Positions 1 through 64,000 of a stretch of DNA of 64,000 nucleotides are shown here, piece after piece. The DNA comes from Epiperipatus broadwayi. Taxonomy: Eukaryota; Animalia; Onychophora. How positions within the stretch are numbered: position 1 is the first letter of the stretch; every line of letters starts with the position of its first letter. Location of the stretch: contig JAQFVV010000003.1 of NCBI GenBank assembly GCA_028023455.1, positions 23,002,001-23,066,000 on the forward strand, in the 5' to 3' direction. The notes beneath the pieces are model-generated. The model was given only the letters and a program-made list of their open reading frames with translations, had not been told where the DNA came from and did no database searches. The position numbers and the translations under genes were made by a program.

Positions 1-1
1 G

Positions 2-780
2 TGTCATGAATGTTGGCAAAATAAACCAGCTAATAAAAATTATGTTGGGACGCCAGTGCCAATAATAGCTAAGAACCCAAACGAGCTACTGGCCATAGAT
101 TTTTGTGGTCCATTACCGTCCTTTCATAAATATAAAATATACATTAGTAACCTATGATGTTTTTCAAAATTAATAGAGACCTACCCCTTACGAAGGGCTG
201 ACATCAAATCCTCCATAACTGTATTAAAAGAAAAATAATTTATTCAACAAAAACAGATACATCATGTTCTCACTTCTATCCGTAACTCCCAGTTTAACCC
301 GTGTGAACGAGATATGAAAAAATTGGGGGAGTTCATTTCATGTACATTTGAAAGGTAACCATCAACAATGGTTTAAAGTATTGCCACAAATGGTTAAAAT
401 AATTTAACTATACATACCACGAATCTACAGGATTAGCTCCAGAGTGCTTGCACTATGGTCAGATTGAGCCTTCTCTTTTCAAGTGTCCTGTTCTTACTGG
501 GAATGAAACTGAACATAGTGGAGGATCAAAGCTTTGCTAGAGACAGATTGAAGAAGAAAGCTGAAAATAAAGAAGGGGAATATTTGCCCAATACAATTTA
601 CAGTAGGAGACTGGGTTTATGTTAAAACTCAGCCAGTTAGCAAATTATGTGATAAACAATATAAAGTTTTTCCCTTTATTTGAAGGCCCATACAGGATCA
701 TCCAAAAATGCGGACCTAATGCTTTTATAGTATAAAGGGAAAAAAATAAAAAGGGGACTTATAATGCACAAAGTCTAAAA
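2..780 (+). mobile_element. Ty3/gypsy LTR-retrotransposon integrase remnant (pseudogenised, truncated by window start)
   Basis: Frame from nt 2 reads CHECWQNKPANKNYVGTPVPIIAKNPNELLAIDFCGPLPS (zinc-finger CxxC then rve core start). Later fragments read NYTYHESTGLAPECLHYG and FTVGDWVYVK...EGPYRIIQKCGPNAF (GPY/F motif). Multiple stops and frameshifts. Confidence 0.85.
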
Positions 781-890
781 CTCTTTAAAGAGAATGGGGA
801 AAAGATCCCACGGAATAATTAAGGTTTTTTTTTTTTTTGCTACCAGAAAGGGTGCAATGAGCTGGTATTTTTCGGCCAGTTCATATAGAT

Positions 891-1185
891 CAGGGGTCCC
901 CAACCCTATGCCCGCGGGCACCATGGCGCCCGCAGACCATTTTACATGTGCCCGCTGCTATCCGAACACGATAAAAAATTATTTATCTGATACAAATAAA
1001 TTTAATTTTTAAATTTTTTTATAAATTATTGCATTATATTGTAATCAAATAAATATTTTTTTGTACCTTATATATATTATTAACAATATCCAACTATAAA
1101 TTTACATTGAAAAAATAAATGGTGCCCACCACCTGGCCGTTATTATAGAATGTGCTCTTAAGTGCTAAAAGGTTGGGGACCCCTG
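891..1185. mobile_element. Non-autonomous hAT (Charlie-like) MITE, 295 bp
   Basis: Perfect 15-bp TIRs CAGGGGTCCCCAACC (891-905) / GGTTGGGGACCCCTG (1171-1185). 8-bp TSD ATATAGAT at 883-890 and 1186-1193. Confidence 0.92.
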
Positions 1186-1757
1186 ATATAGATACACCCA
1201 TATATATTTTATTAAGTTATCTTTAAAGAAAAAAAAATGCATATATGTTACTATTACTATAAAAAGAAATTCGTTTATTTTAAATACTATTTTAAAAGTT
1301 TTGTTTTTACATATTTTCTTTATGAATGGACTTTTTTTTTTTTAGTTGAATTATATTAAAATAGAGATTAGGGTGGAATTTTAAAAGATTCTAAGTTTTT
1401 CTTTTGTTTCTAATTCTGGAAAATGGAAGGGGTAAGGAAAAGAAATATAGATTTTTACCTTCTAATTAGTTGTATTGTTGAAACTTTAATGAGGGAAGAT
1501 ATTTTGTTATCTATTGCACTCACCAAATTGAAATGTTACTATGAGATTAAAGAGAAAAATAAGACCAAAAAAGGACATGAAAAATGGTGTGAATACATAC
1601 TTTGAGAGACTAAAAAGACTATAAATTGCTGGATTATCTTTTGTTAGGAAAAAAAAAAGAAATTATTGATATTTTTGGCTGCCATTTGCTGGATTTTGAT
1701 TAGGTACAGGCTCATCCAGACCACTGCAAAAGCTAAATGAAATGTAGATATTTTAAA

Positions 1758-1976
1758 TATAGGGGGTTTGAACTCAGACTTTCAAGCAACCTTCAACTAT
1801 CGCCACTATCTCATATTACTGATACACATGACCCCACACATGTAGAAAAGATAAATAATCACCAATACACATATTTCGTGCTGAATCGCACTCTATAGTT
1901 GGTCCAGATTATCATCTCCCACACATAAATATAATCAGTACTCAGTTTATATTAAGATAGCAAATCTTTATACTTT
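1758..1976 (-). mobile_element. Hammerhead repeat family 2, single decayed copy
   Basis: Colinear with 21083-21290 and, inverted, with 21440-21680. The hammerhead at ~1861-1902 has its core mutated (CTATAGA instead of CTGATGA), while the GTGC/GCAC stem II and GAAA are kept. Confidence 0.8.
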
Positions 1977-4900
1977 AAGGCCTTTTAAAATAAAATTTTA
2001 TTATTTTTTTAAAATATATATACAGTACTGTATATTCCAATCCTTATATATATTAAACATTGTGTTCAAAATACTTGAAATAAATACTGAATGAGAATAA
2101 ATAGCACTAAAAAAAAAAAATCATAACATTTATATATTTATACCAATCGATTTCAATGATAAAATTATAAATTTCTATTACCAATTTTTTTCTCATTCGG
2201 TCTATTAAGCGAAGGATTAACTGCAGTCGATAGAATAATTTCTGCAGTGACGTAATTGGAGCACATAATGAAATTTTCTTAAAACTCTTACGAATTTCTT
2301 AATATTTTTCTTTTGGAATTAAAGAAAAATAAAAAATAATACAAGAACTGGAGAAAATATGAAGCAAAGTAAATTAATTCTTACGTTATGTATTTTCAAT
2401 AAATCATTTTTTAAAAATAATAATTTCACTCCAATAAATGCGTTTACTTTTTAGAATATACTAAATATAAAATAAACTTTAAATTTACCTTAATTACTCT
2501 TAATTTTCTTCCTGGACGGATTAAACGTACTTAATTGACAATGCCAGAGATCGTCAACAGTAGGACTGGCGCTACTATCTATTAGTTTTACATCAATTTC
2601 CCGGTAGAGGACTCACGCCAACTTTTCAGTGATTTGGTTACTTTGAGCGATAGATTAGAAATAATGGAGAAAATTATGAAAAACTCGAAGATAATTCTTG
2701 AAAAAAAAATTAGAAATAAAATGTAAAAGTTTTAATATATATATATAAATTAATAATAGCTAATCTGTTATAGCCTAAATCATTTCTCACAAAGAATAGC
2801 TAGAAATATTGTATAGCATTTCACTAAGTACTGAACTCAGTTTTAAATCCCCCCCCCCCCATTTAAATTTTCAGCAAATATCTATAATTACTAAAAATAA
2901 TTTTTTTTTTTTTTTAAAAATGCTATTGGTTATAATCTGATTAGTTTTTTTTTTCTAATAGCAAACAATTTTTTTTAAAAAAAAAACGTTTATTTTTCAA
3001 AGGAATGTTAACTTAGGACAAACATTTGATATATTATAGATGGTCTAAGGAAATCGATGCTAAAAGTGTACCATGTTATTTAGACGAGCTGTAACGCTTA
3101 ATTATTTTAATGAAAATATGTCATCTCCCTAACAATTCTGTCATCAAATTTAGAACTATGTTATACAATAATGAAATCATAACATTAGGATGCAAAAAAT
3201 AGACAACAGTTATTTAGAGGAAAAGAAATGAAATACAAATAGAATTTATGTCTGCAATAAAATTCTATTTTTAATGAATAGTTTGTAAATGAGAAGTGAT
3301 TTGGAGATTTTCATTGTAATTTTTACCCATAATAATACCACTGAGAAACTTTTTTTAGTTTAAGAAAATTCACAAAGTTCAAATGAATTTATTATACAAT
3401 TTTAATTGAAAGTGGAAAGTTTGGTAAAATCGAACTTTCTCATAGAAACTGTTATATAAAGTTAAAATCTGAGTGGAATAATTAAAGATATATTAACATG
3501 AGCATGAAATTTTAGATACTTAATGCTATGTCAGGGATGGGTATTTTTTCAGGTTAAGAGCTATTTGTAATTTTTTCCAAGTACACAATTACCAGTTTGA
3601 ATATTACTTGCTTGATTTTAAAATGTCAGTGTTTTCTGGGTTGTTTTTTTTTTTGGAAATTACATATTTATATAACACATTTTGCATTCATCATTGTCAA
3701 GAAAAACTTCCCATTTTGTATTAAAATTATATGCCTTTCTTTATTTTGCAATCGCTTCAGATATTACACCATTTTTAAAATATAAAGTACAAATTTTTCA
3801 TGATAAATACTTAAATTTGAGCTCCTGTTACAAAAAAAAAAACAGATATTAGTTTTTGGGACTGAACAAATATTCACTATTTGTGATTAACTAAACATTA
3901 TTGTTTTTATCTTTCTTTATACAGTAAACATATTTGAGCCAATGCATTTATAACTTCAAATGAAGATGTGTGCGCCTGACTATTGATTGTGAAAAGCTGA
4001 TTCTTATAATAGCCATACATGTGCAAAATATATATTTCATTAACAATCGAGACATAATGAAAAAGATTAACTCTGTTTAGGAATAATAATCCTTGACAAT
4101 GACCATATAATATAGTCGAAATGTAGGGAAAAATTGAAGTGAAGCCATGTAATATGGTTGAAATGTAAAAAAAAAAAATTGAAATGAAAGATGTCTCATA
4201 GAAAATAAAATGATATAAAAATGAAAAAGTATAAAATTGATTAATAAATATATATTGAAATTAATGGACCATATTCGAAAGAAAATGGTGGGCTACTTAT
4301 TAATAACTGAATCATTAATAAATTCTTGATTTTATTACATAGTGGGAATATTTATTAATATACTGTAATAAATTTATTTTTATAAATTTTTAAATTGTTT
4401 TTAATTGTCGTTTTGCTACTGTGATATTTGGTTTCTTAAAGTACAAAACATCAAAAATAATTTTAAGACAAAATACTTATATAAAGATTATTAAATAATA
4501 ATGAAATATCTAAAATCTAAATAGATCTAATTACAAATCTACATGTAGAAATTAAATTGTATCATATATCATAAATTATAGCTTTGATTGTTATATGTAT
4601 TATAAATTAAAAATAATTTACTAAAAATAGAATTATTTCAATAATTTTGAAAAGAATTTGATGTTTATTCTTTAATAATATTCATCACAAATTTCAATAG
4701 ATCTTAAACACTAAAACTACCAGTTTCAAGTTTTCAGTTATTGAAACTTATATAATTCCATTAATTGCTTTGTGAATTTAAGGAAGTATATTCTAAGTTT
4801 CAGTTTCAAAAAAAAAAAATCTTAACTTTTTCTGACTGGTTGTTATTAGGCTTGATTAAAACAGTGTACATGACATTTTCTGCTTGGTAAAAAAAAAAAA

Positions 4901-5099
4901 AAATGAATATGGAGTTTTGTAGTAATGTAAGAACATGTATGGGTAATCTTTTTTAAGCAGCAAGCCTCATTTGATGCAGAATCGATTAAAACAAAATAGT
5001 TATTAAAGAAGAAATATATAAATATTATAATAATAAGTCATTCTTCTAATATAATCATGAATTAAGTGAGGTACACAAAAAATCATAAAAGACTGAAAA

Positions 5100-5900
5100 T
5101 CATCTTTGCCTGTTTGATAGAATCAAAGTGCAAAGAAGATAGAATAGTTGGATGGCTGTGATCATTTTGGATTCTTTTTGACACATTGATAGAAATATCT
5201 AGAGTTTAAAAAAATTATCTCATTAAAATAAGTGTATGATATGCTTCAACCAGATGGAGGAAAATATTTTATTTTTTAAATAATGACATGAAAATTTAGA
5301 TGGCTGTTTAATAACATATCCATCTTGCTAAATTTAAAGCTTTGGTTAGAGATACTTCACTTATTCAAGTTAAAAGGCCTCTTTATAATATTAAAAATTG
5401 AAAGACCATAAGTTTTGATGTAATACTTGATAGAATTTTAAAATGTAGCTCAGTCAATTTCAAATTATTGGAATTCTTTAGGAATATATGAATCAGTGAA
5501 TTTAGACTTCAGAAAGGCTTAGAAAGTATTGCTACTTATTAGGGCTAAACTACTTTAAGAATTTTATTGTTCTTATTTCTAGTTTTAGTTGGATAATTAC
5601 TAAAGACTATGTAATTTAAGAGAATCAAAAAATACAAGACTGATTTTTGTTGCAGTGCAAAAAAAAAATGATTAAAGATGCAATTATATATTGAGTTGTT
5701 CAAGGTATTTAACTTGGTTAATCGAAAAGGCTTTATGAAATGTTAGAATTCAGCTGATTCGTTACTAAAATCTATAGTTCTATTATACATTTTCTACATT
5801 ATGATAAGAGATGAAGCTTCATTACCAAAAATCTAGAACACTTGAGATATTAAAACAGGCATCATGTGATGTTTATTGGCTTAAAACGTTTGAGATAGAA
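5100..5900 (+). mobile_element. Highly decayed RTE-clade reverse transcriptase fragment
   Basis: Broken motifs resembling ESQxGFRKG (gaatcag...gacttcagaaagg, ~5490-5520), xKAFDLVNRxG (ttcaaggtatttaacttggttaatcgaaaaggc, ~5700-5730) and EIKTG (~5845-5860), in the expected order. Confidence 0.5.
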
Positions 5901-6579
5901 AATTATTGTTAAACAGAGATTTTTATAATTGCAACTTTGCTTTTTTTTTTTTTTTTTTTGAAATAGTTTATCAGCAACTTTATGAAGCAGACATCAAGAT
6001 GCTATATAATAGGTTTTATAGTTGAATTTTTAAGTGAACTTGTTAAAAGAAAAAAATTAAAACTTTGTCTTCTTTGCTATTAAATTTGTTAATATCTGAT
6101 TATTGTGTTATTTTTACCAATTCAGGAGATGAATCTACAAAATACTCAATACTTTTGACACAGCTCAAAGCCTTTTAGTCTGGATGTCAGCTTAAGTTGT
6201 GAATTATTTTAAATATCTTGAGATATAATAGAGAATCCATAGTCCTACTGCTGCATTTAGTAAAGATATTTCATCTTAGTGATATATCAATGAATAATAT
6301 TATTTTACAGAAATGAAACATGATCCCTAACATCATAAAGGAAAATTTTTATTTAAGAATAATATATACAAATCTGATAGTTTATTAGATCATCAATAAG
6401 TTTTTTAGCTTGATAGATGTTGTGCTCATGAATCTTATTATAAGAGCCCATATCTTTATCAAATTATGTGTGAAGAAAATGAGGAGTACAGATTTTAAAA
6501 GTATTTTATGATAAGCTTGACCTCGGGCTTTCTGTATTGTAAGTAGTTCCCATTTGTATCATCTCTATGATATATAATA

Positions 6580-7335
6580 TAAGCTTTAGTAAGTAAAAAT
6601 AGATTCCAGATAATGGTGCTTATTAAATCCCTATACTGTGCTTTTCTATCCAATATTCCTAGTTTCACTTATGGCTTTCATCAGTGAGGTAGCTTTAAAC
6701 TTTGGACCAGTGCACCTGGACTTTTATGATCTAGTACAATCTTCCACCACCTATCTTTTACCTCCAACATGCTACCAGCCTAAATGAAAAAATATAAATG
6801 GTTTCAATATAAGCCAACTTGCTTCCATAGTCATATAGATCTAAAAGCAGTTCAGTTTCTACATATTATGGTGTCCTTACTTTTTTAATAACTATGAGCA
6901 CCTCTATCCTGTGACCAGGATTTAGTATAACCAATAAAATATATGATTTTAGTTTACATATTGCATCATAATTTTTCACCATTTTTATTGCACTTATTGT
7001 GAGTTTAGTAAATAATAATAGGTGCTAGATGATAATGCTTATTACACCCCTATTCTATGCTGCCCTCTCCGATATTCCCAGACTAATTTCAAGTTTATGG
7101 TTTTTATGAATCAGTAACTTTTGATCTTAGACCAGTGTGTCTCATAGCATGATAGTATAACAGAGAGGTAAAAGAGGGGTGGTGAAAGAAGATTGCATTA
7201 GATTCTAAAGGCCCAAGTCCACTAGTCCAAGACTCAAAGTTCTTCATTGATGAAAGTCATAAATTTGAAACTATTGTGCAGGATAGGGATTTAATAAACA
7301 CTATCATCTGGCACCTATTATTACTTACTAAAGCT
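6580..7335. mobile_element. Old hammerhead family-1 composite: tandem copies (HHR on minus, ~424-bp period) followed by an inverted copy (HHR on plus)
   Basis: Diverged homology to 18165-19063 and 48284-49639. Decayed hammerheads at ~6650-6695 (-; CTGATGA AAGCCATAAGT GAAA CTAG), ~7070-7120 (-) and ~7240-7290 (+; TTGATGA AAGTCATAAATTT GAAA CTAT). No clear TSD. Confidence 0.7.
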
Positions 7336-8239
7336 TGCAATAAGTGATACAAAGATGACGAAAAATTATGCTGCTGTAACAGCAATATGTCAGCTAAAGT
7401 CATATGATGGAATCACATGATATTTTATTGGTAGATCCCATTTGCATTATAAGATTCATAACAAAAAATTATACTTTTAATTGCCTTTATTGAGATTTGG
7501 GATATAATAGAGTATAATTACACATTGTAATAAAATCTTTCACAAAAAAATTGTTGTAGAAATTAAAAGACTATTACCATATATGTTACTCATGTATAAT
7601 ACATATAAATATAGTTATGTTTCACAGATTAGTTTGTATTGCTTTTGTTTTTCCCTTGTCTTTTTTTTTTTTTTTTTTTTGGAATTGCAATTTTGCATCT
7701 ATAATTCAAACAAATGGAATAAGTTTTAAATCTCTTAGAGATTTATTTGATTTTATTAGTCCCTGTTATACAGCATATCTCAGAAAGAGATGTAAGATGT
7801 AGTAGATAAATTATAAACATTTAAAGTATAAATGATATACATTACATCAAGTGATTTTTCTTGAGAGCATGTTGGTGTAATAGGCAATAAAATCTAAGTA
7901 GTCAAGTTATAACATTTGATCTTCATAAATGTAGTGGATTGAAGTATGTAAATGAAATTTAGACACAATAGTTATAATATATAAGGTAATATATCAATTT
8001 ACTTATTAAATTAGGAATAATTTAAGAAATTATAAAATAAAAGCAAATAATTTCAATGGAACACAAAGTGGCCGAGCAAAGCCATGATTCATGTACTTTG
8101 ACCTCCAATTCTGATACTCCATCACAGCAGTAAATCAAACAGCAGCCAATTACTGAATGAATGTTAGAAACTGCAAGTCACAATAGATCCTGATTGCTGA
8201 AAATTCATAATTTAAGTGCTTTTAAGAGGCATATAAACT

Positions 8240-8700
8240 GAAACTTTAGTGCAATGTTGTGCTACATTCTGAGAGTAGTTGAAAGACTTTATGTCATTCA
8301 ACATGGATCTGAAACTTACACTTTTAATAGAAAAGTAGTATAGAAGTTTCAGACTACTTAATAAAATATGGAGAGATCTATGTTGACAGCAACAAGCAGG
8401 GAACAAAATCAAAACATATAGAGGAGAGAACAATATATCATTGAAAAAAAAAAACAAATGAAATTGGGCTTTACATATTGCTAGAAAATAATGGTAATAT
8501 AAGGTTAATTGAAATATAAGCTGGATCCCATAAAACTGTAAAAGTCTTGGAAAAACATATAGGAGATGAAAGGATGAAATAAAAAGAAGCTTATTGAAAT
8601 GGTGTAGAGGTATTGATTCTATAAATTGGATTAAACAGAGAACTTTCATCCTGCGGTGAACCAATAATGATTGAAAATGATAATGATGAATTAATTATTG
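8240..8700 (+). mobile_element. Decayed 3' end of an RTE LINE (related to 50390-53335)
   Basis: Colinear with 52890-53335 (YGSETWTL..., WIP..., FILQW... equivalents), ending in a TGATAATGATGA tail. Confidence 0.8.
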
Positions 8701-8901
8701 TATTTGACATTTTTAGCCATATGTGGTAAACTTGGTTGTTATTTCTTATCTGAAATACCTGCCATGTGATAGTATACATAAGTCATTATTGTAAATATTT
8801 AGTAGTTGCACAATGAAAACCAACTCAATTTTTCCCAGATAAATTGGTTTTATTTAACATATTTTTTCTCACTTCATTTCTTACTTTTTCTGACTTCACA
8901 G

Positions 8902-8930
8902 AAAGCCAATGATGTAGACTTTCGATTTAA
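8902..8930 (+). other. Candidate isolated host exon (KANDVDFRF)
   Basis: Long polypyrimidine tract ending ttcacag, 29 nt open in one frame only, then a gtaaat donor. No recognisable protein and no linked gene model. Confidence 0.2.
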
Positions 8931-10945
8931 GTAAATTTTTATTTGATGTAGTCATTAATAGCATAAAGATAATCAGATATTCAACCAGTAAATTCATAAG
9001 CTAGTTGAATACAGCCACTCAAAATATATTCAATTCTGAATAAGACTACATAAATTATACATTTAATATGATTAGCTCAAATATTTTACAAAATCACAAT
9101 AAAGTTTTAGACAAACTCTAATTACTCTGGAAGAAAATCAGAATTGTTTTTGGTTCCTGAGTTTTTATATTTTGCATCTGCCCTGTAAAGAATACTATAA
9201 TTACAAATTTATCAAAGTGATCCCATAATTGGGGTTTTCCCCACCTCCATTCTACACTATTAATTTCCGATTTCTAAACTAACGATAGTTTTCCATTGAA
9301 TTTTAACACCTGCTAGGAAACTTTCATACCTATTCAGTTCAAGCATGTGATTACATTGATGAAATTAATTATAATAGCAATATGCAGTCTGAATACAATT
9401 TAAATCAGTTTTACTAAACAGTCATGTTTATATATAAATATTTCTTCATGATAAATATATTATTGCATTTATATAATATTTTTATTGAATCTCATTATTA
9501 TTTAATAGAATTTAAATGATATTTTATTCTGAACATTACAGACTGAACAATTAATTAATGTAATAAATATTTTCATATAGCACAAATAATCCATTGAAAA
9601 TAAATAAAGTCTAACACTACAAAGGTCATGGTCAAAACAAATTGGATATATCTGATAGAATAAAATTTAAAACAGTGCATTTTTGCCTTTATCATATTTA
9701 TACAATAAAATATATGCTTCTCTTTTATTTTTCGTTATAATCTGAAATTATTAAACAAAGAAATATAAAACTACAATATTGCATACAACAAATTGCAATG
9801 GGAGTGGTAGATATCCATCTGATCTGTGCTGAAATGTGAAAAAAAAGTTAAAACACTGCAAATTTTCTTTTATTACTTTCAGCTGTTATATAAAAATTAT
9901 TAAAAAATGAAACAAAGGTCACAATTAAAAAAATAACAGTGATAGTCATATATATTTAAGAGATGTGAAAAAAAATTAAAAATACTGCAAATTTGCTTTT
10001 ATTATAATTATTATTATAATGAAATACATTGATTTTTTATTTATTATTAGTCATACTGTAGAAACTATTTTTACAACTACACTAATGCTGACTTCAGAGT
10101 GTATGATAAATTTCAAACACAATTTACTTTTGAATATATATCTTTATGAAATGTTATAATCAAACTGAATGCTTAAAGGATTATGGTTTAACCTTGGTTG
10201 TATACAAATGTATGGCCAGTTGAAAGTTTGAACCTGAATATCTGCTATGTACCAATAATTAAGAAGAGCATTTCATTAGATCAGTTATGACCTCCAGAGG
10301 TTAAGTGAAACCATTCTCATTATACATTCTTCAAATGCTTGAAGCTTGTCATGATGTAAATTTGAATAATTCTTTTTTGTTTATAATTTTATTAGACATC
10401 AGAAGTTTATAGTTTATTTGGAATGACCATATTCTGATTATTGTATTTAGGTTCTGAATCATGGAAAGGTTCCAAGTTTGTATTGGATATTTATAATTTA
10501 ATCTGAATTTATTCACATTTATAAATGTGGTTGACTATAAGTATTAGCCATTGGCTTTTTAGTTAGTATGAAAGAATTTTGAATATATTCATTGACTGCA
10601 AGCATGCATAACATTGACAATTTTTGGAATTTTTCTATAGTTATCCAACTAACATGCTTTTTATAATTCTATAAGTCATATTATTTATAAAAAATCCAAT
10701 TTTTCAAGTTGATCTAAAGTTTACTAAATGGTTTCTATAGTAAAATAGATCTGTCTACCATTTTAAGGCATTAATTGCAACATGACCTGCGAACAATGCA
10801 ATTCAAAAGCTGAAACCATTTCTTGTTTGTGGGTTAGACTTTACTAAGAACTATGATGTGGTCTTACATGCAAAATGATTATGGATATTAACTACATGTG
10901 TTGTACAAAGAATTAAAACTTTGCTAATAGATTATATATATATAT

Positions 10946-13051
10946 TGTACCAATCGGAATGAAAGTGAAGATTGAATCTAACCGCAAAAACAATATCTGC
11001 ACTACAAGGGCGCCATCTAGGCATTTGAGCCTAGAAAAATTTATAAAGTAGGCAGATACGCGCTGTTAAGATTCCACTTTCTTTAAATATTCCGACCATT
11101 AGCCCAAGTCACTAGCTCAGCGGAGACGCAGAGATAAAAATCTATAAATTTTATATCTTAAATATAAAAGAATAAAAGCCACTGCCAGAAATTAACACAT
11201 AAAAATATTTATTTACGCACATATAAAATAATATTTAAATTTTGAGGAATAAATTTAACGTTTATAATTTTATATTGATCTTTAATTCTAAATTTAAGTA
11301 GATTGCAAATAATGAGTTTACTATTTATTTAGAGGGTCGAGTATGAATGGACTACATAGGTCTGCATTTGAAAAGAAAATATTCTTCCCTGATTTAACCT
11401 TAGGCAACAAATTTCGCAATCAACTGGCGCCAATCCATCTGATACATTCATGTATTCAATGTAGCATGATACGACAACACAAAATACTATATTGTCAGGA
11501 ATGTACATCTGAACAATAAGTAGAAATAGAGAAGACATTGACTCTCCACCAACAGGAATGTGACATCTGTTGGCAAGTAGATCAATAAACAAAAAACTCC
11601 ATAGGAATGGACTGCGGTCTTCTGCCGACTTACAAACCCATCCATAGGCAAACAGAGGGTGTGTGGCGTATATCTATAATCCTGCCCATAGCGGACCTCA
11701 TACTACATCTACTAATTACACAAATATATCCAATCCATTGAACCAATTCAACTACGAAATGAATAACCTAAGATTACCCTCCCTTAATATAACTTTACAA
11801 AACTATATAACCATTCACGCCCGACTTAAATTTAACATTTAAATACGTTCGCATAGATTTGTTTAAAAATGTTGGGTATAGATCGATTACATAGATTCCA
11901 CAGTCAAAAACATTTCAAAATAAACATAAACGATCAAAATACAAAATTATTGATACCGACAATCGCAGAGGGAAACTTATAAGTAACCCAATAGTATTCA
12001 CCATAAGATACTTGCTTTGTCACCAATAACTTAAAAGACATCCGAATAAATACATTTTAGATACTCACCATAAGGTATCATTATTTATTGAATGTCTATA
12101 TATTTTGATCAAATATGAAAACCAAAATATAATTAACCGCAAACGAATCCATGCAAGCATCTATAAACAACTTAAATTTCATACGTTTAAATAATCTTTA
12201 CAATAAGAAAAAAAAAAATGGAAATGATGTTTATCAATCGGGAAACATATAAAATTAAACATTATTAATTTGATTTAAAAACCTAAAAGTCAGATAGAAG
12301 TTCATAAGCTTGAACGAAAGTTCTTAGTTATTTTTTTAAATTTAGAGTTCATGTCAATATAGCTTACAGTATAAGAGTCCAGGTTCCTGTTGGCAATTCC
12401 CACGGTGTCTCCATTGGAAGAAAATGTTCTGGAGGTAGCATTAGCTGGTTCCATTCTGGTATCACAGTCTTTTCATTTTATTTTTTTTTTAAACAAACAA
12501 AAAAATGAGAGAGAACGGCAAGTGCGTCTTACCGTTGTCATCAAATCAAGTTGGAAAAACTGACTGGAACTCAATATTTTTTCTTTTTATAGTCCTCCTA
12601 TGGATTCCATGAACAAAAACGTCACTGTTCTGTTTTTTCGTTATGGTCCGGGCCTTTATTTGCTTCCATTGGTCAAGCTAAAATCTCTTTCTTCTCTTAT
12701 CTAACTTTTCATCTGACTTTTTAATTAAACAGCTTTTAGATAATTAATAAACAATCATTTCCATTTACAGATTACAGGAATTAATTAATACCTGTTTTTA
12801 TTTTAACTTACGTTATTTTTTTATTAAAATATTTTTATATTTCAATCTTGTATTTTTTTATTTAAAAAAAATACGTTCAAATACTTTTTTTTCTTGTTTA
12901 TGAAAAAAATATTTTTAAAGTTTAGCATCCGTGCGAATATATATATGTTTAACAAACATTTTAATTTTAGCGTTTAGTTTTTTCCTTTTATTTGCGAACT
13001 TTTAAGTTTTTATTTTAAATAAATGTAACGACATATTTATATATCGTTACA
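10946..13051. mobile_element. ~2.1-kb TG...CA element Y1 (solo-LTR-like or Ginger-like non-autonomous) in an (AT)n tract
   Basis: Starts TGTACCAATCGG after (TA)n and ends TCGTTACA before (AT)5, with ATAT on both sides. Homologous in inverted orientation to 13062-15003 along most of its length. No transposase, RT or gag detected. Confidence 0.75.
11343..11647 (+). pseudogene. Small Cys-rich ORF (three CxxC) in element Y1, disrupted
   Basis: MNGLHRSAFEKKIFFPDLTLGNKFRNQLAPIHLIHSCIQCSMIRQHKILYCQECTSEQ*VEIEKTLTLHQQECDICWQ..., then after a frameshift NKKLHRNGLRS. Homologous to 14361-14668(-). Confidence 0.65.
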
Positions 13052-13061
13052 ATATATATAT

Positions 13062-15003
13062 TGTAATGGGCACACACGCCGTTACATTATTTTTTTTTTA
13101 AAATTAGACATTAAAAATAAAAGTTCACAAATAAAAATTTGTATTTAAAAATTGAAAATTAAAAGTCATCTAAACTTTATATATATAAAATCGCACAGAT
13201 GAAAAATTATTAAAAGAAAACTATTAAAGAAAAAAAAGTATTTTAAAACTAAATTTTCATAAAAAAAAACTTAAAAGATTTGAAGATAAAAATTTATCTT
13301 TAAGAATGTATATAATTTAATTAATGCTATTGTGTAAAATGGAAATGATTATTTTCAATTAGTTAAAAGTAAACTAGCCCTTGGGTATCTCAAAATTTAT
13401 AAGTAAAGGTCAGATAGGAGAGAAAAACAACAATAGAAACAGAATAGCCAATAAAAGAAATCCCTCAGGAAATGGACCTCAATGAAAGGATCATCATCAT
13501 CATGATGTAATGTTGAGTTAATCCACAAAATTAATATTAAAAAAAGAGATGTGATAGAGAGAGGTGTGATATGGGTTACGTTGGAGAGAGTTGAAGGAGA
13601 AGGGATTGAAAGACTCACTTTCAATTCCTTTAGTTTTTCTATAAATGAAAAAAAGAAATGACATCATTTTCCCATATTGCAGACCCCATGATATCAGAGT
13701 TCGGCAATAAAATACCATCTAAAGTAAAGGACCTCTGGATGAATCTATAAAATAGCCAACAGCATAGCGGTTTTCCCAGGACATCGGGGGAATTAATGCT
13801 GGATTCAAATTGCAAGCAACTTTTAAGCATGGATTTTTTTTAAAACCGTAAGAACATTATGAACTTTAATGAACATTAATTCTAAAACTTTCCAGTATTT
13901 GAAAACAATAAGAACTCTAAATTCTAAACATTTCAATATTTAAATAGAAGTAGAATTTCCTATCTGACTGAATTATTTATCAATTATTTTTATTGAATGT
14001 ATTATTTTTTAAAAAAAATCATTTCCATTAATTTATTTTTTCCGTTTTTTAAGTTTTTATTATGATTTTTTTTCTGTTAAACTAAACTTTTAATAAATTT
14101 AAATTTAAGTCGGGTATGAGGAGCTGCATAGATTTGTAAAATTATATTAATTTAATTAAGGGAGGGTTAATCTTGGGTTATTTGTTTCATAGTTAAATTG
14201 GATTAATCGATTGGATATACTGGTGTAATTAGTGAATGTAGTATGAAGGTCCACTATGTGCAGGATCACATGATATGCCACACTTGGGCAAATTAAGTCC
14301 CATTTCGTACTGACCATCAGAAGCATATGTATTCCCTGCTCCTTGGATCACTCCATTAGCCTATGGAATGAGATAGTAAGATGGCAAAAAGGATTGCAAT
14401 CCCTTCCTATGGAGTTGTTTTTTTATTGTTCTTCTTGCCAGACAAATGTAACATTACTGTACTGGACAAGAGACAATTTCTTCTCTATAACCATGCTGTT
14501 CAGATGTGCATTCCTGACAGTATGATATTGTGTTGTCATATTCATGCCGCATTGAATACATCGATACATCAGATGGATTGGCATTGGTTTGACTGCGAAC
14601 TTTTGGCCTAAGGTTAAATAAGGGATAGAATATTTTCTTTTCAAATGCAATCTATGTAGTCTATCCATACTCGACACTCTAATAAAATATTAAACTCATC
14701 TGTGCGAACTTCTAAATAAAAGTTAAAACGTAAATTAAATTCTAAAATAAAAGTTAAAATGTAAGTTAAATGTTTGTGTGTGTTATTACTGGCAGTGGCT
14801 TTTTTTTTTTTTGATATTAAAAAATTATCTCTGCTGCTCCGTGAGCTAGTAACTGGGGCTGACGGTCGCAATAAAATATATATTTAAAATTTGGATCTTA
14901 ACTTACATATCTGCCTACTATATAAATTTTCCAGGTTCAAATGGCCTGGTGGCGCCCTGTATGGCAGATACGATGAGATTCCATGTCCATCCCGATCGTT
15001 ATA
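13062..15003. mobile_element. ~1.9-kb TG...CA element Y2, diverged relative of Y1, inverted and 10 bp away from it
   Basis: Starts TGTAATGG...CCGTTACA. Ends CCCGATCGTTATA (reverse complement TATAACGATCGGGATG, versus Y1 start TGTACCAATCGGAATG), followed by (AT)5. Confidence 0.75.
14361..14668 (-). pseudogene. Small Cys-rich ORF (three CxxC) in element Y2, disrupted
   Basis: MDRLHRLHLKRKYSIPYLTLGQKFAVKPMPIHLMYRCIQCGMN..., then after a frameshift SYCQECTSEQHGYREEIVSCPVQ*CYICLARRTIKKQLHRKGLQSF. Shares LTLG, PIHL, CIQC, YCQECTSEQ, CxIC and LHRxGL with the Y1 ORF. Confidence 0.65.
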
Positions 15004-18000
15004 ATATATATATTGATGAATAATAATTTGATAAACTGTAATTGTAAAAATATGTTAATATTCTGATATTTAAATATGAATAAAAATCCAAGAAATAAAA
15101 CTTTGTAATAGGTTATACTGTTTATGTATACCTTTATATTAATGAATAACAATATTTTAATAAATTGTGTGTAATTGTAATGGTATGTTAATATATTGAT
15201 ATTTAAGTAATAGTCCAAATAGTGATTAACTGTTTATTATTACCACCAATAGCATCCATAAGGTCAGTCAACCGGACATATGCCAAAGGCTAATGGGGCC
15301 CCGCACTGAGCTACTTTACTTTAATTAACAACACTATATAAAGCATTAATAAAATAGACTGAGAGATCAGCATTTGATGCAAGTTTTTATACATAAAACT
15401 AAAGCTTACTTTTGAAATGAAGTGCACCAAATTTCCAAACGTCTCACCATCTGAATGTTTTTTATAAAAATACAATGAGAAAAGTTTCCTTTAAGATGGC
15501 TCTGAAAATACACTTGTAGTTTATAAAATAACCAGTATAGTCTTATTGAATGTATTCTATAGAATCTACTGTGGTAAGGTCATAACATTAAAAAGTATTT
15601 GGCGGTCAAATTGAGTGTGATTTTCATGGCAGGTGCAGACCTCTTTCACATATCTAAGAGGATTTAAAAGATTTTGTAAAGAGATGCAATATTGATTACT
15701 TTCACTGGGAGAATATGCCTAAGAATGCTCATATAATAAGTATATTCTAGTATATGATGGATATTTAATTAATAATTACCTTGAGTGTGGTCTCTATGCC
15801 GAGTCCTAAAAGATTATAAAAAAATATAGAAAGATGTCTATAAAAAAAAATCAGATGATATTACTTAGTTTGAACATTTATATGGTAGGTTAAACTGGAA
15901 TTTATCTAAGGATTTCTAGCTACTGAACTAATTATTTCATCATTGCATTAAACTACAGAGGCCAAACCATTTGCTAAATGATCATCTGAGATGTTAAAAT
16001 TTGCTGATGTTGTGGGAAACTTAAGATTTAAAAAACTGGAATAATTATTGCAGATGATGATGTAAATAACACAGAAACATATCTTATATTTTAATATTTA
16101 CAAATTTATTTAAATAATAGGCTGACATATTTTAAATATATTAATACAACACCCTATGAAAAAATTTCTAAGGAGGCATTTTTTATAAAGTCACCCAATC
16201 TTAATCTTAACACTCTTATAAAAGATGTTAAGCTTTCTATTCAAAGATAGATAAAATAAATAAGATCAAGGTAAATATTATGAATGATTGCTAATATTTG
16301 ATCAACATGGTATATTTTTAATATTTAATTATATTATAAACTTGAATAATCCATCATTAAGTTGCATTTAACTTTTTGGGGATTTTTAATTTTTTCTATA
16401 TGATTAACATGTTACTAAACTGCAAAAGAAGTCTTAATATAAATATTGGCACTAGGTTGTTGCACCACACTATCAAATTATATTTTAATTGTCCCTTTAA
16501 ATATCCTTACAATGACACATTCTCCGTTTCCGTTGTTACAAATTCAATGTATTATAAAATACATTAATGCAATAAGAGCTAGGATATCCACTATATTTTA
16601 TTCCAAGTTCATTTCACATACATTGTGGATAATAGTTCAGGTATTATTCATGAACTTTGATTGCAGTATATATTTAACTGTTCTATAAATATACAGTAAC
16701 TTCTCAACATGCACACACATACAATATATATACAGTATATATATATGCAACAATTTTTTTTTTGTATGTATATAAATTATAATATAACCAAAATTTAAAA
16801 AAAAAAAGTAATTAATAAATGGGTTGAGCACATTTACATATACTCTTACTATGACCACTCATTCATATTTACTCCAAAAATAATAAAAGAACTTACTGTT
16901 GTAATGGTTAGAAACGTATGGTTCGTCAACAAGACCCAAGAACCAAGTAAAAGTTAATCTGCATGTATGGGGGTACTGGTTCACACTACACAATGCTGAT
17001 CAAAACCCATTGACCTAAACCTTGAAAATCTAAACCACGTGACCATTGCCTCTGATGCTAGCATCTGTATCCTTCTCTTTTCGGGTCTAGTGATCAGGGA
17101 GAAACATGGACTCTTATAATAAAATATCTCAATAATAGTAGTGAGGTTGATATTCTTAAAGGAGTATATAGTAGGAATAAATTCATTTGCAATAAACAAA
17201 ACAAACACTAGAGTAACATATATATATATAGTTTATTAATGAAATAATGTGTTAGTAATTGATCTTCTACAATAAAAATACAAATACAGTAAATATATCA
17301 TTAACTATATGCTAGGTTATGTGACATCTGTGTGTTTTCATCCCTACTTGGAATTGATTTAGACAAATCTGTCTCAATAAAAATTACTAAATTGATTGGT
17401 CCAACAAACTACCAGGGATGAGAGACGGACTAATCACCAAAATATCTTCAACTTAATCTGATGAGCATTCAACTCCTCAACACTAAATCTGTAAGTCAAA
17501 TAGGGTGATCTGAAAGATGTGCAACTGGCACAGTGAAAATTCAACCTTAAAAATTAGTATAGTGAACAACAACCTGGGGCATCCCAGTTAAAGTACAGAC
17601 AACCATATGTTAATAATAACAGGAGAATGTGGTACTGGCTGATGGGATTATATTACCTCTGTAAAGTCTCACCGATGACTAAACAATGATCACAGGCAGC
17701 AGGAACATATATCTGTCCCATGAACTAAAAAGAAAAATCCTCCAAGATACTAGAGAATAGATATGCTCAGCATTGAGTGATGCATAGTTAAAGAAACAAG
17801 TAACTGATCCTGACAAATCTAAATGTCATGGCAGGAAAAACATCTGCACAGACAATAAGTATATGCAAATGAAGAAGTGATCGGTGAATTTGTTCATATT
17901 AAATTTTAATTGGAGACGTATATATAATACAATCCAGCAACACATAAAAATAATCATAAATATAACTTATTTAGCCTGTTTATAAAATATAAGAGCATGT

Positions 18001-18164
18001 GTGGGTTTGCCTGATATGCCACTTTAGTCATTCACTATCCCCCTCCCTTCACGCTTTAATAAAAAAAAATCTATCACTAAAAAAATATCACCCTGTGTAA
18101 CTGAATGCTTTTCTGAAGATTAAGTTGTCTTTAGTTAACATTTAATAAATAAAACAAATATCAT

Positions 18165-19063
18165 ACTGCCAACCAGAGTAATAAATGGATGCCAGAAGAC
18201 TTGTGCATAAAATCTCCACCTAGTGCCTACTCATCCAACATCCCCAGACTAGTTTCTGGCTTGTGACCTTCATCAATGAGTCGCCTTGGATCTGAGAGCA
18301 CTGCATCCAGATTTTAGAATCTAATGCAATCCTCCAACAGCCACCTTCTATCTCTACTTAACTACAAAACTATTAGAATGAAATTAAAAACCCAATAATA
18401 TTTTAAATCTAAACTCAATAGCTTATATAGTCATATGGGTCTGAACTCAGTTCAGCACCCATATTTTTGGTGTCTTTGGCTTTTTAACAACCATATCCAC
18501 CACTATCCTATTAGGCAGGATTGGTGTTAAACCACTGAACATCACATGATCACCATCTCTTATGCTAGCACATAACTGTTATTAAACAGGCAAAACTCTC
18601 TATACAGTAGTATCAACCTGTGTCAACCAGAGTAGTCAATGGATGCCAGAAGGCTTGTTCATAAAATCCCCACCTAGTGCCTACTCATCCAACATCACCA
18701 GAATAGTTTCTGGCTTGTGGCCTTCGTCAGTGAGGAGCTTTGGATCTGAGAGCATTGCACCTGAAAACACATAAGCTATTGAGCTTAGATTGAAAATATT
18801 ATTGTGTTTTCAATTTTATTCTCATAGTTTTGTAGTTAAGTAGAGATAAAAGGTGGCTGCTGGAGGGTTGCATTAGATCCTAAGATCTAAGTGCAGTGCT
18901 CTCAGATTTAAGGCTCCTCACTGACGAAGGCCACAAGCCAAAAACTAGTCTGGGGATGTTGGATGAGTAGGCACCAGGTGGGAATTTTATGCACAAGCCT
19001 TTTGGCATCCATTGATTATTCTGGTTGGCACTACTGTATGGAGAGTTTTGCCTGTTTAATAAT
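18165..19063. mobile_element. Hammerhead family-1 composite: ~1.4 tandem monomers (HHR on minus) plus an inverted partial monomer (HHR on plus)
   Basis: ~454-bp period between hammerheads at ~18235-18292 (C3>U) and 18687-18745 (core intact). Inverted copy at ~18905-18965 (G12>A). No clear TSD. Confidence 0.9.
18687..18745 (-). ncRNA. Type I hammerhead ribozyme, family 1, catalytic core intact
   Basis: Minus strand ATCCAAAGC TCCTCA CTGACGA A GGC CACAA GCC A GAAA CTAT TC TGGTGA TG TTGGAT: stem I, stem II and minimal stem III, with a UUC cleavage triplet. Confidence 0.7.
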
Positions 19064-21163
19064 AGTATTTTGAAAGCTACAGATTCCTAAGATAAATAAT
19101 ATATTGTAATCTTTTCATAAAAAAAAAAATTGTACACATAGTTAGCCTTTAATTATATCCCTGAACCAACATATATATATTCATAAGTAGTTAACATTTG
19201 AATTTTAAATAAAACAGATAACAACTTAGATTTTAAATAAAATAAGGATCATTTCACACTTGATTATATATAGTTTGCTGATTTTCAAGTCGGGAAAACA
19301 AGACAAAAGCAAAGTTCTACTTAAAAATAATTCAAATTATTTTTTAGAATATTTTAAAAGATAGGGATGACCAAATATAAAAAGAGAAGCAGTAATAAAC
19401 TATATAATAAACAATTATTTTCCCCCAACTTTCTTTTAACACTAGCGTCCGTTAACGAAAAATGTTAGTATAATATATACTTACATAATCATTTAAATGA
19501 CGCAATTTATCTATAAATCTAACATAAATTAATTTACAAGTGAGATTATAATGAAATTATAAGGCCATCCGTATTTTAAACTAAGGGAAATAATTTCATG
19601 AAATTCAAAGTTAAGGTATAAAATGATTATTGTATTAATTAGCATGCTTACAATTTAAATGGGAATAGAGTTCCGAGAAATATAGCTATATACATAAATT
19701 ACTTTACACTCGAGTTTTATAATACCTTCTTATACTGTTGAAATTGTTCGTGGCTGGTTAAAATAGTCTCCCATGATGTAGATTACATCCAAGGAGGGAA
19801 TGATTTGCAGCATAATGATATTTCCTTTCTTTTTTCCTCTGGTTTACTCCGGGTTGTTTCATTATGGTACGTCACTGCAGATAAGTTTAGTCTCTATCAT
19901 TCATATTGTTGGGAATGGTTTCATCTGTTCTCTGTGCTGGGTCTCTAGGTCAGAAGGTGGATGGTAATGCCTTTTCCCTGAGAAGACAGGGAAGCATCGG
20001 TGTTTTACTCCTTTGCCATTATAGCTTTAAACACGTCAATGGATTTGTTTAATGCTCAAGCTAGTACAGGAATCTAATGCAAGAATAAGCATAAATTCAA
20101 AAACAATCCCAGATATATATATTCTTATTTTATCTTTTACACAAAAAATCTCCCGAAAGGCCTTTTTTTTTTAAAAAAAAAAAAAAGCAAATCAATTAGT
20201 AAAATGAAAATACCAGCGTTAGTTGATTTTAATATTACCATACCCGTTGTTTTATTATAATCTCTTATCTCTGCTATTTTCTACCAAAGTTTTAAAATCA
20301 AATTAAATAAAGGCATCTTAATTAAATTCTCTAGTAAAACCTTTTAAGATCAACTAGATAATAGAGTTATGCCATTTTTATTTTAACTGCTTTTCAAAAT
20401 AATATAAGTTATTTAATCACTAAAAATATTTCTACTTTCTATGAAAATTCCAACTTTCATCATAATTATATCTTTTTTTCTTCAATAATTTTTTCCCCAA
20501 AAGAAATGTAACAATTCTTATTATTAATATAGCTATGACCTCTTTAGTTGTTTTTATATTTTTTAGTTTATATTAACTTTGCAATGTCATCCCTGCTTTA
20601 TCCCATTCCATATTCTCAGATAAACTTAGCTATCTAATGTAATTTACAGCTCACTTTTTTCTCCCACTAATAAGATAACTTTCATTTTTCCATTTAAGAA
20701 AGATATATTTTGAAAATTTTCTTAAATTTCATACTATTTCTAGCTTTATGCTTAGAAAACTATAACATATCAATCAATAAAAAAAAAAAGAATAAAATGT
20801 ACTAGCTTTCAAAATAACTCAGTGAAATGTACTTATTACAAAATTTATGAATTTTCATATTTTTACTTTTTGTTTATTAGCATTAAAATATATATATATT
20901 TGAAAAGTAGTTTATATTGGTACAGTGCATATCACAATGATTAAAAAAAGGGAATTTTTTAAAAATTGCTATAGAAAATAATATATTTAGAAATAGAAAT
21001 AATGAATTGATTTGTCATTTTTCAAATATAAAAAAGTATTTATGAAGAAAACATAATCCAGAAAATTATTTTAGGCTTTTATTTTCAAGCACCTTTCAAC
21101 TATCCACACTATCTCATACAACTGATACACATGACCACATACATGTAGAAAAGATAAATAATC

Positions 21164-21207
21164 ACCAATATAAGTATTTCGTGCTAAACCAGCACTCATC
21201 AGTTGGT
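21164..21207 (-). ncRNA. Type I hammerhead ribozyme, family 2, canonical
   Basis: Minus strand ACCAA CTGATGA GTGCT GGTTT AGCAC GAAA TACTTA TA TTGGT: perfect 5-bp stem I, perfect 5-bp stem II, short stem III, AUA cleavage triplet. Confidence 0.88.
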
Positions 21208-21535
21208 CCAGATTATCATCGCCCACACACATATATATAATCAGTGCTCAGTATATATTAAGATAGCAAATCTTCATACTTTAATGGACAGGCTTCAATG
21301 CACTCCAATCCCCAACTTTTCAGCCATCTATATCTTGAAAATCTGATGATGAAAACCCAGATCCCATGCTGATGCTAATTATTTTAATGATATAGATAGC
21401 TGAAAAGTTGGGGGTTGGAGTGGATTGAAGCCTGTCCATTAAAGTATGAAAATTTCCTATCTTAATATATACTGAACACTGATTATATATATATATATAT
21501 ATATGCGTGTGTGCATGGGGGAGATGATAATCTGG

Positions 21536-21579
21536 ACCAACTGATGAGTGCTGGTTTAGCACGAAATACATATATTGAT
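21536..21579 (+). ncRNA. Type I hammerhead ribozyme, family 2 (one stem I mismatch)
   Basis: ACCAA CTGATGA GTGCT GGTTT AGCAC GAAA TACATA TA TTGAT. Confidence 0.82.
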
Positions 21580-22959
21580 GATTATTTATCTTTTCTACAT
21601 GTGTGTGGTCATGTGTATCAGTTCTATGAGATAGGGTGGATAGTTGAAGGGTGCTTGAAAATTTGAGTTCAAATCCCCTATACTTACAATTAAAGCTCCC
21701 AGTTTTGTGAAAAGTGTTTGGTTTTCAAATAATTAGGCTTTTATATATATTTTTAAAAATACCCAAATTTTGTTTGCAGATAAGAAGTATTGGCAACTCT
21801 AATTCTTTTCTTATTCAAAATAAAAACAAGGGCAATAGAACATTTATCATATACATTATCTAAAAGGAAATGACTAAGGGTAAAATACCTTTATACAGTC
21901 AACTTTAGACAAAGGCTGATTTGATAACCTCCATATATGAATTATGAAAGAGAAGGTACTATTTGCCTTATTTGGCAATTGGGTTATGAAATTTGGACAT
22001 TTTTTCATTTTTGTGTAACTCTTTACCTAAGGATAATTGGGTACTATTAGATGATTAATTGTAGTGATTATGGAACAACTACTTAAAAAAAAAATCTAAG
22101 TCTGATTGCATCCTAGAATTTTTTTATCCACCTGATTCAAGGCCAGATCACAAAAATGCCAGATAAATGGACTACAAGGTGCACTTTTACTATACATATA
22201 AAATATTGTGTATATAAACTATTCATTTAAGGAAGATGTGGGATTTCAGCAATTACATTTTTTTGTTCATCTTACACATAAAATATTCTGCTAAGGAATC
22301 AACTGTTTCCATCCAAATGGCTTTTACAAACTTTACATTTGTAATAAATTATTCTAGAAATATTAGAATAAAATACCAAAGCAAATTCAAAAGTTAACAA
22401 TTATTTGTAACATGCTCTTTCTTAAAGTTTGTATTCATTGCTTTTTTTTCTGGCTCAGAGCAATGATAAAATGGCTGACTCCAGAGCTAAAGATTTCTGG
22501 ACAGATTTTTGGCCAAGAAAAGTAAAAAGTTAGTTTGGTCAATTGAATGAAAATTTTGTGTTCAACTTATAACTAACTTGTTTTCTTGAATGTTACATAT
22601 TCTTCAAAACAACTGACTCTTGAGTAACAACAATAAAAAACTTCCCATTCTAAGTCTTCTTATACAGGCTTTCTTGAAATAAAATTTTCATCCAGCTTGC
22701 CCACTATGATCATACATCATCATAGTGAGGACATTATATTTAGCAATGCTATAGAATATTTATCTATAGTCATTTTTGCCATCAACGATTAACAAAATGA
22801 AAAGAGGCTGCTTTAAATAATATTCATTTTGGTTTCACAGTAATTTACTGCATTAGAAAATTTTTGTGATGAATGCATGTAAAATTCTAGTCTAGTTTAG
22901 AATGGTAGATCACTATTAAATGCTAACTAGCATGTAATCAAGAGTTTTATGGTGATTGC

Positions 22960-23480
22960 ATTGATTTTCTAAAGTAAAGTTTGGAGACTTTTTGAGGTAG
23001 CTGAAAGATTTTCAAGCAAAAACAAGATATTTTCAAATGCCTGCCCATAGCCAATTTAACTAGCCTTCAATATTGATCAATAACTGGTATTTAACTATAA
23101 ATATTTAGAGAGTAAAAGTTGCTTCTAGAAGTCTATTGTCAAGTCATGAACAGCCTCATGGTGATTGGATTAATCTAGGAGAGAAATTTGAAGACTTTTC
23201 AGGTAAATGAGAAATTTTATAAGAAAATCCAGGATTTCTTCAATTGCTGAGTTATGGATTAGTTGGAGACTAGATGACCAAAATAATTAAGACCAATAAA
23301 GATTAATGATGTGCTTACCATGAAAAAAGATTATAGATTTCACTGTGGTAAATATGCCATACTTTTAAAAGATCTGATCAATGTTTTTATTGATGATACA
23401 TTGATGAAAACTTTATTAATTGTATATATCAATACAGCCATTTGTAAACAAATATGGCAATTCTCTCTCCAGAAAAAAAA
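22960..23480 (+). mobile_element. Possible very decayed hAT transposase fragment
   Basis: tct agg aga gaa att tga aga ctt ttc (~23178-23204) resembles the SRGxxLxRxF part of the hAT RWLSRG motif. Otherwise stop-riddled. Confidence 0.25.
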
Positions 23481-24299
23481 AACCCAATCTGAATTCTTCG
23501 TGTAGAAGCTATTGAAAACCCCCAGTGAGCTATATGTAAACTAATACAACTCTGTCAATAAATGAAAAAGTATAGTAGACCCATCTGTATTTTAGCTTGA
23601 ATTATACATAAGCATTCTATTTACGCCTTACATATATTAATGTAATTTCAGGATAACTATAAGCTATTCTAAAATCACTATAACTGACAGACAGAAAGAG
23701 TGAGCCTCATATTTAATATTTCTGAATATAAAATTAATCTTGTTAATAGATGTAAAAATTAATTGACATAGCACAAATATAGATGAAATTCATGGTAAGC
23801 TACTGAAAAATCCCAGTGAGTTTACACTAGCTCACTGGAGTTTTTCAGCAACTTCTGCATTCATTTTAACTATATTTAAATCTGAATTATTATGTATGTA
23901 AGTAAAAAATGAGTATATATAAATTCATAATATTATTATTAGTTAATACAGAAATGACTGATTGCATAAAAGATTCATGAAAACAAGTCCTACATTACTT
24001 TCCTAAATTAAAAAGTACCCTATATAGTTTAATTAAGAGATAGAATGGCAGATTATGGAATTCAAAGTTATTTTTAGTATTAAAAAAAACATTTCCAAGC
24101 AATAAACTATTCAATTATTATTATTGAAAGCAGTGAAAAAAAAAAAAGGAAATAAAAAGGGAATGAGCAAAGAGAACAATTGTAATAATATTATTTCATT
24201 AACTAGATAAAATAATATTTGGTCAGTCAACAAAAAAAAACGTGCTTTATACTTACAAAACTAAAAAAAAAACTTAAAGAAGTTATTATTTTTTTTCAA

Positions 24300-24635
24300 A
24301 TTATAAAATTGCGTTCAATGTAGAGATGATTTTAAAGTTATCTATAAGACCTCTAAAACAATAAAATGTTGACACATCTAAATGTTAAAAAATCTATTAA
24401 TTATTAAGAATCATTAGTTATATTTTAGCCATATTAAAATTTTTAACTGTCAAAGCACATCAATAATTCTATCTTTGATTATGAAATCATAAAATTGCTT
24501 TCAATGTAGAGATATGTTTTTAAAATTATTCATAAGATTTTAAAAACAAGATTGCCATAGTTAAGTGATAAAAAAATCTATCAATTATTAAGAATTATTA
24601 GTTAAATTTAAGACATATTAAAATTTTAACTGTCA
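24300..24635 (+). repeat. Two-copy diverged tandem duplication, ~190-bp period
   Basis: ataaaattgc..ttcaatgtagagat ... aaaaaatctat.aattattaagaat ... aaaattttaactgtca occurs at ~24300-24451 and ~24487-24634. Confidence 0.8.
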
Positions 24636-24716
24636 TACCACAAAAATGAGCCAAAAATAAGTGATTATTAAACTATGAAATATGAGAAGCAGGTATCATC
24701 AACAATTCTATCTTTG

Positions 24717-25474
24717 CATAGAGGCAAAACTCTCCACATAGTACAAGCCAAAGTAATCAACGGATGCAGGAAGGCTTGTGCATAAAATTCCTATCCAATC
24801 TTGTCCAATATCCCCAGACTATTTTCTAGCTTGTGATCTTCATCAGTGAGGAGCCTTGGATCTGAGAGCACTGCACCTAAATCTTAGCATCTAATGCAAT
24901 TCTCCAGCAGCCACCTTTTACCTATTTAGTTAACTATAAAGCTTTGAGTCCAAAATGAAAACATAATGTTTTCAATTCAAGCTCATTAGCTTGTATAAAT
25001 AGTTTGTGTAAGCATAAAGAATGGTGAGCATGTGATGTTTGGTGATTTAATATCAATCCTGCCCAATAAGATTATGGTGACTGTGGTTATTAAAGAAACA
25101 AAGACACCAAAAAGTATGGATATTTAACTGAGTTCAGATCTATATGACTATACAAGCTAATGAGCTTGAATTGAAAACAATTGTTTTAAAGCTTTATAAT
25201 TAGTTAATACGGTAAAGGGTGTCTGCTGGAGGACTGGATTAGATCCTAAGATCTAGGTGCAGTGCTCTCAGATCAAAGATTTCTCGCTGATGAAGGTCAC
25301 ACACTAGAAATTAGTCTGGGGATAATGGATGAGTAGGTAATAAATAGGGATTTTATGCACAAACCTTCCTGCATCCACTGATATTGAGTGATGCCACTGT
25401 ATAGAAATTTTTGCCTCTGTGTAAACAGCTTGTGCAAGCATAAAAAATAGTGATCATGTGATGTTTAGTGGTTT
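24717..25474. mobile_element. Hammerhead family-1 head-to-head composite with 13-bp TSD
   Basis: Partial monomer (HHR 24803-24861 on minus) joined to about one inverted monomer (HHR 25272-25330 on plus). Direct repeat AATTCTATCTTTG at 24704-24716 and 25475-25487. Confidence 0.88.
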
Positions 25475-25995
25475 AATTCTATCTTTGATTATTAGACAAT
25501 GGATATGTGAGTGAAAATAGATACATTTTTCAGAATGAATCTATTAACATTTCTTAAATGACTATTTTTACCATTGAATATTTTCTGTATTTCTATTTTA
25601 TCCATTTTTTTTCATTTAAGCAGATTTTCCTGAAATTTCCATATTTTAGATTCCTGCATTTTTTAAAAAAACAATTATAAAATCTTTATTATGTATAAAT
25701 TAAGTATGTACATATGGTTGCTTATATTTTACAAGATTGAATTTAGGGAATTCCTTAGGTGTGCATCTGGATGAACAATCTGACCCTTTTATAAAAGATA
25801 TTAGGTAGATGGGCTGAATAATTTCCATGTGGCCTCATGAATGTGTCCTCATAATATTTTATTGTCTCTTTCTCTAATTTTGTTTATTATCCCAAGAAAA
25901 TTGTCCATGGGGTTGCCCATATTCTGATTAAATATGGCTCTGCATCTACAAATCCACAATGAAAACAAGATAAAGGTCGCCATTATTATCACATG

Positions 25996-27761
25996 TGTAA
26001 CAGTCAGAATCGTGTGATCAGCCAACCAGGTTCAGAGACCTAGCAAAAGTACTTCAAACCCAGCATGTTTGGGATATGATAGTCATGGAACAGTACTAAG
26101 ATTTAACCTATTTGAAAGTGCTCCAATCTCCACTATCCAACCAAACGCTCCTAATACTACTCATGGTCATCATTTTTCCTTGGTCCCGGTGGTCAGGGTA
26201 AAACAAGGACTCTGTCAGTTCAAACTTATCCTGTCATAAACTAGAGTTATTAAATTAATCCAAGATACTCATCAAATACCTTGATATAGCTCAGAATATT
26301 ATTTCAAATATTCCATAGGTTTTGAATACACATAAATGACTTAACTAAATGTGGACATAGTTCGGTGGATATGATGAACCAGGGAATGACATGACAACTG
26401 TATAGATATATATGATGTATTAACACAATTCCTTAGAAGATATAAATAATAATAACAATGTTTGGATCTTATTATGATCCATGTATGAAGTTACATTTAA
26501 ACCAAAAAATAATAATTACAATGTTTAATTATCAGTTATTGATAATGGTACAGTATTTAGATATTACTAGGATAAATGCATGAATTTTACAAAGAATTAC
26601 AATATTCAACTATCAGTTATTTATAAAGGTACAGTATTTAAATATCACTAGGATAAATGTATGATTTTTACAAAGAATTACAATATTCAACTATCAGTTA
26701 TTTATAAAGGTACAGTATTTAAATATCACTAGGATAAATGTATGATTTTTACAAAGAATTACAATATTCAACCATCATTTGTTTTATAAGGGTACAGTAT
26801 TTAAATATCACTAGGATAAATGTATGATTTTTTTTACAAAGAATTACCTGTCAATAATGACAACCTAGGTTATGAACTAAAAATAACAATTACAATAATA
26901 AGCATCAATATTAGATGTGTATGAGCATTACAATGAAGTCATATAATCTATAATGACAACAGAAGTTAGGGACAAGAAATAATAATTTCAATAGTATTTA
27001 AACATTAGGGTTAGATGTGTGTGTGTATTACAATGAAGTCATACTGGCATTCATGACAACAACAATTATGAATCAGTATGATACTGTAAGGGTATTAGGA
27101 ATTAATCAGAAACAATAATTACAACACATAGTAAATATCAGTATTATACGGTGTGTAAGCATAAAACAAATTTTATATTAATAATGATAATATTTGATTA
27201 AGAAATATGCCACTATAAAATTAATATGCCAATTGTCAAGAGTAAACACAATACCTGGTTAAATTAAGTTAAAGGCCAGAAATATATATATAATAAATTT
27301 ATGTGTGTATTCACATATATAGGGAAAGTTAAGTATATTTTTTATTATTATATTTACTTTTAGTATTACCAGCAGGAGTTATGGACCAAAACATAATTTT
27401 AGCTACCTTCATTATCAATAGTTATATGGTAAATATGGTTTATCTATCCCACACAGCATTACCAACAGGCATGACCAAGAAATCTAATTACAGTGTTCAG
27501 TGGCATCTGGGTTCGAATCCTGTGCCAGCTATATTATTATTGGCAAACATGGGCCAATCTCCTTATATGAGTAATAAAATATATATAAGTTCCTATGATA
27601 ACACATCCACAATCAGCTTGGCCTGTGTAGGAAATAATAGAGCGTGGGTTTTGAATCCCTATTGTCATAGAGTACCCATTTCTCAACTCAAAAACATGGC
27701 TATCTCGTATCACCAGGACCAGTAAAAATATCTGTCTGGCAGCTCGCATACCATTACTTGA
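25996..27761 (+). mobile_element. ~1.8-kb solo-LTR-like element X1
   Basis: Starts TGTAACAGTCAGAATC and ends ...TACTTGACA|TATAT. Termini and an internal CCYGGTGGTCAGGG...GACTCT block match 31653-32690 (inverted). TATA-like TATATATAAG lies ~190 bp before the 3' end. Flanks are not a perfect TSD. Confidence 0.6.
26530..26848 (+). repeat. 81-bp tandem repeat x4 inside element X1
   Basis: Unit tatcagttatttataaaggtacagtatttaaatatcactaggataaatgtatgatttttacaaagaattacaatattcaac, starting at 26530, 26611, 26692 and ~26773. Confidence 0.95.
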
Positions 27762-28263
27762 CATATATTCATTATTAAAAGCCATATAGGCACAGATCAT
27801 TCTATTAAACAACACTGATATATTTGCCCATAAAAAGCATTAATTTATATCTGTATAGATATTTTCTTAAGCCTCTGTTTCATAAGTAATAATGGGAAAT
27901 TTTAAGACAACCATATCCAATAGGCTAAAAAATGCCCAAGTATTTCAATATAAAGTTTAACCACAAAATGCTAAAGAGGCAAAAAAAAACACTACTGCTG
28001 AGATATTACTCTTTCCCCAAATGCATGTATCATTAAATATATATAGAGTGAGATGAACACATACCTTTGTAATAAGTAATATTGCCCATTTTATATTTAA
28101 GAAAAGAAGCATTATTATTATTATTTTTTTCTAACACATAAATAAACACATATATATATATATATTATTTCATTTTTTATTGTCATAAAGAATCTTAACC
28201 TAAATCAAATAAACAATAATTCTAACACTCATTTATATTCTCAATTTTCTTTAACAAGGTACT

Positions 28264-28853
28264 TACATTCGAATATCAGCCTTTCAAGCTAATTGTGCAA
28301 ATGCTTTGCGAGTGTTAATAATAAATGAATACTTTCTCATCAATACAAGATATAGTATTTATGCAGGAATAAAAGGAATCCTCTTATCCCTACAACTCAA
28401 ATATTTATATATGAGCAAATCTGAAGTACTGGCAAAGAAAGCATGACAATAGAACAGTCACTTTAAATTACTCTATACGATGTCTGAATGAATGACATTG
28501 ATGAAATTGTTTAGAATTTACTAAATGTCATTACAACTGAAACTTAATCATATATAAATAAGCATTTATTTTATATAGCGTCATTCATTCAGACATTGTA
28601 TAGAGTAATTTAAAGTGACTGTTCTATCATCACGCTTTCTTTGCCAGTACTTCAGATTTGCTCATATATAAATATTTGAGTTGTAGGGATAAGAGGATTC
28701 CTTTTATTCCTGCATAAATACTATATCTTGTATTGGTGAGAAAGTATTCATTTATTATAAACACTCGCAAAGCGTTTGCACAATTAGCTTGAAAGGCTGA
28801 TATTTGAATGTAAATACAATTGTATACAGACGCTATATAAAATAAATGCTTAT
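28264..28853. mobile_element. Fold-back insertion of unknown family with 13-14 bp TSD
   Basis: ~235-bp near-perfect inverted arms (28264-28496 versus ~28580-28815). A second, 26-bp inverted pair at 28557-28582 and ~28829-28855. Direct repeat TTAACAAGGTACT at 28251-28263 and 28854-28866. Confidence 0.85.
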
Positions 28854-31652
28854 TTAACAAGGTACTGTAAAAGTATATATGGGTAGAGGGTGGATTTTAA
28901 TACAGATATTTGATTTATTTTCTCTTTTTTTTAACAAATTAAAATAACATTTTTAACTAATAAGAATCAGGCAAACGATTTAAGAAATTTAAGTTTGACT
29001 GTTTCTTATTTTACAATTATAAAAATCGTTACCCCTCTCCCACTTTAGATTGGGATAAAGCAAACAAATTTATACATAAATTGGTTTAATAGTAAAAACA
29101 TCATTTGTCCCCATACTTGACTGGGTTGGCATAAATAATTAATCAATCAAATATATATTTTTATACCTAAAGAAAACATACTGGCATATCTCAAAATAGA
29201 TATATAAAAGCTGTATTTATAAACTCTATAGTAATCTTTTGTTCCACTTAGAATTAGACATTACACTCTTTTTTTCTACCATTAATAAGTAATCTAGTTA
29301 TAACACAAATTGACTTGTTAAAAATAATAATTAAAAAAAAACTAAAACACTCATATATATCACTGTTCTTTTTAAACACATCTTTTTTTTAAGATAGAGT
29401 CTTTTACCAAACAATTATAAATCTGTGAATTTTAAACTTAGATAATCTAGAGTTTTTTTTATTGATAGATGACATTTTTTAATTATTTTATCTTGAAGGT
29501 TTAAAAGTTTATACCTGCAATGCTTACTCTGTCACTTTATTGAGGCAGCTATTTTCCTACTGGTTCACTTATTTTAGGATCGATCTTTGGATTTACCAGA
29601 CTCAGGATAAACTGGATTCGAAGTTGGTTCTCCATTTTTTTCAGGCAGCAGCATGGAATCAATTAGAATTCTTTTTTCCTATAGATGTATTTTTCTGGAG
29701 ATTTTTCCAGAGGGAAAGGGTAAATTTTATCTACTCACAGACCATGGTGATTACCTGTCATCAGCTTATATTGAAACAGTAAGATCTGCTTTGCAGATCT
29801 TCATTTCACCTTTTTCCTACCCTCATACCTTAGTTTAAACTCCAGTGTATCAGTGTGTCTGCAATGCACTTATATACCGAAAATCCTGCCCAATTTTAAA
29901 TCACGAGTACAACACTTGTGTTATATATATTTGTATAAGTCATGCCCAATAAATAAAATGTTGAAAATTATGTGTATGTCCACATAATTTAGATTTATTT
30001 AAAAAAGTCAGTTATATAGGTTGTAATTGCGCACACATTGTGATATTTATTTTAAAACTTATGTGAAAATAATAAATTGTTATTTAAAAAACTTATGTGA
30101 AAATAATAAATTATTTAAAATTATTTTGTTTGAATCTGTTTATAAAAATATATTACAGTCGTAATATTTGTTTTTGATTTAAAATAAGTTATATTTGTTT
30201 CGTAAATAGATTCAAATATTGAAAGTTAAAAGTAAAATAATTTTCTTTTGAATTTAAAAATCATGTCCTATATTTTGTTTAAAATAAATGAGGGCTGGTA
30301 GGAACAATAGTTTTAATTATTTAATGTTATAAGAGCTTATCTAAAAATACAGATGTCCACTTAAGGTCATTTCTTTTAATTAGTAAAAGTTTGTTTTAAT
30401 TAAATCAAAGTTGTAGTCCGAATGTCGACAGGGAAATTAAAAATGGAAATTAATTAAAATTTTGTTGAATTCCTTTAGACATTCGGATAGAATTGATTAC
30501 AGCTGATAAGTGAGCAAAGTTTGGAATATTTTTGTAATGCTCCAGGGCAGTTGTATTGTACAATTTCACTATATATAGGAGGTTTTTCTTTTGTTCTTCA
30601 TTCTAGTAATATTCCAGCAAATATTCTAGGAAGATTCCTAGTATTCTAGTATTATTCTATTCTAGCAAAATTTCTAATATATATTTGTTCTGAGATTTTC
30701 TAGCTACATGCCTACAATCTTAAGTATCTGAAGCAGAATTTTCATCTTCAAATAAATTTTACCATGTTTTACAATACCACTTGAAATATCTATGAATCAC
30801 CCAACCTTTAACATTTCTAGCTTTGAAATGATGGAGTAGAGTCGGCAAGAAGGCTATTTTCCCCTCGGGAATGGTCGGCCGCTGCTCTATACCATCAAAT
30901 GCTGTCACATAGGAAACCCTAAACTGCTGCTACTGCCAAAATATGAACAATACTAGATTTTGCTGCTGACTCGTATAAAACCAGCCGACAATCAATCTAC
31001 CTGCAAATGCTTCTCCAGAGGTAACCCCAACATTAACCCAAGAGCTCTTGTGATTTTCTCCTATAATTAATATGCTTAGCTATTTTAAATTGTTTCCCAT
31101 TTTACTTTAGTAATCATGTATTCCTTTAAAATGTTCTAATATAATCAGTAATTTTGCTCTCTATCCTTGGGTTAATATTTTATATTTATTAATCTTTCTC
31201 TTTATTTTATTATGATAGTGTGCCAGAATAGTCCTTGACTGAGTGAATTATTCCCTTTGTTGAAAGCAATACATCAATATTAAGGCATTTTAAAATTATA
31301 AATAGTTTCCATTTTATTATCTCACGACTCATTCGTTTGAGGGTTATTTTAATGTTAGTCAATATGTATACTAATTTTATAGTTTAAAATCCACATTTAT
31401 TGATTTTAACCTAATATGAGAATATGTGTGAGGTCAATGATTAAATGTATCACAAATGCATGATTGTGTAAATAAATCTATGCTTTCTTTTTAAACTCAC
31501 AAGCATTCATTTTCCTATTTTAAATATATTCTGCTTTAATTTCAAAGTTTGTAATTGAGATTGAGAATGGGTGGATTCTCTTTAAATAATTCTTAGGGAA
31601 TTGATTAGGCATTTTCTCAATTTAAGTAAATCCTTTTTGTATGCTTTATATA

Positions 31653-32690
31653 TGTTAGTCAAGTATTGCCAGTAAGTGTATTGGTTGTCGAGACTGCTTT
31701 GTTTATCTCCAAGGGCTTTAAACGGCCAAGACCATTTCCAATTTCATTTTCTGCGGTTCCCAGGCAGAGTGTGTCCTCGAATGTCACAGCTGTCACCCAG
31801 TCCCTAAGTTTTGGATGAGTCCAGCCTTCGGCTGTCCATGACAACACCTTCCTATGAATCAATGGCGAGACGCCCTCTGTTGTCGTTTCACATATTCACT
31901 ACAATTTTGCTTATTTATATTTTACAAAGCATCCGTGATTTAAACACATCACACCCTCCATCCTTTAATAAATACCTTATTAGCAATACCGACCTCCCAA
32001 TATAATTATAAAATAAATGCCTTGATCACATCCCCACTTTATCGTTTAATAAGCTTTGGTCCATGCTATTCTCAAAATCAAGAATATTCTATTAAACTTT
32101 AATGTTCAAATGTTTTATTAAACTTTTATAATTTACTCGAAGCACCTCGCACATCTTCCCATCTCTTTTAAACACATTATCCTAATACTATATTGGCCTG
32201 AGGTATAGACTATGTACTTAACAACCTTTTAATGTAAATTTTATGGAATGTTATGCTAACAGCCATTTTAATAAGCATCCCTGTCTCATATAAGCAGACA
32301 GTGTGCGTTATATATATTTCTTGCAATATAAATAAATCTTGTAAATCTTATAAACAAATTTTGATCTTTTATTTTATTGATCCCTATCACTGTCTCGGTC
32401 TATATATCTATTTTATACATTTCTTTTGTACTATCCATAGACGTTAATTAGCAACCCAACTTATCTCATAGTATAGAGTCTCTTTATTTCTCCCTGACCA
32501 CCAGGCACTGGTAAAAGATTATATTATTAGTAGCATCAGATGCGTTATCACGTAGGTGTCACTGTGAAATTTAGACTTTAGATTTGAACCTAGGATATCT
32601 AGAAGGCAATCCCTCCTAGAGTGTTCAGTTTTGTGTTTGGGGTTTGAATTCTGCATTGTGTTAGCGAGATATATGAATCTGACCGTTACA
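31653..32690 (-). mobile_element. ~1.0-kb solo-LTR-like element X2 in (AT)n context
   Basis: Minus strand starts TGTAACGGTCAGATTC and ends ATACTTGACTAACA, flanked by ATATATAT and TATATA. Retains CpG. Homologous termini to X1. Confidence 0.65.
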
Positions 32691-33439
32691 ATATATATTC
32701 AATTGGTCTATTAGAGAGTGATTTTGACTTTCACTTTTATTCTTCTTTTCTTTGACTTTTTCTTCTGATTTTACGTTTGACTCTTAAAAACTTTTTGCTT
32801 TTAAAAAAAAATTTTTTTTTTCATTGCCAACAACTTTATTTTTACTCTTTGACTGCTTGACTAGAAAAATTAGCCCAGTATTTATATGAAAACTTTTACT
32901 CAGCAAAGCCTTCAGTTTAATCCTATATTTTTTCTTAACACCTATATTATAACTGCCTTTGTTAGAAATGAAAAAGACTGGTTGATTGATCTTTAATTTA
33001 AATCAATTGGTAAAATCCCATTAAAATTAAACTGAGGTATGAAAATTTTAATTGCATTTTTAATTGCCTTTAAAGATGAGAAAATAATTAGCATTTCCAT
33101 GCAACCATATCTCTGCCTCAAAAAAATAGACTCGTAAAAACTGTTATTTCCAAAGAAAGAATGAGTCAACTTATATTTTTCCAATTTTTCTTTGTCTTTT
33201 TTCAAGACAAAGAAATATATATTTTCTTTTCCAAATATATAACTAAAAAAAATGCATTTCAATAAAACAAGAGATACATATATGAGCCCTCTCATTCAAT
33301 AACACACACATCTATATATTATTTTGTAACCAAAAATGAAAAAAATCAAATATTTGATCTACAAAATCTATACATATCCTATTTTTAAATGACTAATATG
33401 AAGCTCTGTGTGTGCATGCACACTGATCGCTTCACATGG

Positions 33440-33850
33440 AAATTTCCATTTCTAATGCTGTCTTTTAAGGTTGTGAGAATTGGCTTGTTGATTCCAGTTC
33501 TGGATGTAATAAGGTCACGGTAACTACTAAGGGCTCAACATATGCATAATAGGTGATCAGTGGTTTCATTCTCTCTCAGGCCCAGGGAACAGAGCAGATC
33601 TATTCTCTTGAAACTTTTGTACATGGCCAGGAAGTGATTTGTTGGCAGGAATTCTTGCTTTATCTTAAGCAGGAAGTCCAAGTATTTGTGTTTGAGGGAC
33701 CAGTGCCTAAACTTCCTGATGATGAGGTAATTGGTCTGTTGGAGGAGAGGCGAAGAGGGGACCCCATTGGTGTTGATTATGTTAAACGCTTCTCAGATGA
33801 TCTTTTTGATGTTGAGCTGTTCCTACATTTAACACCACATTCCTAAGTCA
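33440..33850 (-). mobile_element. L1/Tx1-type LINE ORF2 C-terminal (zf-RVT) remnant
   Basis: Minus frame reads ...FLLKIKQEFLPTNHFLAMYKSFKRIDLLCSLGLRENETTDHLLCIC, matching the LPT...CxxC...ExxxHLLxxC zinc knuckle with one Cys lost. Confidence 0.65.
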
Positions 33851-34399
33851 CATCGGTACCAATCTTATGTATTTACTACCTGTTAATACAGCACCAGCAC
33901 ACATGAAGTCAATAAGATGCTAATTGTTTTTTTTTTTTATAATGAAAATATCATTTTCCTTAAAATATATATTTGAGAAAAGAATATTATAATCTTTGGC
34001 TGTGCCAAAGGGGTATTATATCAAATAGCACTACCAAATATTATGTTAATATAATACTTGTTTTACTATTATCAATTATTAACTATACTATATAGCTTTT
34101 ATATCTTAGATTTATTTTTAAATTTTATTTCCTGTGCGGGCAATTAATATTACTAAACTTTAAAGATCACATTTTCAGTTCTTAGGCTTAACACAAGCTA
34201 TTATTTTAATTTAACTTTGTTATAAACCGCAGCATAAATTATTTATATGTATATGGCAAACCCGATTTGACATAATTGTATATTTTTTTCCTAGGTAGTG
34301 ATTATAATTTTCTTTTATACTGGCCTATATTAAATTTGGTTTTCCTTTAACAAATTTTCAGAGCAAGTTTTGTATATATTTTACCATTTTTTTAATGCT

Positions 34400-35900
34400 T
34401 TATTACAAATATTCAGTAGATGGGAGGCAGCAATATAAGATGTGACCAACGGAATAGCAATATTAACTAAATATTATTGTACATTACGCGGAAAGTAACA
34501 AACACAAACTATACCCACATACAGTTGAAAATTCAATGAATGGATAAAAAAAAATCCCATTCATTTAGTTGGACTAAAGGCACATAACAATAATTAAAAT
34601 CTATTTTATTTTCAAAAAATTCCACTAATATTTTTGAATACGATATGAAAATTATTTACTTCCTCTCTTTATTTCTCATCAATATTTTATACAGAGTAAT
34701 AAATCATTACAAAAAAATATTTAAAAATAATTCAGATTTGGCCGGGAAAGAAAAAACTATCCCGCACTTTTTTTTTTCACAAAAATCCGATATTGAGATA
34801 AAATTCAAATTAATTTTAATTTGATTTAAATTTAAATAACACAATAATAATTAGTAAATGGAAATATAATTAAGTCAAATACAAAGAATAAATTTTACTT
34901 AAATATTCAAAATTAATTTGTTATTCTAAAATCAAATAATTTCAATTTAGTTTGCACCACTGAAAAACTTTACAATAATTTTCTGCGAGAACAGCTTTTA
35001 GGATATTTAGATACATCTCGTCTGCGTATTAATTGCAGTTCATTTCAATGAGACGGAACTCCTGAATCTTTTCGGCAGCGTGCCTATGCCTATCTGAAAT
35101 ATAGATGTGACTATAACTGGTTGGTAATTTACTCCAGGTAATAATATTAGAATGAATATGAAAATGGTTTGTTATATTGAATTATATGATAATATTTTGA
35201 AAGTTAAATTAGTAAGCCTTGATTTATCTAAATTATCTTACTAGTTTTCTTCCCAGAATATTATCATTTGTAATTATTGCTTAATTTAACAACATGTAAA
35301 TATAAAGATTAAAGTTTTATTATATGCAGTGCTGGAATAATTTTTGAGCATCTAAATAAAACGTAAACGTTGATTACGTTGAATATTACCCTGTATTTGG
35401 TACCGCATCATAAAGTTAATGTTAAAGAAAAAAAAGTGAAGGCCACGGTATTTCTCTACTTATGCCGTAAAAAAATTACTATGTAAAATGTAGGTGGACA
35501 GGCATACGTAATATAAAATTAATTTTCAATTCATTTGGCAGCTTTCCATGATATGTTTCGATCACGTTGATTTTAACTCTTTTGTCGAGTTATTTTTAAA
35601 TGTATTTGACTGAATAAAATTTAAAAACTATTACTTAGAACTATTTCCTTTGTAATTATTAATATTTATTATATTTTGTGTTGAAAAAATACCTTAGACG
35701 CATTTAATTCTCCGTTTCCTTATTATGTTTTGAAATATTAAAATGCTCGACCTTATTTAGCGTAAAGTTAATAGTTTTCTTAAGCATAAGGTGGAGGGCA
35801 AATTTCATACTACTGTAAACGTTTTTACTAGTTTTGAATTTTAATGTAAATTTTCATTTCCCTCGAATGTTGATTGATATATATTTTTTATTACTATCGA
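34400..35900. promoter_or_regulatory. CpG-retaining AT-rich island, possible unmethylated host promoter or first-exon region
   Basis: CpG is visibly frequent here compared with depleted flanks. Donor-like ccag|gtaata at 35137. I could assign no TE termini or known ORF. Confidence 0.3.
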
Positions 35901-38900
35901 TCTGTAAGCCAAGAGATTATATATGTTTTGGAGATAAATTTAAAACAAATGTTAATTGTGTTATTTAATTTTTAAATTAATAATTTAATAGATTAATAGT
36001 TGATTTTTTAATAGTTTATTTTGAATATACAGATAATGATATGTGTGGTAAAAGCAATAGTATAAAGGAACAATTATAAATAGACATTAAAAATGACCAT
36101 AGAATAGGGCCAAAACGTAAGTGCAATTATAGAATAAGCTTGTTTTGTAAAGAAAAGTGAATGTGAACGTATATATTTATTTAATCATATTAATAAGCTA
36201 TCATTAAAGTTGGTAATTATAACTCGAAATGTTAACATTTTAAATTAATTGTCTTTAAGATGAAAACAATTAGTCAGAACAAATATTTAAAATAATCACA
36301 GACCTCATACTCACTTATTGCAGTCTGCTCTAACATCCATACTAACCAAAATAGATAATATATTTTAGTAAAAATATAGTTAGAACCAAAATAGATAATA
36401 TATTTTAGTAAAAATATAGTTAGCAATTTTTTCAGAAGACCAAATCACTTTAGAAACAGATATAATGTGCCCCTCTAATATTGCTTGTCAAATGATATTC
36501 AATGTATAAATTAAGAAAGGAATGGTTTCTTGAAAATAAAAGTAACATCTTTAAATAGTTAACAAAAAAATCAAGGTCTAGATAAGTTAAAATCATTATG
36601 ATGGAATCTATGAGATTCCAAGAGAATGGATTAATTTTATTAAGTGATTTCATATTTTGTTCTTGTTAACTATGAGTTCATCTTAAGATGAAAAGTGGCA
36701 TCTAAGTGGAGTTTAATTTCACAATAGATGCATGCTAATTGCAGGATTGTTGCAGGAAAATTTATCATTCATCTATTCTTAGGAGTACTTTATATTATCA
36801 GACTAGATAACTGCTGGCTAGCAATGACTCTTGTTGTGTTTTTTTATTTTTCATTTCCAGTTGAAAAATATCTAGATACCCATTATTGACCAGTATTGGA
36901 TGGTAGCTCTATAAAAAGAAAAAAAATCTTAAAATGTAATTAGCAGTTTTCATTTGTCAGATTTTCATTTCTCCAGATCTAGCTCTTGAATATGACAGGC
37001 TAATAATTAATAAAACCCTCAATATTTTATTTTATGGTCTTTTTAGAAATCTTTCTTAAATTCATTATCATAAATTCAATTTTTATATTTGTGAAATACC
37101 CAGCTCCTTTCTTGAAAACATTTTAACAATTCTAGCAATCATCACTGATTTGTTACACATTACAAATTCAGTGACAATCTTATTTTAATTTACAGTGCAG
37201 ATGCAATGTCATTAATCAGACATGCACTTGTTTCTGAGCACACCCTTATCCTCTTATTCATTATATACCTCCATGTTTATAAAGCACCCATTTGCTGCTA
37301 GAATTAGTTGAAAAAGATTGGAGTTGTTACCATATTTTTTTTACTACTACAAGCACATACCTGAAATTTGAGAATATTAATTAAAAGTTTCTAGAAATAT
37401 CAGCCTTAATATATTATATATGCATTTGGAATACTTTTTTTATACCATAATAAAAAATAAGTAGAAATTTACTGACTAGTTTCTCTTTTTTTTTCACTTT
37501 AAATATATTTTTAAAAATTGTTGTAAACTTCACTGCTTGCTTATTTGAAGATAAACCTCGATTCTCTAGTTTTTAGTAACTTTGAAAAAGGCAGAACACT
37601 TCTGTTTTTAAGGAAAAAAAATAAATCAGATCAAGAAACAAAATGAAAACATGTCACTTATATTAATTAAGCTCTTTAATTTCCAAGTATTTATTTAAAT
37701 ATATATATTTTTAATTTTATTTTATATTTATTTTATATTTTTTCTAAATTGTATATATAATTTTATTATTATTACTTATTAATATGTGTATTCAATATTA
37801 TGTAAAACTTAATAAAGTAAATCATAACTTGTGTAAATAAGTTTGGTGGTCATGAAAATTAAAGGCCTTCCTTATAATTTGTCTGAATAGTGGAATTTCC
37901 TGAACTATAGGTAGCTGACTAACAATATTCTATTTATGCGAAATACAATTGTACATATAAAATCTTTATTTTGTGCATTATTTGAAAATATGAAAGTGGA
38001 TGAATATATCAAAAGTTCAGTATTATACACATATTTACATATTCATCTTTAAATGATCACATTTTTGTTAGAATTGTAGCCTAAATATACTGTAGAAATG
38101 TAAAGTGTATTTTGATGATATTATTTATCATTTTGGCTTTTAAAATTTACACAAATGATAATAATCCAGTCAGTCAAAATGTTTCCTTAAATAAATAAAT
38201 AAAAAAAGCATAAAAAAGAAAAGAGATTTTATTTTTTAAATTGTAAATAAATATGCAAAATCATATGGTTAATTGCTCAGAAGTGATGCAATTTTTTTTT
38301 TTTAAGAATCAAAATGGCAATTTGAACAAAGCAATTCTATCAATTGATTAGACTGAAATTTTTTTAAAACTCAGTTCAAAATTATCTTTAGAATCTTTGT
38401 TTCATGAATCTGCAACTCTACCTCTACACTAAACTGCATAGAACTTAAATATACAATTAAGAATGGAAGAGCAACTGAAAATATTCTTAATAAATTTATC
38501 AGAAGCTATTTCTGATGATTTTTCTATATTTTTAAACTATGAATTCATTATTAATTCATTATAGCTAATCATGTTGTTTATGAATCTGCTACCTGAAAAA
38601 TTCTTATGATCTTGGTGATCTATGGCTTTACACCAGGTTTAAATGCCAGAAAGACAAATAATGCCCCATGAGGTTTTTCACACATAAGTTATCAAATTGG
38701 TGTTTAATTAAAGAGCTCATGATGTAATGGTTAGCTTAACTACCTGTCTTGCCCAGGTAGTTGAAGATTTTTAATTAAAAAAATTTTTTTTTTCAGATAA
38801 TCATGCTATTGACATTAATCATCTATTTATTGATCGATATAGTGACTAATTCTCTTAGTAATCTAATCTTAGTTCTACAAATATCAGTATATGCTGGTCA

Positions 38901-41900
38901 TAAAAAATATTTTTATAATATGGTATCATTATTGGCAGCCTTTCTACTGGCATACAGCCCTTGATATCTAATTATTAAATACTATTGTCAGTATTAACCA
39001 AGATAAGATTGTTATTATGAAGAAATTGTGGGGAGTGAAGTGAAAAGAATTTGAGAACTTAAGGAAGTTTTATCTATATATTTAGAAAGGAAATATAAAA
39101 TTAAAACAAGTGAACTTTAAAATATTAAATAATTGATAGAAAACTTGATTTAGTTATATATGCAGGCTTCCATCTTATAAACAGATATTATTTCTATAGT
39201 TAGATAGTATTTAATTTTTGAAATTTTTATATTTGAATATATTTTGAATCTGAATTATTTATGTTATATTTTTAAAAATAAATGTATAAAAATATTCTGA
39301 TATCAGATTTTATTTTAAATGTCATTGTTGTATCAGAGTCAACATTATAGCTAATTAACTGAATCATCATAAGGTATAATCATTAAAAATTCTAAATTTG
39401 ATTAAAACCTACCCCCCTTCCTCCCACATTTTCACATTCTGGCTGTTTTATCTCAACTCTTCATAAATATTGCAAAATGAATTACTTAAATAATTTTATC
39501 TTTTTATTTAACTATTAAATTGATTAGTTTCTGTGGGTAAATAAATAATTTCCACTATGTAGACTACATATGACAGACAGATATAATGCTATTTAATTTT
39601 GTGAAAATCAAATCTTTTTTTTAATATCTTATATATATATTGAAATTTATAAAAATATATATTATCCAATCTACTTCCAATACTAATCGTTTGAACAATT
39701 ATTTATCTTGCATACAGAATATCTTTACCATATTTATCAAGGTTTTTCTGTTATTTTCTGGTAACCTAATTATTTATGAAATATAGGAAACTCAAGATTA
39801 AATCTTAATCTTTTTGTCTGTATTTCTACATCCTTATATTTCTGAAACTATTAGTTTTATTATCATCTTGTTTGTAAAGAATTACAATGACAATAAGTAT
39901 TCTATACAGTATTTTATTTTTAATCATTTAATCTTGTGATAAAGATTTTTTGTTTGATTACTCTTTACAACAACACCGGCAAATGATTTGAAATATTTAA
40001 TCACCAGATGTAGTAATTAGACTGCTTTTTCTCTCCCTTATTCTGCGATGTATTGTTCCCAAAACACATTCCCAGGGATTTTAATAATAAAAATTTACTC
40101 TGGATTACAAAATTATTATTCTTAAATATAAAAATGGTTTATATGTCAATTTGTATATAAGCAAGCTAATACATTATGCTAATGAAATAATTTGGTGTTA
40201 TAATTGTGTACATATATACTGTGTGTGTGTAATCTTAAACATTCAGCTTTTTAATATGCTGAAATGTTTGTGGAAATTAGCATTTCATTTGTTGTAATAA
40301 TTTTTAAATTTTTTTTTAATAAGTTAGTAAACTCATAATTACAATAATTTATTTTTCACACTTATGATCACCTTGGACTTTGAGGCGAGATTATCTTTAT
40401 TTATATGATATTGTAGGTTTTCTATTACAATTGATTGAAGTCTAGTTTGATATTTTGAAAAATTTTTGTTTCACTTGAGTGAAAAAAGTTACTAATGGCA
40501 ATATTCCAAGTTATCTAGTTGGAATTTGACTATAGTTTACTATCTGATAAAATGTGTATAATAATTTAGAATGGGCAAAGGTCTTACTTTTTACTAATTC
40601 ATTCACAGCCTGCCAGGTAAGAATTCTTTCATACATTACATGGATTTTTTTTTTTTTTGTTTAAATTAATATTAACTATGGTTATTTTTCTTTTATTCTC
40701 CCCACCCTCCTAGTTATAATAATCACTTTGCTTTTTTTTATTACATGTAAAATAATATTTTGTTGCATTTTATTTTTGTTAAAATGATAAAAATGTTTTT
40801 AAAAATGAGCTCATCATGTCTAGTACTTGGACTTCAAGCCCAGCTAATCAATCTTGGAAAATTTTTTTCAAGTTACAAATAACCAATTCAGAAAAATACC
40901 TACTATTGGTCAGAAAATGGTTATCGAGCCATTACTGACTAGTTGGTAAAAATACTGGTTAATCTGAATAGTTAGATAAGTATTGATGAACTGATTGTAA
41001 AAACAAAAATTATGATTATAATATGATGCAGCTCTCAACTTCAAAACAATTTTTAATTGGTTAAAATACCTGCTAGAGATTTTCTTTTATATTTAATATC
41101 AGTGATAGGCTTTCTAATAATATTTTGCAAAATTGAAACTGGAAATTAAATATTAAATGTGTAATTTGAATTAGTTGAAATATTTAGATTGAATGATTTT
41201 TATTTCAATTAAAAATAATATAAGTTTTGTATTTGGGGTAATTTTAATTATGATATATTGTATAATATTAATGAGAAAGTCTGGTATTCTTCTAGCATTC
41301 AAAATCATGACTAGTCAAAATTATCAGTTCATAATCACTTTTTGAACAACAGTACTGGTAAAGATTTTAAATAATTCCACAGCCAGCAAAGATAATGATG
41401 ATCTGATTAGATCTAAATTCTCATTTAAAATGTAAATAACCATATTGAAATTATTCTGTTTTGGTCATATGGTGAAACAATCTATTTTGTTAAAAAAATA
41501 AATAATGCTTAAAAAGATATGTGGTGAAACAAAAGAAAGACTAGCAGAGATAGATGAACTGGTTTACTATTATGAATGTCTTTGAGTATGTTTAAAAAAT
41601 TAACAAATACGTTATTTTTAATAGATGTTATATAATTATCATGTGCCAACATTGATTTCACAACATTTAATAACAATACATAATATTTCAAATTTGTATA
41701 TGCATGATATACAAGTAGTGGGTTCCTATACTACATAAACATGTGTGTATTTATATTTGGAAAAAATCAGAATTGGTGAAAGACAAAGAATAAAAATCTT
41801 TGTTTTTTTTTTTTGGACAGAGTAAAATTAATTGGAAAGAAGTTGGCTAGAAATTGAAATGATCAAGTATAAATTTGCAATATGCATTGAACTGAAATGT

Positions 41901-44900
41901 AATTGCCATAAGGTGAAACTATATTGTTTAATATATGAAATAAATATATATCACTATTTATATGTATTTACTTATAAATATAAAATAAATAAATAAACTA
42001 AAAAAAACCTTCAAAATTTAAAAGTAAAATTTAACAACCAATTGGTTTCACTGACAAGGCAGTTTCACTGACAAGGCAGAATTGTCAAGTGCAAAATATT
42101 TGTGTTGTATAAATTATTTAGTATACATTTGTGTTGAGTTTATGTTCCTTTGTATTTGACAAGTTTATCTCGGCACTGAAATCAATTGATTGTCAAATTT
42201 TAATTTTTAAATTTTGGTTAGGTTTTTTAATTCTGAATTTGCTATAATATGTTTAAATATTGATATGTTTTTGTTTTATCATTATTAATTTAAAATATTG
42301 ATACTACTTTATTTCCAATATTCATTTAGTTACAAAAAAACAAATGGAATATTAAAAATAATAATTGTCACTGATTTTAAATATCTGAGGCTGCAACATA
42401 AATTCCTTACATGTATTAATAAATTATTTTTAACTTGTTTTTTTAATAACAAAATAGTATTATAGTATTTGGGAGAAGTGGGGGAGAGTAACTCTTTTGT
42501 TGAGAAAATATGTAAAAAAAAAAAGTAATGATGATTAGAGTTAAACTATATAAAAGAAATTCTTTAATTAGTGGTGATAATTAATTCTTCCAATCACTTT
42601 TTGTGATAGTAGCTAAATGCCTATGAAAGAAATATATAGTTTTATTGAAACATGGCCAGGGTGAATGCATTTTTTATGCTTCATATAATTTGAATAAATA
42701 AAGAAATCTTGTACTCTCTGACAATAATTCTCCAAAGTATGTACTTATACAATTATAAGCAAAGTCAGTACATATATATTTTGATTATTGTACACTGTAG
42801 ATCTAAGATGCATTCTGAAAATATTTTACAATCTTTTAGCAAATTAATTTACCTTTTTGAAATTTTTATTTTGGTATATTTGGATAATTAATCTTAATAA
42901 ATATTGAAATCTATTCTTAGTTGCCAAATGAAAGAATGAGCATCTCCAATGGGTATTTAAAATGCGGTTCTTATGTGTTTTCTGCCAATAGTTGATTTAT
43001 TGGCTTCTGTAAGCAATTAATATTGTGACATTATGAGAAAAGTATTGATTAACATATTAAAGGATAAAACATTGCTAATGTGAAAATAATCTTTTATTGA
43101 CAATTGGTGCTCCTTAATATTTCTGAGGTTTTCCCCATCTTCCTGTTCAGTGGTTGCTTAAAAACAAAGGCAAAAGAAGCAAGTAAAAGTAGCATTATCC
43201 ATTTTCATGGATTTAGTGATGCTTGGGATAATGGGGTGGAGTACCAGAATTTTACAAAATCTATTAAGATCATTAATTTCTGTTTCTTCAACCATGTTTA
43301 AAAAAATACTTTAAATGGAAAATATTATTAGAACTTAATTAAATATACAACCTCCCTATAAAGCAGGATGTTTCTTTTTGACATGATGATGAGCAAATAT
43401 TAAAAAAAAACCATTGAAAATAAAATGAAAAAGTGCAAAAATATAGGAGTATATTGAAGATAATTATGTATTTAAAGAGATTATTAAAACCAGAATCAGT
43501 TTTTGATTGGTGAATAGTGTGAGAGTTACTTTAATGTGTTTAAAAAAAAAAAGAATTCTACTCATATTAATGCAATATTTCCAGATTTAATAAATCACTA
43601 AAGCGTAGCATTTAAAATGCTATTCTATTAATTGATGGCTAATTCAATTTTTGGTAAGAGGCACTGCACTCATTAGCCAGTAAATTAAGCTAATAGTTTG
43701 AAAATTTGAACATTCAAAGCTTATGAATGTAAGCCGAAATGTGCTTATATCCAGTATTAATTAGTTTATTAAATATTTAGAAGTTTAATTTTGAAATAGA
43801 GATGTCATAGCTGTTTATAGTATCCATGTATTGTTTATTTTATGTAAGTAAAGATTAGGCACATGTAATGTGATAATATGGTACTTTTATAATAGTTATT
43901 GGATGTCATTGAGCACTATTATTTGGGACAATAATTGAGTTGTGGCAGATTATTTTGTATGCTGCTGCATTCTTGTTGCAGAGTTTATTCTTATTTAGCT
44001 TTGCTAACTGATGATATTTATTGGCAGGATGATTAGAATATCTCCTTTTTCACTAGTTATTTTATAATTTTTTATTGATGAGACTGTTAGGCATAGAAGA
44101 TCTTGTATGTTTGTATTTATAAAATATTTACTGAATTGACTATTTTCATATATGGCCTGACCAATTAATACAATGGTAGAATGATAGTCTCAAGTGCTAA
44201 GAGTATCATTGTCAATACTCAGCTGAATAAAGTAAAAATAAAATAGCACTTTTGATTAATTGAATGGAATTACTATGTTAACCTTATCATTTGTATGTTC
44301 AAATGTTTTGTGACATTTCCAACAAATTAGTCAAAAAATTATTTTTCTTATGCAGTTAGTACAATGGCAAAATTGTAGATTTAAGAACTAAGGATTCCTG
44401 GGTCAATTTCCAATTGAATAAAAACTTTTGTCATTTATTAGATTTGTGTTTAATCTGCTGTTTTGATATTAGAAAATCATATGACCTGCTGGGTAATTTT
44501 TCATATATTTATATTTATGACTATTTGACAAGTTTTAGAAAGTTTACTTTCATTTTCAAGATCTTTGCAAAGATTATTCTTAGTTTGATGAAGCCAATAC
44601 TTGTTCATTCTTCATAACATTATAGTATATTGTTGTTATGCTAATTTTTATAAGAATATGCTAGTCTTTAGGCTATTAACATACGAGTTATAAATATGAT
44701 TTTTTTAAATAAGAAAATATCAATGAGCTATGCAAGAATCCTGCTGTCATTATTCTGATGACTAGAAGATTGAGATTTCCTTGCAACTAATTCATACAAA
44801 AACTGTTAAAGTAGTTTAGTTTTATCATTGAAATTTATCTTTCATATTTAAGGAAAGTAGTAAAAATTTGTTAATGATATGTTTGTTGTAGAGTCTAGAT

Positions 44901-45047
44901 TATCCATCTCGGAATTTCTTTTTATTTGAAATATATAAAAATTTCTCTGAGTTATTTCTCTGTAATTGGAAACTCCGTGATAAAATAATAGTCCTTGATA
45001 ATTAAACTTACTGGAGCATTTCCTGGCTGAATAATATGTATATATAT

Positions 45048-48018
45048 TGTGCCAAACAGTCTAAAACGACCAGGCACAAGATGGCTGTATACATAGCTAC
45101 AGTTCAAACATATAAGAATAACTATTTTATTATATATAACACATAATAATGGAGGTTGGTCTGTGTAGATATATATTTTTATTTTGCCCACACACACACA
45201 AAACTAAATGTTAAAAAGGTAAATGATAATGTTAGGCATTTAATGGTATTATATCTGCTTGTAATCTTTTCTGAATATAATTTGCACTAATTTATCAGAT
45301 TTATTTATAAAATCAATTCAAATAAAAATTTACAGATTCAATAGTACATTATGTAGCAGCAAACATAGTTCCAAACAAAATGTTTCCCATAAGCAACTGT
45401 TTTTTGACTCATTTCTTTAATGGTATTATATCTGAGTACAATAAATTGTCATATGCATCAGTACTTTTTATTATTATTAGTTATCATTGTAATTCATTAT
45501 TTTGCTTGTCTATATATTTTTTTTATATACATGCAAGTATGGTGAGGGGTGTACATTTTACTCTGGGAAATGTTTATGATGCAGAACACATAAATGGTAG
45601 AGTTAAAATAATTCTCAGTGTTTCAATATTTGTATATTTTATTTTTACTTTTTAAGTTTTTCTTTTTCTGCAAATATTGTTTACTATATCTCAAAAAGAA
45701 AAAAAAAGTATTAATTCATTAGTGGTTATTCAGCTTGGTACTTTTGGTTTTTGTAACAAAGAAATTCCTGGAAATAGAGAAAATTTTAAATTCTGTGGTG
45801 GACATCTATTTGATTGGAATTTTGTTGGAAAAAAAAAATCTATTTGATTGGAATTTTGTTGGAAAAAAAAAAAGAGATACTAAACAAATGTTTTTTTTTT
45901 TTTTTTATTGTGTATAAATGTTGTACATTAACAATTAACAAATAAGTGGTCTGAGTAGCCCAAGATAAATTAAAGATAAAATTCTTTCTAGACAAAAGGT
46001 CAGTAATTAAATTATATTAATTAATTTTTAAAAAATGATCCGTGGATTGTTCAAGCACATGAGCCAGTAGCAGGAAATCACCTGATGCAACAGTTTTCAG
46101 AGGGGTACTAGAATATAAAAATGTAATGAGTGAGGTATATAAATCGTTATCCAGGAATGTAAAGGGAGAGAACAAGGAAACAAAAAAAATGGAGGATTTT
46201 GAACAGAGACAGGAGCTAAGTTGAGCTGATCAGAGTTGAGTTGTGGAAAAAAGAAAAAAACTTCATGGAAATTAAGCTTGTCTTGCATGGATTTAACTAT
46301 CAAGCGGAGAAGTTAGAATAATTATTTGCTGATTTATGGAAAGGCAAAATTAATTCTTTCAGAACCGTGGCTATAGATAGCTGTCAAAGAAATGCGGTTG
46401 TGATCCGTCCAAGCTGGCACCAATCTATAAGCAGTCTTTGCAATTCCATCCCTAAAAGCTATAAGCAATAATCCAGTTGTAGTTTATGAAGTTGGGGATA
46501 ATTTATATTATACTTGCCGAGTAAGCTAAATTTGAAATCGAAACTGAGTTCCTGCAAACCAGAGAGAAAATATAGTGTTAAGTAAACAAAGAAAAATAAA
46601 GGCTAACCAAATAAAATTGCTGCCTTCTGTATGCATCTTTAAAATAACTATGGGGTAGAAGCCACATCAGTGCACCTGCCCCAGTTCATTCCAGCTTCAT
46701 CAATGTAACATCTTAGGCTCCAGTGAATTGTGATAATGAAGACCAACTTGGCCAATACGCCATTGAATTAAAGCCATAACCACTTGCCTGGCAGATTTAT
46801 ATAGGACACTCAGAAACCCCAGCTCCAGAAGAAGAAGGAATTCCTTGGGAAGCATAAGTTATTGTGTTAATTTTATATTGACTTAATTATTTATTCTTCT
46901 AGTTCAAGTATTTTTTAATATTTTTATTTAAATTTTTTTTTTTTTTTTATATATTTGATTATTGTGTATATATTGATATATATTACTCCTATACTAACTG
47001 TATGGAACAAACACAGATATCATTTTAGTTGATTTGTGCATGTGTGACTGTATTTTATATTCTAATCCGTATGTGCAGGCTACTATAATATTAATTCTTC
47101 ATTCCTACTAAACTTCTATATGCGTAAGTCATAATGTAGCCAGAGAGCACAAATTAATTATGTAAACTTTAAATAATTTATATTACACTTTCGGATGTAG
47201 ATATGTGTTTTAGATATGGACCACACTCTTAGATCATTGCTAATGAGGGAGAAGTCATTTAAATAAACATACATGCACTATCACTGACATATAATTTTTT
47301 TTTATATATTGCATTAGATAACATGACACTTAATATGTAAGTGTGTGAGAGAGAAAACTCAGATCACTCCATATTATTTCACTTTATTTTATTTAATATT
47401 ATTTTGGTTTGTTTCATTTGTGGTGTTGTTTTATGCCTGTATATAATATTGTTGAATTATTGAGGTTAATAAAGATATATTCTCTTATCTGAAAATTAAC
47501 TGATAGCGTATTTATTTAATAATTTCTTTTCTGAAATATTGAAACACAGATATATATTTCTATAAGCCACTCAAGCTGAGCCACTTACCTGAGATAAAAA
47601 GTAGACTGAGTTAGCCACGGGATATAACTTTATCGGGGGTTAGGTCTTTATTGTTTGTAGGTATCCATTATTTTTTATGTTTGTCTTGTTTATAAATAAT
47701 TTCTTTAATTAATGGTGAAGGCATATCCTTCTGGGTGGGGAGTGATTCCTTCCTCAGAGTGGCGCATAAAGGTTAAAGTGAATTAAGTCTTTCAAAGGTA
47801 TGCTAATGCTAATATTGGGATATTCTTAAGCGTGTTAATAAAAACTTAACAAAGGAGGGCTTAGGGGAATCGATTCTGGTTTTGCTTTCCTCCCTCTAGC
47901 AGTTTGATTAGATACTTCAAACATTCAATAATGATGTCTTGCCTTGTTACGTCATGTACATGTTTAATGCGCGCGCACTTAGAATGAATCTGCAAGGGAG
48001 GACAGATCAATCAGTACA
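45048..48018 (+). mobile_element. ~3.0-kb TG...CA solo-LTR-like element Z with ATAT flanks
   Basis: ATAT|TGTGCCAAAC ... TCAGTACA|ATAT. TATA-like TCTATAAG at ~47558 and AATAAA at ~47837 near the 3' end. Decayed ORF-like stretch at ~46640-46857 (...WQIYIGHSETPAPEEEGIPWEA*). Confidence 0.5.
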
Positions 48019-48283
48019 ATATATAAAGATTACTGGAGCAGCTCCTGTCTGAATAATGTGTATATATAAATCTTAGGTTATTTGAATGTCGAATTAAACT
48101 TCTGTTTTTCAGATATCATGATTTTGAGTAACTGGTTATATGATTATTAGTATTAATAGTTTGATTTAAAACTACAAAACAATGCATGTTTTTAAATGAA
48201 TTGTTAGGTTTTACACGCTATTGTATATTTGTTATCCATTATTTATTGCATTTGAAATATAACATATATGAGGATTATACATG

Positions 48284-49639
48284 TCACATGATCACCATTT
48301 CTTATGCTTGCTTATAACTGTTGTTAAAACAGGCAAAACTCACTACACATATTGCCACACACAGCAAGCTAGAGTAATCAATGGATGCCAGAAGGCTTGT
48401 GCATAAAATCCCCATCTAGTGCCTACTCATCCAATATCCCCAGACTAGTTTTTGGCTTGTGGCCTTTGTCAGTGAGGAGCCTTGGATCTGAGAGCACTGC
48501 ATCTAGATCTTAGGATCTAATGCAACCCTCCAGTGGCCACCTTTTATCTCCACTTGACTACAAAACTATGAGTCTTAAATTGAAAACACCATAATATTTT
48601 CAATTCAAGCCCATCAGCTTATATAGTCATATAGGTCTGAACTCAGTTCAGTACCTGTACATTTTGGTGTCTTTGGTTCTTTAATAACCATAGTCACCAC
48701 TATCCTATTAGGCAGGATTGGTTTTAAGCCAATAAACATCACATGATCACTACTTTTTATGTTTGCTTTTAAAACAGGCAAAACTCACTACACGTATTGG
48801 CTTAAAACCAATCCTGCCTAATAGGATAGTGGTGGCTATGGTTATTAAAGAACCAAAGACACCAAAATATATAGGTACTGAACTGAGTCAGACCTATATG
48901 ACTATATAAGCTGATGGGCTTGAATTGAAAATATTAAGGTGTTTTCAATTTAAGTCATAGTTTTGTAGTAAAGTGGAGATAAAAGGTGGCTGCTGGAGGG
49001 TTGCATTGGATCTTAAGATCTAGGTGCAGTGCTCTCAGATCCAAGGATCCTCACTGACTAAGGCCAGAAGCCAGAAACTAGTCTGGGGATATTGGATGAG
49101 TAGACACTAGATGGGGATTTTATGCACAAGCCTTCTGGCATCCATTGATTACTCTAGCTAGCTGTGGGTGGCAATACATGTAGTGAGTTTTGGCTATTTT
49201 AACAACAGTTATAAGCAAGCATAAGAAATGGTGATCATTTGATGTTTATTGGCTTAAAACCAATCCTTGCTTAATAGGATAAGTGGTGGCTATGGTTATT
49301 AAAGAACCAAAGACACCAAAATTTATAGGTACTGAACTGAGTTCAGACCTATATGACTATATAAGCCGATAAGCTTGAATTAAAAATATTAAGGTGTTTT
49401 CAACTTAAGACTCATAGTTTTGTAGTAAAGTGGAGGTAAAAGGTGGCTACTGGAGGGTTGCATTAGATCCTAAGATGTAGGTGCAGTGCTCTCAGATCCA
49501 AGGCTCCTCACTGATGAAGGCCACAAGCCAGAAACTAGTCTGGTGATATTGGATGAGTAGGAGATGGGGATTTTATGCACAAGCCTTCTGGCATCCATTA
49601 ATTACTCTAGCTTGCTGTGTGTGGCAATACATGTAATGA
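48284..49639. mobile_element. Hammerhead family-1 head-to-head composite (~1.1 monomer inverted plus ~1.85 tandem monomers) with 11-bp TSD
   Basis: HHRs at 48429-48487 (-; G8>A, G12>A), 49039-49097 (+; G8>U) and 49496-49554 (+; intact), with a 457-bp period. Direct repeat GATTATACATG at 48273-48283 and 49640-49650. Confidence 0.92.
49496..49554 (+). ncRNA. Type I hammerhead ribozyme, family 1, catalytic core intact
   Basis: ATCCAA GGC TCCTCA CTGATGA A GGC CACAA GCC A GAAA CTAG TC TGGTGA TA TTGGAT. Palindromic ACTAGT stem III and GUC cleavage triplet. Other copies have TGGGGA, which pairs fully with TCCTCA. Confidence 0.78.
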
Positions 49640-50363
49640 GATTATACATGCCGAGTCTTCTTGACAAGCTCCAAAAAACATAGAATTAATTTAGTAAATT
49701 CATAATTTTTTTGTCATGCATGAGTGCCTATTTAACAATAAGTTATCATTGGGCATGATTACTAATAGAATTTGGAAATGGATATATTGGGATATGTTTG
49801 AGCTATATAGAATGTTATCTTTATATTACTTTCAAAAATCAAACTTTATTTACACATTAGAGTGGATACAACAGCAATCAATGATAGGATAACATTGTCT
49901 ATAAGAAAGTTTCAATGTATATATATATAAATGTAATATGCAAGCCATGTATACAGAAATATCAAAAGTTGTATTAGACCAATAATTTAGTCTTAAGAGC
50001 AGTATAAGAAACTCATGATGGTTAATTAATGCAAGTATAAAAGAAACATAAATAACTATAAATAAAATCAAAGATTATATTAATGCCTTAAGGCAGCATG
50101 TCATGAGCTTAATTAGTTAGGAATATAAAGTAATTCAAACCTATGTCTAAGGTTTGGAAATTCCATTGATTAATGATTATCCTGGCCCAAGGAGTAACGA
50201 GGACATAAAATAAGTTGATATTTAGCCAGCGTGGTGAGTTTATTGGCTTTTTACCTCTGAGTTTAAGATCAAGAAACACCATGGTCTTTCTTCTCAGTGC
50301 CTGATAAGGCAGAATGAATGTTTGTGTAAATGATAAATATTTTTCCAATACATATATACAATT

Positions 50364-51662
50364 ATGACAGACAAAAATAAAGCATGGCCCTTATTCCCAG
50401 GAGGCTGTAAAGTCACCAACCAAGGCAGCGGTTGGTGGCCGAAGGCGGAGGGTGCTAAGAATCCCCTGATTGCGGACCCAGGCTGCCATTTGATGATGAC
50501 TTTTTATTTAGGTACTTACAACTGCAGATCACTTTCAAGTGAAGGAAGATTGCAAGAATTAGAAGAACTGTCTTATATTAAATGGGACATTATTGGACTT
50601 TGTGAAGTTAGAAGAAAAGGAGAAGAAACAATTGATTTAAAAAGTGGACATATACTCTATTATAAAGGCACACATATTGGAAATACAAGTGGAGTAGGAT
50701 TCATTATAAATAAAAAGTGGAAGAACAATATTGTGGAGATTGATGGTGTATCGGATAGAGTGGCAAGCGTGGCAAGATTAGTTATACAACTTAATAGCAG
50801 ATACCAAATGCAGATAATTCAGGTTTATGCCCCAACAAGTTCTCATAGTGATGAAGTAGTAGAAGATTTTTATATGGATGTACAAAAGGCTTTTGATCAG
50901 AGTAAACAACATTTTAAAATTGTTATGGGAGACTTTAATGCTAGAATTGGTAGACAAATGAAAGATGAAATTGCTGTAGGTAATTTTGGTTATGGTAATA
51001 GAAATGAGAGAGGACATAGACTTGTGGAGTTTGCAGAAAAAGAAAAACTTTATATTATGAATTCATTTTTTGAGAAAAATGTTAAAAGGAAATGGACATG
51101 GAAGCATCCAAATGAAGGTACAGCAGAATTGGATTATATTTTGACTAACAGAAAATACATATTTCAAGATTGTAATGTTCTTAATAAATTTAACACAGGA
51201 AGTGATCATCGATTAGTAAAGTGTAAGTTACGTGTTAATGTAAAACTAGAGAGACAAAAATTATTAAGAAAAACAATATTTACAGTTGATATTCCTAATC
51301 TTCAGAAACATTCTAATGAATTTAAATTAGAACTTACAAATAGGTTTCAAGTGTTAGGAGATTTTGAACATGATTCAGATTTGAATGAAATTAATATGAA
51401 AATAACTGATACACTTTTAAAAACTGCAACAAACATATCTGGTAGAAAAAAGCAGCAATTGACTAATAAAATTTCTACTGAGACTAGAGAATTTATGAAG
51501 AAAAGAAGGAATATGAAGATATACAAAAATGATGTATTAAAAAGAATTGAATCTCTCGAATTTTGTAAAATGGTACGGAAAAGAGTTGAAAATGATATAA
51601 GAAAGTATAACTGTGAAATAGCAAGGAAAGCTGTAGAAGAAAATAAGTCTCAAAAATGTTAA
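50364..51662 (+). pseudogene. RTE apurinic-like endonuclease domain (5' part of the broken ORF)
   Basis: GTYNCRSL, DIIGLCEVRR, QVYAPT, MGDFNARIG, ELDYIL and GSDHRLV motifs. Confidence 0.95.
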
Positions 51663-53335
51663 ACAACATTTTGGTATTGGTAGGAAATTTATATCTGCAA
51701 TAAGAAAAAAAGATTGAATTATTACTAAAAAGAGAGATGACATCATGAAATTGGTAGAAGATTTTTATCAAGAATTATATAGTAATAAAGAACAAGTACC
51801 TCCTATATCTATTACATCTTCCGAATTGCCCAGAATTTTAAATGAAGAAGTGAGACATGCAATTAAGTGTATGAAGAAAGGAAAGGCTCCAGGAAATGAT
51901 GGAATTATAATTGATATATTAAAAGAAGCAGGTGAAGAAATAGAAACAATTTTAGCAAAGTTTTATACCAAATGTCTAAATGATAAAGATGTACCGGAAG
52001 ATTGGAAGAATGCAGTAATAATATTAATATTTAAAAAAGGTGATAAAGAAGATATTAGAAATTACAGACCTATCAGCCTTTTAGTTTTATATAAAATTTT
52101 TACCAAGATAATTACAACTCGTCTACAGAGAACTTTGGATTTCCACCAACCAAGAGAACAAGCTGGATTTAAAAGTGGTTTTAGTACAATAGATCATATC
52201 CAGGTATTGAGAGAAGTCATAGAAAGGACAAACGAATATGAGTTGTCATTATGTTTTGGATTTGTAGATTATGAAAAGGCATTCGATTCTATACACATTT
52301 CTTCAGTGATTAAAGCATTGGATCATCAAGGTATAGATCCAGGATATTGTCATATTTTAAAGAATATTTATAAAAATGCAACAGCAACAATTAGATTACA
52401 TAATGATACTGGAAAAATCAACATTGAGAAAGGTGTAAGACAAGGTGACTCCATATCTCCAAAACTCTTTACAGCAGTGCTGCAAGAAGTATTTTGTGGA
52501 TTAAAATGGGAAACTAAAGGAGTGAAAGTAAATGGAGAGTATTTAAGTCATTTAGATTTTGCAGATGATGTAGTTGTTTTTGCAAATAATGCTTCAGAGC
52601 TGCAGGAAATGTTGCAGGAGTTAGCAGATGAAAGTAGAAAAGTAGGACTAAAGATAAATGTTAAAAAGACTAAAGTAATGTTTAATCGATTTGCTCAAAA
52701 TATGAAAATAAAGATTGATTATGAAGAATTAGAAGTTAACAGTTACAAATATCTTTGTCAGATTATTAATACAGATGGAAACATAATGGAGGAAATTAAT
52801 CATAGAATTAAACTTGGTTGGAGTGCTTTTGGTAGAAATAACTTGATACTAAAAGGAAATATGCCTATGTGTTTGAAAAGGATGGTTTTTAACGTGTTTT
52901 ACCAGTTCTTACTTATGGATCTGAGACTTGGACACTTAATAGAAGAGCAATACAGAGACTTCAGACCACTCAAAGGAGTATGGAGAGATGTATGTTGGGA
53001 GTAACAAGAAGAGATCGAAAACGCAATGTATGGGTAAGACAACAAACAGGTGTTACTGACCTTATTGAAAAAATTTAAAGATTGAAATGGAGTTGGGCTG
53101 GACATATTGCTAGAAGAGATGATAATAGATGGACAATTGAAATTTTAAACTGGATTCCAAGAGATTGTAAAAGACCCAGAAAGAGACCACATGTGAGATG
53201 GATGGATGAAATAAGAAAATGTGCAGGGGTGTTGTGGAGAAGAGAAGCTAAAGATTGGAGAAGATGGATTAAACTTGGAGAGACCTTCATCCTGCAGTGG
53301 ATTGATAATGGTTGATGATGATAATGATGATGATA
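50390..53335 (+). mobile_element. Nearly full-length RTE-clade LINE with a disrupted single ORF
   Basis: APE endonuclease followed by RT, C-terminal KWSWAGHIARR...RW motifs and a (GAT)n tail at ~53313-53335. Stop and frameshift near 51660-51745, frameshift near 52890. No TSD found. Confidence 0.97.
51745..53004 (+). pseudogene. RTE reverse transcriptase domain (3' part of the broken ORF)
   Basis: KAPGNDGI, NYRPISLL, EQAGFK, FVDYEKAFDS, GVRQGDSISPKLF, FADD and YKYL motifs. Confidence 0.95.
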
Positions 53336-53499
53336 GTAAGTTAATTGTATAGTATGCAATTAATATCAAGTTTGTGTTTTAAATATATAGGGTCTATGAC
53401 AGATCTTCATAGTTACAGTTAGATTATTCTTAAGTGAAAGATGTAATATATTATTTGTTTAGTGGATGGGAGAAAGTTCTAGTTTTGGGCCTAAAAAAC

Positions 53500-54490
53500 A
53501 CATGAATTAGGATTCTAGCCTCATCTGGTTCCAGGTTTGGTCCATTAGCCAAGGCTGACAAGTTCGTTTATAATCTTCTTTTATCTTGTAGAGGGATTTG
53601 AAAAAACGATTAATCATTGAGTCATCACAGCCATGATCAAAAATCATGCCACATCTGGCAGTCCAAATTGAGAAGTTAATGAAAGTGGCCAGTCTTGTTG
53701 TTCCAAATTGACCCTTTTTAATTGCTGCATTAAGAGAAATGTTAGCTGGGTCACTGCCATTTATCTGGTCCAAGGCTATATTACGGAGATGAGTCCATGA
53801 ATCACATTGATCCAGAATGTGGCCAATAGACTCCTCCTGTTTGTTACATAGGGGGCAAAGGGGTTGATGTTGTAATCCCTTTGGTAGTGGAGAAATGCCC
53901 CAGTGGGGAGTGCTCCAAGGATGATTTTTATTAAAAAATCAACAAATTTTGGACTCAGTTTGATGAATTTTGTTAATTTGGAAAATTGAGCGATTCCTAT
54001 TGGAAGTATATTAATGGATTTAGTTTTTCCAGGAAACATTAATCGATAAACTTCCCAATATGATAATTTCCCCTGAAAAAGGGAACCCGATGATTGGAAG
54101 TTTTGATAAATTACTGTAACTTGCTTCTGTAGCCAAATGCTTCTTAATCTAGCGTAGGTCAATTGGTAGGCTCTATCTTTTCCTTGGGGAAGAGGCACTC
54201 CATATCGGGATTATCCTTAAAAATCTTGAATAGTATATTATGAGTTCGTTAGAGGTAAAAAATCTTCAGCGAGTGAAGGCTAAGGCCATTAAGAAGTTTG
54301 GGATTTTGTAATATGTTGAGGTTGATGACAGGAGTCCTGCCTCCCCCACAAAGTTTTCTGCATAAGGTTTCAATTTTTGGATAAACTTGCATGCAGGGGA
54401 AAGCGTAATCAATACATTATGCAAAAGACTTACCATCGTTCTGATAATTTGTTTAACATGATCACCTAATAACCTAGTTAGTATCAAAAA
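53500..54490 (-). mobile_element. L1/Tx1-type LINE ORF2 3' remnant with zf-RVT
   Basis: ORF 53776-54198 ends ...KIILGALPTGAFLHYQRDYNINPF. A frameshifted continuation reads CPLCNKQEESIGHILDQC (CCHC knuckle). Confidence 0.8.
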
Positions 54491-55390
54491 ATAATGTAGA
54501 AAATTTCAAATATTTAAAACTGATTTCATAGTGTTGCCTTATTTTTAAGATTGAAATTGTTTTTTAATTAGCCCAACTATTTGTTTTCAGATCTCTTAAG
54601 TAGTTCATGATAACAATTATAATTTCACTTTATATTATCATTTATTGAGAAACTATTCTTGATGAAAAGGATTATTCTTTTATAGTAAGCCTAGACTAAG
54701 GGAAATAGTATAAGTTTTGTTGTAAATAGATAATAAAAAGCTGCATTAATCACATTCTTGTTATACAATATTTTGGTTAAATATATATTGCTTTATCGTG
54801 AAGTCCCTTAACTATTAGGTACCATTCATGAGAAAAAAAGGGATTACACATAATATAAATGAATTAAGACTAAAAATAGGATTTTAAAATTCTATAGAAA
54901 TGAGATTTGCAGTTGTTTGAATGAGGATAGTTTATTTATAGGGGTTTGCCAGAATGTTTATAAGGACTTGGCATTTGAGAACAATGTAAAAAGTTTAATC
55001 ATATTGTCTAATAAAAATAAATAAATCAAAATCCAACATTAATAAAAAGAATCATGAAATAACAATTTTTTTGATACATTTATAAAAATTTACAATTTTT
55101 TTTGATACATTTATGAAAATTAGTTGAAATATTCAACATTTTAGAGATATTGGTATTTGACCAAGTGATCAGAAAAAATATTTATTAAAGGATAATAGCA
55201 AAATTAAAATTATTTTAAAATTATTTAAATAAAAAAATCATTTGATAGCTATTGAATTGTCAAATATTGTAATACATAAAATGATGTTAATATCTTGCTG
55301 GATTTACATTTTATTATACTAAATTTTATTAATCTTGAATATATTTTAAATGCAAGTATATTTTATATACCTGGATTCTAGAAAACAGTC

Positions 55391-55427
55391 TTTCAAACTC
55401 ACTCTATCTCATACAACTGATACACAT
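55391..55427 (-). repeat. Short fragment of hammerhead family-2 repeat (no ribozyme core)
   Basis: ...ctatctcatacaactgatacacat matches ~21109-21132. Confidence 0.6.
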
Positions 55428-57103
55428 AAAAAAAGAACAATAGTAAAAGGTAGTGGTTTCTGGGAAATATTTATGCAAAATATTTATTGTATTTAAAAAT
55501 CAATAAGTATAATTAAAAAGTTGAAATTCACCTTAATGGAATGTGATATCCAAGCTTTCAGAATTGGGTTGTTTTTGTTGTTTGTGTTACTTTTTAGCAC
55601 AAACTATATATTTAAAACCACATCAATCTTTTTGATGTTGTAATTACTATAATTTAAATCAAATTTGGTTGTCTAGTTGAAATTTATTTTTAAAAGCATT
55701 TAGCACACATTCATGAATTTAGCTTTTTTTTTTTTAAAAAAAAAAAAGAAAAATATTTATTTGGAACACTGTCCAAATTTAAAATCTTTTTAAGTAACCT
55801 ATTGGAGGGCAAAGGCTCTCTAAAAGCCCTCATAGAAGAAAATTGGAGGTGAAAGCCATATTCATAGGCTGCTAATTGGCAGGTGTTATATATTTGAATG
55901 GTTTCTCATCTTTACCTTCTATTTAAAATAACTAAATCCATTTAATGATCACTATTGGATCTGTTAGTCAAAAAAATGAATTTTACATCTGTTGAAAAAA
56001 ATTTCACTTGTATTAGGCCTGGATTCAAACCAGAGTAATAAACATGGTAGGCAGATGTGCTACTGTTTCACTATAAAATCCTTCATATTTATCAAATAAT
56101 AAAGTTAAAAAAAAAAAAACAGAACATATTTCAAATATATTTATAAAAACAAACAATGCCATTAATTCATAAAAAAATAGATAAGAATGTCTATATAAAT
56201 ACACCCATATATCACTGTATATATCAATGGTCATTTTATATATTAATGAGACCCTGATAATCACTATTAGATAGACTTGAAATGTTTTGATAAAATAAAT
56301 ATCAAGCGTTTATTAAGGTGACATTATATATGTATTTAATTTTTATAATTTATGACATTTGTATTTATAACTATTTCAACTTTTAATGTATTTAATTATA
56401 GGAATAATTTCAATCAACCAATGAATGCAATTGATCTTAAATTCAATCTAACTATTCAGTTAGCATTAAATTTCAAGAAAATAAATTTTAAAACTTATTA
56501 ACATACTATTGAAATCTTGAATAATTTTTCTTTTTATAGCATTTTTGATTGTTAGAGGAATTATGAAAAATTCTTTATGTAAAATTCTAAATACACAATT
56601 TTTATAAACAGATAATAAATAAATCATTATCAATTCTGGTGAAATCTTGAGTAATTATTTTTTATTACATAATATTTATTATAAAGTAATTGTCTTTTAT
56701 AAACTTGTGTCTGCACACAAATAAATTCAGCAATATATTTTCCCCATTTTATATAATTTCTAGTTTCTCATATATTAAATATGAAGAATTATAGTAAAAC
56801 CATCAAAAATATCTTTTATAAGCTCTTTATTATATAAATTCAAACTTTTTGTTCATTCTAAACTAGAGCTTCATAGTGTTTTCCTGAAGGTTTGTGATGA
56901 TGGTGTTGTAGTTGTATTTTTATATTGAACTATTTCCATCATCTAATATGCGTATTGAATGTCTTTAGAAAAATTTAACTTTATTTAAATATTTCAAGTA
57001 CATTCAACTGTAATAGCACATCAAACAGGTTAGTATATGCACAACATTTCGAGAGGTATTATTCTCTCCTCTTCAGGTATTTCTGACCTGACCATTGACA
57101 GTA

Positions 57104-57185
57104 TTAGCATGGGATTCGAACCTGGACTCTTAGATTATTGAGTATTGAATTTTAAGGTAATGTTCTAACCAACTGAGCTTCATAT
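57104..57185 (-). mobile_element. tRNA-derived SINE head or tRNA pseudogene
   Basis: Minus strand has A-box AGCTCAGTTGGTTAGAAC and B-box GGTTCGAATCCC, but no valid acceptor or anticodon stems and extra bases between the boxes. Confidence 0.65.
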
Positions 57186-60100
57186 ACTTTTTTTTTTTTT
57201 ACTAGGACTGCATCAAAACTTTCATAATATAGTGAGATTAAGATGAAAGTCATGTAAGATGTATTATTTTACACCTGTCAAAATTTATTTAAAGCCTTAA
57301 AAATGTATAATTCACATAGATATTTATTGTGGATAATATCATTACTATTTTTAGAAAGTTCTTTAAAATTATATATTAAATTAAGATTGATGTGATAAAA
57401 TGTATGCATTAGTTTTGATTTGCTAATATTAATAATATTAAATTTAATATTCCACATTTTCACTCATAAAAAGTTCTATAAAGTGGTCATATATGGCCAT
57501 ATGTTTGTCTTAGATTTTACTTAGTTATGCATTTCTGAAAATAGATAATTTTTTTAGCAAAACTTTTAAAATTGGTAATTCATGTCTGATAATGTAAGGT
57601 AATAATAAAATTTAGGATCAGTTACATATTAAAATTAAATTAAATTTTTGTTAAAATGAATATTGAATCAACTATTTTATTTATTTACTTATTTTGAGTT
57701 AACAAAATATTAATTGATTTTAAGTTTTAAGTTTACTAGCTATAATCCATACTCTTTATTTTGATATATACTTGTTGAGAACCAACATTGGTATATTGAG
57801 GAACCAGGCATCAGTAAAATTAATTGGTTGTTCTTTTTTACACAAATATGAAATTATTCCTGTAGAATGGAAATCAAAAACACCTATAATTTGAATATTA
57901 TGTGAGAGGTTAAGTGAGTTTTATTTGAATAACTATCAAATGCTAGTATTTATTTTTATTACTAGTAAATACATGGCAGATTATTAAAACAATCTATGTT
58001 CTAAAATTTATTCATAAAATTTAAGTTATTCTTCATTTATAGATATTGTCATATAGAGGATAAAACTTAGCAGATCTAATGATATTTTTTTGGGAATTGC
58101 ATCCAACTCATTTTCAATAATTATTCAAATATTTTGGAGTTTAAAAAATAAAAATATATGAATGGATTCTGGAAGGGCTTTATTGCAATGAGAAGCATTT
58201 CTCCCTGACATGCTCTGTAATATGTATTTGAATGTAGCTAGGTAGACTTGAATATTTTTTCCAATTCTAATCAGACTTATAGTTTTTCTTTAAGTAGAAA
58301 GTGTATAGCTTGCCTAAAACTCATCCAATCATTATCATTTTCAATATTTTCAATCCATTGTAGAATGATCTTCAAGTAATTCAGTTTATTGAGCCATAGC
58401 TTCTCTACATCACTATTAATTAGTAAATAAGTATCTAACTATTCTCAGCTAGAGAATAAAACAGGGATAAAAAATTGCTTAAATCTTAACCTACTATTTG
58501 ACAAACCTGATAAATAATATTTTTTTTCTTTACTGTTTTTTTTTTTGCAATGCTACTAATGATTATTTAAAATGTTATTATAATAATTATACACATAAAT
58601 GTAAATATTAATTTTTAATTTAAGATAACTAATATATTTAGAAAAAACTTATTTAGGCTCTAAATGGAATATTAAAGCTAACTTCCTATTAACTAAATAT
58701 TTAAACAACTGTGATGCATGAATTTCAGTAAACACAACAAATATTGAGTATTATAATTATAAACCAGTTTAAGTTAATTTTAATGTTTATATGTGTGTAT
58801 AAATTTAAAATCCAAACTTCATTTATTAAATGATTTAATTTTATGTCTATGTAAAATAAAGCCTTATCATTCAGTGTTCCATTGTTATTTATTTAGTGAA
58901 AAAGTTGATTTAATTAAACATGCTAAATTTTTTTTATTAATCATTATCTAGTGAGAAATGGATAAAAAGTATCAGTTGATATATTATTTTGTCCACTTTA
59001 ATTCTCAAAGAGAAATAGTTAAAGATCTGCTAACTAACTATTCAAGGTCATTATAAGCTATTTCAGAATAATTTCAGAATCCATTACTAGATTCTATAAA
59101 AAGTATAGTTAAGATGATATTGTAATTTCTATTCTTTGATTTTTTGAATAAATACAAGAACTTCTTAATAATACAAGAACTTCTTAATTATCTTATCGTG
59201 TTTCTTTAGATAACCTATTTAAGTTTTTTTAATCTATAAGTGCAATTCACCTTTGACAAAGGATCTGTAGTTGGTTCAGCGATTTGTTGGTGAGCAAAAT
59301 ACTTGAATCTATTTCCAGAAGAGTGGGAAAAAAATAGATCTTGCACACTACAAATTTTTAGAAGTCATTATAAATAACATAGAAACATTAGGTTTCACCA
59401 TCATTTATGGCTTTCATTCTGAACAATTTTAAGCTTTTTTCAAAACAAAACAACAGAAATCGCTAAATGAATTTAATGTAACCGTTGTAGCATTGCTAGA
59501 CAAAAGTTTTACTCTTGTAATAATTGTATGATTATATTCAGAAAATCAGGTGTTGTGCTCAAACTACTGATAGATTCAGGTGGTGCTTTGAATAGGAAAG
59601 TTAATTGTAAATAAAGTCTGACAGAAAGTATCATCCCTTTGCCTTGTAGGATAGAATGTTAATTTGTCTAAGACTACTGATAGCCTTTTCTGTCTCTTTT
59701 TCATGTTAATGTGAGGCCTGGTTATCATGATTCATATCATTAATTATCACCCAGAAGGGCAACATATCTATTCTTCATCTACACACATGTAGCATTTTTG
59801 ATTTCAATTCTCTTTTTCATTTTTTTGAAAACTCGTTCCAGTTATGGAAATAATTTAAAAGGCTGGAAGTATTTAATTGTGATCTTTGCTTAAGACAAGG
59901 GGATCATTAATGAGTCAGTTTAGAATTAGATTTAAGATAGGAAGCAGCCATAATTAGTAATTTCCACCCACCCATATACTACTGTTACAGAAATGGAAGA
60001 AGCCTAGAAAATAAGATCTAACAATGACCTATTTCACACAGTCTGTCTAGATTATGTCTGATGGATTACTGATAGAAATATCAGTAATACTAGTAAAGCT

Positions 60101-60266
60101 GCAGGCTGTGTAAAGTTAAAGCAAATATTATTAGCCTTTTTTTTAAAAAAATATAGGTACATGGAAAGTAACTTTACATGACAAACTATTTTAAGACTAG
60201 AATGGAAGAAAGCCCCGATGAGTGACTAAGGAACCATGAATATTTAAGATCAATATAACTGCTCTT

Positions 60267-60645
60267 CTTCATCATCATCATTATCAAACATTATCAATCC
60301 ACTGCAGGATGGTCTCTCCAAGTTTAATCCACCTTTTCCAATCTTCAGCTTCTCTTCTCCACATCACCCCTGCACACTTTCTTATTTCATCCATCCATCT
60401 CACATGTGGTCTCTTTCTGGGTCTTTTACAATCTCTTGGAATCCAGTTTAAAATTTCAATTGTCCATCTATTATCATCTCTTCTAGCAATATGTCCAGCC
60501 CAACTCCACTTCAATCTTTTAATTTTTTCAATGAGGTCAGTAACACCCGTTTGTTCTCTTACCCATACATTGCGTTTTCGATCTCTTCTTGTTACTCCCA
60601 ACATACATCTCTCCATACTTCTTTGAGTGGTCTGAAGTCTCTGTA
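60267..60645 (-). mobile_element. 5'-truncated RTE LINE copy (same family as 50390-53335)
   Basis: ORF 60284-60616 is nearly identical to the C-terminus of the long copy, with a (GAT/GAA)n tail. 11-bp TSD TAACTGCTCTT at 60256-60266 and 60710-60720. Confidence 0.95.
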
Positions 60646-60762
60646 GCTATCTACGTGTTTTATTAAACTTAAAATAAGTTCCATTAAGAGCAGTTAAATT
60701 TATTTAAGTTAACTGCTCTTAATGGAACTTATTTTAAGTTTAATAAAACACGTAGATAGCTA
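60644..60762. repeat. Perfect 54-bp inverted repeat with 11-nt spacer
   Basis: 60644-60697 is the exact reverse complement of 60709-60762. Spacer ATTTATTTAAG. Confidence 0.97.
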
Positions 60763-61789
60763 TACATTTTTTTGAAAAGATAGACCAATCAATGAAAAGG
60801 AAAATGCATGGTGTTGGATTTGCTGTAAAACCTAATACTGTATATCATGTCTTATTCTTGAAATTTCATATTATATCAGTGAAAGGCTAATGAAGTAAAC
60901 AATAGTGTCAAAACTCATTTTATAAATGTCAATGTTCAACCATCAGATTTAGAGAATTAAAGGAAAGAAAACTTATTTTTTGCTGGATAATCTTATTATA
61001 GCAATGTCATTGAAAATCATGTGAAAACTTTAATAAATGTATTGGTACAAATAATAGATTTTGACAAAAAGTTGTTGGATATAATGGTATTGATGCTGTA
61101 AATTCAAATAGTTTGTTATTGAATTTGTGCATCACACATGGATGGCTATAACAAACTTTAGGCAGAAAAATTACTTTGAAGGATAATGAATGCATCTTCA
61201 CTCAAAACAATTACTTTTAATATATTACATTATAGTTAGGAGTTAGATTTAATATTTATGAGAGCAAATTATTTGACCGATTAATACATTATAAGATTAA
61301 AATAATAATTGCATTAAATGTTTTATTATAGTCATATTCACAAAAAAATTGATGTTTGTTCTTTAAAAGTATTTATTACATATTACTAAATTTCAACAGC
61401 TATTTAGCACTAAAATTGCTAATTTGATCCTTCACTATTGTCATTACTGGAGCATGCAATTCTTTGAAAGAAATTTATTCTTGAGTTTAGAAATGTAAAT
61501 ATATTCTTGAGTTTACTAAAAAGAAGAATCATAATTGGTTTTCTGACAATGATCATATTATTAGAGATTTGATTAAAAGATAATTGTGAAATGTTCTGCT
61601 TGGAGATAAATTAAATGAGGAACTTTATAATTGAGATTTAAAGGCAGAAATTCCAGTGATACAAAGAAGATGCAGATTCAGTGGTTATTCTAGATCTCTT
61701 TTAATGTGCTGAAAGCAGCAAACACAATGATCTGAAAATAGTATCACAATACTATTAAATTAAGAAATGATACCCTGTAATTGATCATC

Positions 61790-63250
61790 TTTTAATGACA
61801 TATCTATTTTATCTACTCATTTAAATTTGGATAACGATATTCAACTCTATAAAGTTAAAATAGCTCTTCGTAAACTTAAAAATGAAAAGGCTGCAGATTC
61901 TGATAAAATATCTGGAAAAGTTTTAAAATATAGTGTTAGTTTAAAAATTATTGGAACTTTTTAGGAATATATAGACCCGCATGCTGTCTGATCTCAAGTA
62001 TACTTCTATTATTCCAATTTTTTAGAAATGAAGAAATAGACAAGATTGTAGTAATTATTATGGAATATCATTATTATCCACCTGAGTGAAAATACTTCCA
62101 AGAATTTTGTTGATGAATATGTTGCTTCCAGTCTAGATGAATGGTTATCAGAGAATGTGGTTCTAAGATAATCAAAAAGCATTATAAATTATGCTTTTTG
62201 TTTCCAGACTAATGCAATAAAAATGTTAGGAGCAAAAGAGTGATTTATATATTGCAATTATTGATCTGATCAAAGGCATTTGATTCAATTAATAGGATTA
62301 TGGCATTATTTGAAATTAGTTGGTTGGCCACCAAAATTTACTCATATTATACAGTTTTTACATGATGGAATGATAGATGTTATTACTGCAGATGTGAAAT
62401 GTGAGGCATTTGAAATAAAAACTGAAGTTAAACAATGATGTGTGCTTTGTTTACAATTTTTTATAACAGTAGTTTTTGGAATTGTTTATAGGTGGTTTAA
62501 TCAAACAGGGATCATGATACAATACAGGTTTGATGATGGAATTTTTAATTTGAATCAATTAAAAGTGAAAACAAGAATTTCTTCTTGAATTATTTACAGT
62601 TTGCTGATGATTGTGCTATTTTTCCCTATTCAAAATACGATTTACAGAGTGGTCTTAAGTTTTGAATGCAAGTTATAAAGTCTGGTTTATTAACTAATGT
62701 TAAAAAAAATGTTGAGTTCTTCATCAGCCAGTGATGAAAGAAGAATCCTTACCAGCTTTTAACTTGGATAATTGTTAATTTGAGAATACTTAAACAAATT
62801 TAAATATCTTGATAGTTCTGTTGTAAATAGAAGGGCGCAGTATAGATTTCAATATATTGGTGCAGCTAACTTAAAAGTTAAAAAAGATATTTTATCACAG
62901 GGAAATAAATAGTAATTATTCTAGTATATAAAACTTATTTTATTTATTCTATGGAAATGAGACTTGGACACTATACTCGTGCAATATAAAGATATTGAAA
63001 AAGTTTTGGTAAAATTTTAAAAATACAATGGCAAGATCATAAAACCAATCAACATTTTAACTTGCTGGATATAATAGTTTAGAATCCACTATTATAAAAT
63101 TCCACCTTTGTTGAGTTGAACATGTAAAATAAGTGAACAATACAAGACTTTTTAAGCGTACTTAACATGGACATGGTTTTCATAGAAGAAATAAATCCCA
63201 TTTACCTTATAAGGATTATTTGAAAGACATTCTAGATAAGCAGAGCTACA
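61790..63250 (+). mobile_element. Decayed RTE-clade RT fragment of a second family
   Basis: Broken motifs in order: LKNEKAA, DCSNYYGISLLS, IDLIKAFDS-like, LHDGM-like, KTxVKQxCVL and LQFADDCA. Confidence 0.8.
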
Positions 63251-64000
63251 ATTAAACATGTTCTTGAAGTATTTCAGGAAAAAAAATTCTGCTGAAGAAA
63301 CAAAAAAAAACTAGCTAAATTTTAGGACCAGAATACTCTATATGTGAATATAATGTTTCAAGTTTTTCATAGTCATCTTAAAACTCATCTCTAAAGCAGT
63401 TTTTTTTTTTTGAAATTGGAATGGGCTATACTCACTTATAAATAGAATATATAATTATTAAATATTGTTTATTTGCTATTTACCAATGGTAGAATAAATT
63501 ATTTTTAAAGTTTCTTGGATCTGATCTTAAAATCCGTACATTTCTAGTGCTCATAGTTATATGACCTTGACAAACCATTCATTTCTCTTATTTTAATATC
63601 TATTCATCATTTCAGTATTCGATACGAGTGTTCAGTATTGTTGATGTAAAATATTTTTTTATGGAATATACTGTTTAGTCTATTTGGCAAAATAATTATA
63701 AACAATCAAATATATATAATAAGTAAATATTTATTAAAGTTGAATATTCTATATTTTATTATAATTTGTTTACTGTTTTGGAATAAAGTTTAGCCACTCT
63801 TCTTGATCTTAGAGAAACATTTTTTTTAAGGAGTACATTGTTTAGTCTGTTTTTCTTAAATATATACTGTATGGCATGCAATAGATATTTATTAAAACCA
63901 GAATATTCTACTGTTTAAATTTATGTTTACTTTTTGGAACAAAGTTAAACAAACCTGTTTTTACTTTATTAGTGACTTTCAGCATTTTTTTTTTAATAAA

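What the first reader, a model, noticed from the sequence alone, without database searches (positions are those of the whole stretch)
10946..15003. Back-to-back pair of ~2-kb TG...CA elements encoding a conserved small Cys-rich protein and no mobility genes
Seen: two diverged homologous units in opposite orientation, separated by (AT)5 and bounded by (AT)n. Each carries a ~100-codon disrupted ORF with CIQC, YCQEC and CxIC. In YCQECTSEQ the copies differ only at three synonymous sites (tat/tac, tgt/tgc, caa/cag). Further synonymous pairs occur nearby (aaa/aag, ttt/ttc, tgt/tgc). A TATA-like block T(A/T)TA(A/T)AGTAGGCAGATA is conserved ~300 bp upstream. Inference: the ORF was under purifying selection before decay, so these are independent insertions of a family carrying a zinc-binding accessory gene. 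They could be long solo LTRs with a U3-embedded, probably antisense, gene, non-autonomous Ginger-like elements, or virus-derived segments. An anti-silencing or transactivator role is speculation.
Basis: partly seen in the sequence, partly recalled or inferred. Interest (0 to 1): 0.8.

Follow-up and report, generated by a model that had tools for sequence, protein, structure and literature searches.

The report
Two AT-targeting repeats with cysteine-gene relic
Two related copies of a very abundant 2-kb mobile repeat sit back to back in an AT run; they are likely leftover retrotransposon ends (solo LTRs) and carry a broken, probably once zinc-binding mini-gene with no known relative, but the two copies show no sign that selection kept it.

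Summary
Structure confirmed; selection claim not. Unit 1 (10946-13051, +) and unit 2 (13062-15003, -) are homologous at both ends, unalignable over ~0.8 kb in the middle, and flanked by (AT)n in ATAT phase. Laid sequencing contigs show a very high-copy dispersed family: summed depth is thousands of times single-copy depth, and 96 contigs leave unit 2's inner end into unlike flanks. So these are two independent insertions, not a local duplication; unit 1 looks younger (CpG o/e 1.04 vs 0.59). Both carry an 81-codon frame with shared ATG and TAA. Its three in-frame CxxC motifs exceed chance (1 of 2000 shuffles), so a coding relic is likely. But the pair shows no frame-specific constraint: 9 of 34 differences synonymous versus 8.6 expected (P=0.47), codon-position differences 12/9/11, nine indels, none a multiple of three. 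Two cited 'synonymous pairs' are a one-base register slip. No homologue was found in any library searched. Ends of 7-9 bp and ATAT phase fit Gypsy-type solo LTRs (0.55) better than Ginger2 (0.25); no gag-pol interior was seen. A new family of a familiar class with an unexplained cargo; function claims remain speculation.

The parts
10933..10945 (.). (TA)6T left target tract; ends ...ATAT next to unit 1
   Evidence: single-copy contig of run X1 is laid up to 10945
10946..13051 (+). Unit 1, 2106 bp, TGTACC...ATCGTTACA; younger copy, high-copy subfamily
   Evidence: CpG o/e 1.04
11042..11058 (+). TATA-like block TATAAAGTAGGCAGATA, ~95 bp inside the end, 300 bp before the ATG; promoter role inferred only
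11312..11332 (+). Conserved 21-nt stretch ending in a T-rich TAG 10 bp before the ATG: a 6-codon upstream frame or a splice acceptor (untested)
   Evidence: read; present in both units
11343..11588 (+). 81-codon Cys-rich frame, CxxC-x10-CxxC-x18-CxxC-W, one internal stop (11517-11519), no frameshift
   Evidence: no homologue
11589..11850 (+). GC-richer block as well conserved as the ORF (79-86%); possibly more of the same coding relic
11860..12730 (+). Subfamily-specific middle, barely alignable to unit 2
13024..13051 (+). Terminal hairpin TGTAACGA-n12-TCGTTACA at the inner end of unit 1
   Evidence: -6.3 kcal/mol, z -2.7, 2 of 200 shuffles as stable
13052..13061 (.). (AT)5 spacer: target tract shared by the two insertions
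13062..15003 (-). Unit 2, 1942 bp, TATAACGATC...CCCATTACA; older copy of a sister subfamily
   Evidence: CpG o/e 0.59
13062..13086 (-). Terminal hairpin of unit 2 (weaker; different loop)
   Evidence: z -1.7, 14 of 200 shuffles as stable
14423..14668 (-). Unit 2 copy of the frame: same ATG and TAA; nine indels against unit 1 summing to zero, two stops in the unit-1 register; motifs spread over two frames
14908..14924 (-). TATA-like block of unit 2
15004..15013 (.). (AT)5 right target tract
   Evidence: single-copy contig of run X1 begins at 15004

Best explanation
The region is two separate insertions of one very abundant repeat family into the same (AT)n tract, likely solo LTRs of an unidentified Gypsy-type retrotransposon, each carrying a decayed cysteine-rich frame that probably once encoded a small zinc-binding protein. 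Shown: both ends of each unit, the family's high copy number, unlike flanks at the inner ends of other copies, the ATAT phase of the junctions, the non-random CxxC cluster. Inferred: an integrase that cuts ATAT with an even (probably 4-bp) stagger put unit 2 in first; the duplication left AT tracts that took unit 1 later, in the opposite orientation because (AT)n is palindromic; recombination between paired LTRs removed each interior. The frame sits in the conserved arm of the repeat behind a TATA-like block; it was probably already dead or unconstrained when the two subfamilies diverged, so it now rides along as a fossil.
For: Summed X1 depth per bin 0.3-3.0 million in unit 1 and 0.015-1.0 million in unit 2, against 66-116 left of the element and two flank contigs at depth ~36 (the tool warns this is no copy number, so only the order of magnitude, ~10^4, is taken). 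96 contigs of X2 match unit 2's inner end plus the (AT)5 and go on into unlike sequence, agreement 0.46; other copies of unit 1's end continue after 0-9 letters of (AT)n into different flanks. End-to-end inverted match is 7 of 9 and 5 of 9 letters and falls to background by position 12-20, as for integrase att ends. Junctions read ATAT|TG...CA|ATAT, which needs an even-length duplication; ant PbTRIM LTR elements and their solo LTRs make 4-bp TSDs, mostly ATAT (PMC3532108, passages). Conserved ends with an exchanged middle. CpG o/e 1.04 vs 0.59 vs 0.27 in the flanks. CxxC cluster 1 of 2000 shuffles.
Against: No gag-pol interior, primer-binding site or polypurine tract was seen joined to either end: none among the 24 of 283 loose ends shown, and the outer ends were not examined at that resolution. 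One contig of run X10 joins a TGTAACGAT end directly to sequence like 12939-12972, which would be a ~135-bp derivative keeping both ends, as DNA transposons make (one contig). The CpG difference between the units is not significant by itself (Fisher P=0.09). Unit 2's outer end is TA, the IS3EU/GingerRoot signature. All six Cys codons being kept has P=0.07 only. No homologue confirms that the frame was ever a gene.
Confidence: 0.55

Rival explanations
1. Complete non-autonomous DNA transposons moved in trans by a Gypsy-integrase-like transposase (Ginger2- or IS3EU/GingerRoot-like), carrying a captured or accessory Cys-rich fragment.
For: Ginger2 ends follow TGTNR and target AT-rich sites (PMC2836005); Bombyx/Rhodnius Ginger2 has TIRs of only 16 bp and a 3.8-kb member without recognisable coding region (PMC3845634); the short two-ended derivative in X10 and the lack of any seen interior; a head-to-tail joint 13051 to 10958 in X7.
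Against: Inverted match is only 7-9 bp against 50-180 bp for Ginger2 and 100-150 bp for GingerRoot; junction phase is ATAT, whereas Ginger2 targets RTATAY/TATA; no transposase relic in 12 frames.
Confidence: 0.25
2. The Cys-rich frame is a live accessory gene of the family (zinc ribbon with a regulatory, export or anti-silencing role), open and selected in active copies and broken only in these two by post-insertion mutation. This concerns the cargo and is compatible with either element class.
For: CxxC cluster beyond chance; shared ATG, shared TAA, all six Cys kept; unit 2's nine indels sum to zero and leave an open 81-codon frame; four of the five listed variant sites in unit 2's frame, one of them in a stop codon, are private to this copy (94-99.8% of X1 depth reads another letter) and an in-frame 3-nt insertion exists in 15 contigs (only 40 of 563 variant rows and 12 of 138 indel rows were shown).
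Against: No synonymous excess (P=0.47), no third-position bias, indel density like the flanks; a one-base insertion at 11421 in 14% of X1 depth and a change at 14581 in 53% are common in the family; the block after the stop is as conserved as the frame; no homologue among 1.84 billion proteins.
Confidence: 0.25
3. One 4-kb foldback element or a local inverted duplication.
For: The region is one large imperfect inverted repeat, and the window holds several palindromic repeats.
Against: Inner ends are true ends in other copies; the middles do not align; the arms differ in depth and CpG decay; no listed contig bridges the centre with 31 letters on both sides.
Confidence: 0.03
4. An integrated segment of a DNA virus (small Cys-rich early gene behind its promoter), amplified afterwards as a repeat.
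For: A GC-richer 500-bp island with a TATA-like block and CxxC motifs; small Cys-rich genes are common in invertebrate DNA viruses (recalled).
Against: No match in Pfam, PHROGs, PDB, IMG/VR or the protein libraries; the ends are integrase-type.
Confidence: 0.08

Closest known systems
Solo LTRs of AT-targeting LTR elements, e.g. ant PbTRIM (PMC3532108, abstract and passages); Drosophila 17.6/297 (recalled)
   Same: Short integrase-type ends, 4-bp ATAT-type target, many solo copies without mobility genes
   Different: About 2 kb long, carries a Cys-rich frame and a terminal hairpin; no paired LTRs, PBS or PPT shown
Giant-LTR Gypsy elements Ogre (LTR 1.9-6.5 kb) and planarian Burro (PMC6431247, passages)
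   Same: LTRs of this length exist, in elements with accessory ORFs of unknown function
   Different: Their extra ORFs lie in the interior; no sequence link to this family
CERV of C. elegans Cer1 (PMC10309623, passages)
   Same: A Gypsy-encoded accessory protein with a cysteine-rich, possibly C4 zinc finger and no homologues outside its host group
   Different: 517 aa, spliced from the interior, function shown; no similarity tested or found here
Antisense ORFs (TRP28) of plant Retand elements (PMC11963269, abstract); MMTV sag and HIV nef in U3 (recalled)
   Same: Precedent for accessory genes near or in the LTR
   Different: Retand ORFs lie between pol and the 3' LTR and are conserved domains; here the frame is broken and orphan
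Ginger2/TDD and IS3EU/GingerRoot DNA transposons (PMC2836005, PMC3845634, PMC10045372, PMC6839031; passages)
   Same: TGTNR (or TA) ends, AT-rich targets for Ginger2, non-autonomous members, gene-fragment cargo in GingerRoot
   Different: TIRs of 16-180 bp are missing; target phase is ATAT, not TATA; no autonomous partner found

Membership tests
Solo LTR (Gypsy-type) | TG...CA ends with a short inverted match | tested here: met
   Unit 1 TG...CA, 7 of 9 letters; unit 2 TA...CA, 5 of 9
Solo LTR (Gypsy-type) | 4-6 bp target duplication around a single repeat | tested here: inconclusive
   Flanks in ATAT phase allow 2, 4 or 6 bp, not 5; (AT)n hides the length
Solo LTR (Gypsy-type) | Dispersed copies with the same ends and unlike flanks | tested here: met
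   Shown for the inner ends; outer ends by the depth step and one nested joint
Solo LTR (Gypsy-type) | Some copies paired around gag-pol with PBS and PPT | not testable with these tools
   No genome held; none among 24 of 283 loose ends shown
Ginger1 | TIR 40-270 bp | tested here: not met
   vs PMC2836005
Ginger1 | CCGG/CCGT target duplication | tested here: not met
   Flanks are (AT)n
Ginger2/TDD | TGTNR termini | tested here: inconclusive
   Both inner ends TGTAA; outer ends TGTAC and TATAA
Ginger2/TDD | TIR 50-180 bp (16 bp in Bombyx/Rhodnius) | tested here: not met
   7-9 bp only
Ginger2/TDD | RTATAY target, TATA duplication | tested here: not met
   Junctions seen are in ATAT phase
Ginger2/TDD | Autonomous partner with H2C2 + DDE transposase sharing the ends | not testable with these tools
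   No genome; collection scans found no relative
IS3EU/GingerRoot | TA..TA ends, TIR 100-150 bp, 6-bp duplication | tested here: not met
   One of four ends is TA; no long TIR
Troyka LTR | CG..CG ends, 3-bp duplication | tested here: not met
   vs abstract of PMC12440569
Functional accessory gene | Frame-specific purifying selection | tested here: not met
   Pairwise only, low power: P=0.47; indels not depleted
Functional accessory gene | Non-random metal-binding motif | tested here: met
   1 of 2000 shuffles, 0 of 28 tiles
Functional accessory gene | Transcription or translation | not testable with these tools
   No holder on record as RNA; only contigs of guessed-RNA runs could be laid

The most novel reading that the evidence does not exclude
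A Gypsy-type family in a large AT-rich animal genome encodes, inside its 2-kb LTR, an orphan 81-residue triple-CxxC zinc protein with its own promoter, so that each of some ten thousand or more solo LTRs was born as a small gene; active subfamilies keep it open and use it to regulate the element or to counter host silencing.
Probability: 0.15. Interest if true: 0.7.

Novelty: new variant of a known kind. Interest (0 to 1): 0.33.

Why it matters
As it stands: a probably undescribed, very abundant repeat family that targets (AT)n, piles up at its own target sites and may make up a visible share of a large genome; useful for annotation, ordinary in kind. If natural copies keep the frame open under selection, it would be a gene carried in the LTR of an invertebrate-type LTR retrotransposon and multiplied by solo-LTR formation, with a protein unlike any in current libraries; accessory proteins such as CERV show that such genes can reveal how elements get round host control. 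Seven literature searches (open-access full text only) returned no description of such a family or of an ORF inside an invertebrate Gypsy LTR; Repbase and Dfam could not be searched.

Tried and rejected
No whole genome is held, so copies could not be aligned. Homologue searches for the frame: word search 0 candidates and 1 candidate without score among longer proteins; phmmer over 1.84 billion proteins 0 hits at E<=0.001; Pfam, PHROGs and PDB nothing better than E 0.12, 0.24 and 8.8; IMG/VR 19 pattern hits, none confirmed. The language-model look-alike search was not obtained, so remote resemblance is untested by that route. DNA patterns: 0 metagenome hits for a 23-nt shared stretch; 1, 7 and 2 hits for end motifs, none with blastn or tblastn similarity to the units, taken as chance. 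Rfam: none at gathering score, four weak matches far below it. Single-sequence AlphaFold gave pLDDT 57.7 for the best and 32-38 for the other four models, all-helix: uninformative, so no fold search was run. The 114-codon antisense open frame 11332-11673 has dN/dS 1.6 and is rejected as a gene. No RNA holder listed; depth in guessed-RNA contigs says nothing on expression. Small-share runs X9 and X10 are not used as evidence of host or habitat. By eye (recalled motifs) the frame resembles a double zinc ribbon in its CxxC-x10-CxxC spacing and less well B-box, piggyBac CRD or Chapaev/RAG1 fingers; Pfam supports none. A recalled integrase-like reading of frame 30762-31895 got no Pfam or homologue support. 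Three look-ups of earlier findings were empty.
Full report
What is there. The window is AT-rich (GC 21-39% per kb), CpG-depleted (o/e 0.27-0.31) and holds an RTE-type LINE, a decayed Gypsy integrase and many palindromic repeats, so it looks like a large animal genome; the host was not determined and no genome is held. Unit 1 spans 10946-13051 (+, TGTACC...ATCGTTACA), unit 2 13062-15003 (-, TATAACGATC...CCCATTACA), with (AT)5 between them and AT tracts outside. They align over the first ~890 bp (73% and 79%) and the last 190-290 bp (66-68%); the middles barely align (score 38, best of 100 shuffles 34), the 3' parts clearly do (97 vs 60). The inverted match between the two ends of a unit is 7 of 9 and 5 of 9 letters and then falls to background. 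Each inner end is a small hairpin opened by a second TGTAACG (z -2.7 and -1.7).

Copies elsewhere. Ten of 12 listed runs hold part of the stretch, none on record as RNA. In DNA run X1 summed contig depth is 66-116 left of the element, jumps to 0.3-3.0 million over unit 1 and 0.015-1.0 million over unit 2, and drops to a few hundred just right of it; flank contigs at depth ~36 stop at 10945 and start at 15004. The tool warns that summed depth is no copy number; against 36 the medians are 40,000 and 6,000, inflated by contig overlaps, so I take only 'order of ten thousand'. At the centre, 96 X2 contigs match unit 2's end and the whole (AT)5, then go into unlike sequence (agreement 0.46); copies of unit 1's end run on after 0-9 letters of AT into different flanks (24 of 283 loose ends shown). 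One X7 contig shows a copy nested in an AT run inside another copy. The inner ends are therefore true ends, AT targeting is general, and the tail-to-tail pair belongs to this locus. Unit 1 keeps 48 CpG (o/e 1.04), unit 2 25 (0.59); the difference is suggestive only (P=0.09), and fits unit 1 being the later arrival.

The small frame. It runs 81 codons from ATG 11343 to a TAA that both copies share; unit 1 has one internal stop and no frameshift; unit 2 differs by nine indels of 1-2 bp that sum to zero and by two stops in that register. Three CxxC motifs within 45 codons of one frame arose in 1 of 2000 dinucleotide shuffles of the unit, 1 of 2000 of the GC-rich part, and 0 of 28 other tiles of the window, so a coding origin is likely, with the caveat that the pattern was chosen after seeing it. 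Selection, however, is not visible between the two copies: 9 of 34 differences synonymous over 73 gap-free codons, 8.6 expected, P=0.47; positions 12/9/11; dN/dS 0.55 beside 0.49, 0.51, 0.61, 0.88 and 1.62 in the other frames; even the core 11430-11516 (0.28) is matched by other frames (0.22, 0.26, 0.39). Indels are as dense as in most neighbouring segments, and keeping all six Cys has P=0.07. The sequence after the stop is as conserved as the frame (86% vs 85%). The test has low power, because mutations after insertion dilute any signal: four of five listed variant sites in unit 2's frame are private to that copy, but only 40 of 563 rows were shown, and frame-shifting and residue-changing variants are also common in the family. 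No homologue was found by any search, and the single-sequence fold is uninformative.

How it most likely works. An integrase-type enzyme recognises the TGTAAC-like ends and inserts into ATAT; the phase ATAT|TG...CA|ATAT needs an even stagger, most simply 4 bp (inference). Each insertion leaves AT tracts on both sides, so a second copy landing next to the first, in either orientation, is expected for so abundant a family. Very short inverted ends, 2-kb length, conserved arms around an exchanged middle and the ATAT phase fit solo LTRs: PbTRIM LTRs use 4-bp, mostly ATAT, duplications (PMC3532108, abstract and passages), and LTRs of 1.9-6.5 kb are known in Ogre (PMC6431247, passages). The defining test, a paired copy around gag-pol, could not be run, and no shared interior appeared among the loose ends shown. 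The main rival is a non-autonomous Ginger2-like DNA transposon: Ginger2 has TGTNR ends and AT-rich targets, but TIRs of 50-180 bp and RTATAY targets (PMC2836005, abstract, first fifth of the text and passages), or 16 bp and TATA in Bombyx and Rhodnius (PMC3845634, passages); one X10 contig that joins a TGTAACGAT end to the 3' subterminal sequence favours this rival. Ginger1, IS3EU/GingerRoot (PMC10045372, PMC6839031, passages) and Troyka (PMC12440569, abstract) fail their end or target tests. If the unit is an LTR, whether the frame is sense or antisense, in U3 or in R-U5, is open.

Comparison and verdict. Accessory genes of LTR elements are known: CERV of Cer1 has a cysteine-rich, possibly C4 finger needed for RNA export (PMC10309623, passages), and Retand elements carry antisense ORFs before the 3' LTR (PMC11963269, abstract); LTR-borne genes such as MMTV sag are recalled, not checked. 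No supplements were read. Nothing ties this frame to any of them. The finding is a real, probably undescribed, very abundant AT-targeting repeat with an orphan Cys-rich relic: a variant of a known kind. The exciting part, a selected accessory gene, is possible (0.25) but unsupported by the two copies; a regulatory or anti-silencing role in an LTR-borne gene is less likely still (0.15). Interest 0.33.

Noticed in passing
window 30686-32690: A third 2005-bp unit, TGTTCTG...CCGTTACA, between AT tracts, with a degenerate version of the same end hairpin; no DNA or protein similarity to units 1 and 2, no Pfam match, CpG o/e 0.49 over 30500-32690. Possibly another family of the same class.
   Followed up: partly
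window 1-770: Decayed Gypsy integrase end with SH3_Tf2-1 match (E 0.00036, below cut-off), followed at ~890-1185 by a small element with CAGGGGTC ends and an 8-bp duplication (hAT-like, recalled); unrelated to the units.
   Followed up: partly
window 50337-53400, 60240-60646, 8212-8694: RTE-type LINE with long endonuclease and RT frames (label recalled from the translation) and two 3' fragments; an opposite-strand zf-RVT end at 53510-54210.
   Followed up: no
window 48284-49643, 28259-28817, 21081-21662, 24756-25382, 18162-19066: Several long palindromic (foldback/MITE-like) repeats, some nested.
   Followed up: no
   Followed up: no
window 13051 to 10958, run X7: One contig (depth 48) joins the right end of a copy to the left end of a copy lacking its first two letters: a tandem or a circle junction.
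   Followed up: no
window 11007-11022 and 14944-14957: A conserved GGGCGCC block ~60 bp inside the outer end; its reverse strand resembles a CTCF-type site (recalled motif, untested).
   Followed up: no
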